Source: Candidatus Berkelbacteria bacterium
GTDB lineage: Bacteria; Patescibacteriota; UBA1384; 2-12-FULL-50-11
Direction: 5' to 3'
DNA length: 64,000 nucleotides
NCBI GenBank assembly: GCA_016432625.1
Contig: CP066697.1
Coordinates: forward strand, 392,409-456,408
In this document: in pieces, positions 1 through 64,000 of the stretch
How the letters are laid out: each line of letters begins with the position of its first letter
Position numbering within the stretch: position 1 is the stretch's first letter
Translations under genes and position numbers: made by a program
Notes under the pieces: generated by a model
The model's input: the letters and a program-made list of their open reading frames with translations, nothing else
What the model was told of the DNA's origin: nothing
The model's database searches: none

Positions 1-1035
1 TCTGACAGGAAGGATCGGGATAGCCGCCCGACGCGATAACGACGCAAACCGCGTAGCCACGTCGCCAGCTCGTCGCAAAGGACTCAACCCCACCCTCGAC
101 CGCCGAGTCGAACAGGTCAAAGAGGTCGCCGTTGTACGATCGAACGTAGGCCTGCGTCTCTGGATCACCGGGCCGGGCGTTACACTCCAAGGTTTTGATG
201 CCGTCCTCAGTGATCATTAGACCGGGGTAAAGACAGCCCACAAAAGGCGCTCCCAGGTCGGCCAGAGCCTTTAGAGCCGGCCCAACAATGCTTGAGCAAA
301 TGGGCTCGAGATCGTTGTACTTAAACCCAGGAACTGGGGTAACGCTACCCATGCCGCCGGTGTTTTCGCCACAGCCGCCTTCGTTGATCGTTTTATAGTC
401 TTTCGAAGGTGGGAAAAGAGTCGCGTGTCGACCATCGCAGATGGCATGAATCGAAACTTCCTCACCAATAAGAAAGTCCTCGACAACCACTGTGTCGCCA
501 GCGTCCCCATGGATTCGCTGGATCATGATCTTATTCAACGCGTCCTCGGCCTGAGCTGTTGTATGGCACGGATAAACTCCTTTGCCAAGCGCCAGGCCGC
601 TCGCTTTCACAACCAATGGCCCATTGCACTCACGAATGTATGAGAGCGCTTGATCGAACTGGCGGAAACTTCTGAAAGAGGCGGTTGGTATCCCCGCAGT
701 CTCCATCAATTGCTTCGCGAAGACTTTGGATGATTCGATTGCGGCTGCTCTCTGGGATGGTCCAAAGATCCGTAGGCCGCGACTCATAAAGACGTCAACG
801 ATCCCAGCCGCTAACGCATTGTCCGGTCCGACGACTGTCAGGCCGATATTGTTCTTCGCCGCAAAAACTGCAAGTTCGTCGATTGACAGGGCCGAGATCG
901 GCACGTTTTGGGCGATTTGGTCGGTGCCGGCGTTGCCGGGCGACACAAAGACTTGATTGACCTTGGGCGATTGACAGAGTTTCCACGCCAGCGCGTGCTC
1001 TCTGCCGCCGCTGCCGACGATTAGGATATTCTGTT
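1..1035 (-). CDS. purD: Phosphoribosylamine--glycine ligase (PurD), 5'-partial at the window edge; TTG start at 1035
   Basis: Manual minus-strand translation gives LKQNILIVGSGGREHALAWKL...PLVVKASGLALGKGV...ECNARPGDPETQ, the ATP-grasp PurD motifs. It is absent from the ORF track because it runs off the window edge. Confidence 0.75.
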
Positions 1036-1143
1036 TCAAGGCTTCCTCCGTTGTTAAGACTGCAACCCAACAACACAGCAACCTTAACGTATTTGTGGAC
1101 CTGGCGCGAGAACATTAGACACCTGTTAGCTTGATGCAACGCT

Positions 1144-1947
1144 CTAGCAGACTGCTTCACTCGCCGACGACTCACTATTATTGCTCAAGTAGGTATTAAG
1201 CTCGTTTAGAGTAGAACACACTTTGTTTTTCGGGGCTTGGTTTTGTCCACCAATCGACCAACCTCCTTCCGTACGTTCTATGTGATGCCATAAGACCTCT
1301 GCGTTCTTTCTCCACACCAAACAAGTCTGAAGCATAGACCCAACAGTCGGGTCTGGATTCTCGGTTATTTCGAAATATACAGTAGTTGCTAAGCTCCTGC
1401 CGAAGCCTCCAGGGTTGTTAACCTCTAGTTTTTCAGCTGGATGCAAACTACTTGCGTCATTTAATGACGCTATCTTATCTCTGTGTATATATGCACCCGA
1501 GCCTATAGAATCCCACTTTCGAGCAAGTGTATAGTTAGCTTCAAATTTCGGCGACCGAAGCGTGACTAGAAATGTTTTGGCCATGCCCGGTATACCATTA
1601 TCGGTAGAGGGGTAGGCCATTAGAATCTGTAAGGATGTGCTGCGTAACTTATCAGGAACGTTCTTTTTCTGCGCCTCCCACACCTCCCTTGCTGTCGAAT
1701 TCCATTTAACAACATATTCTGGATCCCAGCCGCAACCACTAGGAAGATGAGCAAGATAAAGCTTGAGGCTTTCTATCAGGGAGAATCCCAACAAAACATT
1801 TCCAGCAAAACCAGCGACGATACTACCGCTTATTGTATGGAGCTTCTGGAGGCAGTCAAAATAACGACCGTCTCGTAACGAAATGCGTGTATCCGACACA
1901 CCCACCGTGTATCCATACATAGTCGGAGTTGAAACTATCCATGTCAT
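1144..1947 (-). CDS. Proteasome-type N-terminal-nucleophile (Ntn) peptidase, HslV/Anbu-like, with a C-terminal extension
   Basis: N-terminus MT-WIVS...SIVAGFAG and SIGSGAY align with HslV TTIVSV...KVIAGFAG and AIGSGGPY. Thr follows Met, as in catalytic Thr1. 267 aa versus ~176 aa for HslV. Lies in a low-GC islet. Confidence 0.5.
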   Translation of the reverse strand: MTWIVSTPTMYGYTVGVSDTRISLRDGRYFDCLQKLHTISGSIVAGFAGNVLLGFSLIESLKLYLAHLPSGCGWDPEYVVKWNSTAREVWEAQKKNVPDKLRSTSLQILMAYPSTDNGIPGMAKTFLVTLRSPKFEANYTLARKWDSIGSGAYIHRDKIASLNDASSLHPAEKLEVNNPGGFGRSLATTVYFEITENPDPTVGSMLQTCLVWRKNAEVLWHHIERTEGGWSIGGQNQAPKNKVCSTLNELNTYLSNNSESSASEAVC

Positions 1948-2065
1948 CTCTCGCGCAAATGTAGCAACTATAATCAGCGATTACTAATCTGAGTGAGCCT
2001 TTGGTTTATCAATCGAGCTGCTTACATGACCTTTACGACGTGGTTTATAGCTGATCGACACACAA

Positions 2066-2575
2066 TCAAACGCCGTGTTCTTTTAGCAAATTCTTTAAAA
2101 AGCCCAGTGCTTCACTCTCAACTAGCTGCGGAGTGATTTCCTTAAGCGTATACTCGCCCCTTGAACCGGCATGGCCTCCATGTCCTTGTCCAATCGTTGA
2201 TTCATGGGACCAAATCTTCTTCGTTCTCCTATTAACACGGAAGCCAAAGCTTGGAACATCCCTGAAGCCATAATTTGGATCTCGTGGATCTTGAGCCTTT
2301 TTTAGCTCGATTTTCAAAGTAATACTTGGTTCTACGGGTAAGCTCTTAACAGAATCCCAGCCAGGATCGTCCTTTATGATATAGGCCTGGTGACCGCGTC
2401 CTTCAAGCTGCGATTTAAACTTATCCAGTGCCGGTTCGATTACTTCGTCTCTCGCTTGGACAAAATCCTGAATGAATTGATCTTCTTCGCTAACTTGAGC
2501 CTTGATCTCCTCGGCTCTCTGAGAGGTCTTGTCATCGTATTTGTCTAGTAGCTCGTCAAGTGAAGCATTGGCCAT
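2066..2575 (-). CDS. Hypothetical protein (169 aa), second gene of the low-GC islet
   Basis: Clean ORF with no recognisable motif; AT-rich like its neighbour. Confidence 0.45.
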   Translation of the reverse strand: MANASLDELLDKYDDKTSQRAEEIKAQVSEEDQFIQDFVQARDEVIEPALDKFKSQLEGRGHQAYIIKDDPGWDSVKSLPVEPSITLKIELKKAQDPRDPNYGFRDVPSFGFRVNRRTKKIWSHESTIGQGHGGHAGSRGEYTLKEITPQLVESEALGFLKNLLKEHGV

Positions 2576-2754
2576 GTGTGAGTTGTATCTGATTCACGAA
2601 AAACGGTCAAGGGTGTGTCCTAGTAGCTCGAAACCCAACGAGAATCTCACTCTATGTAGAACGCGCTTAATAGGTTGGAAGTGTTTTCCCTTATTGTGGA
2701 CCTGAGGGGAGTCGGACCCCTGATCCCTACAACGCGAATGATGAAATGTGGCTG

Positions 2755-2826
2755 TGGACCAGGCGGGAATTGAACCCGCTACTTCCTCAATGCGAATGAG
2801 GCGTTCTACCGATGAACTACTGGCCC
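2755..2826 (-). tRNA. tRNA-Ala (anticodon CGC)
   Basis: Reverse complement is GGGCCAGTAGTTCATCGGTAGAACGCCTCATTCGCATTGAGGAAGTAGCGGGTTCAATTCCCGCCTGGTCCA. Cloverleaf with G3:U70, a T-loop GGTTCAATTCC and anticodon loop TTCGCAT. CCA is not encoded. Confidence 0.8.
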
Positions 2827-2920
2827 TATTAATATGCTCTTCCGGGGCTCGAGCGTTGTAGGTATGCAACAGGCTCTCGCCCGCCGCAAAGGCTCGAACT
2901 AAAGCAGTTTAGTTCTCGCT

Positions 2921-2950
2921 GGCTCTGCGGCCCAGCTGAGCTAACGGCCC
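2921..2950 (-). other. tRNA-like 5' fragment (acceptor plus D-arm only), possible pseudo-tRNA
   Basis: Reverse complement GGGCCGTTAGCTCAGCTGGG..AGAGC is a canonical acceptor/D-arm, but no anticodon or T arm or matching 3' acceptor strand follows. The downstream 8-bp hairpin GAACTAAActgcTTTAGTTC is not anticodon-like. Confidence 0.25.
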
Positions 2951-3010
2951 TCGTTTCCAGCGCCCCTATCTTAACAGATGTGGGTTTCGAGAGTAAGATT
3001 GCTCCGAACA

Positions 3011-3613
3011 ATGTTTGTGCGCAAAATTGACGTTAATTTGCCAGATCAAAGCGTCATTGAGTACGCCGCCAAGTTGATTGATGGCGGCGGCGTTGTGGTT
3101 TTCCCAAGCGATTCCTGTTACGGACTGGCCGCTGACGCCACTAACAGATCGGCAGTCGAACGCCTCTACAAGATTAAGCAGCGCCCGTTCGATAAACAAA
3201 TTAGCTGCATATTCCGTGATCTCGAACAGATTGAGCAGTGGACTGTCGTAGGTAAATCCCAACGAAAAACCCTGGAACGAAACTTACCTGGCCCATTCAC
3301 CTTCGTCTTGCAGGCCAGAGTGGGCTGTCCGCTAGAAGGGGAGACTGTCGGTGTCAGAATTCCCGATAATTCCATTACCAGGGCCTTAGCGCACACCTTA
3401 GGCAAACCGTATACGGCGACGAGCGCGAACATAAGTGGGGAAGAGGTGACCTACGACCTTGACGAGATATTTCGTAATTTTGAGCGACAGATATATCAAC
3501 CTGACCTTATCCTAGACGCTGGCAAGTTGCCACAATACCCGACTTCAGCAGTAGTCGATATCCGTAAAAACCGCCCGGTCATCATTCGTGAAGGCGTCGC
3601 AAAAGTCAGGTAA
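3011..3613 (+). CDS. tsaC: L-threonylcarbamoyladenylate synthase (TsaC/YrdC/Sua5 family)
   Basis: VVVFPSDSCYGLAADATN, RPFDKQISCIF, VRIPDNSITRALAHTLGKPYTATSAN are YrdC-domain motifs. ATG at 3011 preferred over the upstream ORF start. Confidence 0.8.
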   Translation: MFVRKIDVNLPDQSVIEYAAKLIDGGGVVVFPSDSCYGLAADATNRSAVERLYKIKQRPFDKQISCIFRDLEQIEQWTVVGKSQRKTLERNLPGPFTFVLQARVGCPLEGETVGVRIPDNSITRALAHTLGKPYTATSANISGEEVTYDLDEIFRNFERQIYQPDLILDAGKLPQYPTSAVVDIRKNRPVIIREGVAKVR

Positions 3614-3660
3614 AGTACCTGAAATTTCTCCATATATCTGATAAAATTTACAAGTGATTT

Positions 3661-3743
3661 GCCGAAGTGGCGGAACGGTATACGCGGAGGTCTCAAAAAC
3701 CTCTGGGAGCAATCCCTTGTGGGTTCAAGTCCCACCTTCGGTA
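3661..3743 (+). tRNA. tRNA-Leu (anticodon CAA), type II with long variable arm
   Basis: GCCGAAGTGGCGGAACGGTA...GAGGTCTCAAAAACCTC...TGGGTTCAAGTCCCACCTTCGGTA. Anticodon loop CTCAAAA, T-loop GGTTCAAGTCC. Confidence 0.8.
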
Positions 3744-3747
3744 CAGC

Positions 3748-4476
3748 ATGCCTATTAAACAAGTTACCTTCAACGAGGAAGACATTCGCAAGATTTTCGA
3801 ATCAGAGACTGCTGGTAAAAAATTCAAGCGCCTTTTTATCCGTACAACGCGCCAGATACTCGCGCTTGGGTTCTTGTTTGTTTTTTTCTTTACCCTTATT
3901 AACTTCGGCGCTTTTTGGACCAAACTAAAGTATTCTATTGCCGCCCCAACCGAAACTACGCAGTCCGTACCAATTGAGCCACCAAAACCCGTTGTTAATT
4001 ACGCTCCGGAGTTAATCATCCCCAGCATCAACATAACTGCTCCGATAGCGTTGAACATCCAGCCTAGCCAGGTTGTAGAGCAATTACGTAACGGAGTCGT
4101 CCATTACGCTGACACCGCGCTTCCAGGCGAGATTGGCAATGCGGTTATCATCGGCCACTCATCTGACTACCCATGGAGTGTCGGAAATTATAAGAATATC
4201 TTTGCCCTTCTAGACAAACTTGTAATCGGGGACAAAATCACCGTTCCTTACGGCTCACAGCGTTTTGTATACGAGGTAACCGAATCCAAAATCGTTAAGC
4301 CATCAGATTTATCGCCGCTTAAGAAAAGTGACGCACCAAAACTGACGCTCATAACCTGCTATCCCGTTGGTACGTCGCAGAAGCGTTTGGTTATTTCCGC
4401 CAAGCTCATTGAAGGCGAGCCAACGGGCTATCAACTATCTGAGCCGTTTTTGGAAGAATTACCGCGCGCCCGTTAG
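3748..4476 (+). CDS. Sortase-family transpeptidase
   Basis: N-terminal TM segment. NAVIIGHSS (His) and the catalytic-Cys motif LTLITCYP (TLxTC). Start set at the first ATG after tRNA-Leu. Confidence 0.7.
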   Translation: MPIKQVTFNEEDIRKIFESETAGKKFKRLFIRTTRQILALGFLFVFFFTLINFGAFWTKLKYSIAAPTETTQSVPIEPPKPVVNYAPELIIPSINITAPIALNIQPSQVVEQLRNGVVHYADTALPGEIGNAVIIGHSSDYPWSVGNYKNIFALLDKLVIGDKITVPYGSQRFVYEVTESKIVKPSDLSPLKKSDAPKLTLITCYPVGTSQKRLVISAKLIEGEPTGYQLSEPFLEELPRAR

Positions 4477-5174
4477 ATCTGCGGCTTGTCGAGTTCTAAC
4501 TTGTGAACCACGCCGCCTTCTTCGATGAGTATTTCCCAGGACGACGCTCGAAGCATGATACGCGCCGGCATCTCTTCAGCCAAATTATAAATAAGATAAT
4601 CCTGCGGTCCTTCGGGGAAAAATAATCGTATTTCGTCTCTGATCTGGTAGATGTAGCCGGGCCCAAAGCGACGAGCTTGCGTTGGTTGGGTGACAAATCG
4701 GCTAACAAGTGCGTTGTAATCAAGCAGTTCGCCGCTCTCGCTAAGGCTTAAGCCGGTGTCAAAATACGGCTCCACTGTCATTTCGAAGTCTTCAACGATG
4801 GTACCTTTTGGATGAACTGCAACTAGGCGAAAATCTTTTATCAAACCCACCTCCGCTGCTGAGAGTTCAAAGCGCTGCCGCCAATCCTGGAACCCCTCTT
4901 TTTGTAGTAGAACCTCGTAGTTACCCGGCAAAACGCCACGTTTTTGATACGGCACTTCGCGGGCAATTAATTCCCCGTTTAGATAAAGTGAGACGCCGAT
5001 ATACTCCTGTTTGCTTTCAACGGCGACGACAACCGTCTGCTCAAATCGCTTGGTTTCGGGGTTAAAGCGTAGGCCGTTGGCCCAGACAACTGCGATCGAC
5101 GAAAGAATGAAGAATGATGCAACGGCAAGGGCGCCAGCAAGGAAGGTTAGCATCTGACGTCGTTTACGACTCAT
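4473..5174 (-). CDS. Membrane-anchored hypothetical protein, PEGA-like domain
   Basis: N-terminal TM helix. LPGNYEVLLQKEGFQDWRQ resembles the PEGA motif. Confidence 0.4.
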   Translation of the reverse strand: MSRKRRQMLTFLAGALAVASFFILSSIAVVWANGLRFNPETKRFEQTVVVAVESKQEYIGVSLYLNGELIAREVPYQKRGVLPGNYEVLLQKEGFQDWRQRFELSAAEVGLIKDFRLVAVHPKGTIVEDFEMTVEPYFDTGLSLSESGELLDYNALVSRFVTQPTQARRFGPGYIYQIRDEIRLFFPEGPQDYLIYNLAEEMPARIMLRASSWEILIEEGGVVHKLELDKPQI

Positions 5175-5306
5175 GGTCTTACAATGATATCGCCAAAAAG
5201 GTTGGCGGGCTATGGGCGCGTCGTTGAATAATACTTGGGAATTGCTAAGATACCCGAGAATAGTAATCTCTAGATTCGGAGCAAACTCATAATCCGACGA
5301 ATTGGC

Positions 5307-6296
5307 GTGGATCTGGGCACAACCAACATCTTAATCTTCGTGCCTGGCCGTGGCATCGTCATTGATGAACCAGCCGTTGCCGCTATCGACGCTTTTGATA
5401 ATAAGATTGTCGCGTTCGGTGAAGAAGCCCGCAAAATGCTCGGCAAAACTCCAGATTCGATTATCGCGGCTCGTCCGCTGAAAGACGGAGTAATCGCTAG
5501 CTTCAAGATTACCGAGGCAATGTTGCGCTACTTTATTAACCGACTCAGCGGCCGTCTACGTCTATTTCGCCCGGATATTATGGTCGCAGTGCCCGTTGGG
5601 GCCACTTCCACAGAGCGTCGAGCAGTAACGGATGCCTGTATCGCCGCCGGTGCTAAGAACGCTTTTTTAATCAAAGAACCGGTTGCCGCGGCCTTGGGCG
5701 CCAACGTTCCTATCGCCGCTGCTGAGGGACATCTTATAATCGATATCGGCGGCGGGACAACCGAAGTAGCTGTGATTTCGCTTGGCGATGTCGTCGCGGC
5801 GACTTCAGTTAGAGTTGGGGGTAATCGAATTGACGAGGCCATCGCGAGTTTCATCCGTAAAAAGTACTCCTTAATTATCGGCGAGCAGACCGCCGAGGAT
5901 CTGAAAGTACGTATCGGAACGGCGATGCCGCTCAAAAAAGAAATGACTCATGAGCTCTCCGGTACTAACTCGGTTACTGGTTTGCCGGAATCGGTTTTAG
6001 TCAATTCAACAGACGTTATGACCGCGTGCCAAGAGGAACTTAAAGAAATAATCGGTGCTGTTAAAGCCGTTCTGCAGAAGACCCCACCTGAGCTTGCGGC
6101 TGATATCATGGATAAAGGAATGATCATGACCGGCGGGGGATCACTACTTCGCAACTTGGACCAGCTATTCACTAAAGTCACTGGTGTGCCGTGCCAGCTT
6201 GCTGAAGACCCACGACTCTGCGTCGTCAAAGGCACTGGAATTGCCGTCGAGCACCTAGACGAATTCCGCCGCTCCGTTCTGTGGGCCAAACGCTAA
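5307..6296 (+). CDS. mreB: Rod shape-determining protein MreB (actin-like ATPase), GTG start
   Basis: IGVDLGTTNILIF, DIGGGTTEVAVIS, MTGGGSLLRNLD are actin-fold phosphate and adenosine motifs. Confidence 0.9.
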   Translation: MDLGTTNILIFVPGRGIVIDEPAVAAIDAFDNKIVAFGEEARKMLGKTPDSIIAARPLKDGVIASFKITEAMLRYFINRLSGRLRLFRPDIMVAVPVGATSTERRAVTDACIAAGAKNAFLIKEPVAAALGANVPIAAAEGHLIIDIGGGTTEVAVISLGDVVAATSVRVGGNRIDEAIASFIRKKYSLIIGEQTAEDLKVRIGTAMPLKKEMTHELSGTNSVTGLPESVLVNSTDVMTACQEELKEIIGAVKAVLQKTPPELAADIMDKGMIMTGGGSLLRNLDQLFTKVTGVPCQLAEDPRLCVVKGTGIAVEHLDEFRRSVLWAKR

Positions 6297-6302
6297 CAAT
6301 AG

Positions 6303-6908
6303 ATGGATCAGGATACTATCGCGGCATACAACGCTCAGGCTTCCCGGTACGACGAGCAGACGGAGGATTTCTGGGAGCGTTTCCCGGTGAACTTCATCGA
6401 TAAGTTTTCCAAACTAGCGGGGAACAACGTGATAGACATAGGTTGTGGCCCGGGACGGGACGCGTTAATTCTAAAGAAGGCCGGCCGCGACATAATATGT
6501 ATCGACGCAAGCCAGACTATGGTCAATATCTGCCGCAACAAAGGGTTAACAGCTGTGGTTGCCGATCTCCTGGCTCTCCCTTTTGAAAACGAACAGTTTG
6601 ATTCTGCTTGGGCATATACTTCGTTCCTCCATCTTCCAAAAACGGAGATACTTAAAGCGCTAAAGGAAATGAAGCGAGTGGTCAAAACCACCGGCGTATT
6701 TGCGCTTGGAATGATTGAGGGCGATGGGGAGGGCTACGTGAGCAGCGAAAAAATCACATTGCCGCGTTATTTTGCCTACTATCAGCAGAAGGAATTAGAA
6801 GAGATTATAAAAAAAGCTGACTTTAGAATAACCCACCAAGTGGTTTTCGAGCCTAATAAGAGGCGATATCTAAACTACATCCTGAAAAACCCTGATTCTC
6901 AAGTATAA
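6303..6908 (+). CDS. Class I SAM-dependent methyltransferase
   Basis: VIDIGCGPGRDA is SAM-binding motif I. Confidence 0.8.
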   Translation: MDQDTIAAYNAQASRYDEQTEDFWERFPVNFIDKFSKLAGNNVIDIGCGPGRDALILKKAGRDIICIDASQTMVNICRNKGLTAVVADLLALPFENEQFDSAWAYTSFLHLPKTEILKALKEMKRVVKTTGVFALGMIEGDGEGYVSSEKITLPRYFAYYQQKELEEIIKKADFRITHQVVFEPNKRRYLNYILKNPDSQV

Positions 6909-6909
6909 T

Positions 6910-8004
6910 ATGCCTATGACAATTGGGATTGACGCTTCGCGAGCCGTTAAGCAAATTCGCACTGGCGTGGAGCAGTACTCTTGGGAAGTTATCCAACAGC
7001 TTCTAAGGCTCGACAAAACGAACAAATTCATTTTATACGCGCCGCACAATCCAAGAGATCCATTTCCTCTGGGTAGCCGCGCTGAGTGGTGCATTATTAA
7101 ACAACGTCGTCTATGGTCACAAATTGGCCTGGCGCGGGAGCTAAAAAAGAGCCCACCCGATGTCCTTTTTGTGCCGTCGCATGTTATTCCTTTTGCCAGC
7201 CGTGTGCCGGCTGTTGTGACAATTCACGATACGGCATATAAGTACTTTCCTGGTTCATATTCGTACGCCGAGCGTAACTATCTTAACTTCACTACTGCCG
7301 TTTCGATTCGACGAGCAAAAAGGGTGATCGTACCATCGACTTCGACTAAGCGTGATGTCATAAAAGAATATCCGGAGAGTCAGAATAAAATCGTTGTCAT
7401 TCCTCACGGCGTCGACCACGTTACTTTCAATCCGGATATCAAAGCTGACCGTCCAATCAAAGACCCGTACGTATTTTTTGTTGGCCGGATCGAGGATAAG
7501 AAAAATGTCAGGTTACTGGTCGAGGCGTTTGCCTTACTTGCCAAGGAGCGCAAGAACATCCGACTCGTACTGGCCGGAAGTAACGGCTACGGATTCGAGC
7601 GGGTTCAACAGACCATTCGCGCGCTGCCAAAACCGGTGCGCGACCTGATACTTCAGCCGGGTTATATTCCGCGCTACGACCTAACGCGCTACCTCAAACA
7701 TGCCCACGCCTTCGCCTTTCCAAGTATTTACGAGGGGTTTGGCATGCCGATGCTGGAGGCGATGGCCATTGGCACTCCCGTTGTTTGCGCTGACGGATCG
7801 TCATTGCCTGAAGTAGCGGGTGATGCAGCCGTCCTCTTGCCGCCAAACAACCCGTTAGCCTGGGCCGCCGCCTTGAGCAGGATTATTAACCAACCGAAAG
7901 TTGCCGACGAGCTTCGACGCAAAGGTTTTAAGCAGGCAGCAAAATTCACCTGGGAAAAGACCGGACAAGAAACACTTGATACGATCATTGATGTGGCAGC
8001 CTGA
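6910..8004 (+). CDS. Glycosyltransferase family 4 (GT4)
   Basis: C-terminal EGFGMPMLEAMAIGTPVV is the GT4/GT-B signature. Confidence 0.85.
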   Translation: MPMTIGIDASRAVKQIRTGVEQYSWEVIQQLLRLDKTNKFILYAPHNPRDPFPLGSRAEWCIIKQRRLWSQIGLARELKKSPPDVLFVPSHVIPFASRVPAVVTIHDTAYKYFPGSYSYAERNYLNFTTAVSIRRAKRVIVPSTSTKRDVIKEYPESQNKIVVIPHGVDHVTFNPDIKADRPIKDPYVFFVGRIEDKKNVRLLVEAFALLAKERKNIRLVLAGSNGYGFERVQQTIRALPKPVRDLILQPGYIPRYDLTRYLKHAHAFAFPSIYEGFGMPMLEAMAIGTPVVCADGSSLPEVAGDAAVLLPPNNPLAWAAALSRIINQPKVADELRRKGFKQAAKFTWEKTGQETLDTIIDVAA

Positions 8005-8713
8005 CTTCGTACAAATTCTTGGTGTTCGTGTCGATAATATGACCTGGAAGGCTGTCGACAGTTTCGCCCTAAAAGCCCTTTCTGGGAACGAGCCTAATCA
8101 GATTGTTACCGTGAACGGCGAGCATATTCTGGCGGCAAGCAATAATGGGCGACATCGAGACGTTATTAATAATGCCGATGTGGTCGTTCCTGATGCCACA
8201 AATGTTGTTCTGGTAAGTAGGCTCAAAGGAAGAGGTTTGCACCAAACTATTCCAGGTGTTGATTTGGTTTTATGGCTTGCCAAGACCGCCGCCGAAACTA
8301 ACCACACCGTTTTCTTACTTGGGGGCGGCACTGATATTGCGAAAGTTGCAGCGAGCAAATTGCAGAGCATTTTTCCTGGACTTAAAATATCCGGTACCAG
8401 TAGCGCCGATCCTGACGAGTTGGAGGTTATTAAGGAAATTCGTGACGCCTCCTCCGATATTGTTTTCGTTGCTTATGGCGCCCCGAAGCAGGAATATTGG
8501 ATCGCTGAACATAAGGCAGCGACCGGCGCTAAAATTTTGGTCGGAGTTGGCGGGACGTTCGATATGCTATCAGGCGTTTTGCCCCGAGCACCAAAACTAA
8601 TGCGATCACTGCACTTAGAGTGGTTATGGCGCCTTATCATCCAACCAAGCCGAATTGGTCGAATTTGGAACGCGGTTATTGTCTTTCCCTTTAAAGCCCT
8701 TACTACAAAATAG
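7991..8713 (+). CDS. WecB/TagA/CpsF-family glycosyltransferase
   Basis: Begins MWQPDFVQILGVRVDNMTWKAV, the TagA/WecG N-terminal pattern. ATG at 7991 is in frame with the track ORF and overlaps the GT4 stop. Confidence 0.75.
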   Translation: MWQPDFVQILGVRVDNMTWKAVDSFALKALSGNEPNQIVTVNGEHILAASNNGRHRDVINNADVVVPDATNVVLVSRLKGRGLHQTIPGVDLVLWLAKTAAETNHTVFLLGGGTDIAKVAASKLQSIFPGLKISGTSSADPDELEVIKEIRDASSDIVFVAYGAPKQEYWIAEHKAATGAKILVGVGGTFDMLSGVLPRAPKLMRSLHLEWLWRLIIQPSRIGRIWNAVIVFPFKALTTK

Positions 8714-8750
8714 CAATTGCATTACCGCGCTGCTTGCGATAAGATGTATT

Positions 8751-8778
8751 TACCAGGCTAATCGAGCCTGGGCTTTTT
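8751..8778 (+). terminator. Rho-independent terminator after the tagA-like gene
   Basis: CCAGGCTaatcgAGCCTGG followed by GCTTTTTAAAG. Confidence 0.6.
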
Positions 8779-8821
8779 AAAGACAATTACGTTAAACTAA
8801 GCATAAGGAGATCAAAAACAG

Positions 8822-10114
8822 ATGGCCATTTCACCCTTCGCTGCAGCAATCAACCAATTAGCCGATGAGCGTGGTTTACCACGTGAAACTGTCGTGGACT
8901 CAATTCAGGCCGCTGTCGCTGCTGCTTATCGTAAAGAATACGGTCATCAAGAGCAGGAAGTACGTGCCGAGCTTAACGAGGAATCCGGAAAATTTCACGT
9001 ATTCCAGCAATTCGAAGTAGTTGAGCCAGGCGAAGAGGGGATCGAGAACATTCACGCCCAGTTGACCGAGGAAGACGCTCAGAAGATTAAGAAAGGCGCC
9101 AAAGTCGGTGAAATTGTCGAGATCGAGCTTGAGCCACACGAAGAGTTCGGGCGAATTGCCGCTATGACCGCTAAACAGGTTATCTCTCAACGCCTACGTG
9201 AAGCAGAGAAGGAAATTCTCTTTGCCGAATATAAGGATAAGGAAGGCCAACTAATTAACGGTTACGTTCAGCAAGTCGAGGGTCCAAACGTTATTCTTAA
9301 TATCGGCAAACTAAACGGTCTAATGATCGCGTCCGATCAAATCCCAAATCAAAACTATTTCCCGGGCCAGCGACTTAAAGTTTTGGTCTACACCGTTGAG
9401 GAAACCGCCCGCGGACCTCGTGTTCTCGTGACTCGCTCAAGTGCTGATTTCATTAAGAAACTTTTCGAACTAGAGGTTCCAGAGATCGCCGCAGGTTCCG
9501 TTGAAATTAAAACCATCGCCCGTGAAGCAGGTACTCGTACTAAAATGGCCGTCATCTCCACTCAACCAGGGCTTGACCCAGTCGGCTCCTGCGTGGGCCA
9601 GCGCGGTACTCGTGTCCAAGCAGTATTAAGCGAGCTTGGCGACGAGAAGATCGACATCATCCCATTTATAGATTCTGATGAGGAGATGATTATCAACGCT
9701 TTGTCTCCAGCAAAAGTGGAAAAAATCATTTTGAAGAAGAAGGCGAAAATTGCCGCGGTCGTTGTCCCTGAAGATCAGTTGTCGCTAGCCATCGGTAAAA
9801 ACGGCCAGAACGTCCGTTTAGCCAGTAAGCTGACCGGTTGGGAAATCGACATCGTCAAAACAGACGGGACTAAAGCTAGTGCCAAGAAACCTGTCGAAGA
9901 CGCGGCAGAGCTAATCGAAAAATCTGAAGAACACACCGAAGAAGAAGCGAAACAACTTGCCGACGCTGCCGTTGATATGCCCCAAGCCGAGACGGCTGAA
10001 GTGGTTAGCGAGCCAGAAACAACCATCGCTCCTACTGATGCGCCTGCTGAGACGCCTTCGGAAACGACCGAGGAGCAGAGCGAAACCTCTGCCTCAGACA
10101 CCGAAGAAAAGTAA
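8822..10114 (+). CDS. nusA: Transcription termination/antitermination factor NusA with an acidic C-terminal tail
   Basis: VTRSSADFIKKLFELEVPEI, DPVGSCVGQRGTRVQAV, AIGKNGQNVRLASKLTGWEIDI (S1 plus KH domains). AAGGAG RBS 10 nt upstream. Confidence 0.9.
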   Translation: MAISPFAAAINQLADERGLPRETVVDSIQAAVAAAYRKEYGHQEQEVRAELNEESGKFHVFQQFEVVEPGEEGIENIHAQLTEEDAQKIKKGAKVGEIVEIELEPHEEFGRIAAMTAKQVISQRLREAEKEILFAEYKDKEGQLINGYVQQVEGPNVILNIGKLNGLMIASDQIPNQNYFPGQRLKVLVYTVEETARGPRVLVTRSSADFIKKLFELEVPEIAAGSVEIKTIAREAGTRTKMAVISTQPGLDPVGSCVGQRGTRVQAVLSELGDEKIDIIPFIDSDEEMIINALSPAKVEKIILKKKAKIAAVVVPEDQLSLAIGKNGQNVRLASKLTGWEIDIVKTDGTKASAKKPVEDAAELIEKSEEHTEEEAKQLADAAVDMPQAETAEVVSEPETTIAPTDAPAETPSETTEEQSETSASDTEEK

Positions 10115-10185
10115 ACTTTACAAGCCTGTCAAGTTTGCTTTACATTTATTTTGGCCCAACAGGTTAGATTTGGCAGTTCTCACGC

Positions 10186-10213
10186 CTGACATGGCGGGTG
10201 ATATCTGCTAGAA
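10186..10213 (+). promoter_or_regulatory. Sigma70-like promoter for clpC (TGACAT-16-TAGAAT)
   Basis: cctGACATggcgggtgatatctgcTAGAATgct, ~15 nt before the clpC ATG. Confidence 0.45.
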
Positions 10214-10224
10214 TGCTATAAAAC

Positions 10225-12732
10225 ATGAGCAGAGAATTTAACGCTTTTGACAGACTCAGCGAAACGGCTCAGAAAATAATCCACGACTCTGAGGCGATTG
10301 CCCGTTCGATGGATACCGGCATCAATACCGAGCATATTCTCGCGTCGTTGGCGAACAACCCTGGGACAATCTCTTATGATGTCTTGCGAGAGTTGATGAT
10401 CAGCCCGGAGCGGATTTCTTTCGTACTCCATAACCGCAACGCCAACTTAAAACCATCGTACGGCATGTCGCCCGACATAACTCGTATCCTCAAAACCGCA
10501 TTTCAAAAAGCGTATTCATACGGGACTGCCTCCGTCGATACTGAGCACCTATTGCTCGCCATGACCCTAACCAAGGACTGTAACGCTTATCAAGTTTTAA
10601 GTGAGTTAGATATCGATCCAAAGATCCTACGCGACCAGCTAGAGCAGTATTTCGAACAGCTCCGCGCCGGTGAAGAGCAAGGAGCAAGTGAACATGAAGA
10701 AGGCGCTGAGGGAACGACGCCAGAGACTCAACTGCCGCAGTACCCACAAGAACTAACTCGGGGCGGGGGACAGAGCAAGGCGAAAAGTGCCATCGATTAC
10801 TTTACAACCGACCTAACCAAGATGGCCAAGCAGAACAAGCTTGACCCAACAATTGGCCGCGACAAAGAGATGCGACGGATGATTCAAATATTGATTCGCC
10901 GGATGAAAAATAACCCAGTTCTAGTTGGCGAGCCAGGAGTAGGAAAGACCGCGATTGTCGAGGGTTTGGCAACGAGAATCTCCCGAGGCGACGTGCCACA
11001 ACAGCTCTCTGATAAACGAGTTCTGAGTCTCGACTTAGCCTTACTAATTTCTGGTACGACCTATCGGGGCCAATTTGAGGAGAGAGTTAAGAAGCTTGTT
11101 GATGAGATTATTAAAGCCGGCAACGTCATACTCTTCTTAGATGAAATTCATACTATCGTTGGCGCTGGCGCTGCCGAGGGCTCAATGGACCTCGGGACCA
11201 TCTTTAAACCCGCCTTGGCACGCGGCCAACTACGCTTAATTGGCGCTACAACCCTTGATGAGTATCGTAGATATATCGAGAAAGACCCGGCGCTAGAACG
11301 TCGGTTACAACGGGTTGTCGTTGAAGAGCCCTCAGCCGAGGAATCAGTAAGAATACTCGATGGCCTACGCCAAACTTACGAGAAACATCACAGCGTCACG
11401 ATTGATGCCGACGCAATTGCCGCGGCCGTTGAGCTCGGTAAGCGCTACATCAACGATCGTTTCCTGCCCGATAAAGCCATCGACCTGATTGACGAGGCTG
11501 CGGCCGCAACTCAGCTTGAGAGTAATCAGCTGAAAACCTCGAACAAACTCCTTCAACTGGAAGGTGACCGAAAGAAGGCGGTTGATGAGCATAAGCTCGC
11601 CGCGGAGAATTTTGATTACAAAAAAGCCGCCGAATGGCGTGTTCTCGAACTGCGCCTAAATAACGAGATTGAAAAACTAAAAGGCAAACTGCCTAAGCGA
11701 AGTAAGCCCCGCGTCATTACCCGCGAGGATATTGCTCAAATCGTCTCGATGTGGACTGGTATTCCGGTTACCGCTCTTAACCGAGCCGAGAAAATACGCC
11801 TGCATGACCTGGAGAACGCGCTTCGAAAGCATATTATCGGCCAGGATGAGGCGATTCAATCGATAGCTCAAGCGATCAAGCGCTCAGGCGCCGGTGTCGC
11901 CGATCCGAACCGTCCACTGGGCTCGTTTATTTTCTTAGGCCCAACTGGGGTAGGGAAGACTGAGCTAGCTAAAGTGCTGGCACGTGAAGTTTACGGTCGC
12001 GAAGAGGCGCTCGTCAAAATTGATATGAGCGAGTTCATGGAGCGCCATAACGTTTCACGTCTCGTCGGTGCGCCGCCCGGATACGTCGGCTACGAGGATG
12101 CTGGCAAATTAACTGAAACCATCCGTCGCCAGCCATACTCCGTAGTTCTTCTTGATGAGATTGAGAAAGCTCATCCAGATATCTTCAATATGTTGCTACA
12201 GATTATGGAAGACGGCTACCTGACCGACGCCAAGGGTCGCCGCGTCAACTTCCGTAACACAATCATTATCATGACCTCGAATATTGGCATGGCTGAACTT
12301 AACCGACAGGCAGCAATTGGTTTTAAGGTTGGAAAAGAAGCCGATGTTAACGCCCGGTACGAGGAGATAAAGTCGCAGATTAACGACAAGCTAAAAGAGA
12401 ACTTCCGTCCTGAATTTCTTAACCGGCTCGACCGAGTCGTGGTCTTCCGACCGCTTTCCAGCGAAGACGTCAGCAAAATAGTTCAAATCCAAATCGACAA
12501 GCTTTCCAACCGCTTGCTTCCAGAAGGCATCCAGATAGCTGTTGAGGAGTCGGCTCGTGAGTTCCTAGCCGAGAAGGGTTTCGACCCGCAATTTGGTGCT
12601 CGTCACGTTAGAAGGGTTATCACTGAATACATAGAAGATCCGCTTTCCGAGCTGTTACTGAGCGGCAAACTGAACAAAAAGTCGCCGATCCGCGTTTTAC
12701 GTAAAGGCGCAAAATTGACCCTGGTAAAATAA
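10225..12732 (+). CDS. clpC: ATP-dependent Clp protease ATP-binding subunit ClpC (AAA+, two NBDs)
   Basis: Clp_N repeats. Walker [14 protein letters not shown] and [17 protein letters not shown]-like [13 protein letters not shown] ClpP-docking loop (AAIGFKVG). 835 aa. Confidence 0.85.
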
Positions 12733-12845
12733 CCGCCAAAAAAATAGCCCACGAAACACGCTTAGTAAAAGCGGCGTCTATACCTTGACTTTCTCGGTTA
12801 GACCTGTTAGTGTAGGTGCGAACTGCACAGGAGGTGCATGTACCT

Positions 12846-13208
12846 ATGAAACGGATATCAGACACATTCTTCGTCATCGCAGTCGTGGCGTTTGCCGCCG
12901 CTGTTCTCTATGAGTACGGTGAACGGACCCAGCCTTATCTCGCTACTCGCTGGGCAAGCTATGGCCATCAGGCCTGGCTCGTTTTCGCCGTTGCGGTTGG
13001 GCTTGGCTGTTTCTTCGCTGCCATCCAGTGGCTCGTCGAGTCGGTCAAACGAAAACGCCAGCACGATGACGAAACGCTCGTGGAAAAGACCCGAATCGCT
13101 GTTCTGGCCGAGGAGACTGCAAAACTTCTCGAGACAGAGAGCAAGCGAGCCAAGCTGTTCGCCCAAATGGGCGTAAACGGCGCCGGCCAGGTTATCTCAC
13201 GACGTTAG
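12846..13208 (+). CDS. Small membrane protein (2 TM plus coiled-coil), hypothetical
   Basis: MKRISDTFFVIAVVAFAAAVLY...WLVFAVAVGLGCFFAAIQW. ATG at 12846 inside a longer ORF. Confidence 0.45.
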   Translation: MKRISDTFFVIAVVAFAAAVLYEYGERTQPYLATRWASYGHQAWLVFAVAVGLGCFFAAIQWLVESVKRKRQHDDETLVEKTRIAVLAEETAKLLETESKRAKLFAQMGVNGAGQVISRR

Positions 13209-13504
13209 CGACTTTATCCCTCGCGACCCTCACCGAGTCCCCCGTCAATTCTGGCGGGGGCTCATTTTTTTATCTAATTTCGGAGTTCGTTCGGTTTTAC
13301 ACTTTTCCACAGTTTCTTGGTTAAGTTTCGGCTTGTGTTTGGGGATAAGCCGCGAGTGAACACAGCGGCGCACCACAGTGAACGGGAAAAGTATAATTAC
13401 CCCCCCCCTCGACTTTTCACCGTGAACGAGGACTTCCTTATATAACTGCCGCCTTATCAATAAGGTTTGAAAGAGGGCCGCCAGATTGGCGGCCCGTCCA
13501 TGGG

Positions 13505-13741
13505 TTACTCACTAACGACATGAGGAGGAATCTGCCAGACAATCATGCCTCTTAGATCAGCCGCCTCGAGCGCTTGCTTGAGCGTGGTCGCGTTGAGCTC
13601 GCGATACAGCGCCATACGCCACTTCTCGATCTCCTTTTCTTCAAGGCCGAGGGATTGGGCGATTGCCTTGTCGCTTTGGCCGTTGAAGATCGCCGCGTCA
13701 ATTACTCGATTTTCGTTCATATACCACCTCCGTGTGGTCAA
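13505..13741 (-). CDS. Small HTH protein (sigma-70 region-4-like), hypothetical
   Basis: NGQSDKAIAQSLGLEEKEIEKWRMAL resembles a region-4/LuxR-type HTH. Confidence 0.35.
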   Translation of the reverse strand: MTTRRWYMNENRVIDAAIFNGQSDKAIAQSLGLEEKEIEKWRMALYRELNATTLKQALEAADLRGMIVWQIPPHVVSE

Positions 13742-13837
13742 CCTATTTTAACAGATTAGCCGCCTCAAGAGGCGGCTATCGTGGGTAGGCTCGGCGTTGA
13801 GCCATTTGCGCGTCATCCTCGACACGCGGTACGTGAT

Positions 13838-14215
13838 CTAGCGGGCGAACGGTTCGAACGGGATTAAACCCAACCGAGTCGCTGCTCGGAAGGCTTGAAC
13901 CCTGTTGTGCACCTGAAGCTTGTCGTAGATATTCGCCAAGTGGAAATCTACGGTTCGCTTAGATACATAGAGAGCATCGGCAGCCTCCTTGCTGCTATTG
14001 CCCTGAGCGATTAGGCTCAGAACTTCGATCTCCCGTCTGGTCAGCCTGACACCTCTTCTGCAAGGGTCAGGCTTGGAGACGAAAGGGCTTTCACCCTCGT
14101 CCCTCTGGAACGAGCCGTTTTGGCTAGGAACACGATTCCCGGCAGGCGCAAAGCCAACCGGACGAGCTTGAAGTGCAGTAATCAAACAATCCCTCCTGGG
14201 TATTCTCCGCGGCAT
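13838..14215 (-). CDS. LuxR/GerE-family HTH transcriptional regulator
   Basis: LTRREIEVLSLIAQGNSSKEAADALYVSKRTVDFHLANIYDKL is the canonical LuxR C-terminal HTH. Confidence 0.8.
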   Translation of the reverse strand: MPRRIPRRDCLITALQARPVGFAPAGNRVPSQNGSFQRDEGESPFVSKPDPCRRGVRLTRREIEVLSLIAQGNSSKEAADALYVSKRTVDFHLANIYDKLQVHNRVQAFRAATRLGLIPFEPFAR

Positions 14216-14442
14216 CTAGCACACGGATTCTCTAGTTTATAGCAACTAACCATTAGTGTCCAGTAGCCAAATCCCCACATTTTTGCCGTGGCTTAAAAGC
14301 GAACAACCCTTTGCAGGAACTTTTCGGAGGATGCCAGCATGGTCTGTGAGCGAAGCTCACAGTGGCATCCGAGAATAAAAGCTACGAGTCCGCTGGGACG
14401 AGGAGCGGTTCCGAAAAGGTTGTTGTGAGCGCACCTTGACTG

Positions 14443-14458
14443 TTCGGTTTTTGTTCGC
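14443..14458 (+). promoter_or_regulatory. LexA-box-like operator (GTTC-N7-GTTC) in the promoter of the 84-aa gene
   Basis: ccTTGACtGTTCGGTTTTTGTTCGCcatatta. The 16-mer TTCGGTTTTTGTTCGC is identical at three sites, each between a TTGAC -35 and an AT-rich -10. Confidence 0.65.
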
Positions 14459-14482
14459 CATATTAAGAAAAAGGAGGGTAGT

Positions 14483-14737
14483 ATGGAAGAAGTTAAAACG
14501 ACTCTGGGGGAACCAGTTAAAGTTATCGCCAGTTTCTCGCCGCATAAGTTCAAGATTCACTTTTTCAACTGGAAGGAACGAACTTATCCAGTCGAGTCGA
14601 TGAATTTATTCCATATTGAGCGTGATGGCAGTAAGAAGCTTTATCATTTTGCCGTTAGCAGCCGCGGCAATTCTTATGAACTGGTTTTCGATCCAGTAAC
14701 TCTCGACTGGGTTTTGGCTGATATGGTCCAAGTATAA
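14483..14737 (+). CDS. Hypothetical 84-aa protein with a LexA box in its promoter
   Basis: AGGAGG RBS. LexA-box promoter ~25 nt upstream. No TM segment and no known motif. Confidence 0.5.
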   Translation: MEEVKTTLGEPVKVIASFSPHKFKIHFFNWKERTYPVESMNLFHIERDGSKKLYHFAVSSRGNSYELVFDPVTLDWVLADMVQV

Positions 14738-14790
14738 AACTGTGCCCGGCGAAAACGCCGGGCACTTTGACCAGGAGGAAGGGGCGGTTA

Positions 14791-15768
14791 TTAGCCGACC
14801 GCGACCCTCTCTGGTGGGGGAGGAAGCACCTCAGGATGAAGACGGGCCAACTCCTGGAAGAAATTCTGGCGCATACGCGCCAAGGTGTCCTTGAGGGCGT
14901 AACGCTCCAGACGCTTGAGGGCATGGAGAAGCTCATCAGCCTCCACCCGGCCGTGCTGCTTCATTAGCAGCTGTCCGGAACCAAGGAGTAAGGCGCCATG
15001 AACATCATCGTGATAGATGCGTTCTTTGACTCGGTGGAACGCGTTTTGCGCCATACCGACCATCAACTTACTCCAGAGCTCACTTGTGACTTCCTGCTTG
15101 ATCACGTTGTTGAGCGCCCGTATTGAGGTTTCTGCTGTTTTGAGTAGGGTGTTGCCGATCTCGCCATTGCGGACCACCAGCACCTGGATACCGCCGCTAA
15201 AGGCGACCTCAGGTTCGGCGATCCTGACGGTACGGCCACGTCCGTTCCCCTTAAGGAAGTCGTAGATCTTGGCCGCCTCTGGATGAAGCTTGTGAGTTTC
15301 ACCACCAATCGAGTGGATGCCGTAGATCGGGTACAGACTATTGTAAGCCGCCCGGTGATAGCTGCCGCAGAGCAGTGCCCCTATGGCAACCTGAAACCAA
15401 CCGATCTCGGCGTGCGCCCCGGCATCGTTCAAGATGAAGTGCTTACCCTTCTCCACGGTCGGTAGCACCGCCGCCAGCGGCGAGAGCAAACGCTCTTGCT
15501 TACCGGTTTCAGGATTGATCAGCCAGATCGGCTCGATACCGCGGGCAATGGCGACCAAGTCGCCGCTTGTTGCCGCTGATAAAGCGCCAGAGGCGTTTTT
15601 GGGGTCGTGACGCGGCAGCAATAGCCGCCGTTTGATCTCCGGCAGGGATTCAACACCCTCGACGTTCATTCCTTCCTTGACTGCCAGCTCCACGGCGGCT
15701 TTGGCAGTAGTAGGGATATGGGTGTCGTGGCCAGAACCCTTAGTGTGGACGAGTAGTTTTGGTCTCAT
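14791..15768 (-). CDS. plsX: Phosphate acyltransferase PlsX
   Basis: [10 protein letters not shown] matches [32 protein letters not shown] matches [34 protein letters not shown] matches DGFTGNVLLKTLEG. Confidence 0.7.
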   Translation of the reverse strand: [325 protein letters not shown]

Positions 15769-15858
15769 AATTGCTGTCTCCGGTTTCCAGAACTGGAAAG
15801 TACGTTGGACAATTATACAACGAATCTTGTCCGAGATTAAGATTTCCGCCTCTTGTTT

Positions 15859-15874
15859 TTCGGTTTTTGTTCGC
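15859..15874 (+). promoter_or_regulatory. LexA-box-like operator in the divergent plsX/dinB intergenic region
   Basis: ctcTTGTTTTTCGGTTTTTGTTCGCcttagatagaagtATG (TTTC-N7-GTTC, one mismatch in the first half-site). Confidence 0.6.
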
Positions 15875-15887
15875 CTTAGATAGAAGT

Positions 15888-17150
15888 ATGCGCAAGATAC
15901 TTCACGTCGACATGAACAGTTACTTTGCGACGATGGAGCAGCAAGCTTACCCCAATTTGCGAGGGCTACCGATCGGCGTGGCTGGCAAGGGTAGGGGAGA
16001 GCGAACAGTCGTAACCGGCGCCTCGATTGAGGCTAAGCGTTACGGCGTTAAATCAGGTATGTCCACGTGGGAAGCCTTGAGGCTTTGTCCCGGGCTAATA
16101 ATCGTTCCAGCGTGTTATGACCGCTACATTTTCTCCTCAAAACGGATTTTCGCTCTGCTCGAACGTCTCAGCCCAACAATTGATGTTTTCTCGATCGACG
16201 AAGCGTTTGCGGACCTGGGGGAGGATATAACCTGGGAAGAAGCTGCCAAACTTGCCCAGCAGTTTAAAGCACTAATAAAAAGCCATATCGGGTCGTGGGT
16301 AACCTGTTCGATCGGTATCTCTTACGGTAAAACACTCGCCAAACTCGCCTCGGAGCTAAAAAAACCTGACGGCCTGACCCTTGTCCGTCCTGAAGATTTT
16401 GCGGCTATCGCCGAAAAGACTGCCATTGAGGAGCTCTGCGGTATCGGCTATCGTTTGCGGCCTAGATTGAATCAGATGGGTATTTTCACGATCAAAGAGC
16501 TGGGGGATATGCCAAAAAATATGCTACTAGAAGCTTTCGGAGAGTTTACCGGCACTTGGCTGCATAATATTGGCAACGGCATCGACAACAATCTTTTGCG
16601 TTCGTTTCGCTCCTTGCCTCAGGAAAAATCAGTCGGCCACTCTTACACCTTGCCACAAGACGTTCATACCTTAGGAGAAGCTAAAAAGGTTTTATTGCTG
16701 CTCAGCGAGCGAGTCGGCGTCCGTTTGCGCCGCAAAGGCTTGATCGCCCGGGGTGTGGCGGTTTATCTGCGTTTTTACGACCGAAGCGGTTGGTCTAAAA
16801 GTGCCTTGCAAAAAAGCTTTTTTAATGACGGACGAGAGATCTACCAAGCCGCCGAGCAATTGCTCGAAATATTCAACAACTCCATCAAACCGGTTCGCCT
16901 CGTCGCCGTGACGGCCACAAACCTGGTACAACAGACCGAAATAACCCAGTCTTTATTCACGGAGGATAAGGAGTACGAGGAGTTAATTCGAGCCGTAGAT
17001 AAGGTTAACAACCGCTACGGCGAGTTTACGGTGTTCCGGAGCAGCTTAGCGACAATCAAACGGAGGATTTTCAACTTGCCCGACGGTCGTAATAAACGGA
17101 TCTACTTGCCACAAATAACTGAAGTGAATCCGTTTACTAAACGGATCTAA
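15888..17150 (+). CDS. dinB: DNA polymerase IV (Y-family translesion polymerase DinB)
   Basis: MRKILHVDMNSYFATMEQQAYPNLRGLPIGV matches E. coli DinB MRKIIHVDMDCFFAAVE. SIDEAFADL, AKLASELKKPDG. Confidence 0.9.
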   Translation: MRKILHVDMNSYFATMEQQAYPNLRGLPIGVAGKGRGERTVVTGASIEAKRYGVKSGMSTWEALRLCPGLIIVPACYDRYIFSSKRIFALLERLSPTIDVFSIDEAFADLGEDITWEEAAKLAQQFKALIKSHIGSWVTCSIGISYGKTLAKLASELKKPDGLTLVRPEDFAAIAEKTAIEELCGIGYRLRPRLNQMGIFTIKELGDMPKNMLLEAFGEFTGTWLHNIGNGIDNNLLRSFRSLPQEKSVGHSYTLPQDVHTLGEAKKVLLLLSERVGVRLRRKGLIARGVAVYLRFYDRSGWSKSALQKSFFNDGREIYQAAEQLLEIFNNSIKPVRLVAVTATNLVQQTEITQSLFTEDKEYEELIRAVDKVNNRYGEFTVFRSSLATIKRRIFNLPDGRNKRIYLPQITEVNPFTKRI

Positions 17151-17222
17151 CCGACTACCACACCCTTTCCAAGCCACTAATTGCGCGGTATGCTACCCCC
17201 TGCCTGAAAAGGAGTTCCTTCT

Positions 17223-17849
17223 ATGCCGACTGATACTGAACTTGCTCGTCCATCAGATTCCGCCAAGGTTTTGAAGATCGTGCGGAACACGCCCGGTCAA
17301 AAGTACCTCATTGGCGAAGTTAACAACCTGTTTGTTGCGGCAGCGGTTCGCGAGAGCGACGGCCAGCTGCTCATCTGCCAGATGCCACACGAGGCCAACA
17401 ACAACTTGCGAGGTGCCCCGGTGCTGCCAGCTGTACGCACCGACACACCCGCACTGAACGGCGCCGCACTGCTCGCGGCACACCTCAACGACTCTTTCGG
17501 TCTTGAGGCATTTCCGATCCAACCGATCGGACACCACATCAGAACTGGCCAATGCCGGTTCCACCCTGAGGGCCCGCGCGACGTCTTTCACACCTTCTGG
17601 ATCTGCGTGATCGAGGGGGACCAGGACATCCGAAGGCTCTACGGCTACCAGTGGGCGAACTTTTGCCGTCCAAAAGACTTTCGAACGCTCGTGCACGCCG
17701 GTGGTGTTCCAACAGAGGGCATTCTCGACCAGATCGAGTTCAACAACCTTGGCGTCTCCGCCGACCGTCACCCCTTCGACGTTCTAAGCAACATCGCCAA
17801 ATACGCCGAATCCATCCACGACGGCGAGCTACTCAAGTCTATCTTGTAG
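17223..17849 (+). CDS. Hypothetical protein (208 aa), locally GC-rich
   Basis: AAAAGGAG RBS. ~60% GC against ~48% background. No recognisable motif. Lies between dinB and lexA. Confidence 0.45.
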   Translation: MPTDTELARPSDSAKVLKIVRNTPGQKYLIGEVNNLFVAAAVRESDGQLLICQMPHEANNNLRGAPVLPAVRTDTPALNGAALLAAHLNDSFGLEAFPIQPIGHHIRTGQCRFHPEGPRDVFHTFWICVIEGDQDIRRLYGYQWANFCRPKDFRTLVHAGGVPTEGILDQIEFNNLGVSADRHPFDVLSNIAKYAESIHDGELLKSIL

Positions 17850-17960
17850 GGCTCGTCCCAACTTCACGAAAGCCGCCTGGAATTATCCAAGCGGCTTTCT
17901 CCGCATTCAGATCGCCAACAGATACTTGTTGTCGAGGTACATGTAAGTGCTATTGACACG

Positions 17961-17976
17961 TTCGGTTTTTGTTCGC
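17961..17976 (+). promoter_or_regulatory. LexA-box-like operator in the lexA promoter (autoregulation)
   Basis: ctaTTGACacGTTCGGTTTTTGTTCGCtacgttagtactaacATG. Confidence 0.65.
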
Positions 17977-17991
17977 TACGTTAGTACTAAC

Positions 17992-18597
17992 ATGTTAACA
18001 CCAAAGCAAAAGCAGATCTTAGATTTTATTGAGAGTTTTATTGATGAGAACGGGTACTCACCAAGTTATCGAGAGATCGCTGAACATTTCGGCTTCTCTT
18101 CGGTCGCGACCGTCGCTGAACATGTCGAGAATTTACGATTAAAAGGCTACTTGTCCAGCGAAGCCGGTTATCGTTCACTCCAGGTAAAAGAAGTCGCCGT
18201 TGAGCCAGACTCAGGTTTTGACGTTTTGAATATTCCGCTTATGGGCGCGATTCAAGCCGGAAAGCCGATTGAGGCGATCCGGACCAGCGAAACTCTAGAG
18301 ATTCCCCGCGATATGATGGCACGAAACGTTTTTGCCCTGAGGGTAAAAGGTGACTCGATGATCGATGATGGTATTTTAGACGGTGACTATGTTGTAGTTG
18401 AGCCGTGCCAGAGCCCCAAAAATGGTGACATCATTGTCGCCTTGATAGATAAAGACGATGTAACGCTAAAGCGCTTTTATCGGGAAAAGGATCACATACG
18501 TTTGCAGCCAGCCAACAAGAAGTACCAGCCAATTCGAGTTAAAAAAGTAACGATTCAAGGTAAGGTGCGAGGTGTCATTCGAAAATTTCGCGGTTAA
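17992..18597 (+). CDS. lexA: LexA repressor (S24 peptidase)
   Basis: N-terminal winged HTH (GYSPSYREIAEHFG). Ala-Gly cleavage site (AIQAGKP). GDSMIDDGILDGDYVVV (Ser) and TLKRFYRE (Lys) catalytic dyad. ATG at 17992 inside a longer ORF. Confidence 0.9.
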   Translation: MLTPKQKQILDFIESFIDENGYSPSYREIAEHFGFSSVATVAEHVENLRLKGYLSSEAGYRSLQVKEVAVEPDSGFDVLNIPLMGAIQAGKPIEAIRTSETLEIPRDMMARNVFALRVKGDSMIDDGILDGDYVVVEPCQSPKNGDIIVALIDKDDVTLKRFYREKDHIRLQPANKKYQPIRVKKVTIQGKVRGVIRKFRG

Positions 18598-18643
18598 ATA
18601 AGTTTTTAGCGAGTACAGCTCAGAGATTTAGGGAATAGAAAAA

Positions 18644-18665
18644 GGGCCGCTCCGAGGAGCGGCCC
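18644..18665 (+). terminator. Terminator hairpin after lexA
   Basis: GGGCCGCTCCgaGGAGCGGCCC. Confidence 0.5.
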
Positions 18666-19175
18666 TGCCAGTCAACCTGTCCTGGCTTGCCCGTGCTGCA
18701 TCCGAATCAGCTTGGTTTTACCCCGTAGTCCAGCTCAACCTAACGGGGTGAGGGTAGGAAAGAAACCGTGGGGGTCGCGCAACACCTGGAAATTCCTACA
18801 AGAGGAACCCCCGAAGCGTATATAGCGACCCAGCCTCGGGCCAGAGACCCCCTATGAAGAGGGCGTATGTATGAGGGGGTCTGGCTGAGCTAGCTGGCCT
18901 TGACTCGTAAGCCAAGTACTCCTTTGACCGCAATAGAGTTTTACCGGCTGCTCACATCGAGATTTTGCCTTGGTTGGCATGTTTTCGGATGTTTGTATAA
19001 GGAACGAAGCCAAGCCTGCTGGAATTGCTGAAGGCCTGACGCGACTCGCTATGATTGCTTGGCAACACAGCTAGGCAATAGTATGGCGGATGCTCGTCGA
19101 CAAGTCAAGTAGCGTACTGTCGATAATTTTCGGAATTGAATACTTAAACGGCGCTGTGGTATATGTCAAAGGTGA

Positions 19176-19421
19176 ATGGCACGCAAAGGCGAACGAAAAT
19201 TGTTTTTGTTTGGTAGATACTCCTTGGCCCTCCTACTACCTAAACGCTGGCTTACAGAGCTTGGTGCCAAAGCAGGTACGATCGTCTCACTAGAAATGGA
19301 CAGGGCGCGTAAACGAATTGTCGTGCGCTTTGGCGCGGAGCAACCAAGTATAAAATCGAGGAAGTCAGCAGATCATAAAAGTAGCGACGAACCAGACTGG
19401 GAACCGATCAAGGAACTTTGA
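19176..19421 (+). CDS. AbrB/MazE/SpoVT-type swapped-hairpin DNA-binding protein (81 aa)
   Basis: YSLALLLPKRWLTELGAKAGTIVSLEMDRARKRIVV fits the SpoVT/AbrB fold pattern. Confidence 0.45.
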   Translation: MARKGERKLFLFGRYSLALLLPKRWLTELGAKAGTIVSLEMDRARKRIVVRFGAEQPSIKSRKSADHKSSDEPDWEPIKEL

Positions 19422-19475
19422 GACTCACGACAACTTTCCCTAGGGACATTAAGTCCCGGCGGGTATACTGAATCC

Positions 19476-20000
19476 ATGGCACGCGACATGGATTTTCGAA
19501 GACCAACGCGGTCGGTGGTAAATACTGCCCCCACCACACACGGAAAAAAACCTCGCCGCACGACGTGGCCAATGCTGATGCTAGTGGTCGGGCTCGGCCT
19601 TGCTGCCGTTGGTCTTTTTGCTAGTTATTACAACAGCTCCTCCGACTCCGTTAAGCCGACGACTACAACGGACACACCCGTAACCTCGGATGAACCTAGC
19701 GGTAATTCAGCCGATGTATTTTCAAATAAAAATACTGCTTTCGAAGTCAAGATCTACGACTCGGGTGCCGGCGACGAAGCGGTAGACTCTACCACGGCAC
19801 TACTAACTGAAAAAGGATACACGGTTAAAAAGCTGGGCAAATCACAGTTTGTTTACGACAAGACTTACATTTGGCACATTCAAACTAGGCTGTCCGAGGC
19901 TCAAACAATCGGCGCTTTATTGCAGGGTAGGGAAGTCAGTTATAAAGAATCGCAGAACTCAGGTGGCTTCGAATTGTTAATTTACCTGGGCAAACAATAG
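19476..20000 (+). CDS. Membrane protein with a LytR_C (cell-envelope-related) domain
   Basis: TM helix, Thr/Ser-rich linker, then VKIYDSGAGDEAVDSTTALLTEKGYTV...FELLIYLGK, the LytR_C pattern. Confidence 0.55.
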   Translation: MARDMDFRRPTRSVVNTAPTTHGKKPRRTTWPMLMLVVGLGLAAVGLFASYYNSSSDSVKPTTTTDTPVTSDEPSGNSADVFSNKNTAFEVKIYDSGAGDEAVDSTTALLTEKGYTVKKLGKSQFVYDKTYIWHIQTRLSEAQTIGALLQGREVSYKESQNSGGFELLIYLGKQ

Positions 20001-20022
20001 CTTTTTAAGGTAAACTGAATAC

Positions 20023-20145
20023 ATGTTAGGTCTAACTCCACCAACAAGTTACGCCAACCAACGAGTCGGCGTTTTCACTGCGAGCAAACCTTCGCGAGAA
20101 GAAAAACGCTGCAACGAGTCAAGAGGGAATAAATGCTCGGTTTGA
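20023..20145 (+). other. 40-codon uORF whose first 18 codons duplicate the NYN gene N-terminus
   Basis: MLGLTPPTSYANQRVGVF is encoded twice, at 20023 and 20133, with 11 nucleotide differences that are all synonymous. The uORF then diverges and stops (TGA) 13 nt after the main ATG. Confidence 0.4.
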
Positions 20146-20660
20146 CACCTCCGACAAGTTACGCGAATCAACGCGTCGGCGTTTTTATCGATATCCAGAA
20201 CATGTACTACAGCGCCCGGGCGATGTATGACAGCCACGTCAACTTCGGCAAAATACTTGAGCACGCCGTTAACAAGAGGCAACTTATTCGCGCTATTGCT
20301 TACGTCGTTCGTTCAGACGCGCCGAAGGAGCAAACTTTCTTTGACGCTTTGGAGAAAGTCGGCCTAGAGATCCGTTCTAAAGACATCCAGATTTTTCCCG
20401 GTGGTGAAAAGAAAGGCGACTGGGACGTTGGCGTTGCCGTTGATGCAATTAAAATTGCTGACCGTCTCGACGTGGTTGTTTTGGTCACCGGCGACGGAGA
20501 TTTCTTACCGCTGGTCACATATCTCAAGGAGAATAAAGGGTGCCGCGTTGAAGGCATCGCGTTCGGTCGTAGTACTTCTTCCCGGCTAATCGAGGCTCTC
20601 GATCACTTTTACGACCTGGACGCAAACGCTAAAGATTATTTGATCAAAACGAAACACTAA
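20133..20660 (+). CDS. NYN/LabA-like domain protein (DUF88)
   Basis: VGVFIDIQNMYYSARA, VVLVTGDGDFLPLV are LabA/NYN nuclease-fold motifs. Confidence 0.7.
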   Translation: MLGLTPPTSYANQRVGVFIDIQNMYYSARAMYDSHVNFGKILEHAVNKRQLIRAIAYVVRSDAPKEQTFFDALEKVGLEIRSKDIQIFPGGEKKGDWDVGVAVDAIKIADRLDVVVLVTGDGDFLPLVTYLKENKGCRVEGIAFGRSTSSRLIEALDHFYDLDANAKDYLIKTKH

Positions 20661-20677
20661 AAAATGCGGGGGGACAG

Positions 20678-21400
20678 ATGCTTAAGGCACGAGAATTAAC
20701 TGTTTTTGATAAGGCGATTCCTGTTCTCACGAACATAAACTTAGAGATAAAACGTGGCGAAGTAGCGGCGTTTATCGGCCCAAACAACGCTGGCAAGTCG
20801 GCACTTCTTCGGGCACTAGCCGGTGGTTTCGAGCACTACGACGGAGAAATTCGAGTTGGCAGCTACTCTTTGAAGAACAGTGAGAAGGCAAAAACGCAGC
20901 TCGGCTACCTGTCATCTCCAGTTGCCTTCGAGAACTATTTGACTGGACTCGAATGGCTGGAAGTAGTAAGCGCCGCTTATCATTTAGCGCCGCCTAAACG
21001 AATCGAGGCAATTCTAAATTTGGCCGATAAGTTGAACTGCAAAGATAGTCTTTACACCATCTTAGATAGCGCTGATGAGTCAACTAAACAAAAGGTTGGA
21101 CTGATCGCCTCGCTCTTGCATCAGCCGTCAGTTGTACTCTGGGACGAGCCAATAAACAGCCTTGATCCAACGTCCCAACAGGAGGTTTCCGAGTTGGCGC
21201 GGCGGGTGTCGAGTGATGGCGCTGCCGTTTTAATTGCCACCAACAACTTGCCTTGGGCCGAGCGTGTTGCCGAGAGATTTTTCATTATGGATCAGGGTGA
21301 AATTCTATCTGACGGCACTTTATCGCAGCTAAAAAGCCTTTCCCGTGCTGAAGATCGAGATTTATTGACAATTTATAACAGCGTTCTACATGGGCAGTGA
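20678..21400 (+). CDS. ABC transporter ATP-binding protein
   Basis: Walker A GPNNAGKSALL, Walker B VVLWDEP. The signature motif region is degenerate. Confidence 0.8.
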   Translation: MLKARELTVFDKAIPVLTNINLEIKRGEVAAFIGPNNAGKSALLRALAGGFEHYDGEIRVGSYSLKNSEKAKTQLGYLSSPVAFENYLTGLEWLEVVSAAYHLAPPKRIEAILNLADKLNCKDSLYTILDSADESTKQKVGLIASLLHQPSVVLWDEPINSLDPTSQQEVSELARRVSSDGAAVLIATNNLPWAERVAERFFIMDQGEILSDGTLSQLKSLSRAEDRDLLTIYNSVLHGQ

Positions 21401-22775
21401 GAAGATCTTGTGGCGCCTGCACGCTCGTCGGTTTCTACGGAGTTTCAACGAAGAGCCTTTCCCTAGGTTTGTTCTACTTATACTGGTAGCTGCAGCGGCA
21501 GCATTGGTAATGGCGGGATTTTACTATATCGGTGCTTCGGCCGTGGGAGAGGGCAGCACCGCCTTCTTGAGCGTTAACCTGGCGCTACTAATAACGATCG
21601 GCTTCTTTGTTGGTATTACGCCTCTAAGAACCTCGATGGCCATAACGCAGCTCCCTATTAGTCGCCGAGCAATTCAGTGGGACGGCATTATCGGATTGAT
21701 GCGGCTGCCTTTAGTAATCACTTTAGTAATGACAGTCCCATTTTATGTCGGCAGGTCCTCAAACGGTTATTACTCTTTTGTGGAAATTTTACTGTTAATT
21801 TTAAGTATCCTGGTGGTGGCGTTGTCGTGTTATATCGCTGCGAACAGCGCCTCTCAGCTACTAAAAGCCTTAACACACAACAGTTTCGTTCGTTTTATGG
21901 CGATGATAAGTGTTCTAATCCTGATGTTGGAGTTTTTTTCCAGGTCGAACCAAGCCGTGAGCGCCTTAGAGCGGACTTTCAACTCGATTAGCTCGGGGGA
22001 AGCTTTGCTCGTCATACTGGCTTCGGTTGGAATAATCGGCGCTGCTGTTACGGCAATTGAAGCTAGCGAACCAGTAATTACCAAACATCGTCGTTCGCCA
22101 TTTTGGAGTCTTATGACCCACCATCGAAACTTTAACAATATTCCTAGTCTAGGTGAGTCCGTATTTATTAGAGAACTGCTATTTTTCCTTAGAAACGTTA
22201 CAACCCATTTAATAATCGCCGTGATTCTTGTGTTGTTTCTACTCACCCAGGCTTTGGGCGCTAGCTTGTTTAACTCCCCTGTGCTTGGATTCTTGATCTT
22301 GGGTGTGGCGTTAGGTTTGATTAGCTACTTCGTCAGTTTTCCTAGTGGTAGGAGGTTCTATGCGTCAGGGGTGAGGCTATCTCACTTGCCACTTAATCGT
22401 CGGCAGACCTACTGGGGCAGTTTCGCTGCAAGCGGCTTAATTACCGTCCTTCTGGGAGGCGTATTGGCACAACTGGCACTAGAGCAGCTAGAAATGGCTG
22501 GGCCGCTAACTCTGCTCGTACTTGTCTCAATACCGCTGTCACTGCATTGTTTGGCCTTTAACTCTGGAGTAAGAGTCGGAGACCGCAACGACGAACTGAC
22601 ACTACTCGACGAAGGGTTAGGGATAATTCTTATTTTTGCATCGATCGCGTTTGCGCTTGTGTTATTTAGCTTCCTTAACGGCGCTAAGCCCTCAGAAGCC
22701 ATCGCTATCAGTGTCGTTTGGGCGCTAGTTTACTCCTTCGGCGGGTTACTTTTGCTTAAAAACTCTCGAGCTTAA
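21390..22775 (+). CDS. Polytopic membrane protein, probable ABC-2-type permease partner
   Basis: About ten predicted TM segments. Overlaps the ATPase stop. Confidence 0.5.
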   Translation: MGSEKILWRLHARRFLRSFNEEPFPRFVLLILVAAAAALVMAGFYYIGASAVGEGSTAFLSVNLALLITIGFFVGITPLRTSMAITQLPISRRAIQWDGIIGLMRLPLVITLVMTVPFYVGRSSNGYYSFVEILLLILSILVVALSCYIAANSASQLLKALTHNSFVRFMAMISVLILMLEFFSRSNQAVSALERTFNSISSGEALLVILASVGIIGAAVTAIEASEPVITKHRRSPFWSLMTHHRNFNNIPSLGESVFIRELLFFLRNVTTHLIIAVILVLFLLTQALGASLFNSPVLGFLILGVALGLISYFVSFPSGRRFYASGVRLSHLPLNRRQTYWGSFAASGLITVLLGGVLAQLALEQLEMAGPLTLLVLVSIPLSLHCLAFNSGVRVGDRNDELTLLDEGLGIILIFASIAFALVLFSFLNGAKPSEAIAISVVWALVYSFGGLLLLKNSRA

Positions 22776-22801
22776 GGGTAGGCTTAGCTACAATTAAGAT
22801 A

Positions 22802-22867
22802 ATGAGAATAGTTATTTGGCTAATTATCGCCTTGTTTATTATTAGCTCTGTCATCATCTTCTTCTAA
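22802..22867 (+). CDS. Candidate 21-aa hydrophobic micro-protein, TAATG-coupled to cca
   Basis: MRIVIWLIIALFIISSVIIFF. Its stop overlaps the cca ATG. Confidence 0.2.
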   Translation: MRIVIWLIIALFIISSVIIFF

Positions 22868-24234
22868 TGATTAGCGCCCCAGTGTGGCTCGGGGAATTGA
22901 TTAAGGCATTTCATAGTAAAGGCCATACTGCTTATGTAGTTGGTGGGGCTGTTCGTGACGAGTTGCTCGATAAGACGGTTCAGGAATGGGACATCGCGAC
23001 CGACATGACCCCCGACGAGACCGAAAAATTGCTTCACGATATAAGAGCAAAGAGTATTGGCACCGTCGGTAAGCGCTTCGGCACAATCACGGCACAATTT
23101 CACGGTGAAACAGTAGAAATAACGACGTTCAGAACCGAGCAGTACGAGGTTTCCTCGCGCAAGCCCGAAACGAAATTTGGTAATGATCTCAAAGACGATT
23201 TATCGCGAAGAGATTTTACGATTAACGCTATAGCTTACGACCCAATTAAACTTGAGTTGATCGATCCATTTGGCGGCCAGGATGATCTGAAGAAAAAGAT
23301 TGTCCGCGCCGTTGGCAGCCCGAACCAGCGCTTCGGCGAAGATCCGCTCCGAATGCTTCGGGCAATACGCTTTGCCGCGCAGTTAGATTTCGAGATTGAA
23401 CCGGAAACAATGCAGGCGATCATCGATGAACGAGAGCACTTTGGTATCTTATCGGCAGAACGCATTAGCCAAGAAATCGATAAGATTCTTCTCAGCCCCC
23501 GACCTAGCTTGGGAATTACGCTTCTAGTTGAGAGTCGTCTGATTGAATATATCCTGCCCGAATTATTGCCATCGATTAATTTAGAGTTTGAGGCACACGA
23601 GCATAAGGATATTTACCACCATATTCTACAAGTACTCGATCAAACACCGCCTAAACTGCCCTTGCGCTGGTGCGCCCTACTACACGACATTGCTAAGCCG
23701 TTAACCCGGCAAAAAATTGACGGTGAATTTCACTTTTTGGGTCATGAGAATCTCGGCGGCAAAATGGCGCGTACAATTCTTACCCGTTTGAAATACCCTA
23801 ACGATTTCATTAAGTACCTGGTGCACATAGTACGTCAGCATCAACGTATTCCTGGCTACGACGGCGCTTGGTCCGATGGGGGAGTGCGACGTTTTGTCCG
23901 TGACGCCGGTGAGGCGCTAGACGACCTGTTTACCTTTGCCGAGGCCGACCAGAGCGGCAAGAACGAGAAAAAATTAGCGCTTTATCGCTCTCGACGCGCC
24001 GAACTAAAAGAACGGATCGACAAGCTCGAGAAAGAAGCCGAGATAGCCAAGATCAAAAGCCCGCTAGACGGTGCGGAACTTATGGAGATATTCAAGCGAC
24101 CTGCCGGGCCGTGGATTAAACCAATCAAAGAGCATCTACTTGCCCTCGTGTTGGACGGTAAGTTAGGCGAAAAAGACAAGAAAGAAGCAACAGATATAGC
24201 CCGTATGCTAATAAAAAACCTTTCCTCACAGTAG
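22867..24234 (+). CDS. cca: CCA-adding tRNA nucleotidyltransferase with HD domain
   Basis: GGAVRDELLDK...DIATDMTPDE is the pol-beta NTase head. HD domain HHILQV...LLHDIAKP. Confidence 0.8.
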   Translation: MISAPVWLGELIKAFHSKGHTAYVVGGAVRDELLDKTVQEWDIATDMTPDETEKLLHDIRAKSIGTVGKRFGTITAQFHGETVEITTFRTEQYEVSSRKPETKFGNDLKDDLSRRDFTINAIAYDPIKLELIDPFGGQDDLKKKIVRAVGSPNQRFGEDPLRMLRAIRFAAQLDFEIEPETMQAIIDEREHFGILSAERISQEIDKILLSPRPSLGITLLVESRLIEYILPELLPSINLEFEAHEHKDIYHHILQVLDQTPPKLPLRWCALLHDIAKPLTRQKIDGEFHFLGHENLGGKMARTILTRLKYPNDFIKYLVHIVRQHQRIPGYDGAWSDGGVRRFVRDAGEALDDLFTFAEADQSGKNEKKLALYRSRRAELKERIDKLEKEAEIAKIKSPLDGAELMEIFKRPAGPWIKPIKEHLLALVLDGKLGEKDKKEATDIARMLIKNLSSQ

Positions 24235-24274
24235 GCTTGGCAGCACCTCGAGAATTCGTTACCCTACTAAAGAG

Positions 24275-25387
24275 ATGGAAGGGGATTTTGTTATTAAGCC
24301 GCCCGTTACTCCGCAGAAGTCGCCAAAGAGATTCAAGGCTTGGCTTGTTAGCCATAAAAAAATAGTGATTATCGCCGTAATTGCCCTGCTTGTTTTAGTG
24401 CTATCAGCTTTTACTTGGTTTGGACGAGACGAAGGACCGGTGGAGGCGTCTAAAGTTCAGCCCACCAGCGAGCCGAAAGAGCTTCCGAGTCTTATAAACG
24501 GTGTTGTTGTTGATAGGAGTATTTACAATCGCCACCCAGTGGCGGTGATGATCGAGAATTCGCCGGCGGCGCGGCCGCAAACAGGGCTGACAAGCGCTGA
24601 TGTTGTCTACGAGGCGGTCACCGAGGGCGGCATAACGCGTTTCATGGCGCTTTATTCTATTAACCTTCCGACAAAGGTTGGCCCCGTCCGTTCAGCTCGA
24701 AGCTACTTTATTGACTACCTGAGCGAATATGACGCCTTTTACGCTCACGCCGGCGGCTCCCCAACGGCCCTGTCGCGCATTGGGGAATATAAAATCAAAG
24801 ATTATCCCCATTCTAACGACGCTTACTGGCGAGAGCCACGTAAGGGCGTAGCAAGCGAGCACACATTGTTCGCTGACGTGTCGAAGATATTCAATTTGGG
24901 CGTCGAGAAAAAAGGCTGGAGCGCCACTGCGGATTTCAAGAGCTGGTTATTTAAAGACGCTTCCGCTACGCCTGCCCCGGCGGCGGCCGTAAATATTAAA
25001 TTCTCCTCAGCACAGTTCAATGTAGTGTGGAATTTCGATCCAGTTACCAAGCTCTATAGCCGATCGATGGGTGGGGCTGTCCACAAGGATGCCACTAGCG
25101 GCGAGCAAATCACCGCAGCGGCCGTTCTGGCTCTTAAGGTGTCGCATTCTGCCAATCCAGCCTACAAGGGCACTGGTAAGGAATCTGAATGGAATATGAG
25201 CACTATCGGCGAGGGCGAAGCTATGTTATTTCAAGACGGGACTGCCGTCAATGCGACGTGGAAAAAGCCCGCGCGAACTGAGAGAACACGTCTCTACGAC
25301 AAGGCCACCGGCGCTGAGCTTAAGATCAACCGCGGTCGGATTTGGGTTGAGATCGTGCCCCAAGAGGGTAGTTATAGTCAAGGCTAA
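24275..25387 (+). CDS. DUF3048-family (YerB-like) secreted or membrane-anchored protein
   Basis: N-terminal TM. RPQTGLTSADVVYEAVTEGGITRFMALY resembles the DUF3048 core. Confidence 0.5.
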   Translation: MEGDFVIKPPVTPQKSPKRFKAWLVSHKKIVIIAVIALLVLVLSAFTWFGRDEGPVEASKVQPTSEPKELPSLINGVVVDRSIYNRHPVAVMIENSPAARPQTGLTSADVVYEAVTEGGITRFMALYSINLPTKVGPVRSARSYFIDYLSEYDAFYAHAGGSPTALSRIGEYKIKDYPHSNDAYWREPRKGVASEHTLFADVSKIFNLGVEKKGWSATADFKSWLFKDASATPAPAAAVNIKFSSAQFNVVWNFDPVTKLYSRSMGGAVHKDATSGEQITAAAVLALKVSHSANPAYKGTGKESEWNMSTIGEGEAMLFQDGTAVNATWKKPARTERTRLYDKATGAELKINRGRIWVEIVPQEGSYSQG

Positions 25388-25400
25388 AAGAACTGCACAC

Positions 25401-25429
25401 AAAAGGACCTCCTTGCGGAGGTCCTTTTG
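25401..25429. terminator. Bidirectional terminator between convergent genes
   Basis: AAAAGGACCTCCttgcGGAGGTCCTTTTG. Confidence 0.6.
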
Positions 25430-25442
25430 CTAACCAGTCGGC

Positions 25443-26171
25443 TTATAAGCCGGCCATTTTCAAGACCTGGTTTACATAGGTCGTTGAATGGTTGTAGGCG
25501 AACAGCGCTCGACGATAGTCACCACTTGAAGCACCGTTACGGGCTAAAAGCTTTGAGCTACCGTAGAGACAGTCGCGAGCATCGTTGATGTTCTTGACGC
25601 CGTCGCCGTTACCGTCCTCTTGATATGATCGCCAGGTGCCGGGCATAAACTGACACGGTCCACGAGCACCGACAGTGGAGCCGCCTTCGAAATACATTCG
25701 TTGGCCAGACTCAACTTTCCAAACCGCGAACAGAAGACTTGCAGGAATGCCGTATTTGGCAGCTGCTTGGCTTGCCAGGGCAAACTTGTCGTTATCTCCT
25801 AGTTCGGCCGGTTTAGACACCGTCGATTTAGACTGCGAGGCTTTTTTGGCCTCTCGCGCGACGCGAACACGGCGTTGATACTCAGATTCCTTAAGCTCAA
25901 TCTGGACAGTTTTAACCGGAACATCAACGACTTTGTCGTTAAGGGCCAAGGTTAACTCAGACTCAAATTGAACGATCTCCGTTACCGGAGTTGGAACTTC
26001 TGTTGAGTAGGCAGCGGTCACAGCACCGACTGGAATAACCAGAGGTATTGTTAACGCCATCAACATTACGTTCTTAGCGCGCTGCAGTTTTTTAACGTTC
26101 TTTCGTACGACTTTCTTAACCCTCCCTATTTGCCGCACCGATTGACGGTGAAGCTGGGTTAAGTTCATCAC
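25443..26171 (-). CDS. Lytic transglycosylase (SLT domain) with N-terminal membrane anchor
   Basis: LLFAVWKVESGQRMY...GARGPCQFMPGTW is the SLT catalytic Glu plus Q-F-M motif. Confidence 0.75.
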   Translation of the reverse strand: MMNLTQLHRQSVRQIGRVKKVVRKNVKKLQRAKNVMLMALTIPLVIPVGAVTAAYSTEVPTPVTEIVQFESELTLALNDKVVDVPVKTVQIELKESEYQRRVRVAREAKKASQSKSTVSKPAELGDNDKFALASQAAAKYGIPASLLFAVWKVESGQRMYFEGGSTVGARGPCQFMPGTWRSYQEDGNGDGVKNINDARDCLYGSSKLLARNGASSGDYRRALFAYNHSTTYVNQVLKMAGL

Positions 26172-26388
26172 TTCGTCCTAGCTACCCGAAAGCAACTAGA
26201 ACTTTTATTTTCACTCCTTTACTTATGCCCACTTGGGGCGTACCTCCGGGTTACGCCTTTGCGCCAGTTACCTGACTTCTTATCCTTAAATAGGATAATA
26301 AAAAGGCTTCCCACAGAAGCGTCAACTATGATAACAGGTGTGAGTTTTTCAGTCAACCCTTTAGGGCGGTATTTGCTACAATCAACGC

Positions 26389-26721
26389 ATGAACGATTGT
26401 TTGTTCTGCAAGATCATCCGCGAAGAGCTGGAGAGCAAAAAAGTGCTCGAAACTAGCCACTACGTGGCGTTCCACGATATTCACCCCAAAGCCCCAGTTC
26501 ATGTATTAATTGTCCCCAAGCGTCACGTCGAGCGACCGGAAGAGCTTCGTGCTGACGAGATCCACGATATGTTAGTTGGTAGCGAGGAAGTCGCCCAAAT
26601 CACAGGAGTCAAAGAATCGGGCTATCGTTTGTTATTCAATGTCGGCCAACACGCCGGACAAGAAATTGACCACGTTCATATGCACCTCATTGGTGGTACG
26701 GTTTCTAAAGCGTTGTATTAA
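26389..26721 (+). CDS. HIT-family (histidine triad) nucleotide hydrolase
   Basis: C-terminal IDHVHMHLIGG is the HxHxHxx motif. Confidence 0.85.
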   Translation: MNDCLFCKIIREELESKKVLETSHYVAFHDIHPKAPVHVLIVPKRHVERPEELRADEIHDMLVGSEEVAQITGVKESGYRLLFNVGQHAGQEIDHVHMHLIGGTVSKALY

Positions 26722-26725
26722 GGAA

Positions 26726-26960
26726 AACCCCCCGCGGCCGCAGCGTTGGGGGGTGTCGTTTAATCCGTGATGTAGTCGCTCATGGCACGGTCCTGTGTAG
26801 AGCAACTCCCTTCGACACTCCGGGTGTGCCCAACCGCTTGAGGTGAGTTGGGGAACCTGTTCGAGTACTCTCGGATCTCCTACGAACATTGGTGGATCCA
26901 AAGTATCTTTAGCGCTCGGCCCAGTAGGGTATTGCTTCCTGCTTACCAAAGAACACGACA
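26726..26960 (-). ncRNA. Candidate small RNA with its own promoter and terminator, class unknown
   Basis: Minus strand has TTGACT-17-TAGAGT near 26960 and a G6/C6 hairpin plus U-tract at 26726-26760. The ~200 nt between them have no credible ORF. Confidence 0.25.
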
Positions 26961-27205
26961 ACTCTACCTTAAATCAGACAGAAAGTCAAGGTTCTAAGGG
27001 TGAAAAATGTAGTCGAAAAACCGCGAGCCATGCACCTGTGATGACAGGATCAGCGAGCGGTGTTTCCCCAGCCGCTGGGGCAGCGTGCAGGGGGTGGAGT
27101 GAAGAGGTAGGGGGACAGCTTCGCAACTCGGTCCCCCTACCTCTTCAAAGAGTCCGAGGTTACGCTTAACTTAAAGCAAATTTATTGCTACAATAATTCC
27201 TACAT

Positions 27206-27427
27206 ATGGAAGATCGTTACGAGCGCCGTTCGCGCGGTGAAGGTTCATCAAGTGGCCCGATGTCTGTCGAAGTAATGCTTCGCCGCTTTTTCCGTGACGT
27301 CCAACAGTCGGAGATCATGACCGAGATCAAAAAACGCCGATTCTTCGAGAAGAAAACATCCCGCAATAAACGTCGCGCCGTTGCTCAAGTGCGCGCCGTC
27401 CGCCGCAAAACCAAACGCGGCTACTAA
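27206..27427 (+). CDS. rpsU: 30S ribosomal protein S21
   Basis: ...VMLRRFFRDVQQSEIMTEIKKRRFFEKKTSRNKRRAVAQ.. is the bS21 pattern. Confidence 0.85.
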   Translation: MEDRYERRSRGEGSSSGPMSVEVMLRRFFRDVQQSEIMTEIKKRRFFEKKTSRNKRRAVAQVRAVRRKTKRGY

Positions 27428-27429
27428 CT

Positions 27430-27879
27430 ATGATCGAACGCATTGAAGCAGAACTGCTTGAAGCCATGAAGAGCGGGGATACATCTAAGCGCGAGACATT
27501 GCGCATGCTCAAATCTTCTTTGAAAAACGCCGAGATCGAAAAGGGGACTGAGCTTGGCGACGAAGAGGTTATTTCTGTTATTCAAAAGGAGGTTAAGCGA
27601 CGTAAAGAAGCCTTCCAGTCTTATCAGGACGCCGGCCGGCCAGAACAGGCCAAACTCGAAGAGGAAGAAGCGACGATTCTTGGCGCCTACTTGCCAGAAC
27701 AGATGTCGGAAAGTGATCTTCGAGCCTTGATAAGCGAGTACTTAGCTAAAAACCCTGTTGCCCCCAACGAAATCGGCAAAGCCATGGGAGCTTTGAGCGC
27801 TGAACTTAAGGGCAAGGCTGACATGGGCCTGGTTTCACGATTGGTTCGAGAACTTGTTACCGGTACCGGCACAGCGTAA
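27430..27879 (+). CDS. yqeY: GatB/YqeY-domain protein
   Basis: Conserved rpsU-yqeY pairing. All-helical YqeY-like sequence. Confidence 0.75.
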   Translation: MIERIEAELLEAMKSGDTSKRETLRMLKSSLKNAEIEKGTELGDEEVISVIQKEVKRRKEAFQSYQDAGRPEQAKLEEEEATILGAYLPEQMSESDLRALISEYLAKNPVAPNEIGKAMGALSAELKGKADMGLVSRLVRELVTGTGTA

Positions 27880-27888
27880 GGTAAGCCC

Positions 27889-28254
27889 ATGGGGCAAGCA
27901 GCCGAGTTTACATTTACTAACGAGACCGGCGCTACTATCAACGAGGCAGAAATTCGAAACCATCTTCAGTTAATCTTGCGGCGATTAGATTACCCTGTTA
28001 AATTTAAAGCTGAAGTAGTATTTGTGGGGGACGAGAAAATAACAACGCTTAACGCCAAGTTTCGAGAACAAAATAACGCAACAGACGTTTTGAGTTTTGC
28101 TGATCCGGAAGGCTCAGAATCACTCGGTTCTATTGTGATCAGTCTCGAGACCGCAGATCGCCAGGCCAAAGAAGCCGCCGTACCGCTTGAAACAGAAGTC
28201 AAAACCCTCGCCGGCCATGGGCTGCTACATCTACTGGGTTACGATCATAAATAA
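27889..28254 (+). CDS. ybeY: rRNA maturation endoribonuclease YbeY
   Basis: HGLLHLLGYDH is the zinc motif H3xH5xH. Confidence 0.85.
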   Translation: MGQAAEFTFTNETGATINEAEIRNHLQLILRRLDYPVKFKAEVVFVGDEKITTLNAKFREQNNATDVLSFADPEGSESLGSIVISLETADRQAKEAAVPLETEVKTLAGHGLLHLLGYDHK

Positions 28255-28294
28255 CCATGAAACGAGGGGGAATGCCTGAACAGGTAGGGGAGCG

Positions 28295-29533
28295 ATGACA
28301 CGGGACAACTTAATCGTTGGCGTTGACATTGGCACCTCTAAAATAGCCGTCTGTGTTGGCACGATGAACGAAGGCGTCATGCATATCGTCGGCGTCGCTT
28401 CTGTTAACCATAACGGTCTGCGTAAAGGCGTAGTTACCGATATTGAAGAAACGGTCTCGGCCCTGTCACATGCCTTAGAAGAAGCAGAACGGATGGCTGG
28501 TTCAAGTTTGGCACATGCCTACATCGGCGTCAGCGGTAACCATATCGAAACAATGCCCGCCAAGGGCGTGGTAGCTGTTTCCAAACCTAACGGCGAGATC
28601 GACGCTAGCGATGTGGCGCGAGTTATTGATGCCGCTAAAACTGTTGCCCTGCCGCAAAATCGTGAACTGATTCACGTTTTTCCACATCACTTTGTCGTTG
28701 ATGGCCACGAAGACGTTCGTGACCCGATCGGTATGAACGGCATCAGGCTTGAAGTGGAAGCGCTAATAATCAGTAGCTCCGCCTCTGCTTTACGTAACTT
28801 GATTAAAACTGTTGATCAAGCCGGACTAGAAATTGACGGCGTCATTTTCGCGCCGCTTGCGACCGCCAAAGCCATCACCACTAAATCGCAGCGTGAGACG
28901 GGCGTTGTGGTAATCGATCTTGGCGCTGGCTCAACTAATATGGCTGTTTTTGAGGAGGGCGAGCTGCTCCACGCCGCGAGTCTCCCGATCGGCTCTAAAC
29001 ATATCACTAATGATATTGCGATCGGTTTACGTAAGAATCTGGACGTCGCTGAGGCGATCAAGCTTAAATACGGCTCGTGCATCCCAGAGAATATCCGCGA
29101 GACCGAAACAATCAACCTTTCGGTGCTTGATCCAGCTGAAGATGAGAAAGTTTCTCGCCGTCACGTCGCCGAAATTATCGAGGCACGTATTAGTGAGATT
29201 TTCCAAATGGTTAAAGAAGAGCTGCAAAGAATTGGCAAAGACGGTTTATTGCCAGCCGGCGCTGTATTTACAGGTGCGGGCGCTAGTCTTGAAGACCTCT
29301 GCGAACAGGCTCGAAAACAGCTACGTCTTCCCGCTGAATTAGGGTTTCCGACAGCTCAAATGAGCGGCATGATTGACAAAATTGACAATCCAATCTACGC
29401 TACCAGCGTTGGACTGGTTCTCTGGGGAATGGATGAGGGGCAGGGAGCGACTCCTAGAACATTGCTAGACTTTGGAAAATTAGGAGGGGTGTTAGATAGG
29501 TTCCGAGGAATACTTCGGAACTTTACGAATTGA
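28295..29533 (+). CDS. ftsA: Cell division protein FtsA
   Basis: LIVGVDIGTSKIAV, VIDLGAGSTNMAVF actin-fold motifs. Followed directly by ftsZ. Confidence 0.9.
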   Translation: MTRDNLIVGVDIGTSKIAVCVGTMNEGVMHIVGVASVNHNGLRKGVVTDIEETVSALSHALEEAERMAGSSLAHAYIGVSGNHIETMPAKGVVAVSKPNGEIDASDVARVIDAAKTVALPQNRELIHVFPHHFVVDGHEDVRDPIGMNGIRLEVEALIISSSASALRNLIKTVDQAGLEIDGVIFAPLATAKAITTKSQRETGVVVIDLGAGSTNMAVFEEGELLHAASLPIGSKHITNDIAIGLRKNLDVAEAIKLKYGSCIPENIRETETINLSVLDPAEDEKVSRRHVAEIIEARISEIFQMVKEELQRIGKDGLLPAGAVFTGAGASLEDLCEQARKQLRLPAELGFPTAQMSGMIDKIDNPIYATSVGLVLWGMDEGQGATPRTLLDFGKLGGVLDRFRGILRNFTN

Positions 29534-29566
29534 CCGAAGTACGCTACAAATCTCTTAATTTAACCT

Positions 29567-30850
29567 ATGGATAAAGAAAGCTTAGACACTCTTGCAAATA
29601 TTAAAGTCTGCGGTGTTGGTGGTTCCGGCGGAAATGCAGTCGCCCGAATGATCGCCGCTCGAGTTCGTGGTGTCGAATTTATTGCGATCAATACTGACGC
29701 CCAAGCGCTAATCAATAACCCAGCGCCGACCAAGGTTCAGATCGGCAAAGAAACCACTCGTGGCTTAGGTGCCGGTGCTGATATTGAAATTGGACGCAAG
29801 AGCGCCGAAGAGAATAAAGATGAGATTTACGAGGTCCTAAAAGGGGCCGATATGGTTTTCGTTACTTACGGAGCCGGTGGCGGTACTGGTACGGGCGCAG
29901 CGCCGTTGGTTGCTCAAATCGCTAAAGAATTAGGCGCGTTGACTGTCGGCGTTGTCACCAAACCGTTCAGTTTTGAGGGATTGCGCCGCAAGAAAATGGC
30001 CGAGATCGGCATCGAAGAGTTGCGCGACAAGGTTGATACGCTAATCACTATCCCTAACGACCGCTTGCTGCAGGTCATCGACAAGAAAACCTCGCTCCCT
30101 GACGCCTTTGGAATCGTCGACGATATCCTTCGCCAAGGTGTTCAGGGTATTTCAGATCTTATTATCGTGCCGGGTATTATTAACGTCGACTTTGCTGACG
30201 TTCGTACTATCATGCATGACGCCGGCTCCGCCCTCATGGGTATCGGCCGCGCTTCAGGAGAGAACCGAGCGATTGAGGCTGCGCGCCAAGCCATCGACTC
30301 ACCGCTGCTTGAGCTTTCAATCGACGGCGCTATGGGTATCCTTTATAACATCACCGGCGGCCCTGATATGACGATGTATGAGGTCGAGGAAGCCTCAAAA
30401 GCCATTACTGAAGCCGCTCACCCTGAAGCCAACATTATCTTCGGAGCAATTGTTGACGACGCGATGTCTGGTGAGATCAAGATCACGGTCATCGCCACAG
30501 GTTTTGAATCTGAAATGGCTAAACAGCCGCCTAAACGCCGCACTATTGATGAAGGAATGGGCATGGGCATTAGGCCAGCAGCGCCGACTCAGGGAACTGG
30601 CGGCTTCACATCGGTGCCGTTCTTTGGATCCTCAAACCAACCGACGAACACCCCGAGCTCACCGATGGATTACGAGCCTATGATCGATACCAGGCCGACC
30701 AATCGCCCGGAGCGCGACACTCGCTCACCGTTTGGCAACCGCCAGGAACCTAAAGCCGAACCAGATCGAACAGAAGCGCCGCCTCCAAAAGATAAAGACT
30801 CAGATGACGAGTTCGACGTCCCCGCGTTCATCAGGAGAAAATTACGTTAG
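29567..30850 (+). CDS. ftsZ: Cell division GTPase FtsZ
   Basis: [20 protein letters not shown] tubulin signature, NTDAQAL. Confidence 0.95.
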
Positions 30851-31057
30851 TAATTTCGAGTGATCGAGCGAACGCGAGAATCAGACGCAAACTTCGCTAA
30901 CTCCCGAACTTAAGCCGTACAATATCCGAACAAACGCTAAAATTGAACCATATGTAGCTATTGCCCTTGACAGCCGTACGTTTAGACGTCAAAAGTGGAA
31001 GAGTCGGCACTAAAGATGCCCGCAAGGGGGCGAACAATTTTGTTTTAAAGGGGGAAG

Positions 31058-34000
31058 ATGGCCAAACAGAAAGACAAGTTTCATGATATTGCGCTGAAGC
31101 CAGTGGAGATTTCGGTTGATCTGTCAGACAGAGAGGGTAAGCCAAGCAAAGGCCTCAAACTTAACCGCCACTTTACCAAGAAGGGTAAAGATATATACGC
31201 CGACATTACCTGGGATAAGCGGACTTCCATCATTACTGACGAAAAGGGTAACCTAATCTCCCAGATTAACGACCTCGAGACACCAAGCACCTGGAGTCAA
31301 CTCGCGACCGACATCTTAGCTTATAAGTATTTACGCAAAGCCGGCGTGCCTACTCCCGAGGGCCGCGAAACCAGCGCCAAGCAGGCCGTTTACCGCATAG
31401 CACACAGCTTTGCCGATTTCGGCGAGAAGTTTGGTTATTTCGCTTCCAAAGACGACCGTATGACTTTTGAGGAAGAGTTGAGTTATCTGTTAATCACTCA
31501 GCGAGCCGCCTTTAACTCTCCTGTGTGGTTCAATGTCGGCCTGCATCATCAATACGGCATTCAAGGGCAGGGTGGGGGATTCTATTGGAATTTCGCCGAA
31601 GAGAAAGTGCTCGAAACTGAAACCGCTTATCGCAACCCTCAATGTTCGGCCTGCTTTATCTTGGCCGTTAGAGACTCCTTACCAGACATTTTTGAACTGA
31701 TTAAGACCGAATCGCATATCTTTAAGTATGGTTCCGGCTCCGGTGCCAACTTCGCCCCTTTACGCAGCCGCTTCGAGAAGCTCTCCGGCGGCGGTAAATC
31801 ATCCGGCATGATGAGTTTCCTCAAGGTCTTCGACCGAGCGGCCGACTCTGTTAAGAGTGGCGGTACGACTCGCCGTGCAGCCAAGATGGTTGTTGTCGAT
31901 CTGGATCACCCAGAGATTGAGGACTTCATTAACTGGAAGGTTCGTGAGGAACGCAAAGTCCAAGCAATGATTGAGGCCGGTTATCCATCTGATTTTAACG
32001 GTGAGGCCTACGGCACTGTTTCTGGCCAAAATTCTAATAACTCAGTGCGCGTGACGGATGAGTTTATGAAAGCCGTCGAAAATGATGGTGAGTGGTCAAC
32101 TCGCACTCGCACTAACGGCGACATCTACAAAACCTACAAGGCCCGTGAACTAATGGATATGATCGCTAAAGCCGCTTGGCAGTGCGCCGATCCAGGAATG
32201 CAGTTCGACACTACCGTTAATGAGTGGCATACCTGCCCCAATACTAACCGTATTAACGCCTCAAACCCGTGTAGTGAGTATATGTTCCTCGATGACTCGG
32301 CCTGTAACCTAGCTTCAATTAACGTTGCGAAATTTGTTGATGAAGCTGGTAATTTCGACATTGCCGGTTATCGTCACGCCTGCCGCACGGTCTTTATCGG
32401 TCAAGAAATTGCCGTTGATTTCTCGGCGTACCCAACTAAAGCCATTGCCCAAAATAGTCACGACTACCGCCCGCTAGGACTAGGCTATGCCAACCTCGGC
32501 ACCCTACTGATGCTACGAGGCGTCCCGTACGACTCTGAACAAGGCCGAGCTATCGCTGGGGCCTTAACGGCTATAATGTGCGGCCACGCCTACAAAACTA
32601 GCGCCGAGATCGCCGCCGTCAAAGGGCCGTTCAACGGTTACGCAAAAAATCGTGCCCCAATGTTAAACGTTATGCGTAAACACCGGGCAGCTGCTTACCG
32701 GCTTGACGAAAAAGCTTGTCCAAACGATATCTTAGAAGCCGCCAGGCAAGATTGGGACGAAGCCGTGGCGCTTGGCGAGCAATTCGGCTACCGCAACGCC
32801 CAAGCTACAGTCATCGCGCCGACGGGAACAATCGGCCTACTAATGGACTGCGATACTACCGGCATCGAACCCGACTTCGCCCTAGTTAAATATAAAAAGC
32901 TCGCCGGCGGTGGCGGTATGAAAATTGTTAACAACGCCGTAACTCGCGCTTTGGCAAATCTTGGTTACACGCCCGAGCAACAGAAAGACATCCTGACTTA
33001 CGCTCTCGGCAACGGCACCCTAAACAGCGAGACGCCGATTAATCGTTCGTCCCTGCTCGCTAAAGGATTAACTGAGGACGAAATTGCTGCTGTGGAGCGT
33101 AATTTGCCAGCTGCTTTTGATATCCGACACTCTTTCAACCGCTACGTTGTTGGAGACGCAGCAATGGAGCGCCTTGGCGTTACCAGTGAAGATGAGGCTG
33201 ATCCAGGATTTTCTCTTCTAAATAAACTTGGTTTCAGCGAGATTGAGATCGAGCAAACAAACCAAGTTATCTGTGGCACACAGATGCTTGAAGGTGCGCC
33301 CCATCTTAAAGAAGAGCATTATCAAGTGTTCGACTGCGCCAATAAATGCGGCGCTCACGGTACTCGTTTCTTGAGCCCAATGTCACACGTTAAGATGATG
33401 GCCGCTGTTCAGCCGTTTATTTCCGGTGCCATCTCTAAAACCATCAACATGCCGCATGAAGCCACCGTGGAGGAAGTGAAGGACGTTTACATGCAATCGT
33501 GGAAGCTCGGCGTCAAGGCCATGGCCCTGTACCGCGACGGCTCTAAACTTAGCCAGCCGCTGAACGTTCAAAAGAAAAAAGACGAGGACAAGCCCGAGGC
33601 AGTTGAGACGCCCGCGGCTGGTATCTTTGTGCCACGGCGCCGCCGTTTGCCTGACGAGCGCAAAGCCGTGACACATAAATTCAACGTTGGTGGCCACGAA
33701 GGCTATCTAACGCTCGGATTCTTCGAGGACGGCACCCTGGGCGAGATCTTCATTACCATGTCCAAACAAGGCAGCCTTATCTCCGGGCTGATGGATGCCT
33801 GGGCCGCAACGCTATCCGTGGCGATGCAGTACGGAGTACCAGCCTCAACTTGGGTGCGTAAGTTCATGAACGCCCGGTTTGAGCCGTCTGGCTTCACTAA
33901 GAACCCTCAAATCAGGATTGCGAAGTCGATCATTGATTATGTCGCGCGTTACATTGGCTTGAAATGTTTGACGCCAGAGGAGCAGTACGAACTTGGCCTA

Positions 34001-34285
34001 ATTAACGAAGCGCCTAATCTTGTAAGTGACAGCGCTCCCAGCGTCAACACTACCGCACCCGTAGTGGAACAGGTTACTCAAGAGGAAGCCGCACCAACCA
34101 GCGAGCCCCTAATCTCACCGGTATCAGCTCCGAGTAATCAAGCCGAGCTGCCGATCGTGGATGGGGAAAAATCTAAATCAAGTGACGCACCAATTTGTGC
34201 GAAATGTGGCAGCTTAATGCGGATGAAAACCGGCTCTTGCTACACCTGCACTAACTGCGGCAATACTTCCGGCGGCTGCGGATAG
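31058..34285 (+). CDS. nrdJ: Class II (adenosylcobalamin-dependent) ribonucleotide reductase NrdJ with a C-terminal Zn-ribbon
   Basis: NPCSEYMFLDDSACNLASIN is the class II active-site Cys/Glu region. C-terminal CAKCGSLMRMKTGSCYTCTNCG. Confidence 0.85.
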   Translation: MAKQKDKFHDIALKPVEISVDLSDREGKPSKGLKLNRHFTKKGKDIYADITWDKRTSIITDEKGNLISQINDLETPSTWSQLATDILAYKYLRKAGVPTPEGRETSAKQAVYRIAHSFADFGEKFGYFASKDDRMTFEEELSYLLITQRAAFNSPVWFNVGLHHQYGIQGQGGGFYWNFAEEKVLETETAYRNPQCSACFILAVRDSLPDIFELIKTESHIFKYGSGSGANFAPLRSRFEKLSGGGKSSGMMSFLKVFDRAADSVKSGGTTRRAAKMVVVDLDHPEIEDFINWKVREERKVQAMIEAGYPSDFNGEAYGTVSGQNSNNSVRVTDEFMKAVENDGEWSTRTRTNGDIYKTYKARELMDMIAKAAWQCADPGMQFDTTVNEWHTCPNTNRINASNPCSEYMFLDDSACNLASINVAKFVDEAGNFDIAGYRHACRTVFIGQEIAVDFSAYPTKAIAQNSHDYRPLGLGYANLGTLLMLRGVPYDSEQGRAIAGALTAIMCGHAYKTSAEIAAVKGPFNGYAKNRAPMLNVMRKHRAAAYRLDEKACPNDILEAARQDWDEAVALGEQFGYRNAQATVIAPTGTIGLLMDCDTTGIEPDFALVKYKKLAGGGGMKIVNNAVTRALANLGYTPEQQKDILTYALGNGTLNSETPINRSSLLAKGLTEDEIAAVERNLPAAFDIRHSFNRYVVGDAAMERLGVTSEDEADPGFSLLNKLGFSEIEIEQTNQVICGTQMLEGAPHLKEEHYQVFDCANKCGAHGTRFLSPMSHVKMMAAVQPFISGAISKTINMPHEATVEEVKDVYMQSWKLGVKAMALYRDGSKLSQPLNVQKKKDEDKPEAVETPAAGIFVPRRRRLPDERKAVTHKFNVGGHEGYLTLGFFEDGTLGEIFITMSKQGSLISGLMDAWAATLSVAMQYGVPASTWVRKFMNARFEPSGFTKNPQIRIAKSIIDYVARYIGLKCLTPEEQYELGLINEAPNLVSDSAPSVNTTAPVVEQVTQEEAAPTSEPLISPVSAPSNQAELPIVDGEKSKSSDAPICAKCGSLMRMKTGSCYTCTNCGNTSGGCG

Positions 34286-34323
34286 GGGATACGAAGGAAG
34301 CTCACTGGACCAAACAGTGAGCT

Positions 34324-34986
34324 TCAGATCAGGTTGTAGTTGTCCGGAAACTCTACGGGAGAATTTAGGTCTCCATCCCATTGAATTTGGCTCCGAACAA
34401 CGAGATCTGTGACGAGAGGCTGAAACACCAGCTCTGTTTCATTGACCCGCTTCTGGAGAGTTTCTGCCGTGTCAGTAGGCAGAATCTCAACCGGAATCCG
34501 GCAAATGGCAGGACCTTCGTCGTACCTGGGCGTGACGAAGTGCATCGTCACGGCGGATTTAGTCAGGCGATGAGCCTTGTACGCCTCAATGACAGCCTCA
34601 TGAACGTGGTGCCCATACATTCCCTTACCACCAAATTCAGGAAGTGGCCCAGGATGAATATTGAGCGTTCGACTGGGGGCAAAACCTCCAAAGGGCTTGA
34701 GCCACCCAGAGAGCGCCACCCAATCTGGATCAAAATGGCGCAGAACCGATCCGTAGCCCTCGTCGTCGTAAGGTCCAGCAAAGTGTCGAAACTCAACTCC
34801 GAGCCGGTGCGCTCGCTCGAAGACACCGCCATGAGCGTGATTAGAGACAACGCCGACAATCCCAGCCGACAGCTTCCCTGACCGGGAGGCAACGACCAGA
34901 TTCTCAAAACCGCTGCCGCCAGACACGGCAGTACCACTGGCGAAAACCAACAATTTCACGGAACACCTCCTAAAGCTTAGTAACAA
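34324..34986 (-). CDS. purN: Phosphoribosylglycinamide formyltransferase PurN
   Basis: KLLVFASGTAVSGGSGFENL, HVHEAV, NIHPGPLPEFGG are PurN motifs. The true start may be the internal GTG. Confidence 0.75.
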   Translation of the reverse strand: MLLSFRRCSVKLLVFASGTAVSGGSGFENLVVASRSGKLSAGIVGVVSNHAHGGVFERAHRLGVEFRHFAGPYDDEGYGSVLRHFDPDWVALSGWLKPFGGFAPSRTLNIHPGPLPEFGGKGMYGHHVHEAVIEAYKAHRLTKSAVTMHFVTPRYDEGPAICRIPVEILPTDTAETLQKRVNETELVFQPLVTDLVVRSQIQWDGDLNSPVEFPDNYNLI

Positions 34987-35045
34987 TAACGTTGATAGTT
35001 AGCAACTAGCTTGGTAATAAAAGATACAACTGTTAAAAATAAGTA

Positions 35046-35594
35046 ATGAAGATCTACACGCGAGCAGGCGACGGGGGAGAGACGGGCTTGCCGGGCGGCA
35101 GGCGACTTAAGAAAACCGACGAGGTATTCAAATGCCTCGGAGATTTGGACGAGGCTAACGCAGGTCTGGGTTTGGCCATTAGCCAAATAGACGCCGAAAA
35201 TCTGAAATTTCCCGTCCAACAGCTGTACGAACTTCAGTCTAATTTACTGTCGATTGGCGCCTTGATCGCCTCAGACGACCCATTACGAAGCCCAATATTA
35301 AAGCGTCTAGACAAGTTAACCGACAAGCTAGAATCGCAGATTGACGATTGGGATAAAAGGCTACCGCCGCTGAAGAATTTTATTTTGCCCGGCGGCTCAC
35401 AATCGGGCGCTAGTCTACACTTCTGCCGCACTTTAATTCGCCGCGCTGAGCGTTCGTATCAAGCGTTAACGGACGAAAAAGTAAAGATTATTGTCGTTGG
35501 TCGTTATTTAAACCGCCTTAGTGACTACTTATTCCAAGCGGCTCGCTTCGCCAATCATCTAGCAAATTATCGTGAACAAATCTGGCAGCAATAG
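35046..35594 (+). CDS. PduO-type ATP:cob(I)alamin adenosyltransferase
   Basis: MKIYTRAGDGGETGL...VFKCLGDLDEANA is the PduO N-terminal signature. Confidence 0.8.
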   Translation: MKIYTRAGDGGETGLPGGRRLKKTDEVFKCLGDLDEANAGLGLAISQIDAENLKFPVQQLYELQSNLLSIGALIASDDPLRSPILKRLDKLTDKLESQIDDWDKRLPPLKNFILPGGSQSGASLHFCRTLIRRAERSYQALTDEKVKIIVVGRYLNRLSDYLFQAARFANHLANYREQIWQQ

Positions 35595-35621
35595 CTGTAA
35601 GATTCGCCATTAAAACCCTTG

Positions 35622-35800
35622 ACTCTAATAATCAGGTTTGGTACTATGCCAGCGTAAATTAAAAGGTCTGAAATCTTCCTGTGTCGCTGGAAGTATCGGT
35701 TAAGTTTGCCGAGATAGCCCCCTCCCGTCTCGACAGCTTGCCGGTACTTTTAGCAACACAGCCTAAAAAGACCTCCCTCGCGGAGGTCTTTTTAGTTGGG
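35622..35800 (+). promoter_or_regulatory. Promoter plus structured leader ending in an intrinsic terminator (riboswitch or attenuator candidate) upstream of the ECF-S-like gene
   Basis: cccTTGACTctaataatcaggtttggTACTATgcc, then a ~140-nt leader (GCCAGCG...CGCTGG stem; CGAGA...TCTCG hairpin), then AAAAAGACCTCCctcgcGGAGGTCTTTTTA ~50 nt before the ATG. Confidence 0.35.
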
Positions 35801-35847
35801 GGAAGGATGCTTGTGATTTTTTAGCGAGTCGGTATGCTGGAAACTAC

Positions 35848-36402
35848 ATGTCTGCGACTACTCAACTCGGAAAACCATCGGCGCTAGCGCTTATTGTAAT
35901 ATCAGTTATTGGCCGTCTGATTCCGCACCCAGCCAACTTTACGCCGCTCGGCGCCACAGCACTTTTTGGCGGCTCCAAACTGGAGCGCCCCTGGAATTAT
36001 TTGGCACCACTTTTCGTGCTGTTCGTAACAGACCTAATCATCGGACTGCACGGCACAATGCCCTACGTGTACGGCGCATTCGTCTTAAACGTTTGGTTAG
36101 GCGAGAGGCTTCTTAGTAAACGTCCTAAAATGTTGCGGGTAGCCGGAGTTGGCCTAACGGGAGCGGTGATGTTTTTCATCATCAGCAATTTCGGAGTCTG
36201 GATGGAGGGAGTGCTCTACCCGAAAACTTTGCTCGGCCTTATCGATTGTTATATTGCCGCCCTGCCTTTCTTCACTAACACATTAGCCGGTGATTTAATC
36301 TTTGCAGTTAGCTTCTTTGCCCTGTATCAATTTGCCGAAAATCGCTCGCTGACACAAAAATTTGACAAAACTGTTGTCGAATGGCTAGTTGTAAATAGAT
36401 GA
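35848..36402 (+). CDS. Six-TM membrane protein, ECF-transporter S-component/BtuM-like (substrate unknown)
   Basis: 184 aa with six hydrophobic helices. Downstream of the leader and adjacent to the B12-dependent genes. Confidence 0.4.
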   Translation: MSATTQLGKPSALALIVISVIGRLIPHPANFTPLGATALFGGSKLERPWNYLAPLFVLFVTDLIIGLHGTMPYVYGAFVLNVWLGERLLSKRPKMLRVAGVGLTGAVMFFIISNFGVWMEGVLYPKTLLGLIDCYIAALPFFTNTLAGDLIFAVSFFALYQFAENRSLTQKFDKTVVEWLVVNR

Positions 36403-36683
36403 GTATGGTCAAACTTCTAGATTTTTGGGCAGCTTGGTGTGGTCCGTGTAAGATAATGAACCCGATTATTGAAGAGATCGAGAAAGAGTTTGTTGGCAAG
36501 ATCGTTATCGAAAAAGTTGATGTGGATGCAGCCGAGAATCAACAGAAAGTGCAGGATTACCAAGTCGGGGCAATGCCTACCTACATCATTGAGGCTAACG
36601 GGGAAGTAGTTGAACAATTCATCGGGGCGCAACCAAAATCCACTTTAGTTAAAGCTCTGAATCACGCGCTCGAAAACAACTAG
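36399..36683 (+). CDS. trxA: Thioredoxin (short form)
   Basis: WAAWCGPCK active site. 94 aa and lacks the usual first beta-strand and helix. ATGA overlap with the upstream membrane-protein gene. Confidence 0.8.
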   Translation: MSMVKLLDFWAAWCGPCKIMNPIIEEIEKEFVGKIVIEKVDVDAAENQQKVQDYQVGAMPTYIIEANGEVVEQFIGAQPKSTLVKALNHALENN

Positions 36684-39600
36684 GATAATTCTGAGAAGAT
36701 TTCACAGAGTTCGCAGCCTTGGTCAAACGAATCGCGAGCGTGGATAAATGTGTCAGCGGCAAGGATCTTTTCGTAAGTTTCTTTGACGTCTTTGGCAAGG
36801 CTGTCAATTTCGTCGTTTGTGATTCGAAAGGGTTCTTCACGGAAAGTGTGCTTGTCGTCCAGAAACTTTAGAGCGAACTCAGCGGCGTGATACGGGAAAT
36901 GCCGATCTTCGCGAGCGAGTAACGCATAAAATACTAACTGCTCTTTCAACTTGCCGTCTGATGACTTCGTCTGTCCCTCAATTTGAGAACGAGTTTTCGC
37001 CTGAGCGCCAGTCTTATAGTCGACGACCTTAACTGTTCGAGCAAGCGGATCGATAATATCAAGTCGGTCGTACTTACCGCTAACCCAAATCGAATCTAAC
37101 ATCACGTGGTGACTCGCAAAACTATACTCTACGCCGACAGGTGGTAATTCGTCTTTTGTTTTAACGTGGAGGTAGTACTCCTCAAGAAGATTTTTAGCCT
37201 GAGTAATAATTGCCGTCTTGCCGCGGAAGAACTCAAAATGCCGCGAAGCTTGTTCACAATAATTTAGTAGAGCAGTTTTAGTTGGAAGGGTTTTACGCGT
37301 TCGAAATTGTTTATAGAACAGCTCCAGAGCGCGATGCAGAATATCGCCGTAAATTAAACGCGGGTCGGGGCGGCTCGGAAAGCGTAGGACAGATTTTAAT
37401 AGATATTGTTTAGGACAGGTTTTATATGTCTCATAATCCGTGAACGTAAATGGTTTTTCTCGAATTAATTCGCGGATAACTTTCTTCTCTTCATTACGAA
37501 CGAAAACCGCTTGGTTAGGAGTAATTGCGGTAGTAAGAATTTCATTAGCCTGCGAGACGCTTGGCTCATACGACTCTCTTTCTAGGTGCGACTCAACTTC
37601 GGAGACGAACTGACTCGGTAGGACCTCACGACCCTCCTCATCGTATTTAGAGTAGCTTAAGTACAATTGATTCTTGGCGCGGGTCATCGCCACATAGAAA
37701 AGTCGGCGCTCGTCTTCAATCGGCGATTCATCCCAATCGTCTAGATTAACAATTGATCCTGGAAGCTTGATGAGCTCTCGTTTGCCGCGATCGTTCCAAG
37801 ATTTCGTACTAACGTTTGGCAGAAAAACCGTGTCAAATTCTAAGCCTTTAGCGCCATGAACGGTATTCACAAAAACCCCTTCAACTTTAGGCCCGAGGCG
37901 GTGAACTGGTAGCCGGACACGATATTGACGCAGCAAGTCTATGTAGTCCAAAAACTCTTCCAGCCCACTTCCTGGGTTTTGAATACTGAAACGTTTCGCT
38001 TCGTTGATAAATGCTTTAATGATTTCCAGGCGCTCTAAAGCGTCTCTTTGTTGACTTACTTCTTTTAGGATTCTCGAAGACGAAATGATCTCCTCAAAGA
38101 ATTCCGGCAGGCTTAGCATTCGCACCCGTTGCTGATAGTTGCCTAGCGTCTCGAGTGCTGCGCGCAACGTCTTGTTTTCTTTAGCACTAAGCGCGAGAAA
38201 ATCGATAGCCTTCTGCCACGACTTAGTTTCGTGGAAAGCACGTGCCAGACGGGCCAGAACGATAGGGGAGAGTGTGGTGATTAAATTCAGCGCTGGGGCA
38301 ACGTAGATTGGGTCACTCATATCATTAATGGCCCTTAGCAGACCAACGATCTGACGTACATCTGGCTCGTTCATTAAATTAGTGCTTTCAACGCCAGCTA
38401 CTGAGATGCCACTTTTTGCCGCAAATTCGCGGAAACTCTTTACTTCGTCGTTACGCCTAAGGAGTACAGCGACTTCTTGAGGGGGCAGATTTTTATCGAA
38501 GCGCTTTTTAATTTGCGCTACTATCCACGCGTATTGCGCTTCCGCCGAGGCAGTATTTATAAGTTTCAGTTCAGACTTATCGTTACTACGTGTTGGTGAA
38601 AGTATCGTCTTAAGTTCTGGCAAGAACCTAGTTAGTTGATAATTATTACGGTTAATTAACGCCGTGGACGCATCTAGGATTCGTTTAGCGCTACGATAAT
38701 TTTCCGTTAGGCTGATAACTTTTAGCGCTGGGTATTTCCTAACAAAGCGAAGCATGTTGGCAACGGAAGCGCCCTGAAATCGATAGATAGCTTGCTTGTC
38801 ATCGCCGACAACACAAAGGTTGGGGTTGGGGAAAAATTCGGCTAGTGATTCGACGAGTGAATTTTGGGCGTTGTTAGTATCTTGATACTCATCAACCAAA
38901 AAGTACTGAAATCGTTCCTGGTAGTACGCTATGACGTCCGCTTCCTCCTGCAGGCCCTGTACGGCAAAGATTATCATATCCTCATAGTCATAGAGGTTTC
39001 GTCTTTTTAATTCCTTCTGATAGGCAGCGTAAACTCGTGATAGCTCAACGTTCAATGCTTCAGCGCGCTTTATAGCCTGACGCTGCAATTCAGTGATTCT
39101 CTTCGCGGTTAACTTACTCTTAGCTTCCTTGCGGGCAAGTTGAGCAAGTGTTTCAGGTAAAACGTTTTCTTGTTTGGCCTTACGGATTGCTTCGGCGATG
39201 CTCGGAACGTGAAAGGTCGGTGCCCGAACTGGTCGAAGGGCAATTAGCGAGGTATCGTGCTCAACAATACGGTGGATAATCTGCAGGCGTTCCAATTCGC
39301 CGACCTGCATCGCTTCAACGGCAAAACCGAAGACGTAGGGGAATGTGGTGATGACTTCATTCGCAAACCCATGGAAGGTCGCCACCGTGACTTGGTAAGC
39401 GTCTGAACCAATAATCTTTTCTAACCGACTCCTTAAGGCCGTGACGCCCGCTTCAGTAAAGGTGAGCGCTAGGATATTGCGGGCATTAAGTTGGGTCTGG
39501 TTAAGAATCTCAGCAATACGCATTGCCACGACCTGGGTTTTGCCGGTTCCCGGGCCGGCCACGACCATAACCGGGCCTTCGATCGTCCGAACGGCTTTTT

Positions 39601-39700
39601 TTTGCGCCGGATTAAGACGGGCGAATTCGCGTTCGAAAACCTGGTTCTTTTTTGCTGTATTCATCAGGGTCAGACTACCGAGTTTGCCTAGTAATGCCAA
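36680..39700 (-). CDS. UvrD/AddA-like SF1 DNA helicase fused to a C-terminal PD-(D/E)XK (RecB-family) nuclease
   Basis: Motif I VVAGPGTGKTQV, motif II FLVDEYQDTN. C-terminal RLDIIDP...VVDYKTG nuclease motif and a CELCEI cysteine pair. Confidence 0.75.
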   Translation of the reverse strand: MALLGKLGSLTLMNTAKKNQVFEREFARLNPAQKKAVRTIEGPVMVVAGPGTGKTQVVAMRIAEILNQTQLNARNILALTFTEAGVTALRSRLEKIIGSDAYQVTVATFHGFANEVITTFPYVFGFAVEAMQVGELERLQIIHRIVEHDTSLIALRPVRAPTFHVPSIAEAIRKAKQENVLPETLAQLARKEAKSKLTAKRITELQRQAIKRAEALNVELSRVYAAYQKELKRRNLYDYEDMIIFAVQGLQEEADVIAYYQERFQYFLVDEYQDTNNAQNSLVESLAEFFPNPNLCVVGDDKQAIYRFQGASVANMLRFVRKYPALKVISLTENYRSAKRILDASTALINRNNYQLTRFLPELKTILSPTRSNDKSELKLINTASAEAQYAWIVAQIKKRFDKNLPPQEVAVLLRRNDEVKSFREFAAKSGISVAGVESTNLMNEPDVRQIVGLLRAINDMSDPIYVAPALNLITTLSPIVLARLARAFHETKSWQKAIDFLALSAKENKTLRAALETLGNYQQRVRMLSLPEFFEEIISSSRILKEVSQQRDALERLEIIKAFINEAKRFSIQNPGSGLEEFLDYIDLLRQYRVRLPVHRLGPKVEGVFVNTVHGAKGLEFDTVFLPNVSTKSWNDRGKRELIKLPGSIVNLDDWDESPIEDERRLFYVAMTRAKNQLYLSYSKYDEEGREVLPSQFVSEVESHLERESYEPSVSQANEILTTAITPNQAVFVRNEEKKVIRELIREKPFTFTDYETYKTCPKQYLLKSVLRFPSRPDPRLIYGDILHRALELFYKQFRTRKTLPTKTALLNYCEQASRHFEFFRGKTAIITQAKNLLEEYYLHVKTKDELPPVGVEYSFASHHVMLDSIWVSGKYDRLDIIDPLARTVKVVDYKTGAQAKTRSQIEGQTKSSDGKLKEQLVFYALLAREDRHFPYHAAEFALKFLDDKHTFREEPFRITNDEIDSLAKDVKETYEKILAADTFIHARDSFDQGCELCEIFSELS

Positions 39701-39779
39701 GTGAAATAAGCGGGCGGCCTCGTAGGCTTGGCAGAAGACCCAAGGGATGGTAAGATTGCTCTTACAACGTTAAGGTTGT

Positions 39780-40262
39780 GGCTTTCTTCCTTCGGGAAGG
39801 GCGCAGCACCTGACAGTTCGGATCGATCATAGGCAAGGAGTGCAGCTCTCTCTTGACCCGTACTCGCCTCGAAAGAGATGGAGATTAGGTTGGCAACTGC
39901 ACACTTCCCTTTATGGCGGTTTAGCGCTTCAAGCGCTCTCGACGGTAGCTTCGGATTGGCCGACTGCTGTTTCAGTTAGGGCAGGCGAAAGCTTCCCTTC
40001 AACCGCCCGCTATGGCGCCGTGCTTCTCCTGTTGCGGGAAGGGGCCTCCAAAGGCGCTACCAACGAAACCGCTGCCTCCTGGGCAAACGAAGCCGTTGGA
40101 CTTGAATCGATCATCGATCCGCCGCGTCCGAGTGGGACTGGGCAACCGTCGGCCTGTCCGACACTTAGCCCCTCCCCTCGACGCGGGACCGCTCCCAAGA
40201 CCCTGACGGCCTGGACCCTTCAACCACGAAGAGCCCAACGCCGTCGGGGCTTCTTCATATAA
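39780..40262. ncRNA. GC-rich (~60%) non-coding block, candidate structured RNA (RNase P RNA or tmRNA not confirmed)
   Basis: ~480 nt with only a Pro/Arg-rich spurious ORF. Many GC helices. Weak resemblances to RNase P CR-II/CR-III on the minus strand did not add up to a full model. Confidence 0.25.
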
Positions 40263-40280
40263 TTAGGGTAAAATGCACCT

Positions 40281-40985
40281 ATGAAACCCGCCATAATCGC
40301 CGAAACAAACGACTACCTCGTCATTAATAAGCCAGCCGGTATGGCGACTGAGCCGCCATCTGACAGACCCACGCTACGCGATTGGCTAATTGAGGCGGGG
40401 CAGATAAGAGCAGGGGAGTGGGCGGAAGATAAAAGATGCGGCGTTGTTCACCGGCTCGACACCGACACCTCAGGCGTAATTCTGTGGGCCAAAAGCGAAT
40501 CGGCACAAGCATCCTTGCAACAGCTGTGGCAGGGGAGACAGGTTAAAAAGACTTATCTTGCCCTCGTGGCTGGCCGTAGCGAGCAAACGGGCGTCATTGA
40601 GGCCGCCATAGAACGTGACAACCGTAACGATCGACAACGCGTTACACATTTACCGACCACTAAAAGCCGAAGCGCTATTACAGAATATAAAACGCTGGGA
40701 CACGCAAAAGTGGGGGAGAGGGAAGTGAGCTTAATATCCGCTCACCCGATTACCGGGCGAACTCATCAAATACGTGTCCACCTAAAATCGATCGGCCACC
40801 CAATAATTGGTGACAAACTCTACGGCGAGAAGTCTTCAGACGAAATTTCTAGAACCTTGGGTTTAAAACGGCAATTCCTTCATGCCTTTAGTCTCGAATT
40901 ACCAGATAACAAAACCTATCAAGCGAATTTGCCGTCGGAACTCACAGAACCTTTGAGAGTACTCGACCTTCTTGGTAAAATATAA
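40281..40985 (+). CDS. RluA-family pseudouridine synthase
   Basis: HRLDTDTSGVILWAK carries the catalytic Asp. Confidence 0.85.
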   Translation: MKPAIIAETNDYLVINKPAGMATEPPSDRPTLRDWLIEAGQIRAGEWAEDKRCGVVHRLDTDTSGVILWAKSESAQASLQQLWQGRQVKKTYLALVAGRSEQTGVIEAAIERDNRNDRQRVTHLPTTKSRSAITEYKTLGHAKVGEREVSLISAHPITGRTHQIRVHLKSIGHPIIGDKLYGEKSSDEISRTLGLKRQFLHAFSLELPDNKTYQANLPSELTEPLRVLDLLGKI

Positions 40986-41012
40986 CTCACCACTAAACCT
41001 ACTAAGGAGAAC

Positions 41013-42077
41013 ATGGCATATCACGCAGTAATCATGGCGGGCGGTACCGGCACTCGTCTTTGGCCACTCAGCCGCAAGGATTCACCGAAACAATTCCAGA
41101 AGTTTATCGGCGACAAAACTCTGATCCAACAAACCTACGATCGCATTATTCAGTGTATCCCGGCCGAAAATATCTGGGTGATGACCGGAGAGCAGTACGT
41201 TGACCTCGTGAAAGCCCAGTTGCCGGAAGTTGACGTATCGCGAATTATCACCGAGCCAGTTGGTCGCAATACAGCGCCAGCAACTGGATTAGCAATGCTT
41301 CGTATTGCCGAGATTGATCCACAGGCAATTGTCTTTGGCTTGTTGCCAGCCGACCACTACGTCGGCAAGATTGAGGTTTTTACCGCTGCTGTGAAGTCGA
41401 TTTTAAGCTTCTTGGAAAATCACCGCGAGTTTGTCGTGACAATTGGCATCAACCCAACCGAACCAAATACAGGGCTGGGATATATCGAGATGGGCGAGCA
41501 GCTAGAAAAAATTGGCGATAACAAGATTTTTAAAGTCGAGTCCTTCCAAGAAAAGCCAGATTTAGAAACTGCCCAGAAATACGTCGAGCAGTGGGAGTAC
41601 CTTTGGAACGGCGGCTACTATCTGTTTAGCGTGCGGGAGATGATCGAACATTATCGTCGTTTAGCGCCGGAGATCCTGGAAAAGCTCGAAAAATTTGTCG
41701 AGAACCCTAGCGACACAGAATTATATAAAACCATCCCCGCCGAACCGATAGACAAAGCAATCGCCGAGAAACTCGACAGCCTAGCCGTTGTGCCTGTGGA
41801 CATGGACTGGAGCGATATCGGCAATTGGGCAACACTTCAGGAGATCCTCGGTGGAAATGGAGCCTTAAAACAAGTGATTTTAGGGCATCACATCGGAATA
41901 AACACCGACCGTTCGTTTGTCTTCGGTAACAAAAAACTGATTGCAACCGTTGGGCTAGAGGACATAGTTGTGATAGAAACTGAGGATGCAATCCTGGTTG
42001 CTCACCGCGACGCTGTACAGGACGTAAAGAAAGTTGTAGAACAACTTCAGGAACAAGAAAAGCACGAGTATCTGTAG
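41013..42077 (+). CDS. Mannose-1-phosphate guanylyltransferase
   Basis: AVIMAGGTGTRLWPLSRKDSPKQF is the nucleotidyltransferase signature. Confidence 0.75.
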   Translation: MAYHAVIMAGGTGTRLWPLSRKDSPKQFQKFIGDKTLIQQTYDRIIQCIPAENIWVMTGEQYVDLVKAQLPEVDVSRIITEPVGRNTAPATGLAMLRIAEIDPQAIVFGLLPADHYVGKIEVFTAAVKSILSFLENHREFVVTIGINPTEPNTGLGYIEMGEQLEKIGDNKIFKVESFQEKPDLETAQKYVEQWEYLWNGGYYLFSVREMIEHYRRLAPEILEKLEKFVENPSDTELYKTIPAEPIDKAIAEKLDSLAVVPVDMDWSDIGNWATLQEILGGNGALKQVILGHHIGINTDRSFVFGNKKLIATVGLEDIVVIETEDAILVAHRDAVQDVKKVVEQLQEQEKHEYL

Positions 42078-42085
42078 AGGGAGAT

Positions 42086-43345
42086 ATGTTAAGACACAAA
42101 TTCTGGATCGGCCTCGTATTCATCCTAGCTATTATCGGCCTCGGCGCTCACACTAGTTTGCCATCTACAGAAAACTTGTTTGGCCGGCCGGTAAAAATAA
42201 GCCAAGGTTTGGATCTGCAGGGTGGAGTACGCCTTGTATACGAGCTCGATTACTCCAAAACAACGAATGAAGACCGAACTGAGGCCATAAATTCGACGGT
42301 CAAGGTTATTGAACGAAGGGTAAATAGTACCGGCGTTGCTGAGCCAACGATTCAGCCAGGAAAATTGGGCAAGAGTGATGTCGTTACTGTAGAGCTGCCG
42401 GGAATAGAGGACGTCAACAAGGCTATCGACCTGATTGGTAAGACTGCCCAGCTAGAGTTTAGAGAGGCGGGGAGTGAAGAGAACCAAGAGTGGCTGCCAA
42501 CAGGACTGAGTGGCAAGCAACTTGATAAAGCTACGGTGACTTTCGATCAAACAACCAATCGGCCGCAAGTCAGCATGAAATTCAACAGCGAAGGCACCAG
42601 GCTCTTTAGTGAAATTACGGAGCGTAATATCGGTAAACCGGTTGCTATTTTCCTTGATGACGAGATAATTTCCGCCCCAACGGTGCAGCAAAAGATCGTT
42701 GAGGGGGAGGCGGTGATCACTGGTGACTTTACCTTAGATGAAGTTAAAGACTTGACCAATCTGCTGAACGCCGGCGCCTTAGACGTGCCTATTAAACTAG
42801 TCGAACAGCGAACTGTAGGCGCGACGCTTGGCGAAGAGTCGGTCAAAAAAAGTCTTGTTGCTGGCTTGATTGGTCTTAGTTTAGTAGTCCTATTTATGCT
42901 TCTAAATTACCGTTTAGCAGGATTAATTGCCGTCCTGGCATTAAGCGGATATGCCATTATTACTTTCGCCATCTTTAAATATATTCCTGTAACCCTAACG
43001 TTGGCTGGACTCGCAGGATTTATTCTCTCTATCGGTATGGCGGTTGATGCCAATATCTTAATCTTTGAGCGTTTACGCGAGGAGCTTGCTGCCGGCAGAG
43101 ACTTGAAAGTCGGCTTAAGCGAGGCGTTTCGTCGAGCCTGGCCGTCGGTGAGGGATTCAAACATGGCAACGCTTATTACTTGCGCCATTTTATTCTTTAC
43201 CACTACCGGTTCGATCAAAGGGTTTGCCTTAACGCTGGCTATCGGCGTGCTGATTTCAATGTTCAGTTCGATTACTGCGAGCCGTAGTTTCTTGCGGTTA
43301 TTTGCCAAGTTACCGGTATTTGCTAGAGGGTTGGAGAAAATATGA
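42086..43345 (+). CDS. secD: Protein translocase subunit SecD
   Basis: Periplasmic domain plus six C-terminal TMs. GLDLQGG motif. Confidence 0.85.
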   Translation: MLRHKFWIGLVFILAIIGLGAHTSLPSTENLFGRPVKISQGLDLQGGVRLVYELDYSKTTNEDRTEAINSTVKVIERRVNSTGVAEPTIQPGKLGKSDVVTVELPGIEDVNKAIDLIGKTAQLEFREAGSEENQEWLPTGLSGKQLDKATVTFDQTTNRPQVSMKFNSEGTRLFSEITERNIGKPVAIFLDDEIISAPTVQQKIVEGEAVITGDFTLDEVKDLTNLLNAGALDVPIKLVEQRTVGATLGEESVKKSLVAGLIGLSLVVLFMLLNYRLAGLIAVLALSGYAIITFAIFKYIPVTLTLAGLAGFILSIGMAVDANILIFERLREELAAGRDLKVGLSEAFRRAWPSVRDSNMATLITCAILFFTTTGSIKGFALTLAIGVLISMFSSITASRSFLRLFAKLPVFARGLEKI

Positions 43346-43472
43346 GGACAAAAAACAGCAACGATCTTAGGCCGCGTCAAAAGCCTGCTGACTTTTGCGC
43401 TCCCGCTCGACTACGCGTCTGCGCGAAGCCTAAGACCATTTCTGTTTTTCTTATCAGAAAAGAAGGGGGCGA

Positions 43473-44399
43473 ATGATTTACCGATTTCTGGGAAAGAAAA
43501 AACTTTTTTGGTTCGCCTTATCCGTAGCCTTAATGATTCCCGGAATTATTGCGCTAAGCGTCTGGAAATTGCCATTTGGCATTGACTTCCGAGGCGGGGC
43601 AGTAATTGAGCTCGCCTTTGAGAAGCCAGTAGCAGAAGGGGAGTTGCGCACAAAAATAACAGGTATGCAACAGGTTCAGGGAGCTCAGATCGCCAGCACA
43701 GGGGAGAACACTTACTTAATTAAGACCTTGCCAATCGAACAGAGTAATTATCGTTCTTTAGTCGAGGAATTAGGGAAAAGTTATGGGAAAGTGACCGAGA
43801 AACAATTTCAAAACGTCGGACCGTCCGTTAGCAAGGATTTAACCCGGAAAGCCGTTATCGCCGTAGTTCTGGCATCGCTACTAATCGTCATGTACCTCGC
43901 CTATTCCTTCCGCGGCGTTACGTACCCCGTCTCCTCGTGGAGATTTGGTGTTGTAGCGGTCGTCGCCTTGCTACACGACCTTGTCATTGCTACAGGAGTT
44001 TTCTCGATCTTAGCGCACTTCTTTCACTTTGAAGTTGACGCGTCGTTTATCACCGCCCTTCTAACAATCATGGGCTTTTCGGTTCACGACACAATTGTTG
44101 TTTTCGATAGAATCAGAGAGAACCTTAGTAGTCACAGGGATGCTGGCGGCCAAAATTTCGAGTTGATCGCTGATGAGTCCCTGTCCCAAACCCTAAATCG
44201 ATCACTGGCAACCAGCTTAACGGTGATCTTTACCTTAACGGCACTGACCGTACTTGGTGGCGAAAGTATTCGTGCCTTCGTCGTCACACTTCTAGTTGGA
44301 ATAGCGATCGGAACCTACTCGTCCATTTTTACCGCGACACCGCTTTTAGTTGTTTGGCAAAACCGCGTATTGCGCCGCACGTCAGCGACAAAAATTTAA
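43473..44399 (+). CDS. secF: Protein translocase subunit SecF
   Basis: GIDFRGG motif. Six TM segments. Confidence 0.85.
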   Translation: MIYRFLGKKKLFWFALSVALMIPGIIALSVWKLPFGIDFRGGAVIELAFEKPVAEGELRTKITGMQQVQGAQIASTGENTYLIKTLPIEQSNYRSLVEELGKSYGKVTEKQFQNVGPSVSKDLTRKAVIAVVLASLLIVMYLAYSFRGVTYPVSSWRFGVVAVVALLHDLVIATGVFSILAHFFHFEVDASFITALLTIMGFSVHDTIVVFDRIRENLSSHRDAGGQNFELIADESLSQTLNRSLATSLTVIFTLTALTVLGGESIRAFVVTLLVGIAIGTYSSIFTATPLLVVWQNRVLRRTSATKI

Positions 44400-44868
44400 C
44401 GCGGCTGACAATTTCACCGTGCGATTTTGGATTGCGGACGGACATTGAGTCGTCTAAAAATAAAAAACGCGTCCTAGGCCAAATTTGACCTAAAGTTATA
44501 TTTTACAGGTATAAAACATATACTTATCAACGACCGGGCGCGTCAGAACAGGTGATTACCGATAAGGGCAATATGCTAACGGGGTTGCTGTTGGGATAGC
44601 GATAGCGACAACAAGCCCCGACAGCACGATGAGAATTACAACAGAAGAAATGTCGCACAATGTATCTTGTGCGACATAAAGTAGCAAAATATCATTTATT
44701 GGCTTTTCGAGAGACCCTTCAAATAAGGGCTTAATTCAGGTGAACGAGCAGCCGGTATCCAAGAGTACCGGGGAGGGTTTCCGGAAACTTTACAAAAATT
44801 ATTTCACTCATATCCCCTCCCTCCTCTGCCGCGAAAAGGGGAGGGGGACTTAAAAAGAAATTTATTAG

Positions 44869-47838
44869 TTATAATTCGTCAATTGGCTGCAGGCCTGAAT
44901 CAGTTGGTTTAGATGTCGCTTTACTCTCGTTCGTCAGGCCTAGGGTCTCGGCTTGATCCCAGGTTATTAAGCGATCTTGGGCACTTTGTTCGATGTCTCC
45001 CCTACTCCAATCATCGCCGCCAGCTTTTTTCTGCTCGCTCTCCCCTATTTCCTGGGCGATGTGCTTCTCGATAATTGGGGCTGTTTCTTCAGCAATAACG
45101 CCTTCGCGAACAGGCGGAGTAACCACAACGTCCCGCACCTGTTCAACTGGTGAGGGGTCGACGTCGTTTTCAACCTGTCCATCAGGTTCATTTTTTAGCT
45201 CACCGCTGCCAGTGACGGCGTACCAATTGCGACTGAAACGGTCTTTTAGAATCTCAATCTTCGAGCCTTTTGGTAGTGACGGCGTCGTCTCTTGCTCGGG
45301 CTTTTTGGCGACATTAGTTGGTTCTGCGTTAGCAAAACCCTTGTCCTGAGGTGTCACATTACCCGGACCGGCCAACGTCACGGTACTACCTTCCCCGGCC
45401 GCCTTGCCAGCTTCAACCGCGCTCAAGTCAATCGGCGCTGACCACTCGGCGATATAATCTTCAACGTCTGTTTTAGACATACTGAATTGCTCGCGGCTGG
45501 ATTCTACCACCTGGCTCACTACGTCCGTTTTATCCGCCGGCGGCGGTAAAGTGTTGGCGGAAAATGCCGGCGCCGTAACGCCGTCGATCGCCATCTTAAT
45601 ATAGATCTGCCTATTTGGTAGATTAACTAAATCGTTGACGTCAAATACCGGCTCAAACTCACTCTTCATTGCCTCGGCGTCGTTCGATCCGACACGGAAC
45701 GAGACCATTGTTCCGACGTTGCCAAAAACCGCATCGCGCACTGTCTCCGGCATCTGAGCGATATATTGGTTGACCATGACAAGATTGAGGCGATACTTGC
45801 GCGCTTCACTGAGGATTGTGGCGAAAGAATCCGTGGCAAAGTTCTGAAACTCATCAACATACAAATAGAAGTCTCGCCGATCGGCCTCGGCAATACGTGT
45901 TCGTCCCATCGCCGCTAACTGAATCTTTGTTACTAACATCGAACCAAGCAAGGCCGAGTTATCCTCGCCGATTTTTCCGGTCGACAAATCCGCCAGTAAA
46001 ATCTTGCCGTTATTCATGACTTCATCCATACGCATTGTTGATTTCGGTTGACCAACAATATTACGGATGGTTGAGCTTGAGAGAAATTGACCGACTTTAT
46101 TTTGAATCGGCGCAATCGCTTCTTGGCGGAATTTTGGTTCGTATTTTTCGTACTCATTAACAAAGAAGTCGCGAATCACCGGGTCCTTCACTTCATTAAT
46201 AACTAAGCGGCGGTAAGAATTATCCGTTAGGATCCGCATCACGCTAAGTAGCGTCGAGTTGGGATACTCGAGCACTGCGAGAATTGAGTTGCGCAGGATG
46301 TATTCAAGACGCGGCCCCCAAGATTCGCCGAAGATTTTTTTGAAGATACCGACGACGCCGGAAGCGATGACGTTCTTCATTTCTGGGTTGTTGTCGAAGT
46401 TCTCCAGGACGTTAAAGCCGACCGGAAACTCGTGATCAGCCGGGTTAAAGTAAACCACGTCGGGGATTCTATCGGCGGGCAAGAAGGCTAATACGTGATC
46501 AATAAGCTCGCCGTGCGGATCAACAACCGCCACGCCTCGCCCTTCCCGGATATCATCGTAAATCATATTCTCGATAAATGTGGATTTTCCTGTACCCGTT
46601 TTACCGATAATGTAAGCATGCAGCCTCCGGTCATGTCGTTTAATGCCGAATTTTGTGATGTTATTACGGAAATTAGTCTGGGCAAGCACTGTTAAGTCGT
46701 CGGCTGGCACGCTACCGAGAACAGGCAAGTTAGAGGGCGGTTCCCCTTTCTTCGCTCCAGCCCAAGCAATGGTTGGCGTCGATACAGTTTCAGAAGGAAA
46801 GTGATAAAGCGTTGCGAGCTCCGTAATGTTGAGAATAATGTCCCTATCCCCCATCGCCCGGTGTTTAAATAGGTCCAGGACGCTGCGGTCGGTAACCATG
46901 TCTTTAACGATGAAGGCGTTTAGATTGAGCGTATTGAACTGCTTATAGGCCCCGACGACTTGTTCTAGCTTGGCTTTAGCAACATGTTCTTCACTAGCCG
47001 CGGCAAGAATACGGACATTAGCCTCGAACCCAAGCTTGGTGATTTTTTCCTCAATCGCTTTTATCGCCTGCTGCTCTGGCCCGCCGAGTTCGTTGTCCTT
47101 CTTGTCTTCCTTCTTTTCCTCCCCGCCCCCCTCGGGCGAGATGATTTGCTTAAAGAAGCCGACAAATAATTCTTTGCTTTCATTTACGAGTAGCTCAGTG
47201 ACACCCTTTGGTTTTTTAGGTGGTTCTTTGAGGTTCTTCACTTCATCACGCCCTAAGTCCTGCCAGTCATCATCAGCAGGACGAACAATGGTTTGGATCC
47301 AAACTTCTTCATCACCCGTTAAGCTGCTTAAGACTCCCGTGGTCGTAGCGAGCGGATCAACTTCGAAGTTAAGAAACGTTTTAATTGGGAAAGCTGTCGG
47401 CCGCTTTAAAGTTAACTCAGTGGCAACGAACCGCTTCTCTTCCGGCAGAGTAACGTAGTCTTCCTCCGGCCCGATTTCTTTGATTTCAATATTAGGGTAT
47501 TGGGCAAAGATCTGACTAACAACAAAATCTTTTAGATTAGCCGGAACGTAGACAAAGAATGTAATGCTCTGCCGGCGCGAGACAATCTCCAGGCTGATAC
47601 GTGGTTGCTCGGTAGCACCCTCCCTAAAAATTCCGTGTAGGGCAGCAAAGAATTGCTCTGCCGCCTCAGGCTTAGCAGTGTTATTCTTAGGTACCGAAAG
47701 TGAGAGTAAGGTATATTCATCGAGACCGCCAGGCCAGCTTTCCTTGGAGCTGCTGCCTTTACTTGTCCGTTTCCAAAGCCATACGGCTCCAACAATCAGT
47801 AAAGCGCTGAAGACAAGATTAATCACCACAAACGTCAT
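44869..47838 (-). CDS. Membrane-anchored P-loop ATPase, TraG/VirD4/TrwB coupling-protein-like (paralog 1, 989 aa) with a long acidic disordered tail
   Basis: N-terminal TM. Walker A HAYIIGKTGTGKST. VAVVDPHGELID and VVYFNPADHEFPVGFNVLE match the coupling-protein DPKGE / fnP..NPL pattern. Walker B FYLYVDEFQNF. Confidence 0.55.
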   Translation of the reverse strand: MTFVVINLVFSALLIVGAVWLWKRTSKGSSSKESWPGGLDEYTLLSLSVPKNNTAKPEAAEQFFAALHGIFREGATEQPRISLEIVSRRQSITFFVYVPANLKDFVVSQIFAQYPNIEIKEIGPEEDYVTLPEEKRFVATELTLKRPTAFPIKTFLNFEVDPLATTTGVLSSLTGDEEVWIQTIVRPADDDWQDLGRDEVKNLKEPPKKPKGVTELLVNESKELFVGFFKQIISPEGGGEEKKEDKKDNELGGPEQQAIKAIEEKITKLGFEANVRILAAASEEHVAKAKLEQVVGAYKQFNTLNLNAFIVKDMVTDRSVLDLFKHRAMGDRDIILNITELATLYHFPSETVSTPTIAWAGAKKGEPPSNLPVLGSVPADDLTVLAQTNFRNNITKFGIKRHDRRLHAYIIGKTGTGKSTFIENMIYDDIREGRGVAVVDPHGELIDHVLAFLPADRIPDVVYFNPADHEFPVGFNVLENFDNNPEMKNVIASGVVGIFKKIFGESWGPRLEYILRNSILAVLEYPNSTLLSVMRILTDNSYRRLVINEVKDPVIRDFFVNEYEKYEPKFRQEAIAPIQNKVGQFLSSSTIRNIVGQPKSTMRMDEVMNNGKILLADLSTGKIGEDNSALLGSMLVTKIQLAAMGRTRIAEADRRDFYLYVDEFQNFATDSFATILSEARKYRLNLVMVNQYIAQMPETVRDAVFGNVGTMVSFRVGSNDAEAMKSEFEPVFDVNDLVNLPNRQIYIKMAIDGVTAPAFSANTLPPPADKTDVVSQVVESSREQFSMSKTDVEDYIAEWSAPIDLSAVEAGKAAGEGSTVTLAGPGNVTPQDKGFANAEPTNVAKKPEQETTPSLPKGSKIEILKDRFSRNWYAVTGSGELKNEPDGQVENDVDPSPVEQVRDVVVTPPVREGVIAEETAPIIEKHIAQEIGESEQKKAGGDDWSRGDIEQSAQDRLITWDQAETLGLTNESKATSKPTDSGLQPIDEL

Positions 47839-50258
47839 CGTGTAGAAAGCGCTCTTGAGGCCGTACCCACACTCTGACTTTCAAAAACTACTGGGGATTT
47901 GGCAAAAGTTGAGCGAGTATTATTGCGGATCCAATCGGCCATTTGTTTACTGCCTTCGTTAGGACTTTTGACACCGTTCATACTAAAGGGTTTGGTTGGT
48001 GCCAAATCAACCAAAAGCTTAACATATGCCTGGAAACGATCAAGGTTGGTAAGGTCTTCTGCGGTGACTCCGGGCAATTCATGCGACAGGAACTCAGCAT
48101 CATCGGCACCAATTCGATAGCTAATCAGGGTGCCGACGTTCCCGATCACAGCGTTACGAATTTGCTCAGTTAGTTGGGCGAAATATTGGTTGGTAATATT
48201 TAAATTAAGTCGGTATTTGCGAGCCTCGGCCAGAATAGTTGCAAATGAGTCGGTCGTGAAATTTTGAAATTCATCAACGTATAAATAGAAGTCTCGTCTT
48301 TGATCCTCTGGCACATCAGCTCTACCGAATGCCGCAACCTGTAATTTAGAGACCAAAATCAGCCCCAGTAAATTAGAGTTAATTTCACCAATTTTGCCCT
48401 TGGCTAAGTTCACAAATAGAATCTTGCCAGAGTCCATCATCTCGCGGAAATTAAATGACGACTCTTTCTGGCCGATGATGTTGCGCATCAGTTCGTTCGT
48501 CATGAACCGACCGAATTTGGAGATAAAGTAGTTATACATTTCCGACTTATGAAAATCGGCCGTTTTGGCTAGTTGCTGTTCCCAGAATGCTTTGACGACA
48601 GGGTCGGTCACTTGCGAGACAGCGTAACTTCGAAAGGCGTCGTCGGTAAACAGCCTAGGAATATCGATTAGTGTTCCGCCGCCGGGCAGGCTCATGACGG
48701 TTAAGGCGGCGTTACGTGCCCAGTGTTCCCATTGTGGTCCAACGATTCCGGTGCGATTTGGGTCGAATAATTTGTAGAAGATTTCGATTACTTCTTGAAT
48801 TAGAAAATCCTTTTCTTCGGGACGTGAGTATTCAAGTAGGTTTAGGCCTAACGGATAAGACGTATCAGACGGGTCGAAAAGTACAACGTCTTTCGCTCGT
48901 TCGGTCGGTACTTTTTTGATCAGTTGCTCAATCGCATCACCCAGCGGGTCAATAAAACATAACCCCTTACCTTGGTACATATCCTGCTCAATCATACTTT
49001 CAAACAAGGTTGTTTTACCGACGCCGGTTTTACCAATCATAAACACGTGGCGCCGCCGATCGTCTTCTTTCAAATGAACCATAGTGGTCGCCCCGCGATA
49101 GTTCGTTTCACCAATTACCACGCCATCACTGGGCAAATCTGCTGGCGGCGGCAGACTTCGCGAGAGTTGCCATTTGACCCCGGGCGTTTCGAGCGCTCTC
49201 GTTGGCAGATGGAAGATACTGGAGAGCTCCTCGGCGTTTAGAATCATTTTTGGAGCGTTGGAAAACATTCGAAATAAATAATCGCGTCCCAGACGATTCG
49301 GCGCGATAATGCGGTACTTCAAGGAGTTAAATTCCGCCGCATGGAATTGGGAGAATGCAGCAATTATGACTTTTAGATTGCTCTCAGCAGACGATTCGTC
49401 CTCAGCGGTAGTCAGCACTCGCAGTATCGCTTCGAAGCCAACCTTAGCGCCCTTTTCCTGCAAGGCCTTAATTAGCTCTTCTTGCTGAGATGAGAGGTGG
49501 ATCTTCTCCCTAACGTCGCCTTGCGGTTTAGCCTGATCGAAGACTAAGCCAATCGCACGGCCGATGCGACTTCGCCCAACAAGATGAGCCCGATTCTGTA
49601 GAACTTCCTGTCCAGCCATGTGTGTATGGTGACGCCAGCGCTCGTTAGTTGGGCGGATCAGGAGTTGGATGCTTGCCGTTTCATCACTCTTCATTTTCGT
49701 TAGGGCGTTTGTCAGCGCCGAAAGCGGATCGGTTTCTAGGTATTGATAGGTCTTTAGCGGCAAGACGAAACTTTTTGACTGTTCAAATACGGCACCCGCC
49801 ACGGCTTTAGCGTGTGGCCCAAAAAGCTTAGGCGGCTTGTTCGAACTTACTTCAGCGTGCGGAAAATAGCTGTGCAGTTGTCGCTCGACTATATTCTTTA
49901 TTCGCTTTGGGCAAACGATCGAAAAATGGATAACACCACCGACCGCTGTTACTTCAAAAGAGATATGCGCCGGTGTACTGAAAAGCCAGTCAACAAAATT
50001 ACGTTGATGGATGATTGTGGTCAACGACGAGTAAAACTGCTCCATTGGGGCGATAAGATCTTTGAAATCTTTTACTGGCTCGCCAGAAACAGGTTGAGTG
50101 GCATCTCGCGGCAACGAGACAGTTAGGCACACCAAAGAATTAACATCTCTAACCATCTCTTGTTTTTGGGCACGTAATAGGTAGAACATCAAGCCAATCG
50201 GTAGCCCGACAACAATAATTCCGATTGCCCAGACCAAGTAGTTACCTAGGAACTCCAT
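47835..50258 (-). CDS. Membrane-anchored P-loop ATPase, TraG/VirD4/TrwB coupling-protein-like (paralog 2, ~807 aa)
   Basis: Same architecture: HVFMIGKTGVGKTT, LCFIDPLGDAIEQ, VVLFDPSDTSYPLGLNLLE, FYLYVDEFQNF. ATGA overlap with paralog 1. Start taken at MEFLGNYLVWAIG. Confidence 0.55.
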   Translation of the reverse strand: MEFLGNYLVWAIGIIVVGLPIGLMFYLLRAQKQEMVRDVNSLVCLTVSLPRDATQPVSGEPVKDFKDLIAPMEQFYSSLTTIIHQRNFVDWLFSTPAHISFEVTAVGGVIHFSIVCPKRIKNIVERQLHSYFPHAEVSSNKPPKLFGPHAKAVAGAVFEQSKSFVLPLKTYQYLETDPLSALTNALTKMKSDETASIQLLIRPTNERWRHHTHMAGQEVLQNRAHLVGRSRIGRAIGLVFDQAKPQGDVREKIHLSSQQEELIKALQEKGAKVGFEAILRVLTTAEDESSAESNLKVIIAAFSQFHAAEFNSLKYRIIAPNRLGRDYLFRMFSNAPKMILNAEELSSIFHLPTRALETPGVKWQLSRSLPPPADLPSDGVVIGETNYRGATTMVHLKEDDRRRHVFMIGKTGVGKTTLFESMIEQDMYQGKGLCFIDPLGDAIEQLIKKVPTERAKDVVLFDPSDTSYPLGLNLLEYSRPEEKDFLIQEVIEIFYKLFDPNRTGIVGPQWEHWARNAALTVMSLPGGGTLIDIPRLFTDDAFRSYAVSQVTDPVVKAFWEQQLAKTADFHKSEMYNYFISKFGRFMTNELMRNIIGQKESSFNFREMMDSGKILFVNLAKGKIGEINSNLLGLILVSKLQVAAFGRADVPEDQRRDFYLYVDEFQNFTTDSFATILAEARKYRLNLNITNQYFAQLTEQIRNAVIGNVGTLISYRIGADDAEFLSHELPGVTAEDLTNLDRFQAYVKLLVDLAPTKPFSMNGVKSPNEGSKQMADWIRNNTRSTFAKSPVVFESQSVGTASRALSTR

Positions 50259-50259
50259 A

Positions 50260-50553
50260 TTAGGCACCGGTATCCATGACCTGCCCAACGCGATCCTCTA
50301 AATCAGACAGGCTTGCTACTGCAATATTGGCGTCGATTTCGTTTTCCAAAAATGGGGTAACAGCCTCAGTATTAACCGTCGGCTCAGGTCCGTCCTTATA
50401 TTCCACACTCCTGGGAGCAGGTCCAACTTCAGCCGGTACGTAACCACTAACAGCTTCAGGCGGCTTTGCTTCGGACACAACAGGCTTAACCTCACCAGGT
50501 GAGAATGATTCATTAGACGTTCTTAACTCAAAGCGTTCCCCCTCGCGCTGCAT
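50260..50553 (-). CDS. Small acidic Pro/Glu-rich protein (97 aa), first gene of the ATPase operon
   Basis: Low-complexity sequence. Abuts the ATPase start. Confidence 0.35.
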   Translation of the reverse strand: MQREGERFELRTSNESFSPGEVKPVVSEAKPPEAVSGYVPAEVGPAPRSVEYKDGPEPTVNTEAVTPFLENEIDANIAVASLSDLEDRVGQVMDTGA

Positions 50554-50578
50554 TAGGTTTAATATATCAGAAAGTAAC

Positions 50579-51712
50579 CTAACGCGGGGCGTTTAAGACG
50601 CTCTGAAACTCCACATCGAAGTTTCCTTCCTTGATGCAAGATCGTACACGCTCCATTAACCGTAGAATTACCCATAAGTTGTGATAACTTAACGCCCTGC
50701 CTGCCAGAGTCTCGCCGGTGGCATAAAGGTGGCGAAGGTAGTCGCGAGTAAAGGTCTTACACATTCGACAGCCGCACTCAGTGTCCAACGGGCTGCGGTC
50801 GTTGCGGAAGGATGAGTTCATAATATTAAATTGCCCTAGTGCTTCGGTCCAAAAAACGCCGTGACGCGCCAGACGGGTTGGCAAGACGCAATCAAACATG
50901 TCGAAGCCACGCGCCACCATGCGGATTATATCCTCTGGATAACCAATGCCCATCAAGTAATGCGGTCGAGACGGATCTAAATGGTTGGCGACGTAATCAA
51001 CTGCTTTGTTAATTTTATCTTTGCCTTCACTGGCTATCGCCACACCGCCAACTGCAATGCCATCGAACGGCAGGTCTTGGATCTCTCTCGTAGATTGCAA
51101 CCGCAAGTCCTCAAACAGGCCACCCTGAATTATGCCGAATAATCCCCTCCCCGACTCCCCCATTTTTTGCTGTTGCCAATAGTCTGTCGAGCGCCTGGCC
51201 CAGTTGGTGGTCCGTATAACTGCTGACTGAACGCGCTTTTCGGTGGCCTCAATTGGCGGACAGTCATCAAGCGGCATGACTATATCGCTGCCCAGTTTTC
51301 TTTGAATGTCTAACACTGACTCCGGTGTAAACTCATGTTTGCCACCATCAAGATGCGAGTAAAAACGCACTCCATCGTTTGTAGTCTTGGCGGTTTTTGC
51401 CCTGGTTGCCCCTAAGGAATAGGCTTGATACCCACCTGAGTCGGTCAAAACCGGCCCGTTCCACTGAGTCCATTTGGCAAAACCTCCAGCCTCGGCTATA
51501 TGCCCAGCCCCGGGACGCAAGTGCAGATGGTAAGTATTCCCCAAAATGATTTCAGCTCCCAACTCTTGAACCTCCCAAGGGAATAAAGTTTTAACCGCGC
51601 CCGAAGTGGCAACGGGCATAAAGACAGGGGTCTGAATAATACCGTGTGGCGTTACGAGCTCGCCAGTTCGGGCAAGGGAATTTTTCTGTTTATGTAAAAC
51701 TTTAAAAAACAT
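50579..51712 (-). CDS. tgt: Queuine tRNA-ribosyltransferase (tRNA-guanine transglycosylase)
   Basis: TPVFMPVATSGAVK, LGNTYHL, Zn site CGCRMCKTFTRDYLRHL. Confidence 0.9.
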   Translation of the reverse strand: MFFKVLHKQKNSLARTGELVTPHGIIQTPVFMPVATSGAVKTLFPWEVQELGAEIILGNTYHLHLRPGAGHIAEAGGFAKWTQWNGPVLTDSGGYQAYSLGATRAKTAKTTNDGVRFYSHLDGGKHEFTPESVLDIQRKLGSDIVMPLDDCPPIEATEKRVQSAVIRTTNWARRSTDYWQQQKMGESGRGLFGIIQGGLFEDLRLQSTREIQDLPFDGIAVGGVAIASEGKDKINKAVDYVANHLDPSRPHYLMGIGYPEDIIRMVARGFDMFDCVLPTRLARHGVFWTEALGQFNIMNSSFRNDRSPLDTECGCRMCKTFTRDYLRHLYATGETLAGRALSYHNLWVILRLMERVRSCIKEGNFDVEFQSVLNAPR

Positions 51713-51804
51713 TTCTATTACGCAGGGGCCAGGGGCCTAATTGCGAGGCGGCCCCTAGGCCCCTAGAACCCCTACCCTGCACGCTACCCACAGGGGTGCG
51801 GTGA

Positions 51805-51848
51805 AAAACCGGCTCGTAACCTGCTTTTGGGTTAGACTCGCCGGTTTT
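51805..51848 (-). terminator. Terminator after the histidine-phosphatase gene
   Basis: Minus strand AAAACCGGC-26 nt-GCCGGTTTTTCACC. Confidence 0.45.
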
Positions 51849-51862
51849 TCGATTCATTGATA

Positions 51863-52384
51863 TTACAAGCTCGCCGCAGGCGTCAATTTCTGACACTCAA
51901 CAAGCTTATGACCAGCAAAAACCAACCGGTACATCTCGGCTTCGAGGCACGGAAAGTCCTTCTCTTCGTCAGTTAAGTCAAAGGCTTCCAGTCCGCCTTG
52001 AATAACATCCTGATGCGTCGTGCAGACAATGTGGCAACCGGCGTGTTTCGTAATTAGCTCATCGAAAAACTTCGGAATGATATTCTCTAAGGCCTGGTAA
52101 TCTCCGGGGCTATAAATTTCATACAGTTCTTGTTTCTGCTCAATTTCCCGCGGGATCTTTGCCACTTCCTCAATTACTTCAGCTGTCTGAATCGTCCGAA
52201 GTCTTGGGCTTGAGTAAATAGCAACTGGAGCAAAATTAGCGATATACTCCCCTACCTTTTTAATTTGGTCTCTCCCCTCTTGCGTCAGTACCCGTTCACC
52301 GTCAATCGTTGGGTCTAGCAAATAAGTCCGGTCGGTCTCGCCGTGACGCACCAGGAAGATAATGGTTTGAAATTTTTCGTCCAT
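51863..52384 (-). CDS. Histidine phosphatase family protein (phosphoglycerate-mutase-like)
   Basis: IFLVRHGETD is the RHG motif. Confidence 0.7.
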   Translation of the reverse strand: MDEKFQTIIFLVRHGETDRTYLLDPTIDGERVLTQEGRDQIKKVGEYIANFAPVAIYSSPRLRTIQTAEVIEEVAKIPREIEQKQELYEIYSPGDYQALENIIPKFFDELITKHAGCHIVCTTHQDVIQGGLEAFDLTDEEKDFPCLEAEMYRLVFAGHKLVECQKLTPAASL

Positions 52385-52477
52385 ATATAGATTTTACAGG
52401 AGAAGTCACGCTTTAGGGAGGGTGAAAGCAACAGGGCCTGTCTTGCGACAGGCCCTGGGGCACGGATGTTGGAAGCG

Positions 52478-52984
52478 CTACTTGCGTAGGAAAATGCGAT
52501 TGCCGATGGCCCCACGGCCCGACGGCAGAACAATCTCCACTTCGCAGTACTTGCCCCACATGGTTTTACCGACCATGGGGTAGCGGAGCTGGCATTGCGA
52601 CCGCAGGACACGACTCACAAACAGAGCGGTCACGACTAGGTTGCTGATCATCTCATCCTGCCACCACTCAGCGTAGTACGACTCGATGGTTGTTGAGACC
52701 TCGATGTTATCAAACACACCTTCGTAATGCTTGACGACATCTTTCATGGCGAACTTGCCCGCTTCGACTACTGTGTCGAAACTGACAGCAAAGCCATAGT
52801 CAGCCCGTACCACCTCGGCAACAAGTTGCCGGGCAGTGTTTAGTCCGGTCTCGACCAGCGCGCCCAACGGCGCGTTACCCTCTACTGGAGCTTTGGCGTA
52901 GTTCAGCGCTGCCGTCTGAGTCTGGCGATTAGCCCAGACGGCATTAAGGTGCTCGTCTGGCACCGATCGACATGATTCTTCAGA
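52478..52984 (-). CDS. Hypothetical protein (~168 aa), divergent from the FabH-like gene
   Basis: Clean ORF, no motif, GC-rich. Confidence 0.35.
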   Translation of the reverse strand, partial: SEESCRSVPDEHLNAVWANRQTQTAALNYAKAPVEGNAPLGALVETGLNTARQLVAEVVRADYGFAVSFDTVVEAGKFAMKDVVKHYEGVFDNIEVSTTIESYYAEWWQDEMISNLVVTALFVSRVLRSQCQLRYPMVGKTMWGKYCEVEIVLPSGRGAIGNRIFLRK

Positions 52985-53157
52985 CATTTCCACATTTCAC
53001 CAATAAGTGCGAGATTTCGCGGGTTTTACGTCGCGATGAACGAATTTTACGCTGATATTGAAGGTTAATCAATGAGGTAGTCCCGTATATTTTACTCAGT
53101 AAATATGAGAGAATGCGCCTACAGTTGCAGCGCAACTTACATTAGGAGGTTAGGCCA

Positions 53158-54231
53158 ATGACTGGCACGACAACAATCATCGCCACAGGCGAAGCCACTC
53201 CAAGGCCAGCCGAGATGGTGTGTAATCTCGAAGTAATGGATATCCTCGCCGAAAACGGCGTGGAGATCCCGCCGAAACGGCGGGAAAACTACGACAAGGA
53301 TTTCCATGGGATAAAATCGCGGTGGTTAACTCCACCTTGCGTTTCGTCCTACGACTTGGCTCTTGAGGCCGGTATCAACGCCTTCCGTCAAGCCGCTAAC
53401 GTAGATCCTGACTTCAGCCCTTCAAAGGTGATGGCTGTCCACAGCGGTGGCTCATCACCTCACTCGCTCTACTCAGGGGTCTCGAATAAGCTCCAATACA
53501 GCTTGTTCGTTCCGCCCTGCTTCGCTGAAGCTCGAGACGATTCACTGGCATGCACGAGTGCTGTTGACGCCTTGTTGCTGCTTGACTCCCGTTTGCGGCA
53601 TCTTGCTGTCATGGAGGAAATTGAGGAACCGATCTATGGTTGCGTCGTAATTGGCGAAGCTATTGGGACGGTTTCCAACCAGCCGGACAGCACCAACTAT
53701 ATACTTTGGGGTTGTGGCGGCTCGGCACTCGTCGTCAAACACGATCCTAGGGATGGGCGGAAGGTCGGTATCAGGCGTTCGCGTAACATCTCCGACGGTC
53801 AGTTTGCGCATTGGTTTGAAGCCGTGGGCATCGGTACCGATCCGAGATACCTAGGCGTTCGACCCAACGCTACGATGGGCGAAAAAGGTATGTACGGCCG
53901 CGAGGTTCAAGAGTACATCATGGACGTCATCGCACCGTATTGCGCCGAGTTTGTCGCGAAATGCGGTGTTGACCCCGCCAGCTCCACGAGTCATCTCTGT
54001 GGGCACAACCCAACGTACGACGGCGCGAAGTCGTTCGGCATCAAAGCTGGCTTTGCATACGAGCGCATCCATAGTGTCGCCGATGATCGTGCCAACACGT
54101 CGTCGACCTCGCCGTTTCTCAACTACCACACAGCTCGCACGCTTGGACTGATTAAAAGGGGGGATAACGTCTTCCTGGTTGGTTACGGCGCCGGTCCTTC
54201 GGCTGCGTTCCTCTACTACATCGAGCCCTGA
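53158..54231 (+). CDS. FabH-like (KAS III/thiolase-fold) condensing enzyme, divergent
   Basis: Candidate Cys-His-Asn triad: SLACTSAVDAL (Cys), HLCGHN (His), ANTSSTSPFL (the Asn of GNTSSAS). Confidence 0.55.
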   Translation: MTGTTTIIATGEATPRPAEMVCNLEVMDILAENGVEIPPKRRENYDKDFHGIKSRWLTPPCVSSYDLALEAGINAFRQAANVDPDFSPSKVMAVHSGGSSPHSLYSGVSNKLQYSLFVPPCFAEARDDSLACTSAVDALLLLDSRLRHLAVMEEIEEPIYGCVVIGEAIGTVSNQPDSTNYILWGCGGSALVVKHDPRDGRKVGIRRSRNISDGQFAHWFEAVGIGTDPRYLGVRPNATMGEKGMYGREVQEYIMDVIAPYCAEFVAKCGVDPASSTSHLCGHNPTYDGAKSFGIKAGFAYERIHSVADDRANTSSTSPFLNYHTARTLGLIKRGDNVFLVGYGAGPSAAFLYYIEP

Positions 54232-54337
54232 GATGGGCTCCCTCGCCAACACCCCCTAGCTCTAGCAGTTAGGGGGTGTTCCTGTAAACTTGATTAGACC
54301 GTGCACCTTTCAGTTGCGTGGCAGACAGGAGCAACTC

Positions 54338-55207
54338 ATGGAAAACCCCTTCATCATTCTCTGGGAGTGGACCTTGGGTTGGCTTAAAAGGCTCGCCCTC
54401 TACCGCTTCCCGGACCGAGTCGATTTCGCTTTCGGAATGTTCACTACATTCATCGTCCTACAACTGATCCTCGGCCGGTATGGCCTTTTCTACCTGCTCA
54501 GCTGGTGGCCAGACGCCCAACGGGTTCAGTTCGAGAACACCCCTCTTGCCTACTTGGGCTGCTTCCTCGCCTTCCATATGGGCGTGGCCTTCTTCGAGTT
54601 TGGATTCCACCGGTACATTCTTCATAAGGTGTTCTGGAGATTTCTCCAAGGATTAGCCCGGAAGCATCGCAAGCATCACGGCTTAACCTACGGTGACGCC
54701 TACCCGATCACCGAGCCAAAGCAGATCGAATCCTCGGCGTTCCCCGCGTGGACTTTGGCGGCCTTCTGGGGATTCTTCGCCGTCGTGGCGTTAATCCCCT
54801 TGCAGCTCATCTTCCCCTCCCTGCCGTGGCTCATCAGCGGCGGGGCGGCGGTTGCGTGGTCGTACTGGCTTTACGAGGTGAAGCACGCCGTAGAGCACCT
54901 CGACTACGACAGGTGGTGGAAGTGGTGCGTTGAGCGATCCGATCGCCTTGGTCAAGTGGCAAAAAAAGTCTATTGGTACCACCGGATACATCACTTTATC
55001 CCTGAGATAAATGAAGCAATCGGCGGATTTATGGGCTTTGACTTCCCCGGATGGGTGTTCCGAACCAGCTTCGTTCCTGAACACATTCCGGCGGTTGGGG
55101 CCAAGTTTGACCCTAGCTCGTTCAAGTACCCGCCTCCACGTTGGCCGGTTAACGTGCTCGACAAGGTAGTTGACGCTCGTGAAAAACAGCTTCAAGGAAG
55201 AGCATGA
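54338..55207 (+). CDS. Fatty-acid hydroxylase/sterol-desaturase-superfamily integral membrane protein
   Basis: Histidine boxes HRYILH, HRKHH, HAVEH, HRIHH. AGGAG RBS before the ATG at 54338. Confidence 0.65.
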   Translation: MENPFIILWEWTLGWLKRLALYRFPDRVDFAFGMFTTFIVLQLILGRYGLFYLLSWWPDAQRVQFENTPLAYLGCFLAFHMGVAFFEFGFHRYILHKVFWRFLQGLARKHRKHHGLTYGDAYPITEPKQIESSAFPAWTLAAFWGFFAVVALIPLQLIFPSLPWLISGGAAVAWSYWLYEVKHAVEHLDYDRWWKWCVERSDRLGQVAKKVYWYHRIHHFIPEINEAIGGFMGFDFPGWVFRTSFVPEHIPAVGAKFDPSSFKYPPPRWPVNVLDKVVDAREKQLQGRA

Positions 55208-55253
55208 AAGAAGAGCTTCCGAAATTCTGTAGTGACCGTACGTCAATGAACTC

Positions 55254-55280
55254 CACGACCCCGCCCACAAGCGGGGTCGT
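55254..55280 (+). terminator. Terminator after the hydroxylase gene
   Basis: CGACCCCGCccacaaGCGGGGTCG. Confidence 0.5.
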
Positions 55281-55656
55281 ACCATATTACAAAAGAATAA
55301 ACGCTAAAATGTGTATACTAATAATGAGTCCTTTCGGGGGCTCGCAGAGAGACGGTCTGTCTTCTCTGGGTTAGGGATCGTGTCCGCGTTCGTGATCGGT
55401 CCGTTGTCCGTTTTGATAAGTTAGAGCGTACCTGGCAACAATACGTGACCGTGTTCGTCGATAGTTGCTCGTTTGTTCGTTAAGTTTTGGGATTGTTGCT
55501 TGAGCCCAGCTACAACCCTGTCGTGGGGCAAATGGGTTCCCGTTTTGCTAGCGGAGTTTGCGCTTCGTAATGAACCTTGTTGATCACAAGTGTTCAGCAC
55601 AACCTTGGTACATACACGACAAAGAAGTCCTCGACACGCAAATGTCGAGGCTTCTT

Positions 55657-56049
55657 TTAATCCTTCAGGATTTTGGGGATTTCCGATTGCGGTACTTTAC
55701 GAACTTCAATCTTGGCCTTTCCCTGTGAACTAGCCTTCATCAAACGGTGCAGACCATCCAAAATCAGCCAACGCCCCCGCCAGTGCATGATGTCAATTGG
55801 ATGCGATAGATCAGCCTTCTGCGTCCGGTCGTACTCGCCTTGGTATTTTTTAGGGTTTTTCAACACTTCATCGGGCTTCAGGTTGTAATATCCATCCGGC
55901 TTCGTCCACAGAAATGGAACGTCGAAATGCCAAACTAACTCGTCTATATCCATTTCTTCGACTGGAAGATCGAGTGCCCAGACTTTCTTTTCGTCCCAGT
56001 CAAAATCAAACCCAACTTCTTTAATAATTTTCGGTGGTTGCCTGCTCAT
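55657..56049 (-). CDS. ParB/sulfiredoxin-fold (ParB-N-like) domain protein, hypothetical
   Basis: RWLILDGLHRLMKA resembles the ParB-N DGxHR motif. Confidence 0.35.
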   Translation of the reverse strand: MSRQPPKIIKEVGFDFDWDEKKVWALDLPVEEMDIDELVWHFDVPFLWTKPDGYYNLKPDEVLKNPKKYQGEYDRTQKADLSHPIDIMHWRGRWLILDGLHRLMKASSQGKAKIEVRKVPQSEIPKILKD

Positions 56050-56507
56050 CAGTCACCCACAACGCCGCCCATAAAACGGGCTTCGTAAACTAAACCGTCC
56101 TTGAAATGTATCTGCTCCATACCATCAAAGCGCTCAACACTTCCTTCGGTTTTGTTACTGTATCGCCAGTCACCTTCTACTAACAATCCCGGTCCCCTGA
56201 AAGGTCTATCTTCGGGCATCTTCATTAGAGCTCGTTTCAGGAATCCATAAAGCTCGCCAACATTGACGTCGCTATCGAGCGGGTAGCCGTAGTACGTCAT
56301 TATCCAAATCGGCACGTTTTTTAGCGATACGATATCGCGGCCGCCAAATTTCACTCCGCCGACCCAACTGTCGTGGAATCTCCAGTCGCCACGTTCGTAG
56401 ATAATCGTTTCCGAGTTGTCAGAATTTTTTAGAATCTTTGTGGATTCATTTCCATAACCATTCTTATTGGCCTCAAGCAAAAATACCCGGAGTTCTTCGA
56501 TGTTCAT
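56049..56507 (-). CDS. Hypothetical protein (152 aa)
   Basis: Operonic with ATGA-type junctions. No motif. Confidence 0.35.
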   Translation of the reverse strand: MNIEELRVFLLEANKNGYGNESTKILKNSDNSETIIYERGDWRFHDSWVGGVKFGGRDIVSLKNVPIWIMTYYGYPLDSDVNVGELYGFLKRALMKMPEDRPFRGPGLLVEGDWRYSNKTEGSVERFDGMEQIHFKDGLVYEARFMGGVVGD

Positions 56508-57043
56508 AATGACTCAAAATTTATCGCGTTTTTTACACTCTCTGTTTCTTCCGGCGTCAGTAGCCTCGTTATTTTCGCTACTTCCTCGGGGTCTGGCAAT
56601 CCAATCCCAGAACCGTTTTCACGGGTATATAACGTAACGTGTGTTGGCTGGTTGAGAAAATCCATCCCGAGTGCTTGACGCATACCGTCGAAAAATTCCT
56701 GCAAGTTTTTTGCTTGGCACATCACGACGACAGTCTTCTTGTCCCGCTCTTCAGCCAATCGGAACTCGTCTTTGAACTGTTCAATTGAAATCGGAAACTG
56801 TTTTAACAATCGACTAGCTTCTTCTAAAATCGTCTGCTCGGCGTCCTCTTCCGAAACACCTTTAAGCTGAGCCATTTCTGGCGCGTACTTTTTGACACAA
56901 AAAATACTCATATGGAATTCCGATTTTTTAACTAATGTTTCGCCATCAATTTCTAATGTCGACGCAATTAGAGGCGTCTCATAAGGCAAGCCCACATAGC
57001 CCCCTGCATAACGGTATCCAGCAAGAAGGTTCTCGCTAGCCAT
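56504..57043 (-). CDS. 2H phosphoesterase superfamily protein (LigT/2'-5' RNA ligase-like)
   Basis: Two H-x-T/S-x motifs: FHMSIF and THVTLY. Confidence 0.5.
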   Translation of the reverse strand: MASENLLAGYRYAGGYVGLPYETPLIASTLEIDGETLVKKSEFHMSIFCVKKYAPEMAQLKGVSEEDAEQTILEEASRLLKQFPISIEQFKDEFRLAEERDKKTVVVMCQAKNLQEFFDGMRQALGMDFLNQPTHVTLYTRENGSGIGLPDPEEVAKITRLLTPEETESVKNAINFESL

Positions 57044-57572
57044 TTAAGTAACCTTTTAGATTCGTAGCCGCAATATTGCGCATACTAAAAGAATTCTTCT
57101 CCTCTTGACCCATTTCGGCGAATGTTTTGTCACGGCCATCTGGACAAAAAATTGGGTCCCAGCCAAAACCTGTCTCGCCGCGCGGCGCAACGATTGTCCC
57201 TTCAATCACTCCTTCAAAATACTCAATCTTGCCACCTTCCGAAGCGTAGCCGATAATCGTTTTGGCTTGAGCTTTGGCGTTGCCGAGTTTCGTAGCAATT
57301 TCGGCCAAACCGTCATTGCCAACAGTTTTCAAAAACCATTTAATCAAAGGTCCGGGTAAACCCTTCAAACAATCGAGATAAAGCGAAGTATCTTCGACAA
57401 TAAATCCGGCTTTTTTATGTTTTAGAGCTTCTTCTAATTTTGCTTTAATTATTTCGTGCGCATCGATGTTTTGAATCTCCGGCAGGTCAATGTCCATTTG
57501 TTCAACGTCGGGAATAATAGATTTAATTTCTGCAAATTTATTGGCGCTGCCTGTAATGAAAAATAAGGCCAT
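57036..57572 (-). CDS. rdgB: Non-canonical purine NTP pyrophosphatase (RdgB/HAM1)
   Basis: FFITGSANKFAE, EDTSL, GFGWDPIF. Start set at MALFFITGS. Confidence 0.75.
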   Translation of the reverse strand: MALFFITGSANKFAEIKSIIPDVEQMDIDLPEIQNIDAHEIIKAKLEEALKHKKAGFIVEDTSLYLDCLKGLPGPLIKWFLKTVGNDGLAEIATKLGNAKAQAKTIIGYASEGGKIEYFEGVIEGTIVAPRGETGFGWDPIFCPDGRDKTFAEMGQEEKNSFSMRNIAATNLKGYLNG

Positions 57573-57991
57573 CAAAACTCCGTTAGCTCTATAAGCGTTT
57601 CGGGTGTAGTGCTGTAGTCGCGGTACCTCAACCATTCGGGGGTAACTTTAAAATATCTGGTTTCAGGAATATCGAAGAACTTACTTGCTCCCGGGTTCTT
57701 TTTGACAAAAATATTTTTCAGCTCCTCCATCTCTTCACCATCAACTTCCGTCGCTACCCCTTCGTACTGGACCGTAGCGTCCTCCCAGCCAATGACCACC
57801 GCAACGTTAGGATTGGCCTTGAGGTTTGGGTATTTGCGATAGGTTGAGAACGTATCAAAGATCAGCTCGAAGTTGTCAGTTTCGGCAAACTCAATCGCGG
57901 CAGCTTCGGGTTTGCCTGTCTTTGACGAAGTAGCCAAGACACAAACTTGATGACGCTTTATAAACTCCAGAATCTCTATTTTTGTTTTCAT
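57572..57991 (-). CDS. Pyridoxamine-5'-phosphate-oxidase-like FMN-binding split-barrel protein
   Basis: CVLATSSKTGKPEAAAIEF...VAVVIGWED is the PNPOx-fold pattern. Confidence 0.6.
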   Translation of the reverse strand: MKTKIEILEFIKRHQVCVLATSSKTGKPEAAAIEFAETDNFELIFDTFSTYRKYPNLKANPNVAVVIGWEDATVQYEGVATEVDGEEMEELKNIFVKKNPGASKFFDIPETRYFKVTPEWLRYRDYSTTPETLIELTEF

Positions 57992-58005
57992 TTTCCAAAT
58001 TTATT

Positions 58006-58728
58006 TCACGAAGCAAGCTCTTTGAGCTGGGTAGGTATCCCAGACTTATTACCAATTTTTTGAGATAGGTTAATCATTATTTTTTGCAGCACATCGCTTA
58101 CCATCACCAGTTCCTCTTTACTAATAACTACCTGGTCACTATGAGCGGCTGCAATACGTTTTGCATATATCTCCCGCAGTTTCTCTTGGTTGAAGACTTT
58201 ATATTTATCCTGAATATCTTGTGTGAATAGTGAGAAATCAAAAAATTCTTTTTGGCTTATACCAAGCACGTGCTCGTAGTCTTGCAACCTACTCTTCAAG
58301 TCTTTTTTTGAAAACACCTTTAGATAATTTGTTACGAGTGAGAGGAGAGGTTCGGTTGGAGAAGAATGTCTTAATGCAACCTCCATACTGTCCTCCAGGA
58401 ATGCATCGAATATGCCGCACATCATTACTAGGCTGTAATTATAAACCCATGAGAGGTAGCGAGCAGCTTTATTAAGGTTTGTAAAATATTGCTCTTCTAT
58501 CTTTGCGTACATCCTATCTATATCATCCTCAGTAGGAGGCTTCAGAAACATTTTTGGGTTAGAGAGGATCTCTTTTGTCGTCTCTCGCAGCTCGTCGGTC
58601 ATTTCTTTAGCTATGCACATTTGCGCGTGTGGGGTTAACGCATGATTTTCTACGCGATTGACAAACTGGTAACATTCTACAATCCTTTTAATGTAATCTA
58701 ATTCTTTAAGCATAGGGTCGCAAGACAA
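58006..58728 (-). CDS. Hypothetical protein (240 aa), AT-rich, possible HEPN-like Rx4H motif
   Basis: No clear family. KRIAAAHSD contains R-x4-H. Lower GC than its neighbours. Confidence 0.3.
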   Translation of the reverse strand: MSCDPMLKELDYIKRIVECYQFVNRVENHALTPHAQMCIAKEMTDELRETTKEILSNPKMFLKPPTEDDIDRMYAKIEEQYFTNLNKAARYLSWVYNYSLVMMCGIFDAFLEDSMEVALRHSSPTEPLLSLVTNYLKVFSKKDLKSRLQDYEHVLGISQKEFFDFSLFTQDIQDKYKVFNQEKLREIYAKRIAAAHSDQVVISKEELVMVSDVLQKIMINLSQKIGNKSGIPTQLKELAS

Positions 58729-58778
58729 AAAGCCCCGCGGTGAGGCGGGTACTTTTTGTGTTCATTCTTTGAATTCTC

Positions 58779-59168
58779 TTACTTTAGTTCGACAGTCGCG
58801 CCGGCTTCTTCGAGACGTTTCTTGGCAGCTTCGGCGTCGTCTTTCTTCATCATGCCGAGCTCCTTAGGAGCGGCATCGACGAGGTCTTTAGCTTCCTTCA
58901 GCCCAAGCTCCTGTTTGATTTCGCGAACAGCCTTAATGACCGCGATCTTTTGATCGCCGGAAGCAGCGAGTACGACATTGTACTCAGATTTTTCTTCAGC
59001 GGCCTCAGAACCAGCGGCGGCACCAGCGGCTGCGGGTGCGGCGCCAGCAGCCATAACTGGCATGGCGGAAACGCCGAACTTCTCTTCGACGGCCTTCACT
59101 AATTCGGACAGTTCCATTACCGACAATTCGGCGATCTGGTCAATCAATTTGTCTGTTTTATCACTCAT
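58779..59168 (-). CDS. rplL: 50S ribosomal protein L7/L12
   Basis: Ala-rich hinge. C-terminal domain [11 protein letters not shown]...[10 protein letters not shown]. Confidence 0.9.
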
Positions 59169-59904
59169 TATTCTCCTTTACTTCTTCCTTATTATTAACT
59201 TCTTCATCCTGAGCGGAGTCGAAGGATTCTTTTTCTTCTTTAATCTCACTTTCTTCTGTGGATACTTCTGCATTTTCTTCGCTAGTTTGTGCAGGAGTCT
59301 CTACAGTTTCAGTTTCTTCTTTTGGTTGCCCTGATTCAGCATTAGCTGCTTCTGTAACTTCTGTTTTTGCTTCCTCCACAACTGGCGAAGCCGGTTGTGA
59401 ACTCTTAACTGCCTCGACCACAAAAGCAAATTTCTGCATCGGATAATTCAAAGAATATGCTAGCGATCCGATTAAACCGCCAAGGCGGCCGACCAACTGT
59501 GCTTGAAGAGTCTCTTTGTTTGGCAGTGAAGCCAGTGTTTTGACTTGGGAGGCATCGAAGAAACTACCATCGATCCAGCCCCCTAAAACTTCCAGCGCTT
59601 CGGTTTCTTTACCGAATTCAACCAAAGTTTTAGCGGCAGTTACTTCATCTTGGAAACCGTAAGCTAAGGCCAAGGTTTTTTCAGGGATGTCAATCTCTCG
59701 CCCCAGGCGCTTTAAAATTAGGCGCAGCAGGTTGTTGGAAAGCATTTTGATCTTGCCGTTTTGCTCGAAAGTTTTAGTGCGCAGTTCGTCGTTAGCTTTC
59801 ATATTAAGCTTGGTGTAGGCAACGATCAGGGCGACACGTGACTCCTGCAGGTCGGTGACCAGCGATTCAACTAAAGCTTCTTTTTGGGCTCTCACCAGTG
59901 GCAT
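59161..59904 (-). CDS. rplJ: 50S ribosomal protein L10 with a ~70-aa acidic C-terminal extension
   Basis: [42 protein letters not shown]. Overlaps rplL. Confidence 0.8.
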
Positions 59905-60029
59905 GGATTGAAAATCTCCTTATATACGAAGCAAGGAGAACTTTGGTTCTGCCCTCGGTAGGATTTACGGCTTGGGGCAGGCTGCCCGGCCACCTACTTT
60001 CTTCGTAGCTAAGGCATTGTCGCAAAAAG

Positions 60030-60560
60030 TTAGTTCAGGGTCAAGATGGCGTTAAGGTGTTCGGCGCCGATACGGCCCGGGAAAAAAGCTTTGAAATAAC
60101 CACCGCGTATATAATAGGTAGCGGGCATCGTCGCGAACCAGGCCTTCGAGGTTGCGCCCTCAGCATCGTAAAGTGTTTCAAAGGTGAGGTTATATTTCTT
60201 GAGTGCCTCATCAGCCTGCTCTTTATTATTTTTAACATTAACGTAGACGACGTTAATGTCTGGGTGTGCCGCAGCGAACGCACTAATGACGGGCAGGCCG
60301 ATGGCACACTCGCCGCATGTCGCATCCCAAAGTGTGATGAGAGTTTTATCAGGCACGGAGGAATCAATTGTCACGATCTTACCGTCGCCGTCCTTCAGTG
60401 TGACAGGCTTAATTGCCTCATTAACTAAGTACGGCTTGATTAATTCGCTGGCTTTTTTGTTATCGGTATAGCTTGGGCCAGTGTTAAAGACCGAGAGCCC
60501 AATTGCTATGGCAATAACTACCAGCAAGAAACCAATCGGCAGGATTAACCGCCGCGTCAT
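60030..60560 (-). CDS. TlpA/ResA-like thiol-disulfide oxidoreductase, membrane-anchored
   Basis: N-terminal TM. WDATCGEC CxxC motif in a thioredoxin fold. Confidence 0.65.
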   Translation of the reverse strand: MTRRLILPIGFLLVVIAIAIGLSVFNTGPSYTDNKKASELIKPYLVNEAIKPVTLKDGDGKIVTIDSSVPDKTLITLWDATCGECAIGLPVISAFAAAHPDINVVYVNVKNNKEQADEALKKYNLTFETLYDAEGATSKAWFATMPATYYIRGGYFKAFFPGRIGAEHLNAILTLN

Positions 60561-60563
60561 GAC

Positions 60564-61487
60564 TTAAAGCGAGTTTAGATCTATTGAAACGGAAGGGCTG
60601 ATACTGGCCGACAGATGAGCCGTCTCGATCCGTGATTTAGGTAGGGTCGCAAAAATTGCGCGAATGTTTTCCAGCAGTTTTGCGTCGTCCCAAGAGACTT
60701 TGCCAACAATTTGGTGAACTTGGTTCTGGGCGTCAATGCGGTACTCGACTTTGCCAGCGTTGATTTCTTCGATGGTTTTCTTTGGGTCGTTAGTAACCGT
60801 GCCGGATTTCGGATCGGGCATTTTGCCTTTAGGGCCGAGAATTTTGGCAATTTTACCAACTTTAGGCATCAACTCCGGCGAAGCTAAGGCGATATCAAAA
60901 TCAATCCTTTTGGTCTTGGCGATCTCTTCTATTTTGTTTTCATCTAGAACAATAATATTTTTTTGTTTGCCTGAACCGTGCGGCAGATGGAACAAGCCTT
61001 TCGGTGATTCAGAAACGACTTTGCCCTTCTTCTTGATAAGTTTTAGGTGCACCTCAATCGAGCCGTCAAATTTACTTAAAGAAACTTTCTTAACTAACGT
61101 CACTGCTTCGTCTAGCGGGTAACGCTTGCCAGCTTCGACTTGATTCTTTGCCTGGTGGTATTTTTTGGAGCGTAGTTTTGCCTTCTTAGATACGACCTTT
61201 TTACTCTCGGTTTTCTTAGCGCCCTTTTTCGTTGCCGGTTCGTTTAGTTCTTTGGCAATCTCATTGTCAGTATTAATCGCCGCGATCTCGGCAGGAATAT
61301 CAGCATCAACATCAGCGCCTTCCTCGGCCGCTAAGCCCTTCTCCGCCTCTTCGTCGGGGCTTGAAGCCGCCTCGTCTATCGAGGCTTCGCTGTGGTGGCG
61401 ACTTAAACCTTCGGCTTCCCGTTCGGAATCCTTCTCGAGTTCAACCGGATTATCGTCCTGTACTGTCTTGGTGTTTTTCTTTGGCAT
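60564..61487 (-). CDS. rplA: 50S ribosomal protein L1 with a ~115-aa N-terminal acidic/Lys-rich extension
   Basis: The core KRYPLDEAVTLVKKVSLSKFDGSIEVHLKL aligns with the uL1 N-terminus. The first 38 nt overlap pth. Confidence 0.75.
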   Translation of the reverse strand: MPKKNTKTVQDDNPVELEKDSEREAEGLSRHHSEASIDEAASSPDEEAEKGLAAEEGADVDADIPAEIAAINTDNEIAKELNEPATKKGAKKTESKKVVSKKAKLRSKKYHQAKNQVEAGKRYPLDEAVTLVKKVSLSKFDGSIEVHLKLIKKKGKVVSESPKGLFHLPHGSGKQKNIIVLDENKIEEIAKTKRIDFDIALASPELMPKVGKIAKILGPKGKMPDPKSGTVTNDPKKTIEEINAGKVEYRIDAQNQVHQIVGKVSWDDAKLLENIRAIFATLPKSRIETAHLSASISPSVSIDLNSL

Positions 61488-62025
61488 TGAATGTTATCGC
61501 TGATAGATTTTGTTCGTCAATTGATTGTATCAGGTAGGAAACCACTCGGTCAATGACAGAGCCTAACTCTTTTTCTTCCTCCTCCGTAAACGGCGCCAAG
61601 ACGTAATCAGCTAATTCTACAAATTTCGCGTCCCTGCCAACACCAACACGAATCCGCCAATATTCCGGGCCGATTGCCTCGTCGATGGATTTAATACCGT
61701 TGTGCCCTCCACTTGAGCCGCCAAGTTTCACGCGAACTTCGCCAAAAGGAATTTCGACGTCATCGTGGATGACCCAAATATCCTCGTGGTCTAAGCCGTG
61801 CTTTTGTTTGATTTTATTTGCGACAACTCCCGATTCGTTAACGTAGGTGAGCGGCTTCAAAATCTCAACGTCGCCACTCTTGAAATATTGGGCCGGTATA
61901 TAACCACCCTCGTTAAATTCCCCGTGGAGTTTGTGAACTAAAGCCTCAACAATCCGGAAACCGATGTTGTGACGGGTTCTGTCGTACTTACGGCCAGGAT
62001 TGCCTAAGCCAATTATTGCTTTCAT
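61450..62025 (-). CDS. pth: Peptidyl-tRNA hydrolase
   Basis: MKAIIGLGNPGRKYDRTRHNIGF. Confidence 0.9.
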   Translation of the reverse strand: MKAIIGLGNPGRKYDRTRHNIGFRIVEALVHKLHGEFNEGGYIPAQYFKSGDVEILKPLTYVNESGVVANKIKQKHGLDHEDIWVIHDDVEIPFGEVRVKLGGSSGGHNGIKSIDEAIGPEYWRIRVGVGRDAKFVELADYVLAPFTEEEEKELGSVIDRVVSYLIQSIDEQNLSAITFNAKEKHQDSTGR

Positions 62026-62106
62026 TTATTCGCGATCCTCCCCATCGCTTAAGAGGACGAGGATGCCGATAACGACAACTACGCCCACAATCACTAGGGA
62101 AAACAT

Positions 62107-62418
62107 TTACATACCTGGGAAGTTGAAGTCTTTTAAGATCGGCTGTAAACGCGCGGCGGACTCGCTCTGCGCTTTGGCCATCGCTTGGCCGATCGTGTCT
62201 TTAAGGTTGCTTTCAAGCTGATTTTTATTGCCAGCGTCGAGCGCCTCATCGGCGATAGTTATCTCGACTATTTTCATCTCACCGTTCACGATGACGCCAA
62301 CAGTACCGTCAGTGGAGCGGGCTTCGATCTCTAAATTTTTGAGTTGTTTCTGTACATCCTTTGCCTTTTTCTGCAATTGGTACATGTCTTTCATTTGTCC
62401 GAAACTTGGTAATGCCAT
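62107..62418 (-). CDS. ybaB: Nucleoid-associated protein YbaB/EbfC
   Basis: MALPSFGQMKDMYQLQKKAKDVQKQL...GLPFDPGM-like C-terminus (FNFPGM). Confidence 0.85.
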   Translation of the reverse strand: MALPSFGQMKDMYQLQKKAKDVQKQLKNLEIEARSTDGTVGVIVNGEMKIVEITIADEALDAGNKNQLESNLKDTIGQAMAKAQSESAARLQPILKDFNFPGM

Positions 62419-62485
62419 GAATTCCTTTCTTTGTTAGTAGTGCGCTCGCTTCTTACGAAATGCTAGGAGCAATTTTAGCATTTCC

Positions 62486-62572
62486 CTAAGCTTCCGTTCG
62501 GCAGTTGTCGATTGTCCACCGGACATTCGACATTTGCTGCCTCATCATCTGTCCGAAACTTGGTAATGCCAT
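62486..62572 (-). other. 28-codon uORF formed by a duplicate of the ybaB 5' end
   Basis: The 23-mer tgtccgaaacttggtaatgccat occurs at 62396-62418 (the ybaB start) and again at 62550-62572. The upstream copy encodes MALPSFGQMMRQQMSNVRWTIDNCRTEA*. Confidence 0.3.
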
Positions 62573-62599
62573 ATTTTCCTTTCTGAGTTAAAGCAAACT

Positions 62600-63592
62600 C
62601 TACCTGTAATTGATTTTACCTTGTGCGACGTGCTTTCGGTAGGCCTCGAGGAAAGGCTCGATCTCGCCGTCCAAGATATCTTGCACCGCCGAAGTCTCGT
62701 AGCCACTCCGCAGATCCTTAACCAACTGATACGGCTGTAAGACGTAAGAACGGATTTGGTTGCCCCATGAAGCTAAGACGGGTTCGCCGCGATGCTTTTG
62801 TTCTTCAGCTCGGTGCTTCTCGTCGTCGAGCAGTTGTAGTTTACCTTGTAGAATTTTTAAGGCCTGGTTTTTGTTTTGAAGCTGAGACCGTTCGTTCTGG
62901 CACGTCACAACGATCCCCGTCGGAAGGTGAGTCAAGCGTACGGCTGAGTCAGTAGTGTTAACGCCCTGTCCGCCGTGACCACCAGCTCGGTAAACATCGA
63001 TCTTTAATTCATCCGGTTTGATCGCTAATTCGCTGCGCTCAATTTCAGGTACTACTTCGACTAAGGCAAACGAGGTGTGCCTGGCCTTATCGGAATCAAA
63101 TGGACTAATGCGAACCAAACGATGCGTGCCATTTTCGCCTTTAAGCCGCCCATACGCTCGGAAACACTGAATGAAAAGGGTCGCGTTTTTAATGCCGGCC
63201 TCCTCGCCTTCGACACGATCAAGCAGTTGAACTTTGCAGTCAGCTTTTTCGGCGTATCGCATGTACATTCGCAAGAGCATTTCAGCCCAGTCCTGAGCTT
63301 CGGTACCGCCGGAGCCGGCGTGAACCGACAAGAAAGCTGAAGAATTGTCATGGGCGCCTGTGTACGTTGCTTCATCCTCAAGTTCCTCAAGCTCAGCTTC
63401 TGTTTCTGCCAGATCAAACCGCAAGATAATATCGTCTAAATGTTTCAGCTCTTGCGCGGTCTTGGCAGCACGTTCGTGATCCTCCCAGAATTTAGGATCG
63501 GCCATTTCCTGCTGAATTGCCGCCATCCGTTCACGCTTGGATGAGATATCTAAAATTGCGTCCAGTTCTTTTTTGCGATCGTCAGTGGCCAT
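62600..63592 (-). CDS. prfB: Peptide chain release factor 2, uninterrupted (no programmed frameshift)
   Basis: SPF tripeptide (RISPFDS). GGQ motif (HGGQGVNTTDSAVRLTHLPTG). Confidence 0.8.
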   Translation of the reverse strand: MATDDRKKELDAILDISSKRERMAAIQQEMADPKFWEDHERAAKTAQELKHLDDIILRFDLAETEAELEELEDEATYTGAHDNSSAFLSVHAGSGGTEAQDWAEMLLRMYMRYAEKADCKVQLLDRVEGEEAGIKNATLFIQCFRAYGRLKGENGTHRLVRISPFDSDKARHTSFALVEVVPEIERSELAIKPDELKIDVYRAGGHGGQGVNTTDSAVRLTHLPTGIVVTCQNERSQLQNKNQALKILQGKLQLLDDEKHRAEEQKHRGEPVLASWGNQIRSYVLQPYQLVKDLRSGYETSAVQDILDGEIEPFLEAYRKHVAQGKINYR

Positions 63593-63636
63593 GTGTTTAT
63601 TTTATCCTGTTACCTTTTACTTAAAAATGCCTAACA

Positions 63637-63665
63637 AAAAACACCCTTTCGGGTGTCTTTTGTTT
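63637..63665. terminator. Bidirectional terminator
   Basis: AAAAAACACCCtttcGGGTGTCTTTTGTTT. Confidence 0.5.
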
Positions 63666-63675
63666 CTTGGCCTAG

Positions 63676-64000
63676 TTAGGCAAGAAGAGCGGCTTCCTTC
63701 TTAGCAAGCATAAGCTTGCGAAGACCGGCAGCAGCGACAGCAGCTAAGCCAGCAAACAGGTAGATTTCTCCACCGGCTTTAGGCAGGCTGGTTGTCTTTT
63801 CAGCAGCAACCTTGGTGGTCACGCAGTTAGCGTTCGCACGGGCAGCAGCTGAAGAGCTAGCCGAAGCAGAAGCAGCGGCGGCAGCAGCAGCGCTTGAAGC
63901 GCTTGTGCCTGGGCAGTTCTGGAGGCTAGTAACCGTTTGGTTACCAGTTGAACCAGAAGCAGCCGCAGCGGCGGCAGCAGCGGCAGCGGCGTTTGAGCCA
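63676..64000 (-). CDS. C-terminus of a probable cell-wall-anchored surface protein (5'-partial)
   Basis: Ala/Ser-rich low-complexity region, then LPKAGG, a hydrophobic helix and an RKLMLAKKE tail. A sortase gene is present at 3748. Confidence 0.4.
   Translation of the reverse strand, partial: GSNAAAAAAAAAAASGSTGNQTVTSLQNCPGTSASSAAAAAAASASASSSAAARANANCVTTKVAAEKTTSLPKAGGEIYLFAGLAAVAAAGLRKLMLAKKEAALLA

What the first reader, a model, noticed from the sequence alone, without database searches (positions are those of the whole stretch)
52478..55207. GC-rich three-gene cluster: FabH-like condensing enzyme plus membrane fatty-acid hydroxylase/desaturase-family protein plus unknown
Visibly higher GC than the flanks, and bracketed by terminators and structured spacers. 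A divergent KAS III/OleA-like thiolase-fold enzyme sits next to a four-His-box di-iron membrane oxygenase. The combination suggests synthesis or modification of an unusual lipid or polyketide-like molecule (for example head-to-head condensation followed by hydroxylation). Such organisms are generally thought to scavenge host lipids, and plsX is also present at 14791.
Basis: partly seen in the sequence, partly recalled or inferred. Interest (0 to 1): 0.55.

Follow-up and report, generated by a model that had tools for sequence, protein, structure and literature searches.

The report
Orphan FabH-like enzyme beside lipid hydroxylase
A tiny-genome groundwater bacterium (Candidatus Berkelbacteria), of a group thought unable to make fatty acids, carries a very divergent FabH-type condensing enzyme next to a membrane lipid-hydroxylase-like protein. 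The three genes are not one operon, and what the two enzymes act on is still unknown.

Summary
Positions 52478-55207 form the most GC-rich 2.7-kb stretch of the window (54.7% against 49.4%). They hold three real genes, each followed by its own strong hairpin.

- **Gene 2 (53158-54231, +)** has a KAS III (FabH) fold with an intact Cys132-His283-Asn313 triad. It scores 47 bits against a FabH cut-off of 249. By alignment it has lost the FabH residues that hold CoA and dock ACP. Its clade has about ten known sequences, and every one whose neighbourhood could be read lies in a CPR-type context.
- **Gene 1 (52478-52987, -)** is an orphan that belongs with the opposite-strand tgt unit.

It is not a three-gene cluster. 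A terminator-like hairpin follows the FabH-like gene in all four genomes examined, and related genomes carry either enzyme without the other at the same site. A shared inverted repeat just upstream of both start codons hints at co-regulation. OleA-type chemistry and recent horizontal transfer are not supported. Function remains inferred, and interest is moderate.

The parts
52432..52457 (-). Terminator-like hairpin (11-bp GC-rich stem) 21 nt after the stop of the 169-aa gene
   Evidence: -25.9 kcal/mol, z -5.6.
52478..52987 (-). 169-aa orphan protein gene (HZB70_00420). It has no recognisable domain and belongs with the leftward histidine-phosphatase/tgt unit, not with the two enzyme genes
   Evidence: annotated, with one homologue (P0028) at 66% identity; in L010 the homologue lies 12 bp upstream of His_Phos_1 and TGT on the same strand; no meaningful Pfam, NCBIfam, PHROG, PDB or PADLOC match.
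53085..53157 (+). Conserved leader or promoter region of the FabH-like gene. It includes the inverted repeat AGTTGC-AGC-GCAACT (53123-53137) and the Shine-Dalgarno sequence AGGAGG
   Evidence: 77-78% DNA identity to L010 and L001 over 95-169 nt, although the proteins are about 57% identical. for the repeat.
53158..54231 (+). 357-aa divergent KAS III (FabH-superfamily) condensing enzyme, HZB70_00415, with triad Cys132/His283/Asn313
54248..54280 (+). Strong hairpin (14-nt arms) 17 nt after the FabH-like stop codon. It is terminator-like but has no U-tract
   Evidence: -27.8 kcal/mol, z -3.3. Equivalent hairpins, with U-tracts, follow the orthologues in L001, L011 and L012.
54312..54336 (+). Second copy of the AGTTGC...GCAACT inverted repeat. 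It flanks the Shine-Dalgarno sequence and ends 1 nt before the hydroxylase-like start codon
   Evidence: only two matches in the window against 0.06 expected. TTTCAGTTGCGTG is also upstream of the L001 orthologue.
54338..55207 (+). 289-aa four-TM, ten-His membrane di-metal protein of the fatty-acid hydroxylase superfamily (NCBIfam NF047868 'TrhA extension/companion' family), HZB70_00410
55255..55280 (+). Terminator-like hairpin (10-bp stem) 48 nt after the hydroxylase-like stop codon, conserved in L001

Best explanation
**Overall reading.** The region holds two separately transcribed, possibly co-regulated accessory lipid-enzyme genes, plus an unrelated orphan gene. They sit in a variable slot of a Berkelbacteria chromosome, between the conserved tgt/histidine-phosphatase genes and the rplL-rplJ operon.

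**Gene A (53158-54231)** is a strongly diverged KAS III-fold Claisen-condensing enzyme.
- Shown: the fold and the Cys-His-Asn triad.
- Inferred: an acyl thioester acylates Cys132. His283 and Asn313 then activate (probably decarboxylate) a malonyl-type extender, giving a beta-keto product.
- By alignment, the FabH residues that position CoA and dock ACP are replaced: Trp32 to Gly, Arg151 to Ser, Asn247 to Thr, Arg249 to Asp.
- It therefore most likely does not prime a type II fatty-acid synthase. It is more likely an 'orphan' KAS III-like enzyme acting on another thioester pair, as PqsD, BioZ and DarB do.

**Gene B (54338-55207)** is a four-helix, ten-histidine di-metal membrane enzyme with an Scs7p/FA2H-like architecture.
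- Inferred: it hydroxylates or desaturates an acyl chain of a membrane lipid, probably one scavenged from a host, using O2 and an unidentified electron donor.

**Are they linked?** I put the chance that A and B act on the same molecule at about 35-40%.

**The 169-aa gene** is not part of this.
For: **Gene A**
- AlphaFold model with pLDDT 81. Foldseek gives TM 0.67-0.85 to FabH, BioZ, PqsD and ZhuH.
- The triad is invariant in nine family members and aligns to E. coli FabH C112/H244/N274. The reference sequence was verified against PDB entry 1HN9.
- It falls below every curated KAS III family cut-off, as do its ten nearest relatives tested.
- Only 32 of 1.84 billion cluster representatives score E<1e-30 against the clade profile. 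There is a clear break between this clade and canonical FabH.
- Entrance and docking residues are replaced. Their roles are described in PMC10054515, and the role of Arg249 in ACP docking is from my own knowledge (Zhang et al. 2001, JBC).
- tblastn finds no AcpP or FabG in the window.
- CPR bacteria are reported to lack fatty-acid synthesis (PMC10221324).

**Gene B**
- Ten invariant His in four motifs.
- Model with pLDDT 86 and four long hydrophobic helices.
- All 17 homologues hit NF047868.

**Linkage**
- A and B are adjacent in the window, L001 and L011.
- The repeat AGTTGC..GCAACT occurs only twice in 64 kb (0.06 expected), both times just upstream of the two start codons.
- The same palindrome followed by TTACAT or TTATAT (TTTACAT in L003) precedes gene A in L001 and L010, and precedes gene B in L003, which lacks gene A at this site.
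Against: - No biochemical data exist for either family, so substrates are unknown.
- The residue replacements rest on an alignment at about 20% identity. The region around Trp32 and Arg36 lies next to an insertion. No coordinates were inspected.
- Linkage is weak. A terminator-like hairpin separates A from B in the window, and terminator hairpins follow gene A in L001, L011 and L012.
- Gene A occurs without B (L012, the P0006 contig) and B without A (L003, L004/L005, and non-CPR loci L006-L009).
- The adjacency could simply be inherited synteny within one lineage.
- No redox partner for gene B lies nearby, and Berkelbacteria are generally regarded as anaerobic fermenters (my own knowledge), which sits awkwardly with an O2-dependent enzyme.
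- The spacing of the shared repeat varies, with 3-5 nt between the conserved arms AGTTG and CAACT in the leaders of the FabH-like gene (window, L001, L010) and of the L003 hydroxylase-like gene, against 13 nt between the 6-nt arms upstream of the window's hydroxylase-like gene. It does not form a significantly stable RNA structure.
- The rest of the genome (about 705 kb) could not be searched for acpP or other fab genes.
Confidence: 0.6

Rival explanations
1. Gene A is a genuine, fast-evolving FabH that initiates a complete type II fatty-acid synthase encoded elsewhere in this Berkelbacteria genome. Gene B modifies the resulting acyl chains.
For: - True FabHs are the closest solved structures by both profile and fold.
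- The triad is intact.
- A PlsX-like gene is in the window.
- Most of the genome (about 92%) was not available to check.
Against: - It scores 47 and 32 bits against FabH cut-offs of 249 and 292.
- Arg249 is replaced by Asp, and Trp32, Arg151 and Asn247 are not conserved.
- Only Pfam's C-terminal domain is detected.
- tblastn finds no acpP or fabG in 64 kb, and the genes flanking the plsX-like gene are not fab genes.
- The plsX-like gene itself is far below its equivalog cut-off.
- The gene is absent from this site in related genomes (L003, L004), which is unusual for an essential initiator.
- CPR bacteria are reported to lack fatty-acid synthesis (PMC10221324).
Confidence: 0.12
2. An OleA-like, head-to-head (non-decarboxylative) condensation of two acyl chains is followed by hydroxylation by gene B, giving an unusual long-chain lipid or polyketide-like product from a dedicated cluster.
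For: - The two genes are adjacent in three genomes.
- They share an upstream repeat.
- OleA also has a KAS III fold with a Cys-His-Asn triad, and it appears among the fold hits (ranks 40 and 48).
Against: - OleA structures match only the C-terminal ~95 residues at 35-41 bits, below FabH and BioZ.
- No NCBIfam OleA, type III PKS or DarB model scores at E<0.01 for the window protein.
- No oleB, oleC or oleD-like genes, ACP or other tailoring genes lie in the neighbourhood.
- A terminator-like hairpin separates the two genes, and each occurs alone in relatives.
Confidence: 0.08
3. The two genes are functionally unrelated neighbours. Gene B is a stand-alone membrane-lipid modifier found widely in bacteria. 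Gene A is an acyltransferase or small-molecule condensing enzyme that happens to occupy the same variable chromosomal slot.
For: - Each gene occurs alone at the same locus in relatives.
- Gene B's family occurs in non-CPR bacteria with no KAS III neighbour.
- The sister group of gene A is instead coupled to a TetR regulator.
- Gene A appears monocistronic: a terminator-like hairpin directly follows it in all four genomes.
Against: - The AGTTGC..GCAACT repeat occurs only upstream of these two genes in the window.
- The leader of gene B in L003 is homologous to the leader of gene A elsewhere.
- The two genes are adjacent in three genomes whose orthologues are only about 41-57% identical.
Confidence: 0.3
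4. The region is a recently acquired, GC-rich horizontally transferred island.
For: - It is the highest-GC 2.7-kb stretch in the window, with raised GC3 in all three genes.
- The nearest non-CPR relatives of gene A come from loci of 65-69% GC.
- The slot between the histidine-phosphatase gene and rplL varies in content among relatives.
Against: - The same genes occupy the same site in several genomes whose orthologues share only 40-57% identity.
- Gene A is 4-7 points GC-richer than its locus in L001, L011 and L012 as well. The raised GC is therefore an old, intrinsic property.
- The upstream leader is conserved among lineages.
- No integrase, tRNA or direct-repeat boundary was seen.
Confidence: 0.07

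Closest known systems
FabH (beta-ketoacyl-ACP synthase III; E. coli 1HN9, Burkholderia 4DFE)
   Same: - It has the same thiolase-type KAS III fold (TM 0.73-0.84).
- It shares the Cys-His-Asn triad, the Ser after Asn, and the Gly-rich oxyanion loop.
- It is of similar length.
   Different: - It is only 17-23% identical and sits far below curated family cut-offs.
- It has an N-terminal insertion of about 14 residues.
- The CoA and ACP contact residues are replaced (W32G, R151S, N247T, R249D).
- It has no fab-gene context.
- It is found in a lineage reported to lack fatty-acid synthesis.
- It is dispensable in close relatives.
Orphan KAS III-like enzymes acting outside FAS II (BioZ, PqsD, ZhuH, DarB)
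   Same: - They share the fold and a Cys-based acyl-enzyme mechanism.
- They are stand-alone genes that use non-standard thioester substrates.
- They rank just below FabH in the fold search.
   Different: - There is no specific sequence affinity to any of them (BioZ 44 bits, PqsD 28 bits).
- None of their pathway partners are nearby.
OleA (Xanthomonas campestris, 3ROW/4KTM)
   Same: It has a KAS III fold and a Cys-His-Asn triad.
   Different: - Only the C-terminal ~95 residues match the clade profile.
- No oleBCD genes are present.
- It ranks below FabH in both sequence and fold searches.
Scs7p / FA2H (sphingolipid fatty-acid 2-hydroxylase; PDB 4ZR0/4ZR1)
   Same: - It has four transmembrane helices and a cap carrying four His motifs that form a di-metal centre.
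   Different: - It is 17-18% identical.
- It has no cytochrome b5 domain.
- The Pfam FA_hydroxylase score is below threshold (18 against 31).
- It is bacterial, and its substrate is unknown.
NCBIfam NF047868 'TrhA extension/companion domain-containing protein'
   Same: All 17 homologues match this model (best E 1.9e-83). The window protein matches over 239 of its residues.
   Different: - The window protein scores 155, below the 200 cut-off. It and its L001 orthologue lack a loop of about 25 residues after the second His box.
- No TrhA/hemolysin-III (PF03006) gene is fused or adjacent, either here or in any of the eight loci examined.
- I found no experimental characterisation of the family. 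A full-text search for TrhA, hemolysin III and PAQR returned 10 papers, and I queried two of them for specific terms.

Membership tests
FabH / beta-ketoacyl-ACP synthase III (TIGR00747, NF006829) | KAS III thiolase-type fold | tested here: met
   AlphaFold model with pLDDT 81. Foldseek against the PDB gives TM 0.73-0.84 to FabH structures, with E about 1e-20.
FabH / beta-ketoacyl-ACP synthase III (TIGR00747, NF006829) | Catalytic triad Cys112-His244-Asn274 (E. coli numbering) | tested here: met
   C132, H283 and N313 are invariant in nine homologues and aligned to the E. coli residues.
FabH / beta-ketoacyl-ACP synthase III (TIGR00747, NF006829) | Score above the curated family cut-off | tested here: not met
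   46.9 bits against a cut-off of 249 (NF006829), and 32.0 against 292 (TIGR00747). Pfam detects only ACP_syn_III_C, not the ACP_syn_III N-terminal domain.
FabH / beta-ketoacyl-ACP synthase III (TIGR00747, NF006829) | Basic entrance residues that position CoA and dock ACP (Trp32, Arg36, Arg151, Asn247, Arg249) | tested here: not met
   The aligned residues are Gly34, Pro38, Ser178, Thr286 and Asp288. The Arg249, Asn247 and Arg151 positions are aligned without nearby gaps. The Trp32 and Arg36 positions lie next to an insertion and are less certain.
FabH / beta-ketoacyl-ACP synthase III (TIGR00747, NF006829) | Genomic context or co-occurrence with acpP, fabD, fabG, fabF | tested here: inconclusive
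   None within the 64-kb window.
FabH / beta-ketoacyl-ACP synthase III (TIGR00747, NF006829) | Acetyl-CoA:malonyl-ACP condensing activity | not testable with these tools
   Requires an enzyme assay or complementation.
OleA (head-to-head acyl-CoA condensing thiolase) | Closer to OleA than to FabH in sequence or fold | tested here: not met
   The clade profile scores 35-41 bits against OleA, over the C-terminal ~95 residues only. FabH scores 55-86 bits over nearly the full length. In the fold search the first OleA hit is at rank 40.
OleA (head-to-head acyl-CoA condensing thiolase) | Neighbouring oleB, oleC and oleD genes | tested here: not met
   The neighbours are His_Phos_1, TGT, an orphan, the hydroxylase-like gene, a phrog_17560-like gene, DUF5680, Ham1 and PNPOx.
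OleA (head-to-head acyl-CoA condensing thiolase) | Second-subunit catalytic Glu (Glu117 in X. campestris OleA) | not tested
   No OleA sequence was aligned. The residue at the equivalent FabH Phe87 position is Tyr105, in a low-confidence loop.
Fatty-acid hydroxylase superfamily (Pfam PF04116; Scs7p/FA2H type) | Conserved His motifs forming a di-metal site | tested here: met
   HX4H (H91, H96), HX2HH (H110, H113, H114), HX3H (H183, H187) and HX2HH (H215, H218, H219) are invariant in 17 sequences. Metal binding itself was not tested.
Fatty-acid hydroxylase superfamily (Pfam PF04116; Scs7p/FA2H type) | Four-TM architecture and fold similarity to a solved member | tested here: met
Fatty-acid hydroxylase superfamily (Pfam PF04116; Scs7p/FA2H type) | Pfam gathering threshold | tested here: not met
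   18.3 bits against 31. Three homologues carry a precomputed PF04116 hit.
Fatty-acid hydroxylase superfamily (Pfam PF04116; Scs7p/FA2H type) | Redox partner (fused cytochrome b5 or a neighbouring electron carrier) | tested here: not met
   The 289-aa protein has no extra domain, and no ferredoxin, b5 or reductase lies next to it.
NCBIfam NF047868 (TrhA extension/companion domain) | HMM score at or above the curated cut-off (200) | tested here: not met
   The window protein scores 155 bits. The best homologue reaches E 1.9e-83. The shortfall coincides with a loop deletion of about 25 residues.
NCBIfam NF047868 (TrhA extension/companion domain) | Fusion to, or adjacency with, a TrhA/hemolysin III (PF03006) protein | tested here: not met
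   No PF03006 hit in the neighbours or in the multi-TM proteins of the window, nor in called genes of loci L001, L003-L008 and L011.
Three-gene biosynthetic operon or cluster | Co-directional, co-transcribed genes that co-occur across genomes | tested here: not met
   The 169-aa gene is on the opposite strand and belongs to the tgt unit in L010. Terminator hairpins follow the FabH-like gene in four genomes. Either enzyme gene occurs without the other in relatives.

The most novel reading that the evidence does not exclude
A subset of Berkelbacteria-like CPR bacteria, which cannot make fatty acids de novo, may carry a small co-regulated lipid-tailoring module that does not depend on FAS II. In it, a KAS III-derived enzyme that has lost its ACP-docking surface would extend or condense host-derived acyl thioesters. 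An Scs7p-like di-metal membrane oxygenase would then hydroxylate or desaturate the product. Both genes would be controlled through the shared AGTTGC..GCAACT leader element. This would be direct genetic evidence that episymbiotic CPR bacteria remodel scavenged lipids rather than simply inserting them.
Probability: 0.15. Interest if true: 0.65.

Novelty: new variant of a known kind. Interest (0 to 1): 0.38.

Why it matters
CPR/Patescibacteria are thought to depend on host lipids, and how they build or adapt their membranes is an open question. A catalytically intact condensing enzyme that no longer looks able to work with ACP or CoA in the FabH manner, sitting beside a lipid-hydroxylase-like membrane enzyme, offers two concrete, clonable candidates for lipid remodelling in these organisms.

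The significance is limited for three reasons:
- The genes are accessory, being absent from close relatives.
- They are not an operon.
- Neither family has a known substrate.

The result also gives a first genomic context for the uncharacterised NF047868 family in CPR, and it corrects the idea of a transferred three-gene biosynthetic island.

Tried and rejected
- **Looking up the window's own FabH-like protein in the contig index.** It is not on record, so the wider genome could not be read.
- **The search for related loci with a nine-sequence alignment.** It failed because no stretch was conserved enough. A five-sequence alignment found only one extra genome, L012, in both the genome and metagenome collections.
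- **AlphaFold-database fold search.** The library was not available.
- **Homology searches for the 169-aa protein.** Pfam, NCBIfam, PHROGs, PADLOC and PDB sequences gave nothing meaningful.
- **Rfam search of the spacers.** The only hit was a sub-threshold match (CC0196, 26 bits against a 35 threshold) over the terminator hairpin, and I judged it chance.
- **The leader palindromes as RNA structures.** Folding gives z about 0, so they are not stable riboswitch-like elements.
- **A link between gene B and queuosine salvage.** A hemolysin III protein next to tgt is a preQ1 transporter in Bifidobacterium (PMC11130926). I rejected this because gene B has no hemolysin III domain and has an Scs7p-like fold.
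- **The loop deletion in gene B as a marker of partnership with gene A.** Rejected, because the L011 protein has a FabH-like neighbour and keeps the loop.
- **A neighbour-joining tree of the gene B family.** It mixes CPR and non-CPR sequences without clear structure and has no support values, so I drew no conclusion from it.
- **Literature searches for FabH in CPR.** They returned nothing.


Full report
**Source and anatomy**

The window comes from a Candidatus Berkelbacteria (CPR/Patescibacteria) metagenome-assembled genome, on a contig of 768,791 bp. The three ORFs are annotated there as hypothetical proteins HZB70_00420, HZB70_00415 and HZB70_00410.

The genes are:
- 52478-52987 (-), 169 aa.
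- 53158-54231 (+), 357 aa.
- 54338-55207 (+), 289 aa.

The ATG at 54338 has an AGGAG 7 nt upstream and matches the N-termini of the homologues.

**The observation**

The region is 54.7% GC against 49.4% for the window. Only 0.16% of same-sized windows reach that value. Each gene is about 55.5% GC, with GC3 of 63-69%. The rise is real but modest. The plsX-like gene and two unknown ORFs are as GC-rich or richer.

Each gene is followed by its own stable GC-rich hairpin, at 52432-52457, 54248-54280 and 55255-55280. Free energies are -25 to -28 kcal/mol and z-scores are -3.3 to -5.6. The hairpins therefore separate the genes rather than just bracketing the region.

**The FabH-like protein**

Database matches are weak:
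- Pfam finds only the C-terminal KAS III domain (33 bits).
- NCBIfam FabH models score 47 and 32 bits, against cut-offs of 249 and 292.

The active site is nevertheless intact. Alignment with eight homologues and E. coli FabH shows Cys132, His283 and Asn313 invariant and aligned to Cys112, His244 and Asn274. Ser315, Gly344 and an aromatic residue at the Phe304 position are also kept. My E. coli FabH reference sequence is identical to PDB 1HN9.

An AlphaFold model (pLDDT 81) superposes on FabH structures with TM 0.73-0.84 at 17-22% identity. BioZ, PqsD and ZhuH rank slightly lower, and OleA appears from rank 40. A profile of the tight clade matches solved FabHs over nearly their full length (55-86 bits). 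It matches BioZ at 44 bits, OleA at 35-41 bits over the C-terminal ~95 residues only, and PqsD at 28 bits. No type III PKS or HMG-CoA synthase was seen among the matches.

By alignment, the residues that position CoA and dock ACP in E. coli FabH are replaced in the clade:

| E. coli FabH | Window protein |
|---|---|
| Trp32 | Gly34 |
| Arg36 | Pro38 |
| Arg151 | Ser178 |
| Asn247 | Thr286 |
| Arg249 | Asp288 |

The roles of Arg36, Asn247 and the arginine-rich entrance are described in PMC10054515. The role of Arg249 in ACP docking is from my own knowledge. The Arg249, Asn247 and Arg151 positions are aligned without nearby gaps, in the first two cases a few residues after the invariant His, so they are reliable. 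The Trp32 and Arg36 positions lie next to an insertion and are less certain.

**How rare and how distinct the clade is**

A word-indexed search of 5.8 billion proteins found nine relatives. Six of them are 48-59% identical, and the two least similar are 34% identical. An exhaustive HMMER profile search of 1.84 billion cluster representatives found 7,332 hits, but only 32 at E<1e-30.

Pairwise scores show three tiers:
- A tight clade (P0001-P0007, P0029, P0030) that is 43-59% identical to the window protein. Where a long alignment to E. coli FabH is found, identity is only about 20-25%.
- A loose set of about 25 clusters, roughly equidistant from both.
- Canonical FabHs, 35-54% identical to E. 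coli FabH.

Ten of the nearest relatives were scanned, and none reaches any curated KAS III family cut-off.

Two members of the loose set (P0008, P0009) lie immediately downstream of a TetR gene whose end meets or overlaps their start, in non-CPR contigs.

**The hydroxylase-like protein**

Pfam FA_hydroxylase scores below threshold (18 against 31). NCBIfam NF047868, 'TrhA extension/companion domain', scores 155 bits against a cut-off of 200. All 17 homologues hit NF047868, with a best E of 1.9e-83.

Ten histidines in four motifs are invariant: HX4H, HX2HH, HX3H and HX2HH. The AlphaFold model (pLDDT 86) has four long hydrophobic helices.

The window protein and its L001 orthologue lack a loop of about 25 residues after the second His box. 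The L011 orthologue keeps it.

No TrhA/hemolysin III domain protein is fused or adjacent, in the window or in the related loci. TrhA itself is tied to membrane fatty-acid homeostasis in E. coli (PMC9017321). The companion domain, however, appears uncharacterised.

**The third gene**

The 169-aa protein has one homologue (66% identity). In L010 that homologue lies 12 bp upstream of the His_Phos_1 and TGT genes on the same strand. It is a real gene with no recognisable domain. It belongs with the leftward unit, not with the two enzymes.

**Comparative context**

The order 'two T4SS-coupling-protein-like genes, a small ORF, tgt, His_Phos_1, [variable slot] ... rplL-rplJ' is seen, in whole or in part, in eight related loci.

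| Locus | Content of the variable slot |
|---|---|
| Window, L001, L011 | FabH-like then hydroxylase-like |
| L012 (Patescibacteria H51-bin085_1; L013 is the same contig) | FabH-like only; no hydroxylase-like gene within 8 kb |
| P0006 contig | FabH-like only |
| L004/L005 | Hydroxylase-like only |
| L003 | Hydroxylase-like preceded by an S8 peptidase |

L010 ends inside the first codons of a FabH-like gene that is divergent from the 169-aa gene.

Non-CPR members of the hydroxylase-like family stand alone.

The FabH-like gene is 4-7 GC points above its locus in L001, L011 and L012 as well. The raised GC is therefore an old property of the gene, not a sign of recent transfer.

**Operon or not**

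A strong hairpin directly follows the FabH-like stop codon in all four genomes:
- Window: 14-nt arms (one mismatch), no U-tract.
- L001: 12 bp, then UUUU.
- L011: 13 bp, then UUUUUU.
- L012: hairpin, then UCUUUUU.

The FabH-like gene therefore appears to be monocistronic.

There is still a hint of shared control. The inverted repeat AGTTGC...GCAACT occurs only twice in the 64-kb window, against 0.06 expected, and no shuffle out of 100 gave two matches. The copy at 53123-53137 ends 20 nt before the FabH-like ATG. The copy at 54312-54336 flanks the Shine-Dalgarno sequence of the hydroxylase-like gene.

About 100 nt upstream of the FabH-like gene is 77-78% identical between the window, L010 and L001, although the proteins are about 57% identical. 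The same palindrome, there followed by TTTACAT, precedes the hydroxylase-like gene in L003, which has no FabH-like gene at this site.

The pattern was chosen after seeing the first copy, the spacing varies, and the RNA folds are not significantly stable. I therefore treat this as suggestive only.

**Lipid context in the window**

The 'plsX' at 14791-15768 matches Pfam FA_synthesis (70 bits, partial). It scores only 81 bits against the PlsX equivalog cut-off of 243, and it is flanked by a LuxR-type gene and a gene that by its sequence looks like a DinB-type polymerase (not scanned), not by fab genes.

tblastn with E. coli AcpP and FabG finds nothing in the window. CPR bacteria are reported to lack fatty-acid synthesis (PMC10221324).

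**Interpretation**

Shown:
- Fold, triad and rarity of the FabH-like clade.
- His motifs and the Scs7p-like fold of the membrane protein.
- Gene order and its variability, the hairpins, and the shared repeat.

Inferred:
- The FabH-like enzyme performs Claisen condensation on a non-FAS II thioester pair.
- The membrane protein hydroxylates or desaturates a lipid acyl chain.
- The two may be co-regulated.

I put about 35-40% on their acting in one pathway. The OleA-type reading, an ordinary FabH, and recent horizontal transfer are each less likely, for the reasons given under the rival explanations.

**Verdict**

The finding is a partly correct description of two interesting but uncharacterised accessory enzymes, not a coherent three-gene biosynthetic cluster. 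The FabH-like clade is a new variant of a well-known kind. The hydroxylase-like protein is a divergent member of a curated but unstudied family. Interest is moderate.

Noticed in passing
window 53085-53157; L010 45-206 (reverse strand); L001 4930-5022; L003 5940-6000: About 100 nt of non-coding leader upstream of the FabH-like gene is 77-78% identical across genomes whose proteins are about 57% identical. It contains a palindrome (arms AGTTG and CAACT separated by 3-5 nt, followed by TTACAT, TTATAT or TTTACAT). The same element precedes the hydroxylase-like gene in L003, which lacks the FabH-like gene at this site. It may be an operator for an unidentified regulator.
   Followed up: partly
window 55281-55656: A gene-free spacer of about 375 bp lies between the hydroxylase-like gene's hairpin and the convergent 130-aa gene. 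Its last 36 nt (about 55621-55656) overlap the bidirectional terminator hairpin at 55629-55650 and are 92% identical to a sequence downstream of an unrelated S8 peptidase gene in L003 (3851-3886). This suggests a shared or mobile terminator-type element. Rfam found nothing above threshold.
   Followed up: partly
It is GC-rich (57.5%, GC3 67%). It is flanked by a LuxR-type HTH gene and a gene that by its sequence looks like a DinB-type polymerase (not scanned), not by fab genes.
   Followed up: partly
window 44869-47838 (-) and 47835-50288 (-): Two tandem, overlapping, large genes (989 and 817 aa) resemble T4SS coupling proteins (TrwB, TraG, DUF87 domains). They are conserved upstream of tgt in all related CPR loci, where they are also annotated with DUF8128.
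   Followed up: no
window 55657-58728 (-): A low-GC (39-47%) run of small genes lies in the same variable slot. It holds a phrog_17560-like 130-aa protein, DUF5680, a 179-aa unknown, a Ham1/ITPase, a PNPOx-like flavoprotein and a weak HEPN (RiboL-PSP) protein. Gene content here differs in every related genome.
   Followed up: no
window 17223-17849 (+) and 39840-40262 (+): These are the two most GC-rich ORFs of the window (57.9% and 60.3%), and neither has a Pfam match. NCBIfam was also tried for the first and found nothing. Whether they are real genes was not checked.
   Followed up: no
L002 5375-7035; L014 2336-4041 (also L015-L017): The nearest non-CPR relatives of the FabH-like protein (34% identity) lie directly downstream of a TetR-family regulator gene whose end meets or overlaps their start. 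In L014 and L015 they also lie downstream of a short-chain dehydrogenase, and in L014 of a DUF455 protein. This is a different and possibly informative context for the wider family.
   Followed up: partly
window 50579-51712 (-) and neighbours: tgt is syntenic with a His_Phos_1 phosphatase in all related loci. A hemolysin III protein next to tgt is a preQ1 transporter in Bifidobacterium (PMC11130926). However, the 'TrhA-companion' protein here has no hemolysin III domain, so the resemblance is probably coincidental.
   Followed up: partly

Follow-up and report, generated by a model that had tools for sequence, protein, structure and literature searches.

A small structured element between two copies of the ybaB translation start in a Candidatus Berkelbacteria genome, possibly an insertion

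The ybaB locus and its repeated start

The stretch of DNA analyzed here, referred to as the window, comprises 64,000 nt of a 768,791-bp contig from a Candidatus Berkelbacteria MAG. The minus strand carries, in this order, prfB, a 181-nt gap, ybaB, a 26-codon hydrophobic ORF, pth and rplA. In and around the gap the following features are found.

62600-63592, minus strand: prfB (release factor 2, 330 aa), from the ORF list, upstream of the repeated start; stop TAG at 62600-62602
62545-62590, minus strand: distal repeat copy, with Shine-Dalgarno (SD) sequence AGAAAGGAA at 62576-62584, ATG at 62570-62572 and exact core at 62550-62572
62486-62572, minus strand: 28-codon upstream ORF (uORF) MALPSFGQMMRQQMSNVRWTIDNCRTEA, MALPSFGQM followed by MRQQMSNVRWTIDNCRTEA, stop TAG at 62486-62488
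62437-62544, minus strand: conserved 108-nt element (candidate insertion), starting TGAGG and ending GCGAGCGCACTAC; covariance-model match at 62437-62550
62391-62436, minus strand: proximal repeat copy, with SD AGAAAGGAA at 62422-62430 and the functional ybaB start ATG at 62416-62418
62107-62418, minus strand: ybaB/ebfC (103 aa), intact and full length, Pfam YbaB_DNA_bd

A first-pass annotation, made from the letters alone, had proposed that the start of ybaB is duplicated upstream, where it opens a 28-codon ORF. Our analysis bears this out. An exact 23-nt repeat (TGTCCGAAACTTGGTAATGCCAT) occupies 62396-62418 and 62550-62572 on the minus strand at a spacing of 154 nt, and a repeat search extends it to 46 nt at 87% identity (62391-62436 against 62545-62590). 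The exact 23 nt had been described as the ribosome-binding and start region. They do hold the start codon and ~7.7 codons, but the ribosome-binding site lies only in the imperfect extension, where the 46-nt repeat takes in the SD sequence AGAAAGGAA. In the proximal copy this sequence is located 3 nt upstream of the ybaB ATG. The distal copy continues after its ATG through eight more ybaB-type codons and the first base of a tenth, ending ...ATGA at 62545, and the first nine residues encoded by the uORF, MALPSFGQM, are the first nine of YbaB. In alignments with 31 homologues the window YbaB is matched over its full length.

When all six frames of the window were searched for start peptides that recur within 800 nt, exactly two cases emerged, ybaB and an NYN gene (20023/20133), and with just two cases chance can be considered negligible. 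Moreover, an independent Logan assembly of run SRR12113407 (L001, whose identical prfB has Pfam matches to PCRF and RF-1) contains positions 62000-63700 without a single difference, which makes a duplication artefact of one assembler unlikely.

Two mechanisms had been suggested for the duplication, the first being short tandem duplication. Had 154 nt been duplicated in tandem, the spacer would be expected to come either from the 3' end of prfB or from the part of ybaB that starts at codon 10. Semi-global alignments to both flanks were no better than those of shuffles, and tandem duplication is therefore rejected as the origin of a spacer that resembles neither prfB nor ybaB and is a structured element found also in unrelated contexts. 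The NYN spacer, treated in the same way, aligned to its own flanks no better than shuffles did. The possibility that the ybaB spacer is an inverted copy of the start region was not significant at the DNA level. A similarity search found no second copy of the 108-nt spacer in the window, the insert contains no conserved ORF, and no promoter- or terminator-like site was found between prfB and ybaB.

In the closest relatives the site is empty. The prfB stop and the ybaB ATG are separated by 27, 11 and 12 nt in L002, L003 and L004, whose YbaB proteins are 91%, 84% and 82% identical to that of the window, and the sequence reads without interruption as ...GGACA(G/A)ATGAAAGAC...; in all closer relatives the element is lacking, and this gap ranges from 11 to 27 nt. 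The distal copy of the window occupies the position that the native ybaB start has in relatives. The start-peptide scan was also applied to 33 ybaB loci from GTDB genomes. L011, a Patescibacteria MAG with a 68% identical YbaB, displays the same architecture, with ATGGCCATACCAAATTTTGGACAAATGA occurring twice, 149 nt apart. In L018 (YbaB 58% identical), found by blastn with the window spacer, the start copies lie 154 nt apart, and an independent ENA assembly (L047) contains exactly the L018 sequence. The element and the nine duplicated codons are thus found at the same ybaB position in three genomes, two of which (L011 and L018) are, judged by the identity of their RF2, Pth, L1 and YbaB proteins, farther from the window than L002-L010. 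Hence the upstream copy is absent in the closest relatives and present in two distant ones. The earlier view that the pattern recurs and is no coincidence also stands, insofar that the architecture returns in these two genomes at 149-154 nt, the NYN duplication is real, and a 5S rRNA gene in L046 is accompanied by partial duplicates of its ends.

Within each of the three genomes the 28-nt coding parts of the two copies hardly differ. They agree at 27/28 nt in the window, at 28/28 in L011 and at 25/28 in L018, the three L018 mismatches all being in codon 2. AGT (Ser5) is present in both window copies, as it is in the element-free L002-L004, and both L011 copies carry GCC, ATA and TTT substitutions. 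Within the window, the adjoining non-coding part of the repeat is far more diverged than the coding part. The 26 nt upstream of the proximal ATG (CGCACTACTAACAAAGAAAGGAATTC) are close to the equivalent L018 tail (score 15, with 0/2000 shuffles as high), and this SD-bearing tail past the element is much more alike between the window and L018 than it is to the distal upstream region of either genome. The proximal start of L018 has an SD-like purine tract equivalent to that of the window, and L011 has a different one. Such a pattern calls for either a single old insertion, the coding repeat having since been kept alike by gene conversion or selection, or repeated site-specific insertions that carried their own SD tail.

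The uORFs comprise 28 codons in the window, 40 in L018 and 48 in L011, and run through the element in different frames. In the window the uORF crosses hairpin A of the element (described below) and terminates in the 5' strand of hairpin B, in L018 it ends in the 3' strand of hairpin B, and in L011 it ends 2 nt before the real ATG; the three share only the nine duplicated codons and Met10. Attenuator-like pairing between start and spacer is strong in the window (2/500 shuffles as good) and at chance level in L011 and L018. The window leader folds with z = -2.9, and predictions of ybaB-start accessibility revealed no consistent masking. The second suggested mechanism, a leader-peptide regulatory design, is not supported by these results: neither frame nor stop of the uORF is conserved, the pairing exceeds chance only in the window, and there is no conserved masking of the start. 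A protein search with the L018 uORF peptide returned no candidates.

A conserved two-hairpin element and its copies at other loci

The window element is 79% identical to L018 2018-2124 over 108 nt and 78% identical to L011 over 81 nt. A covariance model, R1, was built from five element copies; it recovers these five at 72-118 bits and scores the window element at 104 bits. The length of the family members is about 95-115 nt. In the 64-kb window R1 reports one strong copy and a weak 18.7-bit match at 13340-13434, in L002-L010 it finds the element in none, and at the other ybaB loci no convincing copy was obtained, the remaining matches being below 20 bits. Weak matches in L012, L010 and L024 look like noise, and over 566 kb of related loci nothing convincing emerged beyond the known copies. 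The consensus consists of RUGAG, hairpin A, CGAACGGAAG, hairpin B with a loop starting AAAAU, and GCGAGCG. In the window these parts are located as follows.

62500-62541, minus strand: hairpin A, outer helix GGCAG/CUGCC (62537-62541 with 62500-62504)
62521-62532 with 62506-62517, minus strand: inner extended stem of hairpin A, apex GUCC-GGU-GGAC
62491-62500, minus strand: invariant motif CGAACGGAAG between the hairpins, mostly unpaired, with three bases paired in the consensus fold
62448-62491, minus strand: hairpin B, a stem of ~15 bp, GCUU.GGGAAAUGCUA / UAGCAUUUC..AAGAAGC, with the conserved loop start AAAAU
62443-62450, minus strand: conserved 3' motif AGCGAGCG, in which CGAGCG is invariant

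Several results show that the element is both conserved and structured. First, when six copies are aligned with the model, 94% of cells are paired, and both sides have changed in 11 of 21 pairs; these values for pairing and compensatory change were reached by 0/500 shuffles, and slid controls were 31-42% paired. Secondly, the changes are seen in both hairpins. In hairpin A compensatory changes affect 8 of 13 pairs across the six copies, and single-sequence folds agree with it. Hairpin B varies between such pairings as AUGC/GCAU, GCGC/GCGC, ACGC/GCGU and AUUGC/GCAAU, and RNAalifold independently lengthens it to ~15 bp, where the changes are again compensatory, and in addition predicts a GAA/GAG internal loop closed by an invariant CG/CG pair. 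The consensus hairpins are reproduced by single-sequence folds, and CGAACGGAAG is identical in 6/6 copies. Finally, the element is 72-79% identical between genomes, as compared with 58-67% for the ybaB coding sequence and 32-43% for its third codon positions. The sense and antisense strands fold about equally, and folding energy consequently cannot tell RNA from single-stranded DNA.

Rfam 15, including its models for hammerhead, twister, pistol and hatchet ribozymes, 5S and SRP RNA, and ribosomal-protein leaders, gave no match at E<=10 in 62300-62700 and nothing over the element in L011, L018 or L046. The two-hairpin element family is previously undescribed. Terminal inverted repeats are absent: in the six copies no more than 6-11 of the 20 terminal bases are complementary, and the pattern is inconsistent. 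Among window ORFs of at least 90 aa outside the ybaB locus (64 kb), none contained a transposase, reverse transcriptase or integrase domain.

Six distinct copies are known, in four contexts (ybaB, rplJ/rplL, tgt and 5S rRNA), and all are in sense orientation relative to the host transcript. Two of them, reached via weaker blastn matches, are situated within 2.2 kb of each other on a Berkelbacteria contig (L019). The first overlaps the rplJ 3' end, with the L10 frame stopping inside it, and is located ~40 nt upstream of rplL. The second is in frame and stop-free inside tgt, and the L019 Tgt has 24-29 additional in-frame residues at the element in comparison with five orthologues. When 241 million metagenome records were scanned with a strict 20-base pattern, two real matches (L047 and L046) and one chance match were returned. 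The L046 copy closely follows a 5S rRNA gene (Rfam, 1252-1369). It is situated within a partial duplicate of the 5S 3' region and is flanked on the left by 24 nt at 75% identity and on the right by an exact 13-nt copy, GTAGACCGACGCC. Upstream of the same gene there is a separate partial duplicate of the 5S 5' end, without the element. Flanking repeats accordingly amount to 28-46 nt at ybaB and to 13 nt plus a diverged 24-nt segment at 5S; no flanking duplication was detected at tgt and rplJ/rplL. A leader function cannot apply to the copies inside tgt and after 5S. Searches among plasmids, phage records and viral contigs were negative. An origin of the element from 5S rRNA, considered on account of loop-C-like (CCGAAC..GAAG) and loop-E-like motifs, was rejected as alignments to the L046 and E. 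coli 5S sequences were not significant.

Insertion and competing explanations

We hypothesize that a small non-coding insertion element, with a flanking gene-end duplication that keeps ybaB intact and with the uORF as a by-product, accounts for the locus, and we put the probability of this explanation at roughly 0.5. According to this hypothesis the element entered the 5' part of ybaB, immediately behind codon 9, between ...CAG ATG A and TGAGG.... The original ribosome-binding site and nine codons would have been left upstream as an open orphan ORF that stops in the element, while on the 3' side a second SD, followed by a repeat of these nine codons, connects to the remainder of the gene and would allow full-length YbaB to be made from its own start. 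The repeat would then be the gene-end duplication that flanks the insertion, and in the uORF we most likely see the original start of the gene, now orphaned, rather than a designed leader peptide. Arrival may have been by a mobile or a recombinational insertion; the duplication may have arisen together with it or have been selected as a rescue of the gene; gene conversion or recency could explain the near-identity of the copies; and any effect on ybaB expression would probably be incidental.

The insertion hypothesis is supported by the spacer being unlike its flanks, by the empty sites in the closest relatives, by the recurrence of element and duplicated codons at the same position in L011 and L018, and by the copies in other contexts. 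The covarying structure, the higher identity of the element as compared with ybaB, the unconserved frame and stop of the uORF, the lack of conserved pairing with the ybaB start, the lack of a promoter- or terminator-like site ahead of ybaB, and the precedents discussed below for gene-end duplicates and long target duplications also count in its favor. The distribution is patchy, the copies at other loci are always in sense, and ybaB itself is intact. It is not without difficulties. The lack of terminal inverted repeats, the absence of a mobilizing enzyme in the 64-kb window and the small number of copies (two true matches to a strict 20-base pattern in 241 million metagenome records) all speak against it. 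For three genomes to have the element at exactly the same site, insertion must be strongly site-specific or have happened once, long ago, with many later losses. Moreover, the distal codons share lineage-specific substitutions with the proximal ones, which a neutral orphan would not do without gene conversion, and a useless 154-nt insert between direct repeats of 23-28 nt should be lost quickly from a 0.77-Mb genome. High conservation and sense-only orientation suit a functional RNA equally well.

A functional RNA is indeed the strongest competitor, although we consider it unlikely. The element would be a cis-acting module of the prfB-ybaB-pth-rplA transcript that binds a protein or serves in processing or stabilization; the duplicated start would be a decoy or coupled start, uORF and hairpins would together set the expression of ybaB and the genes downstream, and the distal start would be held identical to the real one by selection. 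Such a module could explain why the element is better conserved than the neighboring protein-coding gene, why covarying stems flank invariant unpaired motifs, as they do in protein- or ligand-binding RNAs, and why 6/6 copies are in sense within transcripts of expressed genes. It is also consistent with the 89-100% identity that the distal nine codons keep to their proximal counterparts across three deeply divergent genomes, next to non-coding sequence that diverges, with the persistence of the insert despite its flanking direct repeats, and with the unusual complementarity of spacer and start region, which is confined to the window and does not exceed chance in L011 or L018. However, most relatives with the same operon are without the element, and a leader function would be senseless for the copies inside tgt and after 5S. 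The length, frame and stop of the uORF are not conserved, accessibility of the ybaB start shows no consistent masking, and there is no terminator.

A more speculative reading, which we regard as doubtful, goes further. The element could be a portable structured RNA module whose entry into a gene end leaves the gene alive, in a "self-healing" manner whereby insertion regenerates the displaced end (SD plus first codons, or an rRNA terminus), possibly by way of an RNA intermediate, as the sense-only orientation would suggest. Alternatively, the host may have co-opted it, with the duplicated start as a decoy kept identical by gene conversion or selection. The NYN case, described next, could mean that selection acts on peptides which mimic the N-terminus of a protein.

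The second start duplication of the window bears on a different explanation, namely recombination.

20023-20186, plus strand: NYN start duplication, with distal copy at 20023-20076, an unrelated 56-nt spacer at 20077-20132 and proximal copy at 20133-20186

The NYN uORF (20023-20145) overlaps the NYN start. The two copies are identical in 18/18 residues and differ at 11/54 nt, every difference being synonymous; with 11 substitutions placed at random, the peptide was kept in 0 of 200,000 sets. From the all-synonymous differences it follows that both copies evolved under selection at the protein level, either in this genome or in two genomes before they were joined, and the second of these routes is that seen for icd/icdC around prophage e14 (PMC13626634). 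The duplication is absent from L040, L041 and L043, in which the gaps are 49, 23 and 67 nt as compared with 132 nt here, and the N-terminus of the NYN protein varies among orthologues. By visual reading, without statistics, the translated NYN spacer is faintly like an in-frame upstream extension of the protein P0082.

Recombination with a related lineage, either homology-facilitated illegitimate recombination or unequal exchange, would have placed a foreign-type 5' region containing the element beside the resident one, and the copies would be diverged orthologues. The 11/54 synonymous differences are what would be expected of two orthologous NYN starts under selection, and the distal NYN copy and the sequence upstream of it resemble the native arrangement in L040; the faint likeness to P0082 would agree with this. 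At ybaB, the proximal tail of the window is much closer to the L018 proximal tail than to its own distal upstream region, and the same signature occurs at the e14/icd locus (PMC13626634). Nevertheless, we judge recombination improbable. Both ybaB copies bear the AGT (Ser5) of the host clade, shared with L002-L004, and so look resident. No donor arrangement was found, and foreign import at NYN, judged by the divergence profile of the window against L040, was rejected as the profile shows no discontinuity. Furthermore, the copies in tgt, rplJ/rplL and 5S would be left unexplained. What the ybaB and NYN cases share is the outcome, an orphaned start upstream of an intact gene, and they need not share the cause.

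Very improbable, in our view, is an intervening sequence that is dealt with at the level of RNA or translation by self-cleavage, splicing, RNase processing or bypassing, the repeats marking take-off and landing sites or junctions. Removal of one repeat together with the element would restore the ancestral ybaB mRNA exactly, an in-frame copy in tgt would be harmless if removed, and both the sense-only orientation and the compact conserved structure, with a GAUGAG...CGAAC junction loosely like the hammerhead core, fit this idea. On the other hand, even at E = 10 there is no match to any ribozyme or intron model of Rfam. The hammerhead reading of GAUGAG-helix-CGAAC was rejected, since helix I is missing and the core is variable, with no conservation of C3, G5, A6 or the A15.1-U16.1 pair. 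With its own strong SD and ATG after the element, ybaB has no need of bypassing or splicing, and the stop-free, in-frame tgt copy can simply be translated. A plain, partly decayed tandem duplication of the ybaB start or an assembly artefact, which a short-period direct repeat in a MAG might bring to mind as such assemblies can create local duplications, is hardly tenable given a spacer unlike that expected from a 154-nt tandem duplication, an identical sequence in the independent Logan assembly, and the same architecture in two other organisms, one of them assembled twice independently.

Relation to known systems

Rickettsia palindromic elements (RPE), REP/BIME, Correia/CREE and ERIC sequences are short (~100-150 nt) hairpin elements that occupy intergenic positions and are co-transcribed with their neighbors; RPEs also insert in frame inside protein-coding genes and are translated. 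The element described here resembles RPE and REP sequences insofar that its hairpins are kept by compensatory change and that it occurs at unrelated loci, including in frame in tgt. It differs from elements of this type by its very low copy number, its sense-only orientation, the lack of terminal inverted repeats and the absence of any sequence or Rfam relationship, and by the long gene-end duplications that adjoin two of its four insertion contexts (ybaB and 5S). Unlike a MITE, it has neither terminal inverted repeats nor a short target-site duplication of fixed length.

Duplicated gene ends are better known from larger elements. When e14 is integrated in icd, the insert is flanked by gene-end duplicates with synonymous differences between the copies (PMC13626634). 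As with e14 or phage 21 in icd, and with tRNA-targeting islands, an orphan gene end is found on one side of the insert and a replacement end keeps the gene intact on the other; the e14/icd-type copies can differ mainly at synonymous sites (PMC13626634), as the NYN copies do here. Those elements, however, are kilobases long and encode an integrase, whereas the inserts described here measure 56-108 nt and contain no ORF. They also differ in target, since here it is the 5' end of the gene that is affected and the replacement must carry an SD and a start codon. IS1634 and IS1549 generate direct repeats of 8-514 bp on insertion by a mechanism that is unknown (PMC2266710). Their long and variable target duplications, known from small-genome bacteria (Mycoplasma), are reminiscent of the ybaB repeat, but they are autonomous elements of 1.5-2 kb with a transposase and terminal inverted repeats, none of which was seen here. 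None of these precedents is thus a complete match for an element that has no inverted repeats, no enzyme and very few copies, is always in sense, and occupies one and the same site in three deep lineages.

Regulatory systems offer looser parallels. Attenuation of the trpL type and arrest peptides of the ermCL/tnaC type also involve a short ORF with its own SD ahead of a gene and near stable hairpins. In contrast to leader-peptide control, neither peptide, frame nor stop is conserved here, there is no terminator or conserved alternative pairing, and some copies of the element occupy positions from which no gene further downstream could be controlled. Bypassing in T4 gene 60 and by mitochondrial byps likewise involves a structured non-coding gap in a coding region, bounded by matching sequence; here, however, the coding sequence beyond the 154-nt gap has an SD and an ATG of its own, and signals for bypassing were not identified.

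The genomes of the Candidate Phyla Radiation (CPR) are tiny and streamlined, and a conserved, covarying element of ~100 nt at gene ends is a new class of genome feature for them. Known insertions in CPR bacteria are mostly introns of rRNA genes, with none of at least 100 bp in 5S (PMC11270868). The ybaB locus provides a natural case of an essential or conserved gene that tolerates insertion in its first codons, and an example of concerted evolution of a 28-nt translation start. The element is a candidate structured RNA with invariant junction nucleotides, whose putative partner could be a protein, a nuclease or a mobilizing enzyme. In practical terms, such sites give rise to spurious small ORFs and enlarged intergenic gaps, and start-site annotation can go astray there.

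Two further spacers were considered as members of the family. Neither the NYN spacer nor the spacer upstream of the L046 5S gene is matched by R1, and blastn finds no relatives of them. Both open with CTGCG(G)AGCA...GAGCAAAC, a resemblance only.

The duplicated start of the NYN gene

The other duplicated gene start in the window is located as follows.

Window 20023-20186, + strand: NYN-gene start duplication, with the second copy 110 nt upstream.

The two copies are identical in 18 of 18 residues, and all 11 of the nucleotide differences between them are synonymous. The upstream copy opens a uORF of 40 codons that ends 10 nt beyond the ATG of the NYN gene, and the proximal copy carries a strong, new SD (AAGAGGGAATAA). 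The duplication was absent from the relatives, and its spacer displayed no relation to the structured element between the two ybaB starts. Further upstream (window 15771-18597, +) lie genes for a Y-family (DinB/ImuB-like) polymerase and LexA, the latter two genes upstream of the duplication and the former two further genes past LexA. Elsewhere in the window, two large adjacent genes of 989 and 817 aa (44869-50288, -) gave weak matches to VirD4/TraG/TrwB coupling proteins.

The 5S rRNA locus and a weak element match

One copy of the ybaB element lies behind the 5S rRNA gene of contig L046, and a search of the window alone with the covariance model of the element returned one weak intergenic match.

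L046 1158-1288 and 1327-1507: 5S rRNA gene with partial duplicates of its own ends on both sides.
Window 13340-13434, + strand: weak element-model match (18.7 bits, E = 0.0014).

At the 5S locus the 5' piece is 78% identical to the original and is placed 80 nt upstream of it, the spacer being 41 nt long, and the 3' piece lies downstream of the gene, with the element inside. There is a putative resemblance between this 41-nt spacer and that of the NYN gene, both starting CTGCG(G)AGCA...GAGCAAAC. The weak match, laid out as GGGAUAAG, hairpin, CGCACCACAG, hairpin, may be a degenerate relative of the element. The L046 contig also contains a group I intron (185-445; Rfam, 87 bits) in the 3' part of its 23S rRNA gene. 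In the Berkelbacteria contig L019, Tgt (10253-11503) has, in addition to its element-derived insertion, a second one of 10 residues around TMPNEEGIEKPV, as compared with five orthologues.

Genes around ybaB

Since prfB (window 62600-63592, -) is one ORF of 330 aa, and no frame-0 ORF was found in the ~50 nt ahead of its ATG, the sequence seems to lack both the programmed +1 frameshift usual in such genes and the ~25 codons that open a typical RF2. The gap between ybaB and pth is filled exactly by a 26-codon, strongly hydrophobic ORF (MFSLVIVGVVVVIGILVLLSDGEDRE; window 62026-62106, -); the gap is similar in size in the closest relatives without the element at ybaB (L002-L004), and in L011, a distant Patescibacteria MAG with the element there, ybaB abuts pth. 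The end of pth is overlapped by rplA over 38 nt. The L1 protein encoded by rplA (window 60564-61487, -; 307 aa) carries an N-terminal extension of ~90-130 residues, the first ~90 of which are acidic and of low complexity, and an extension of the same kind is present in L011.
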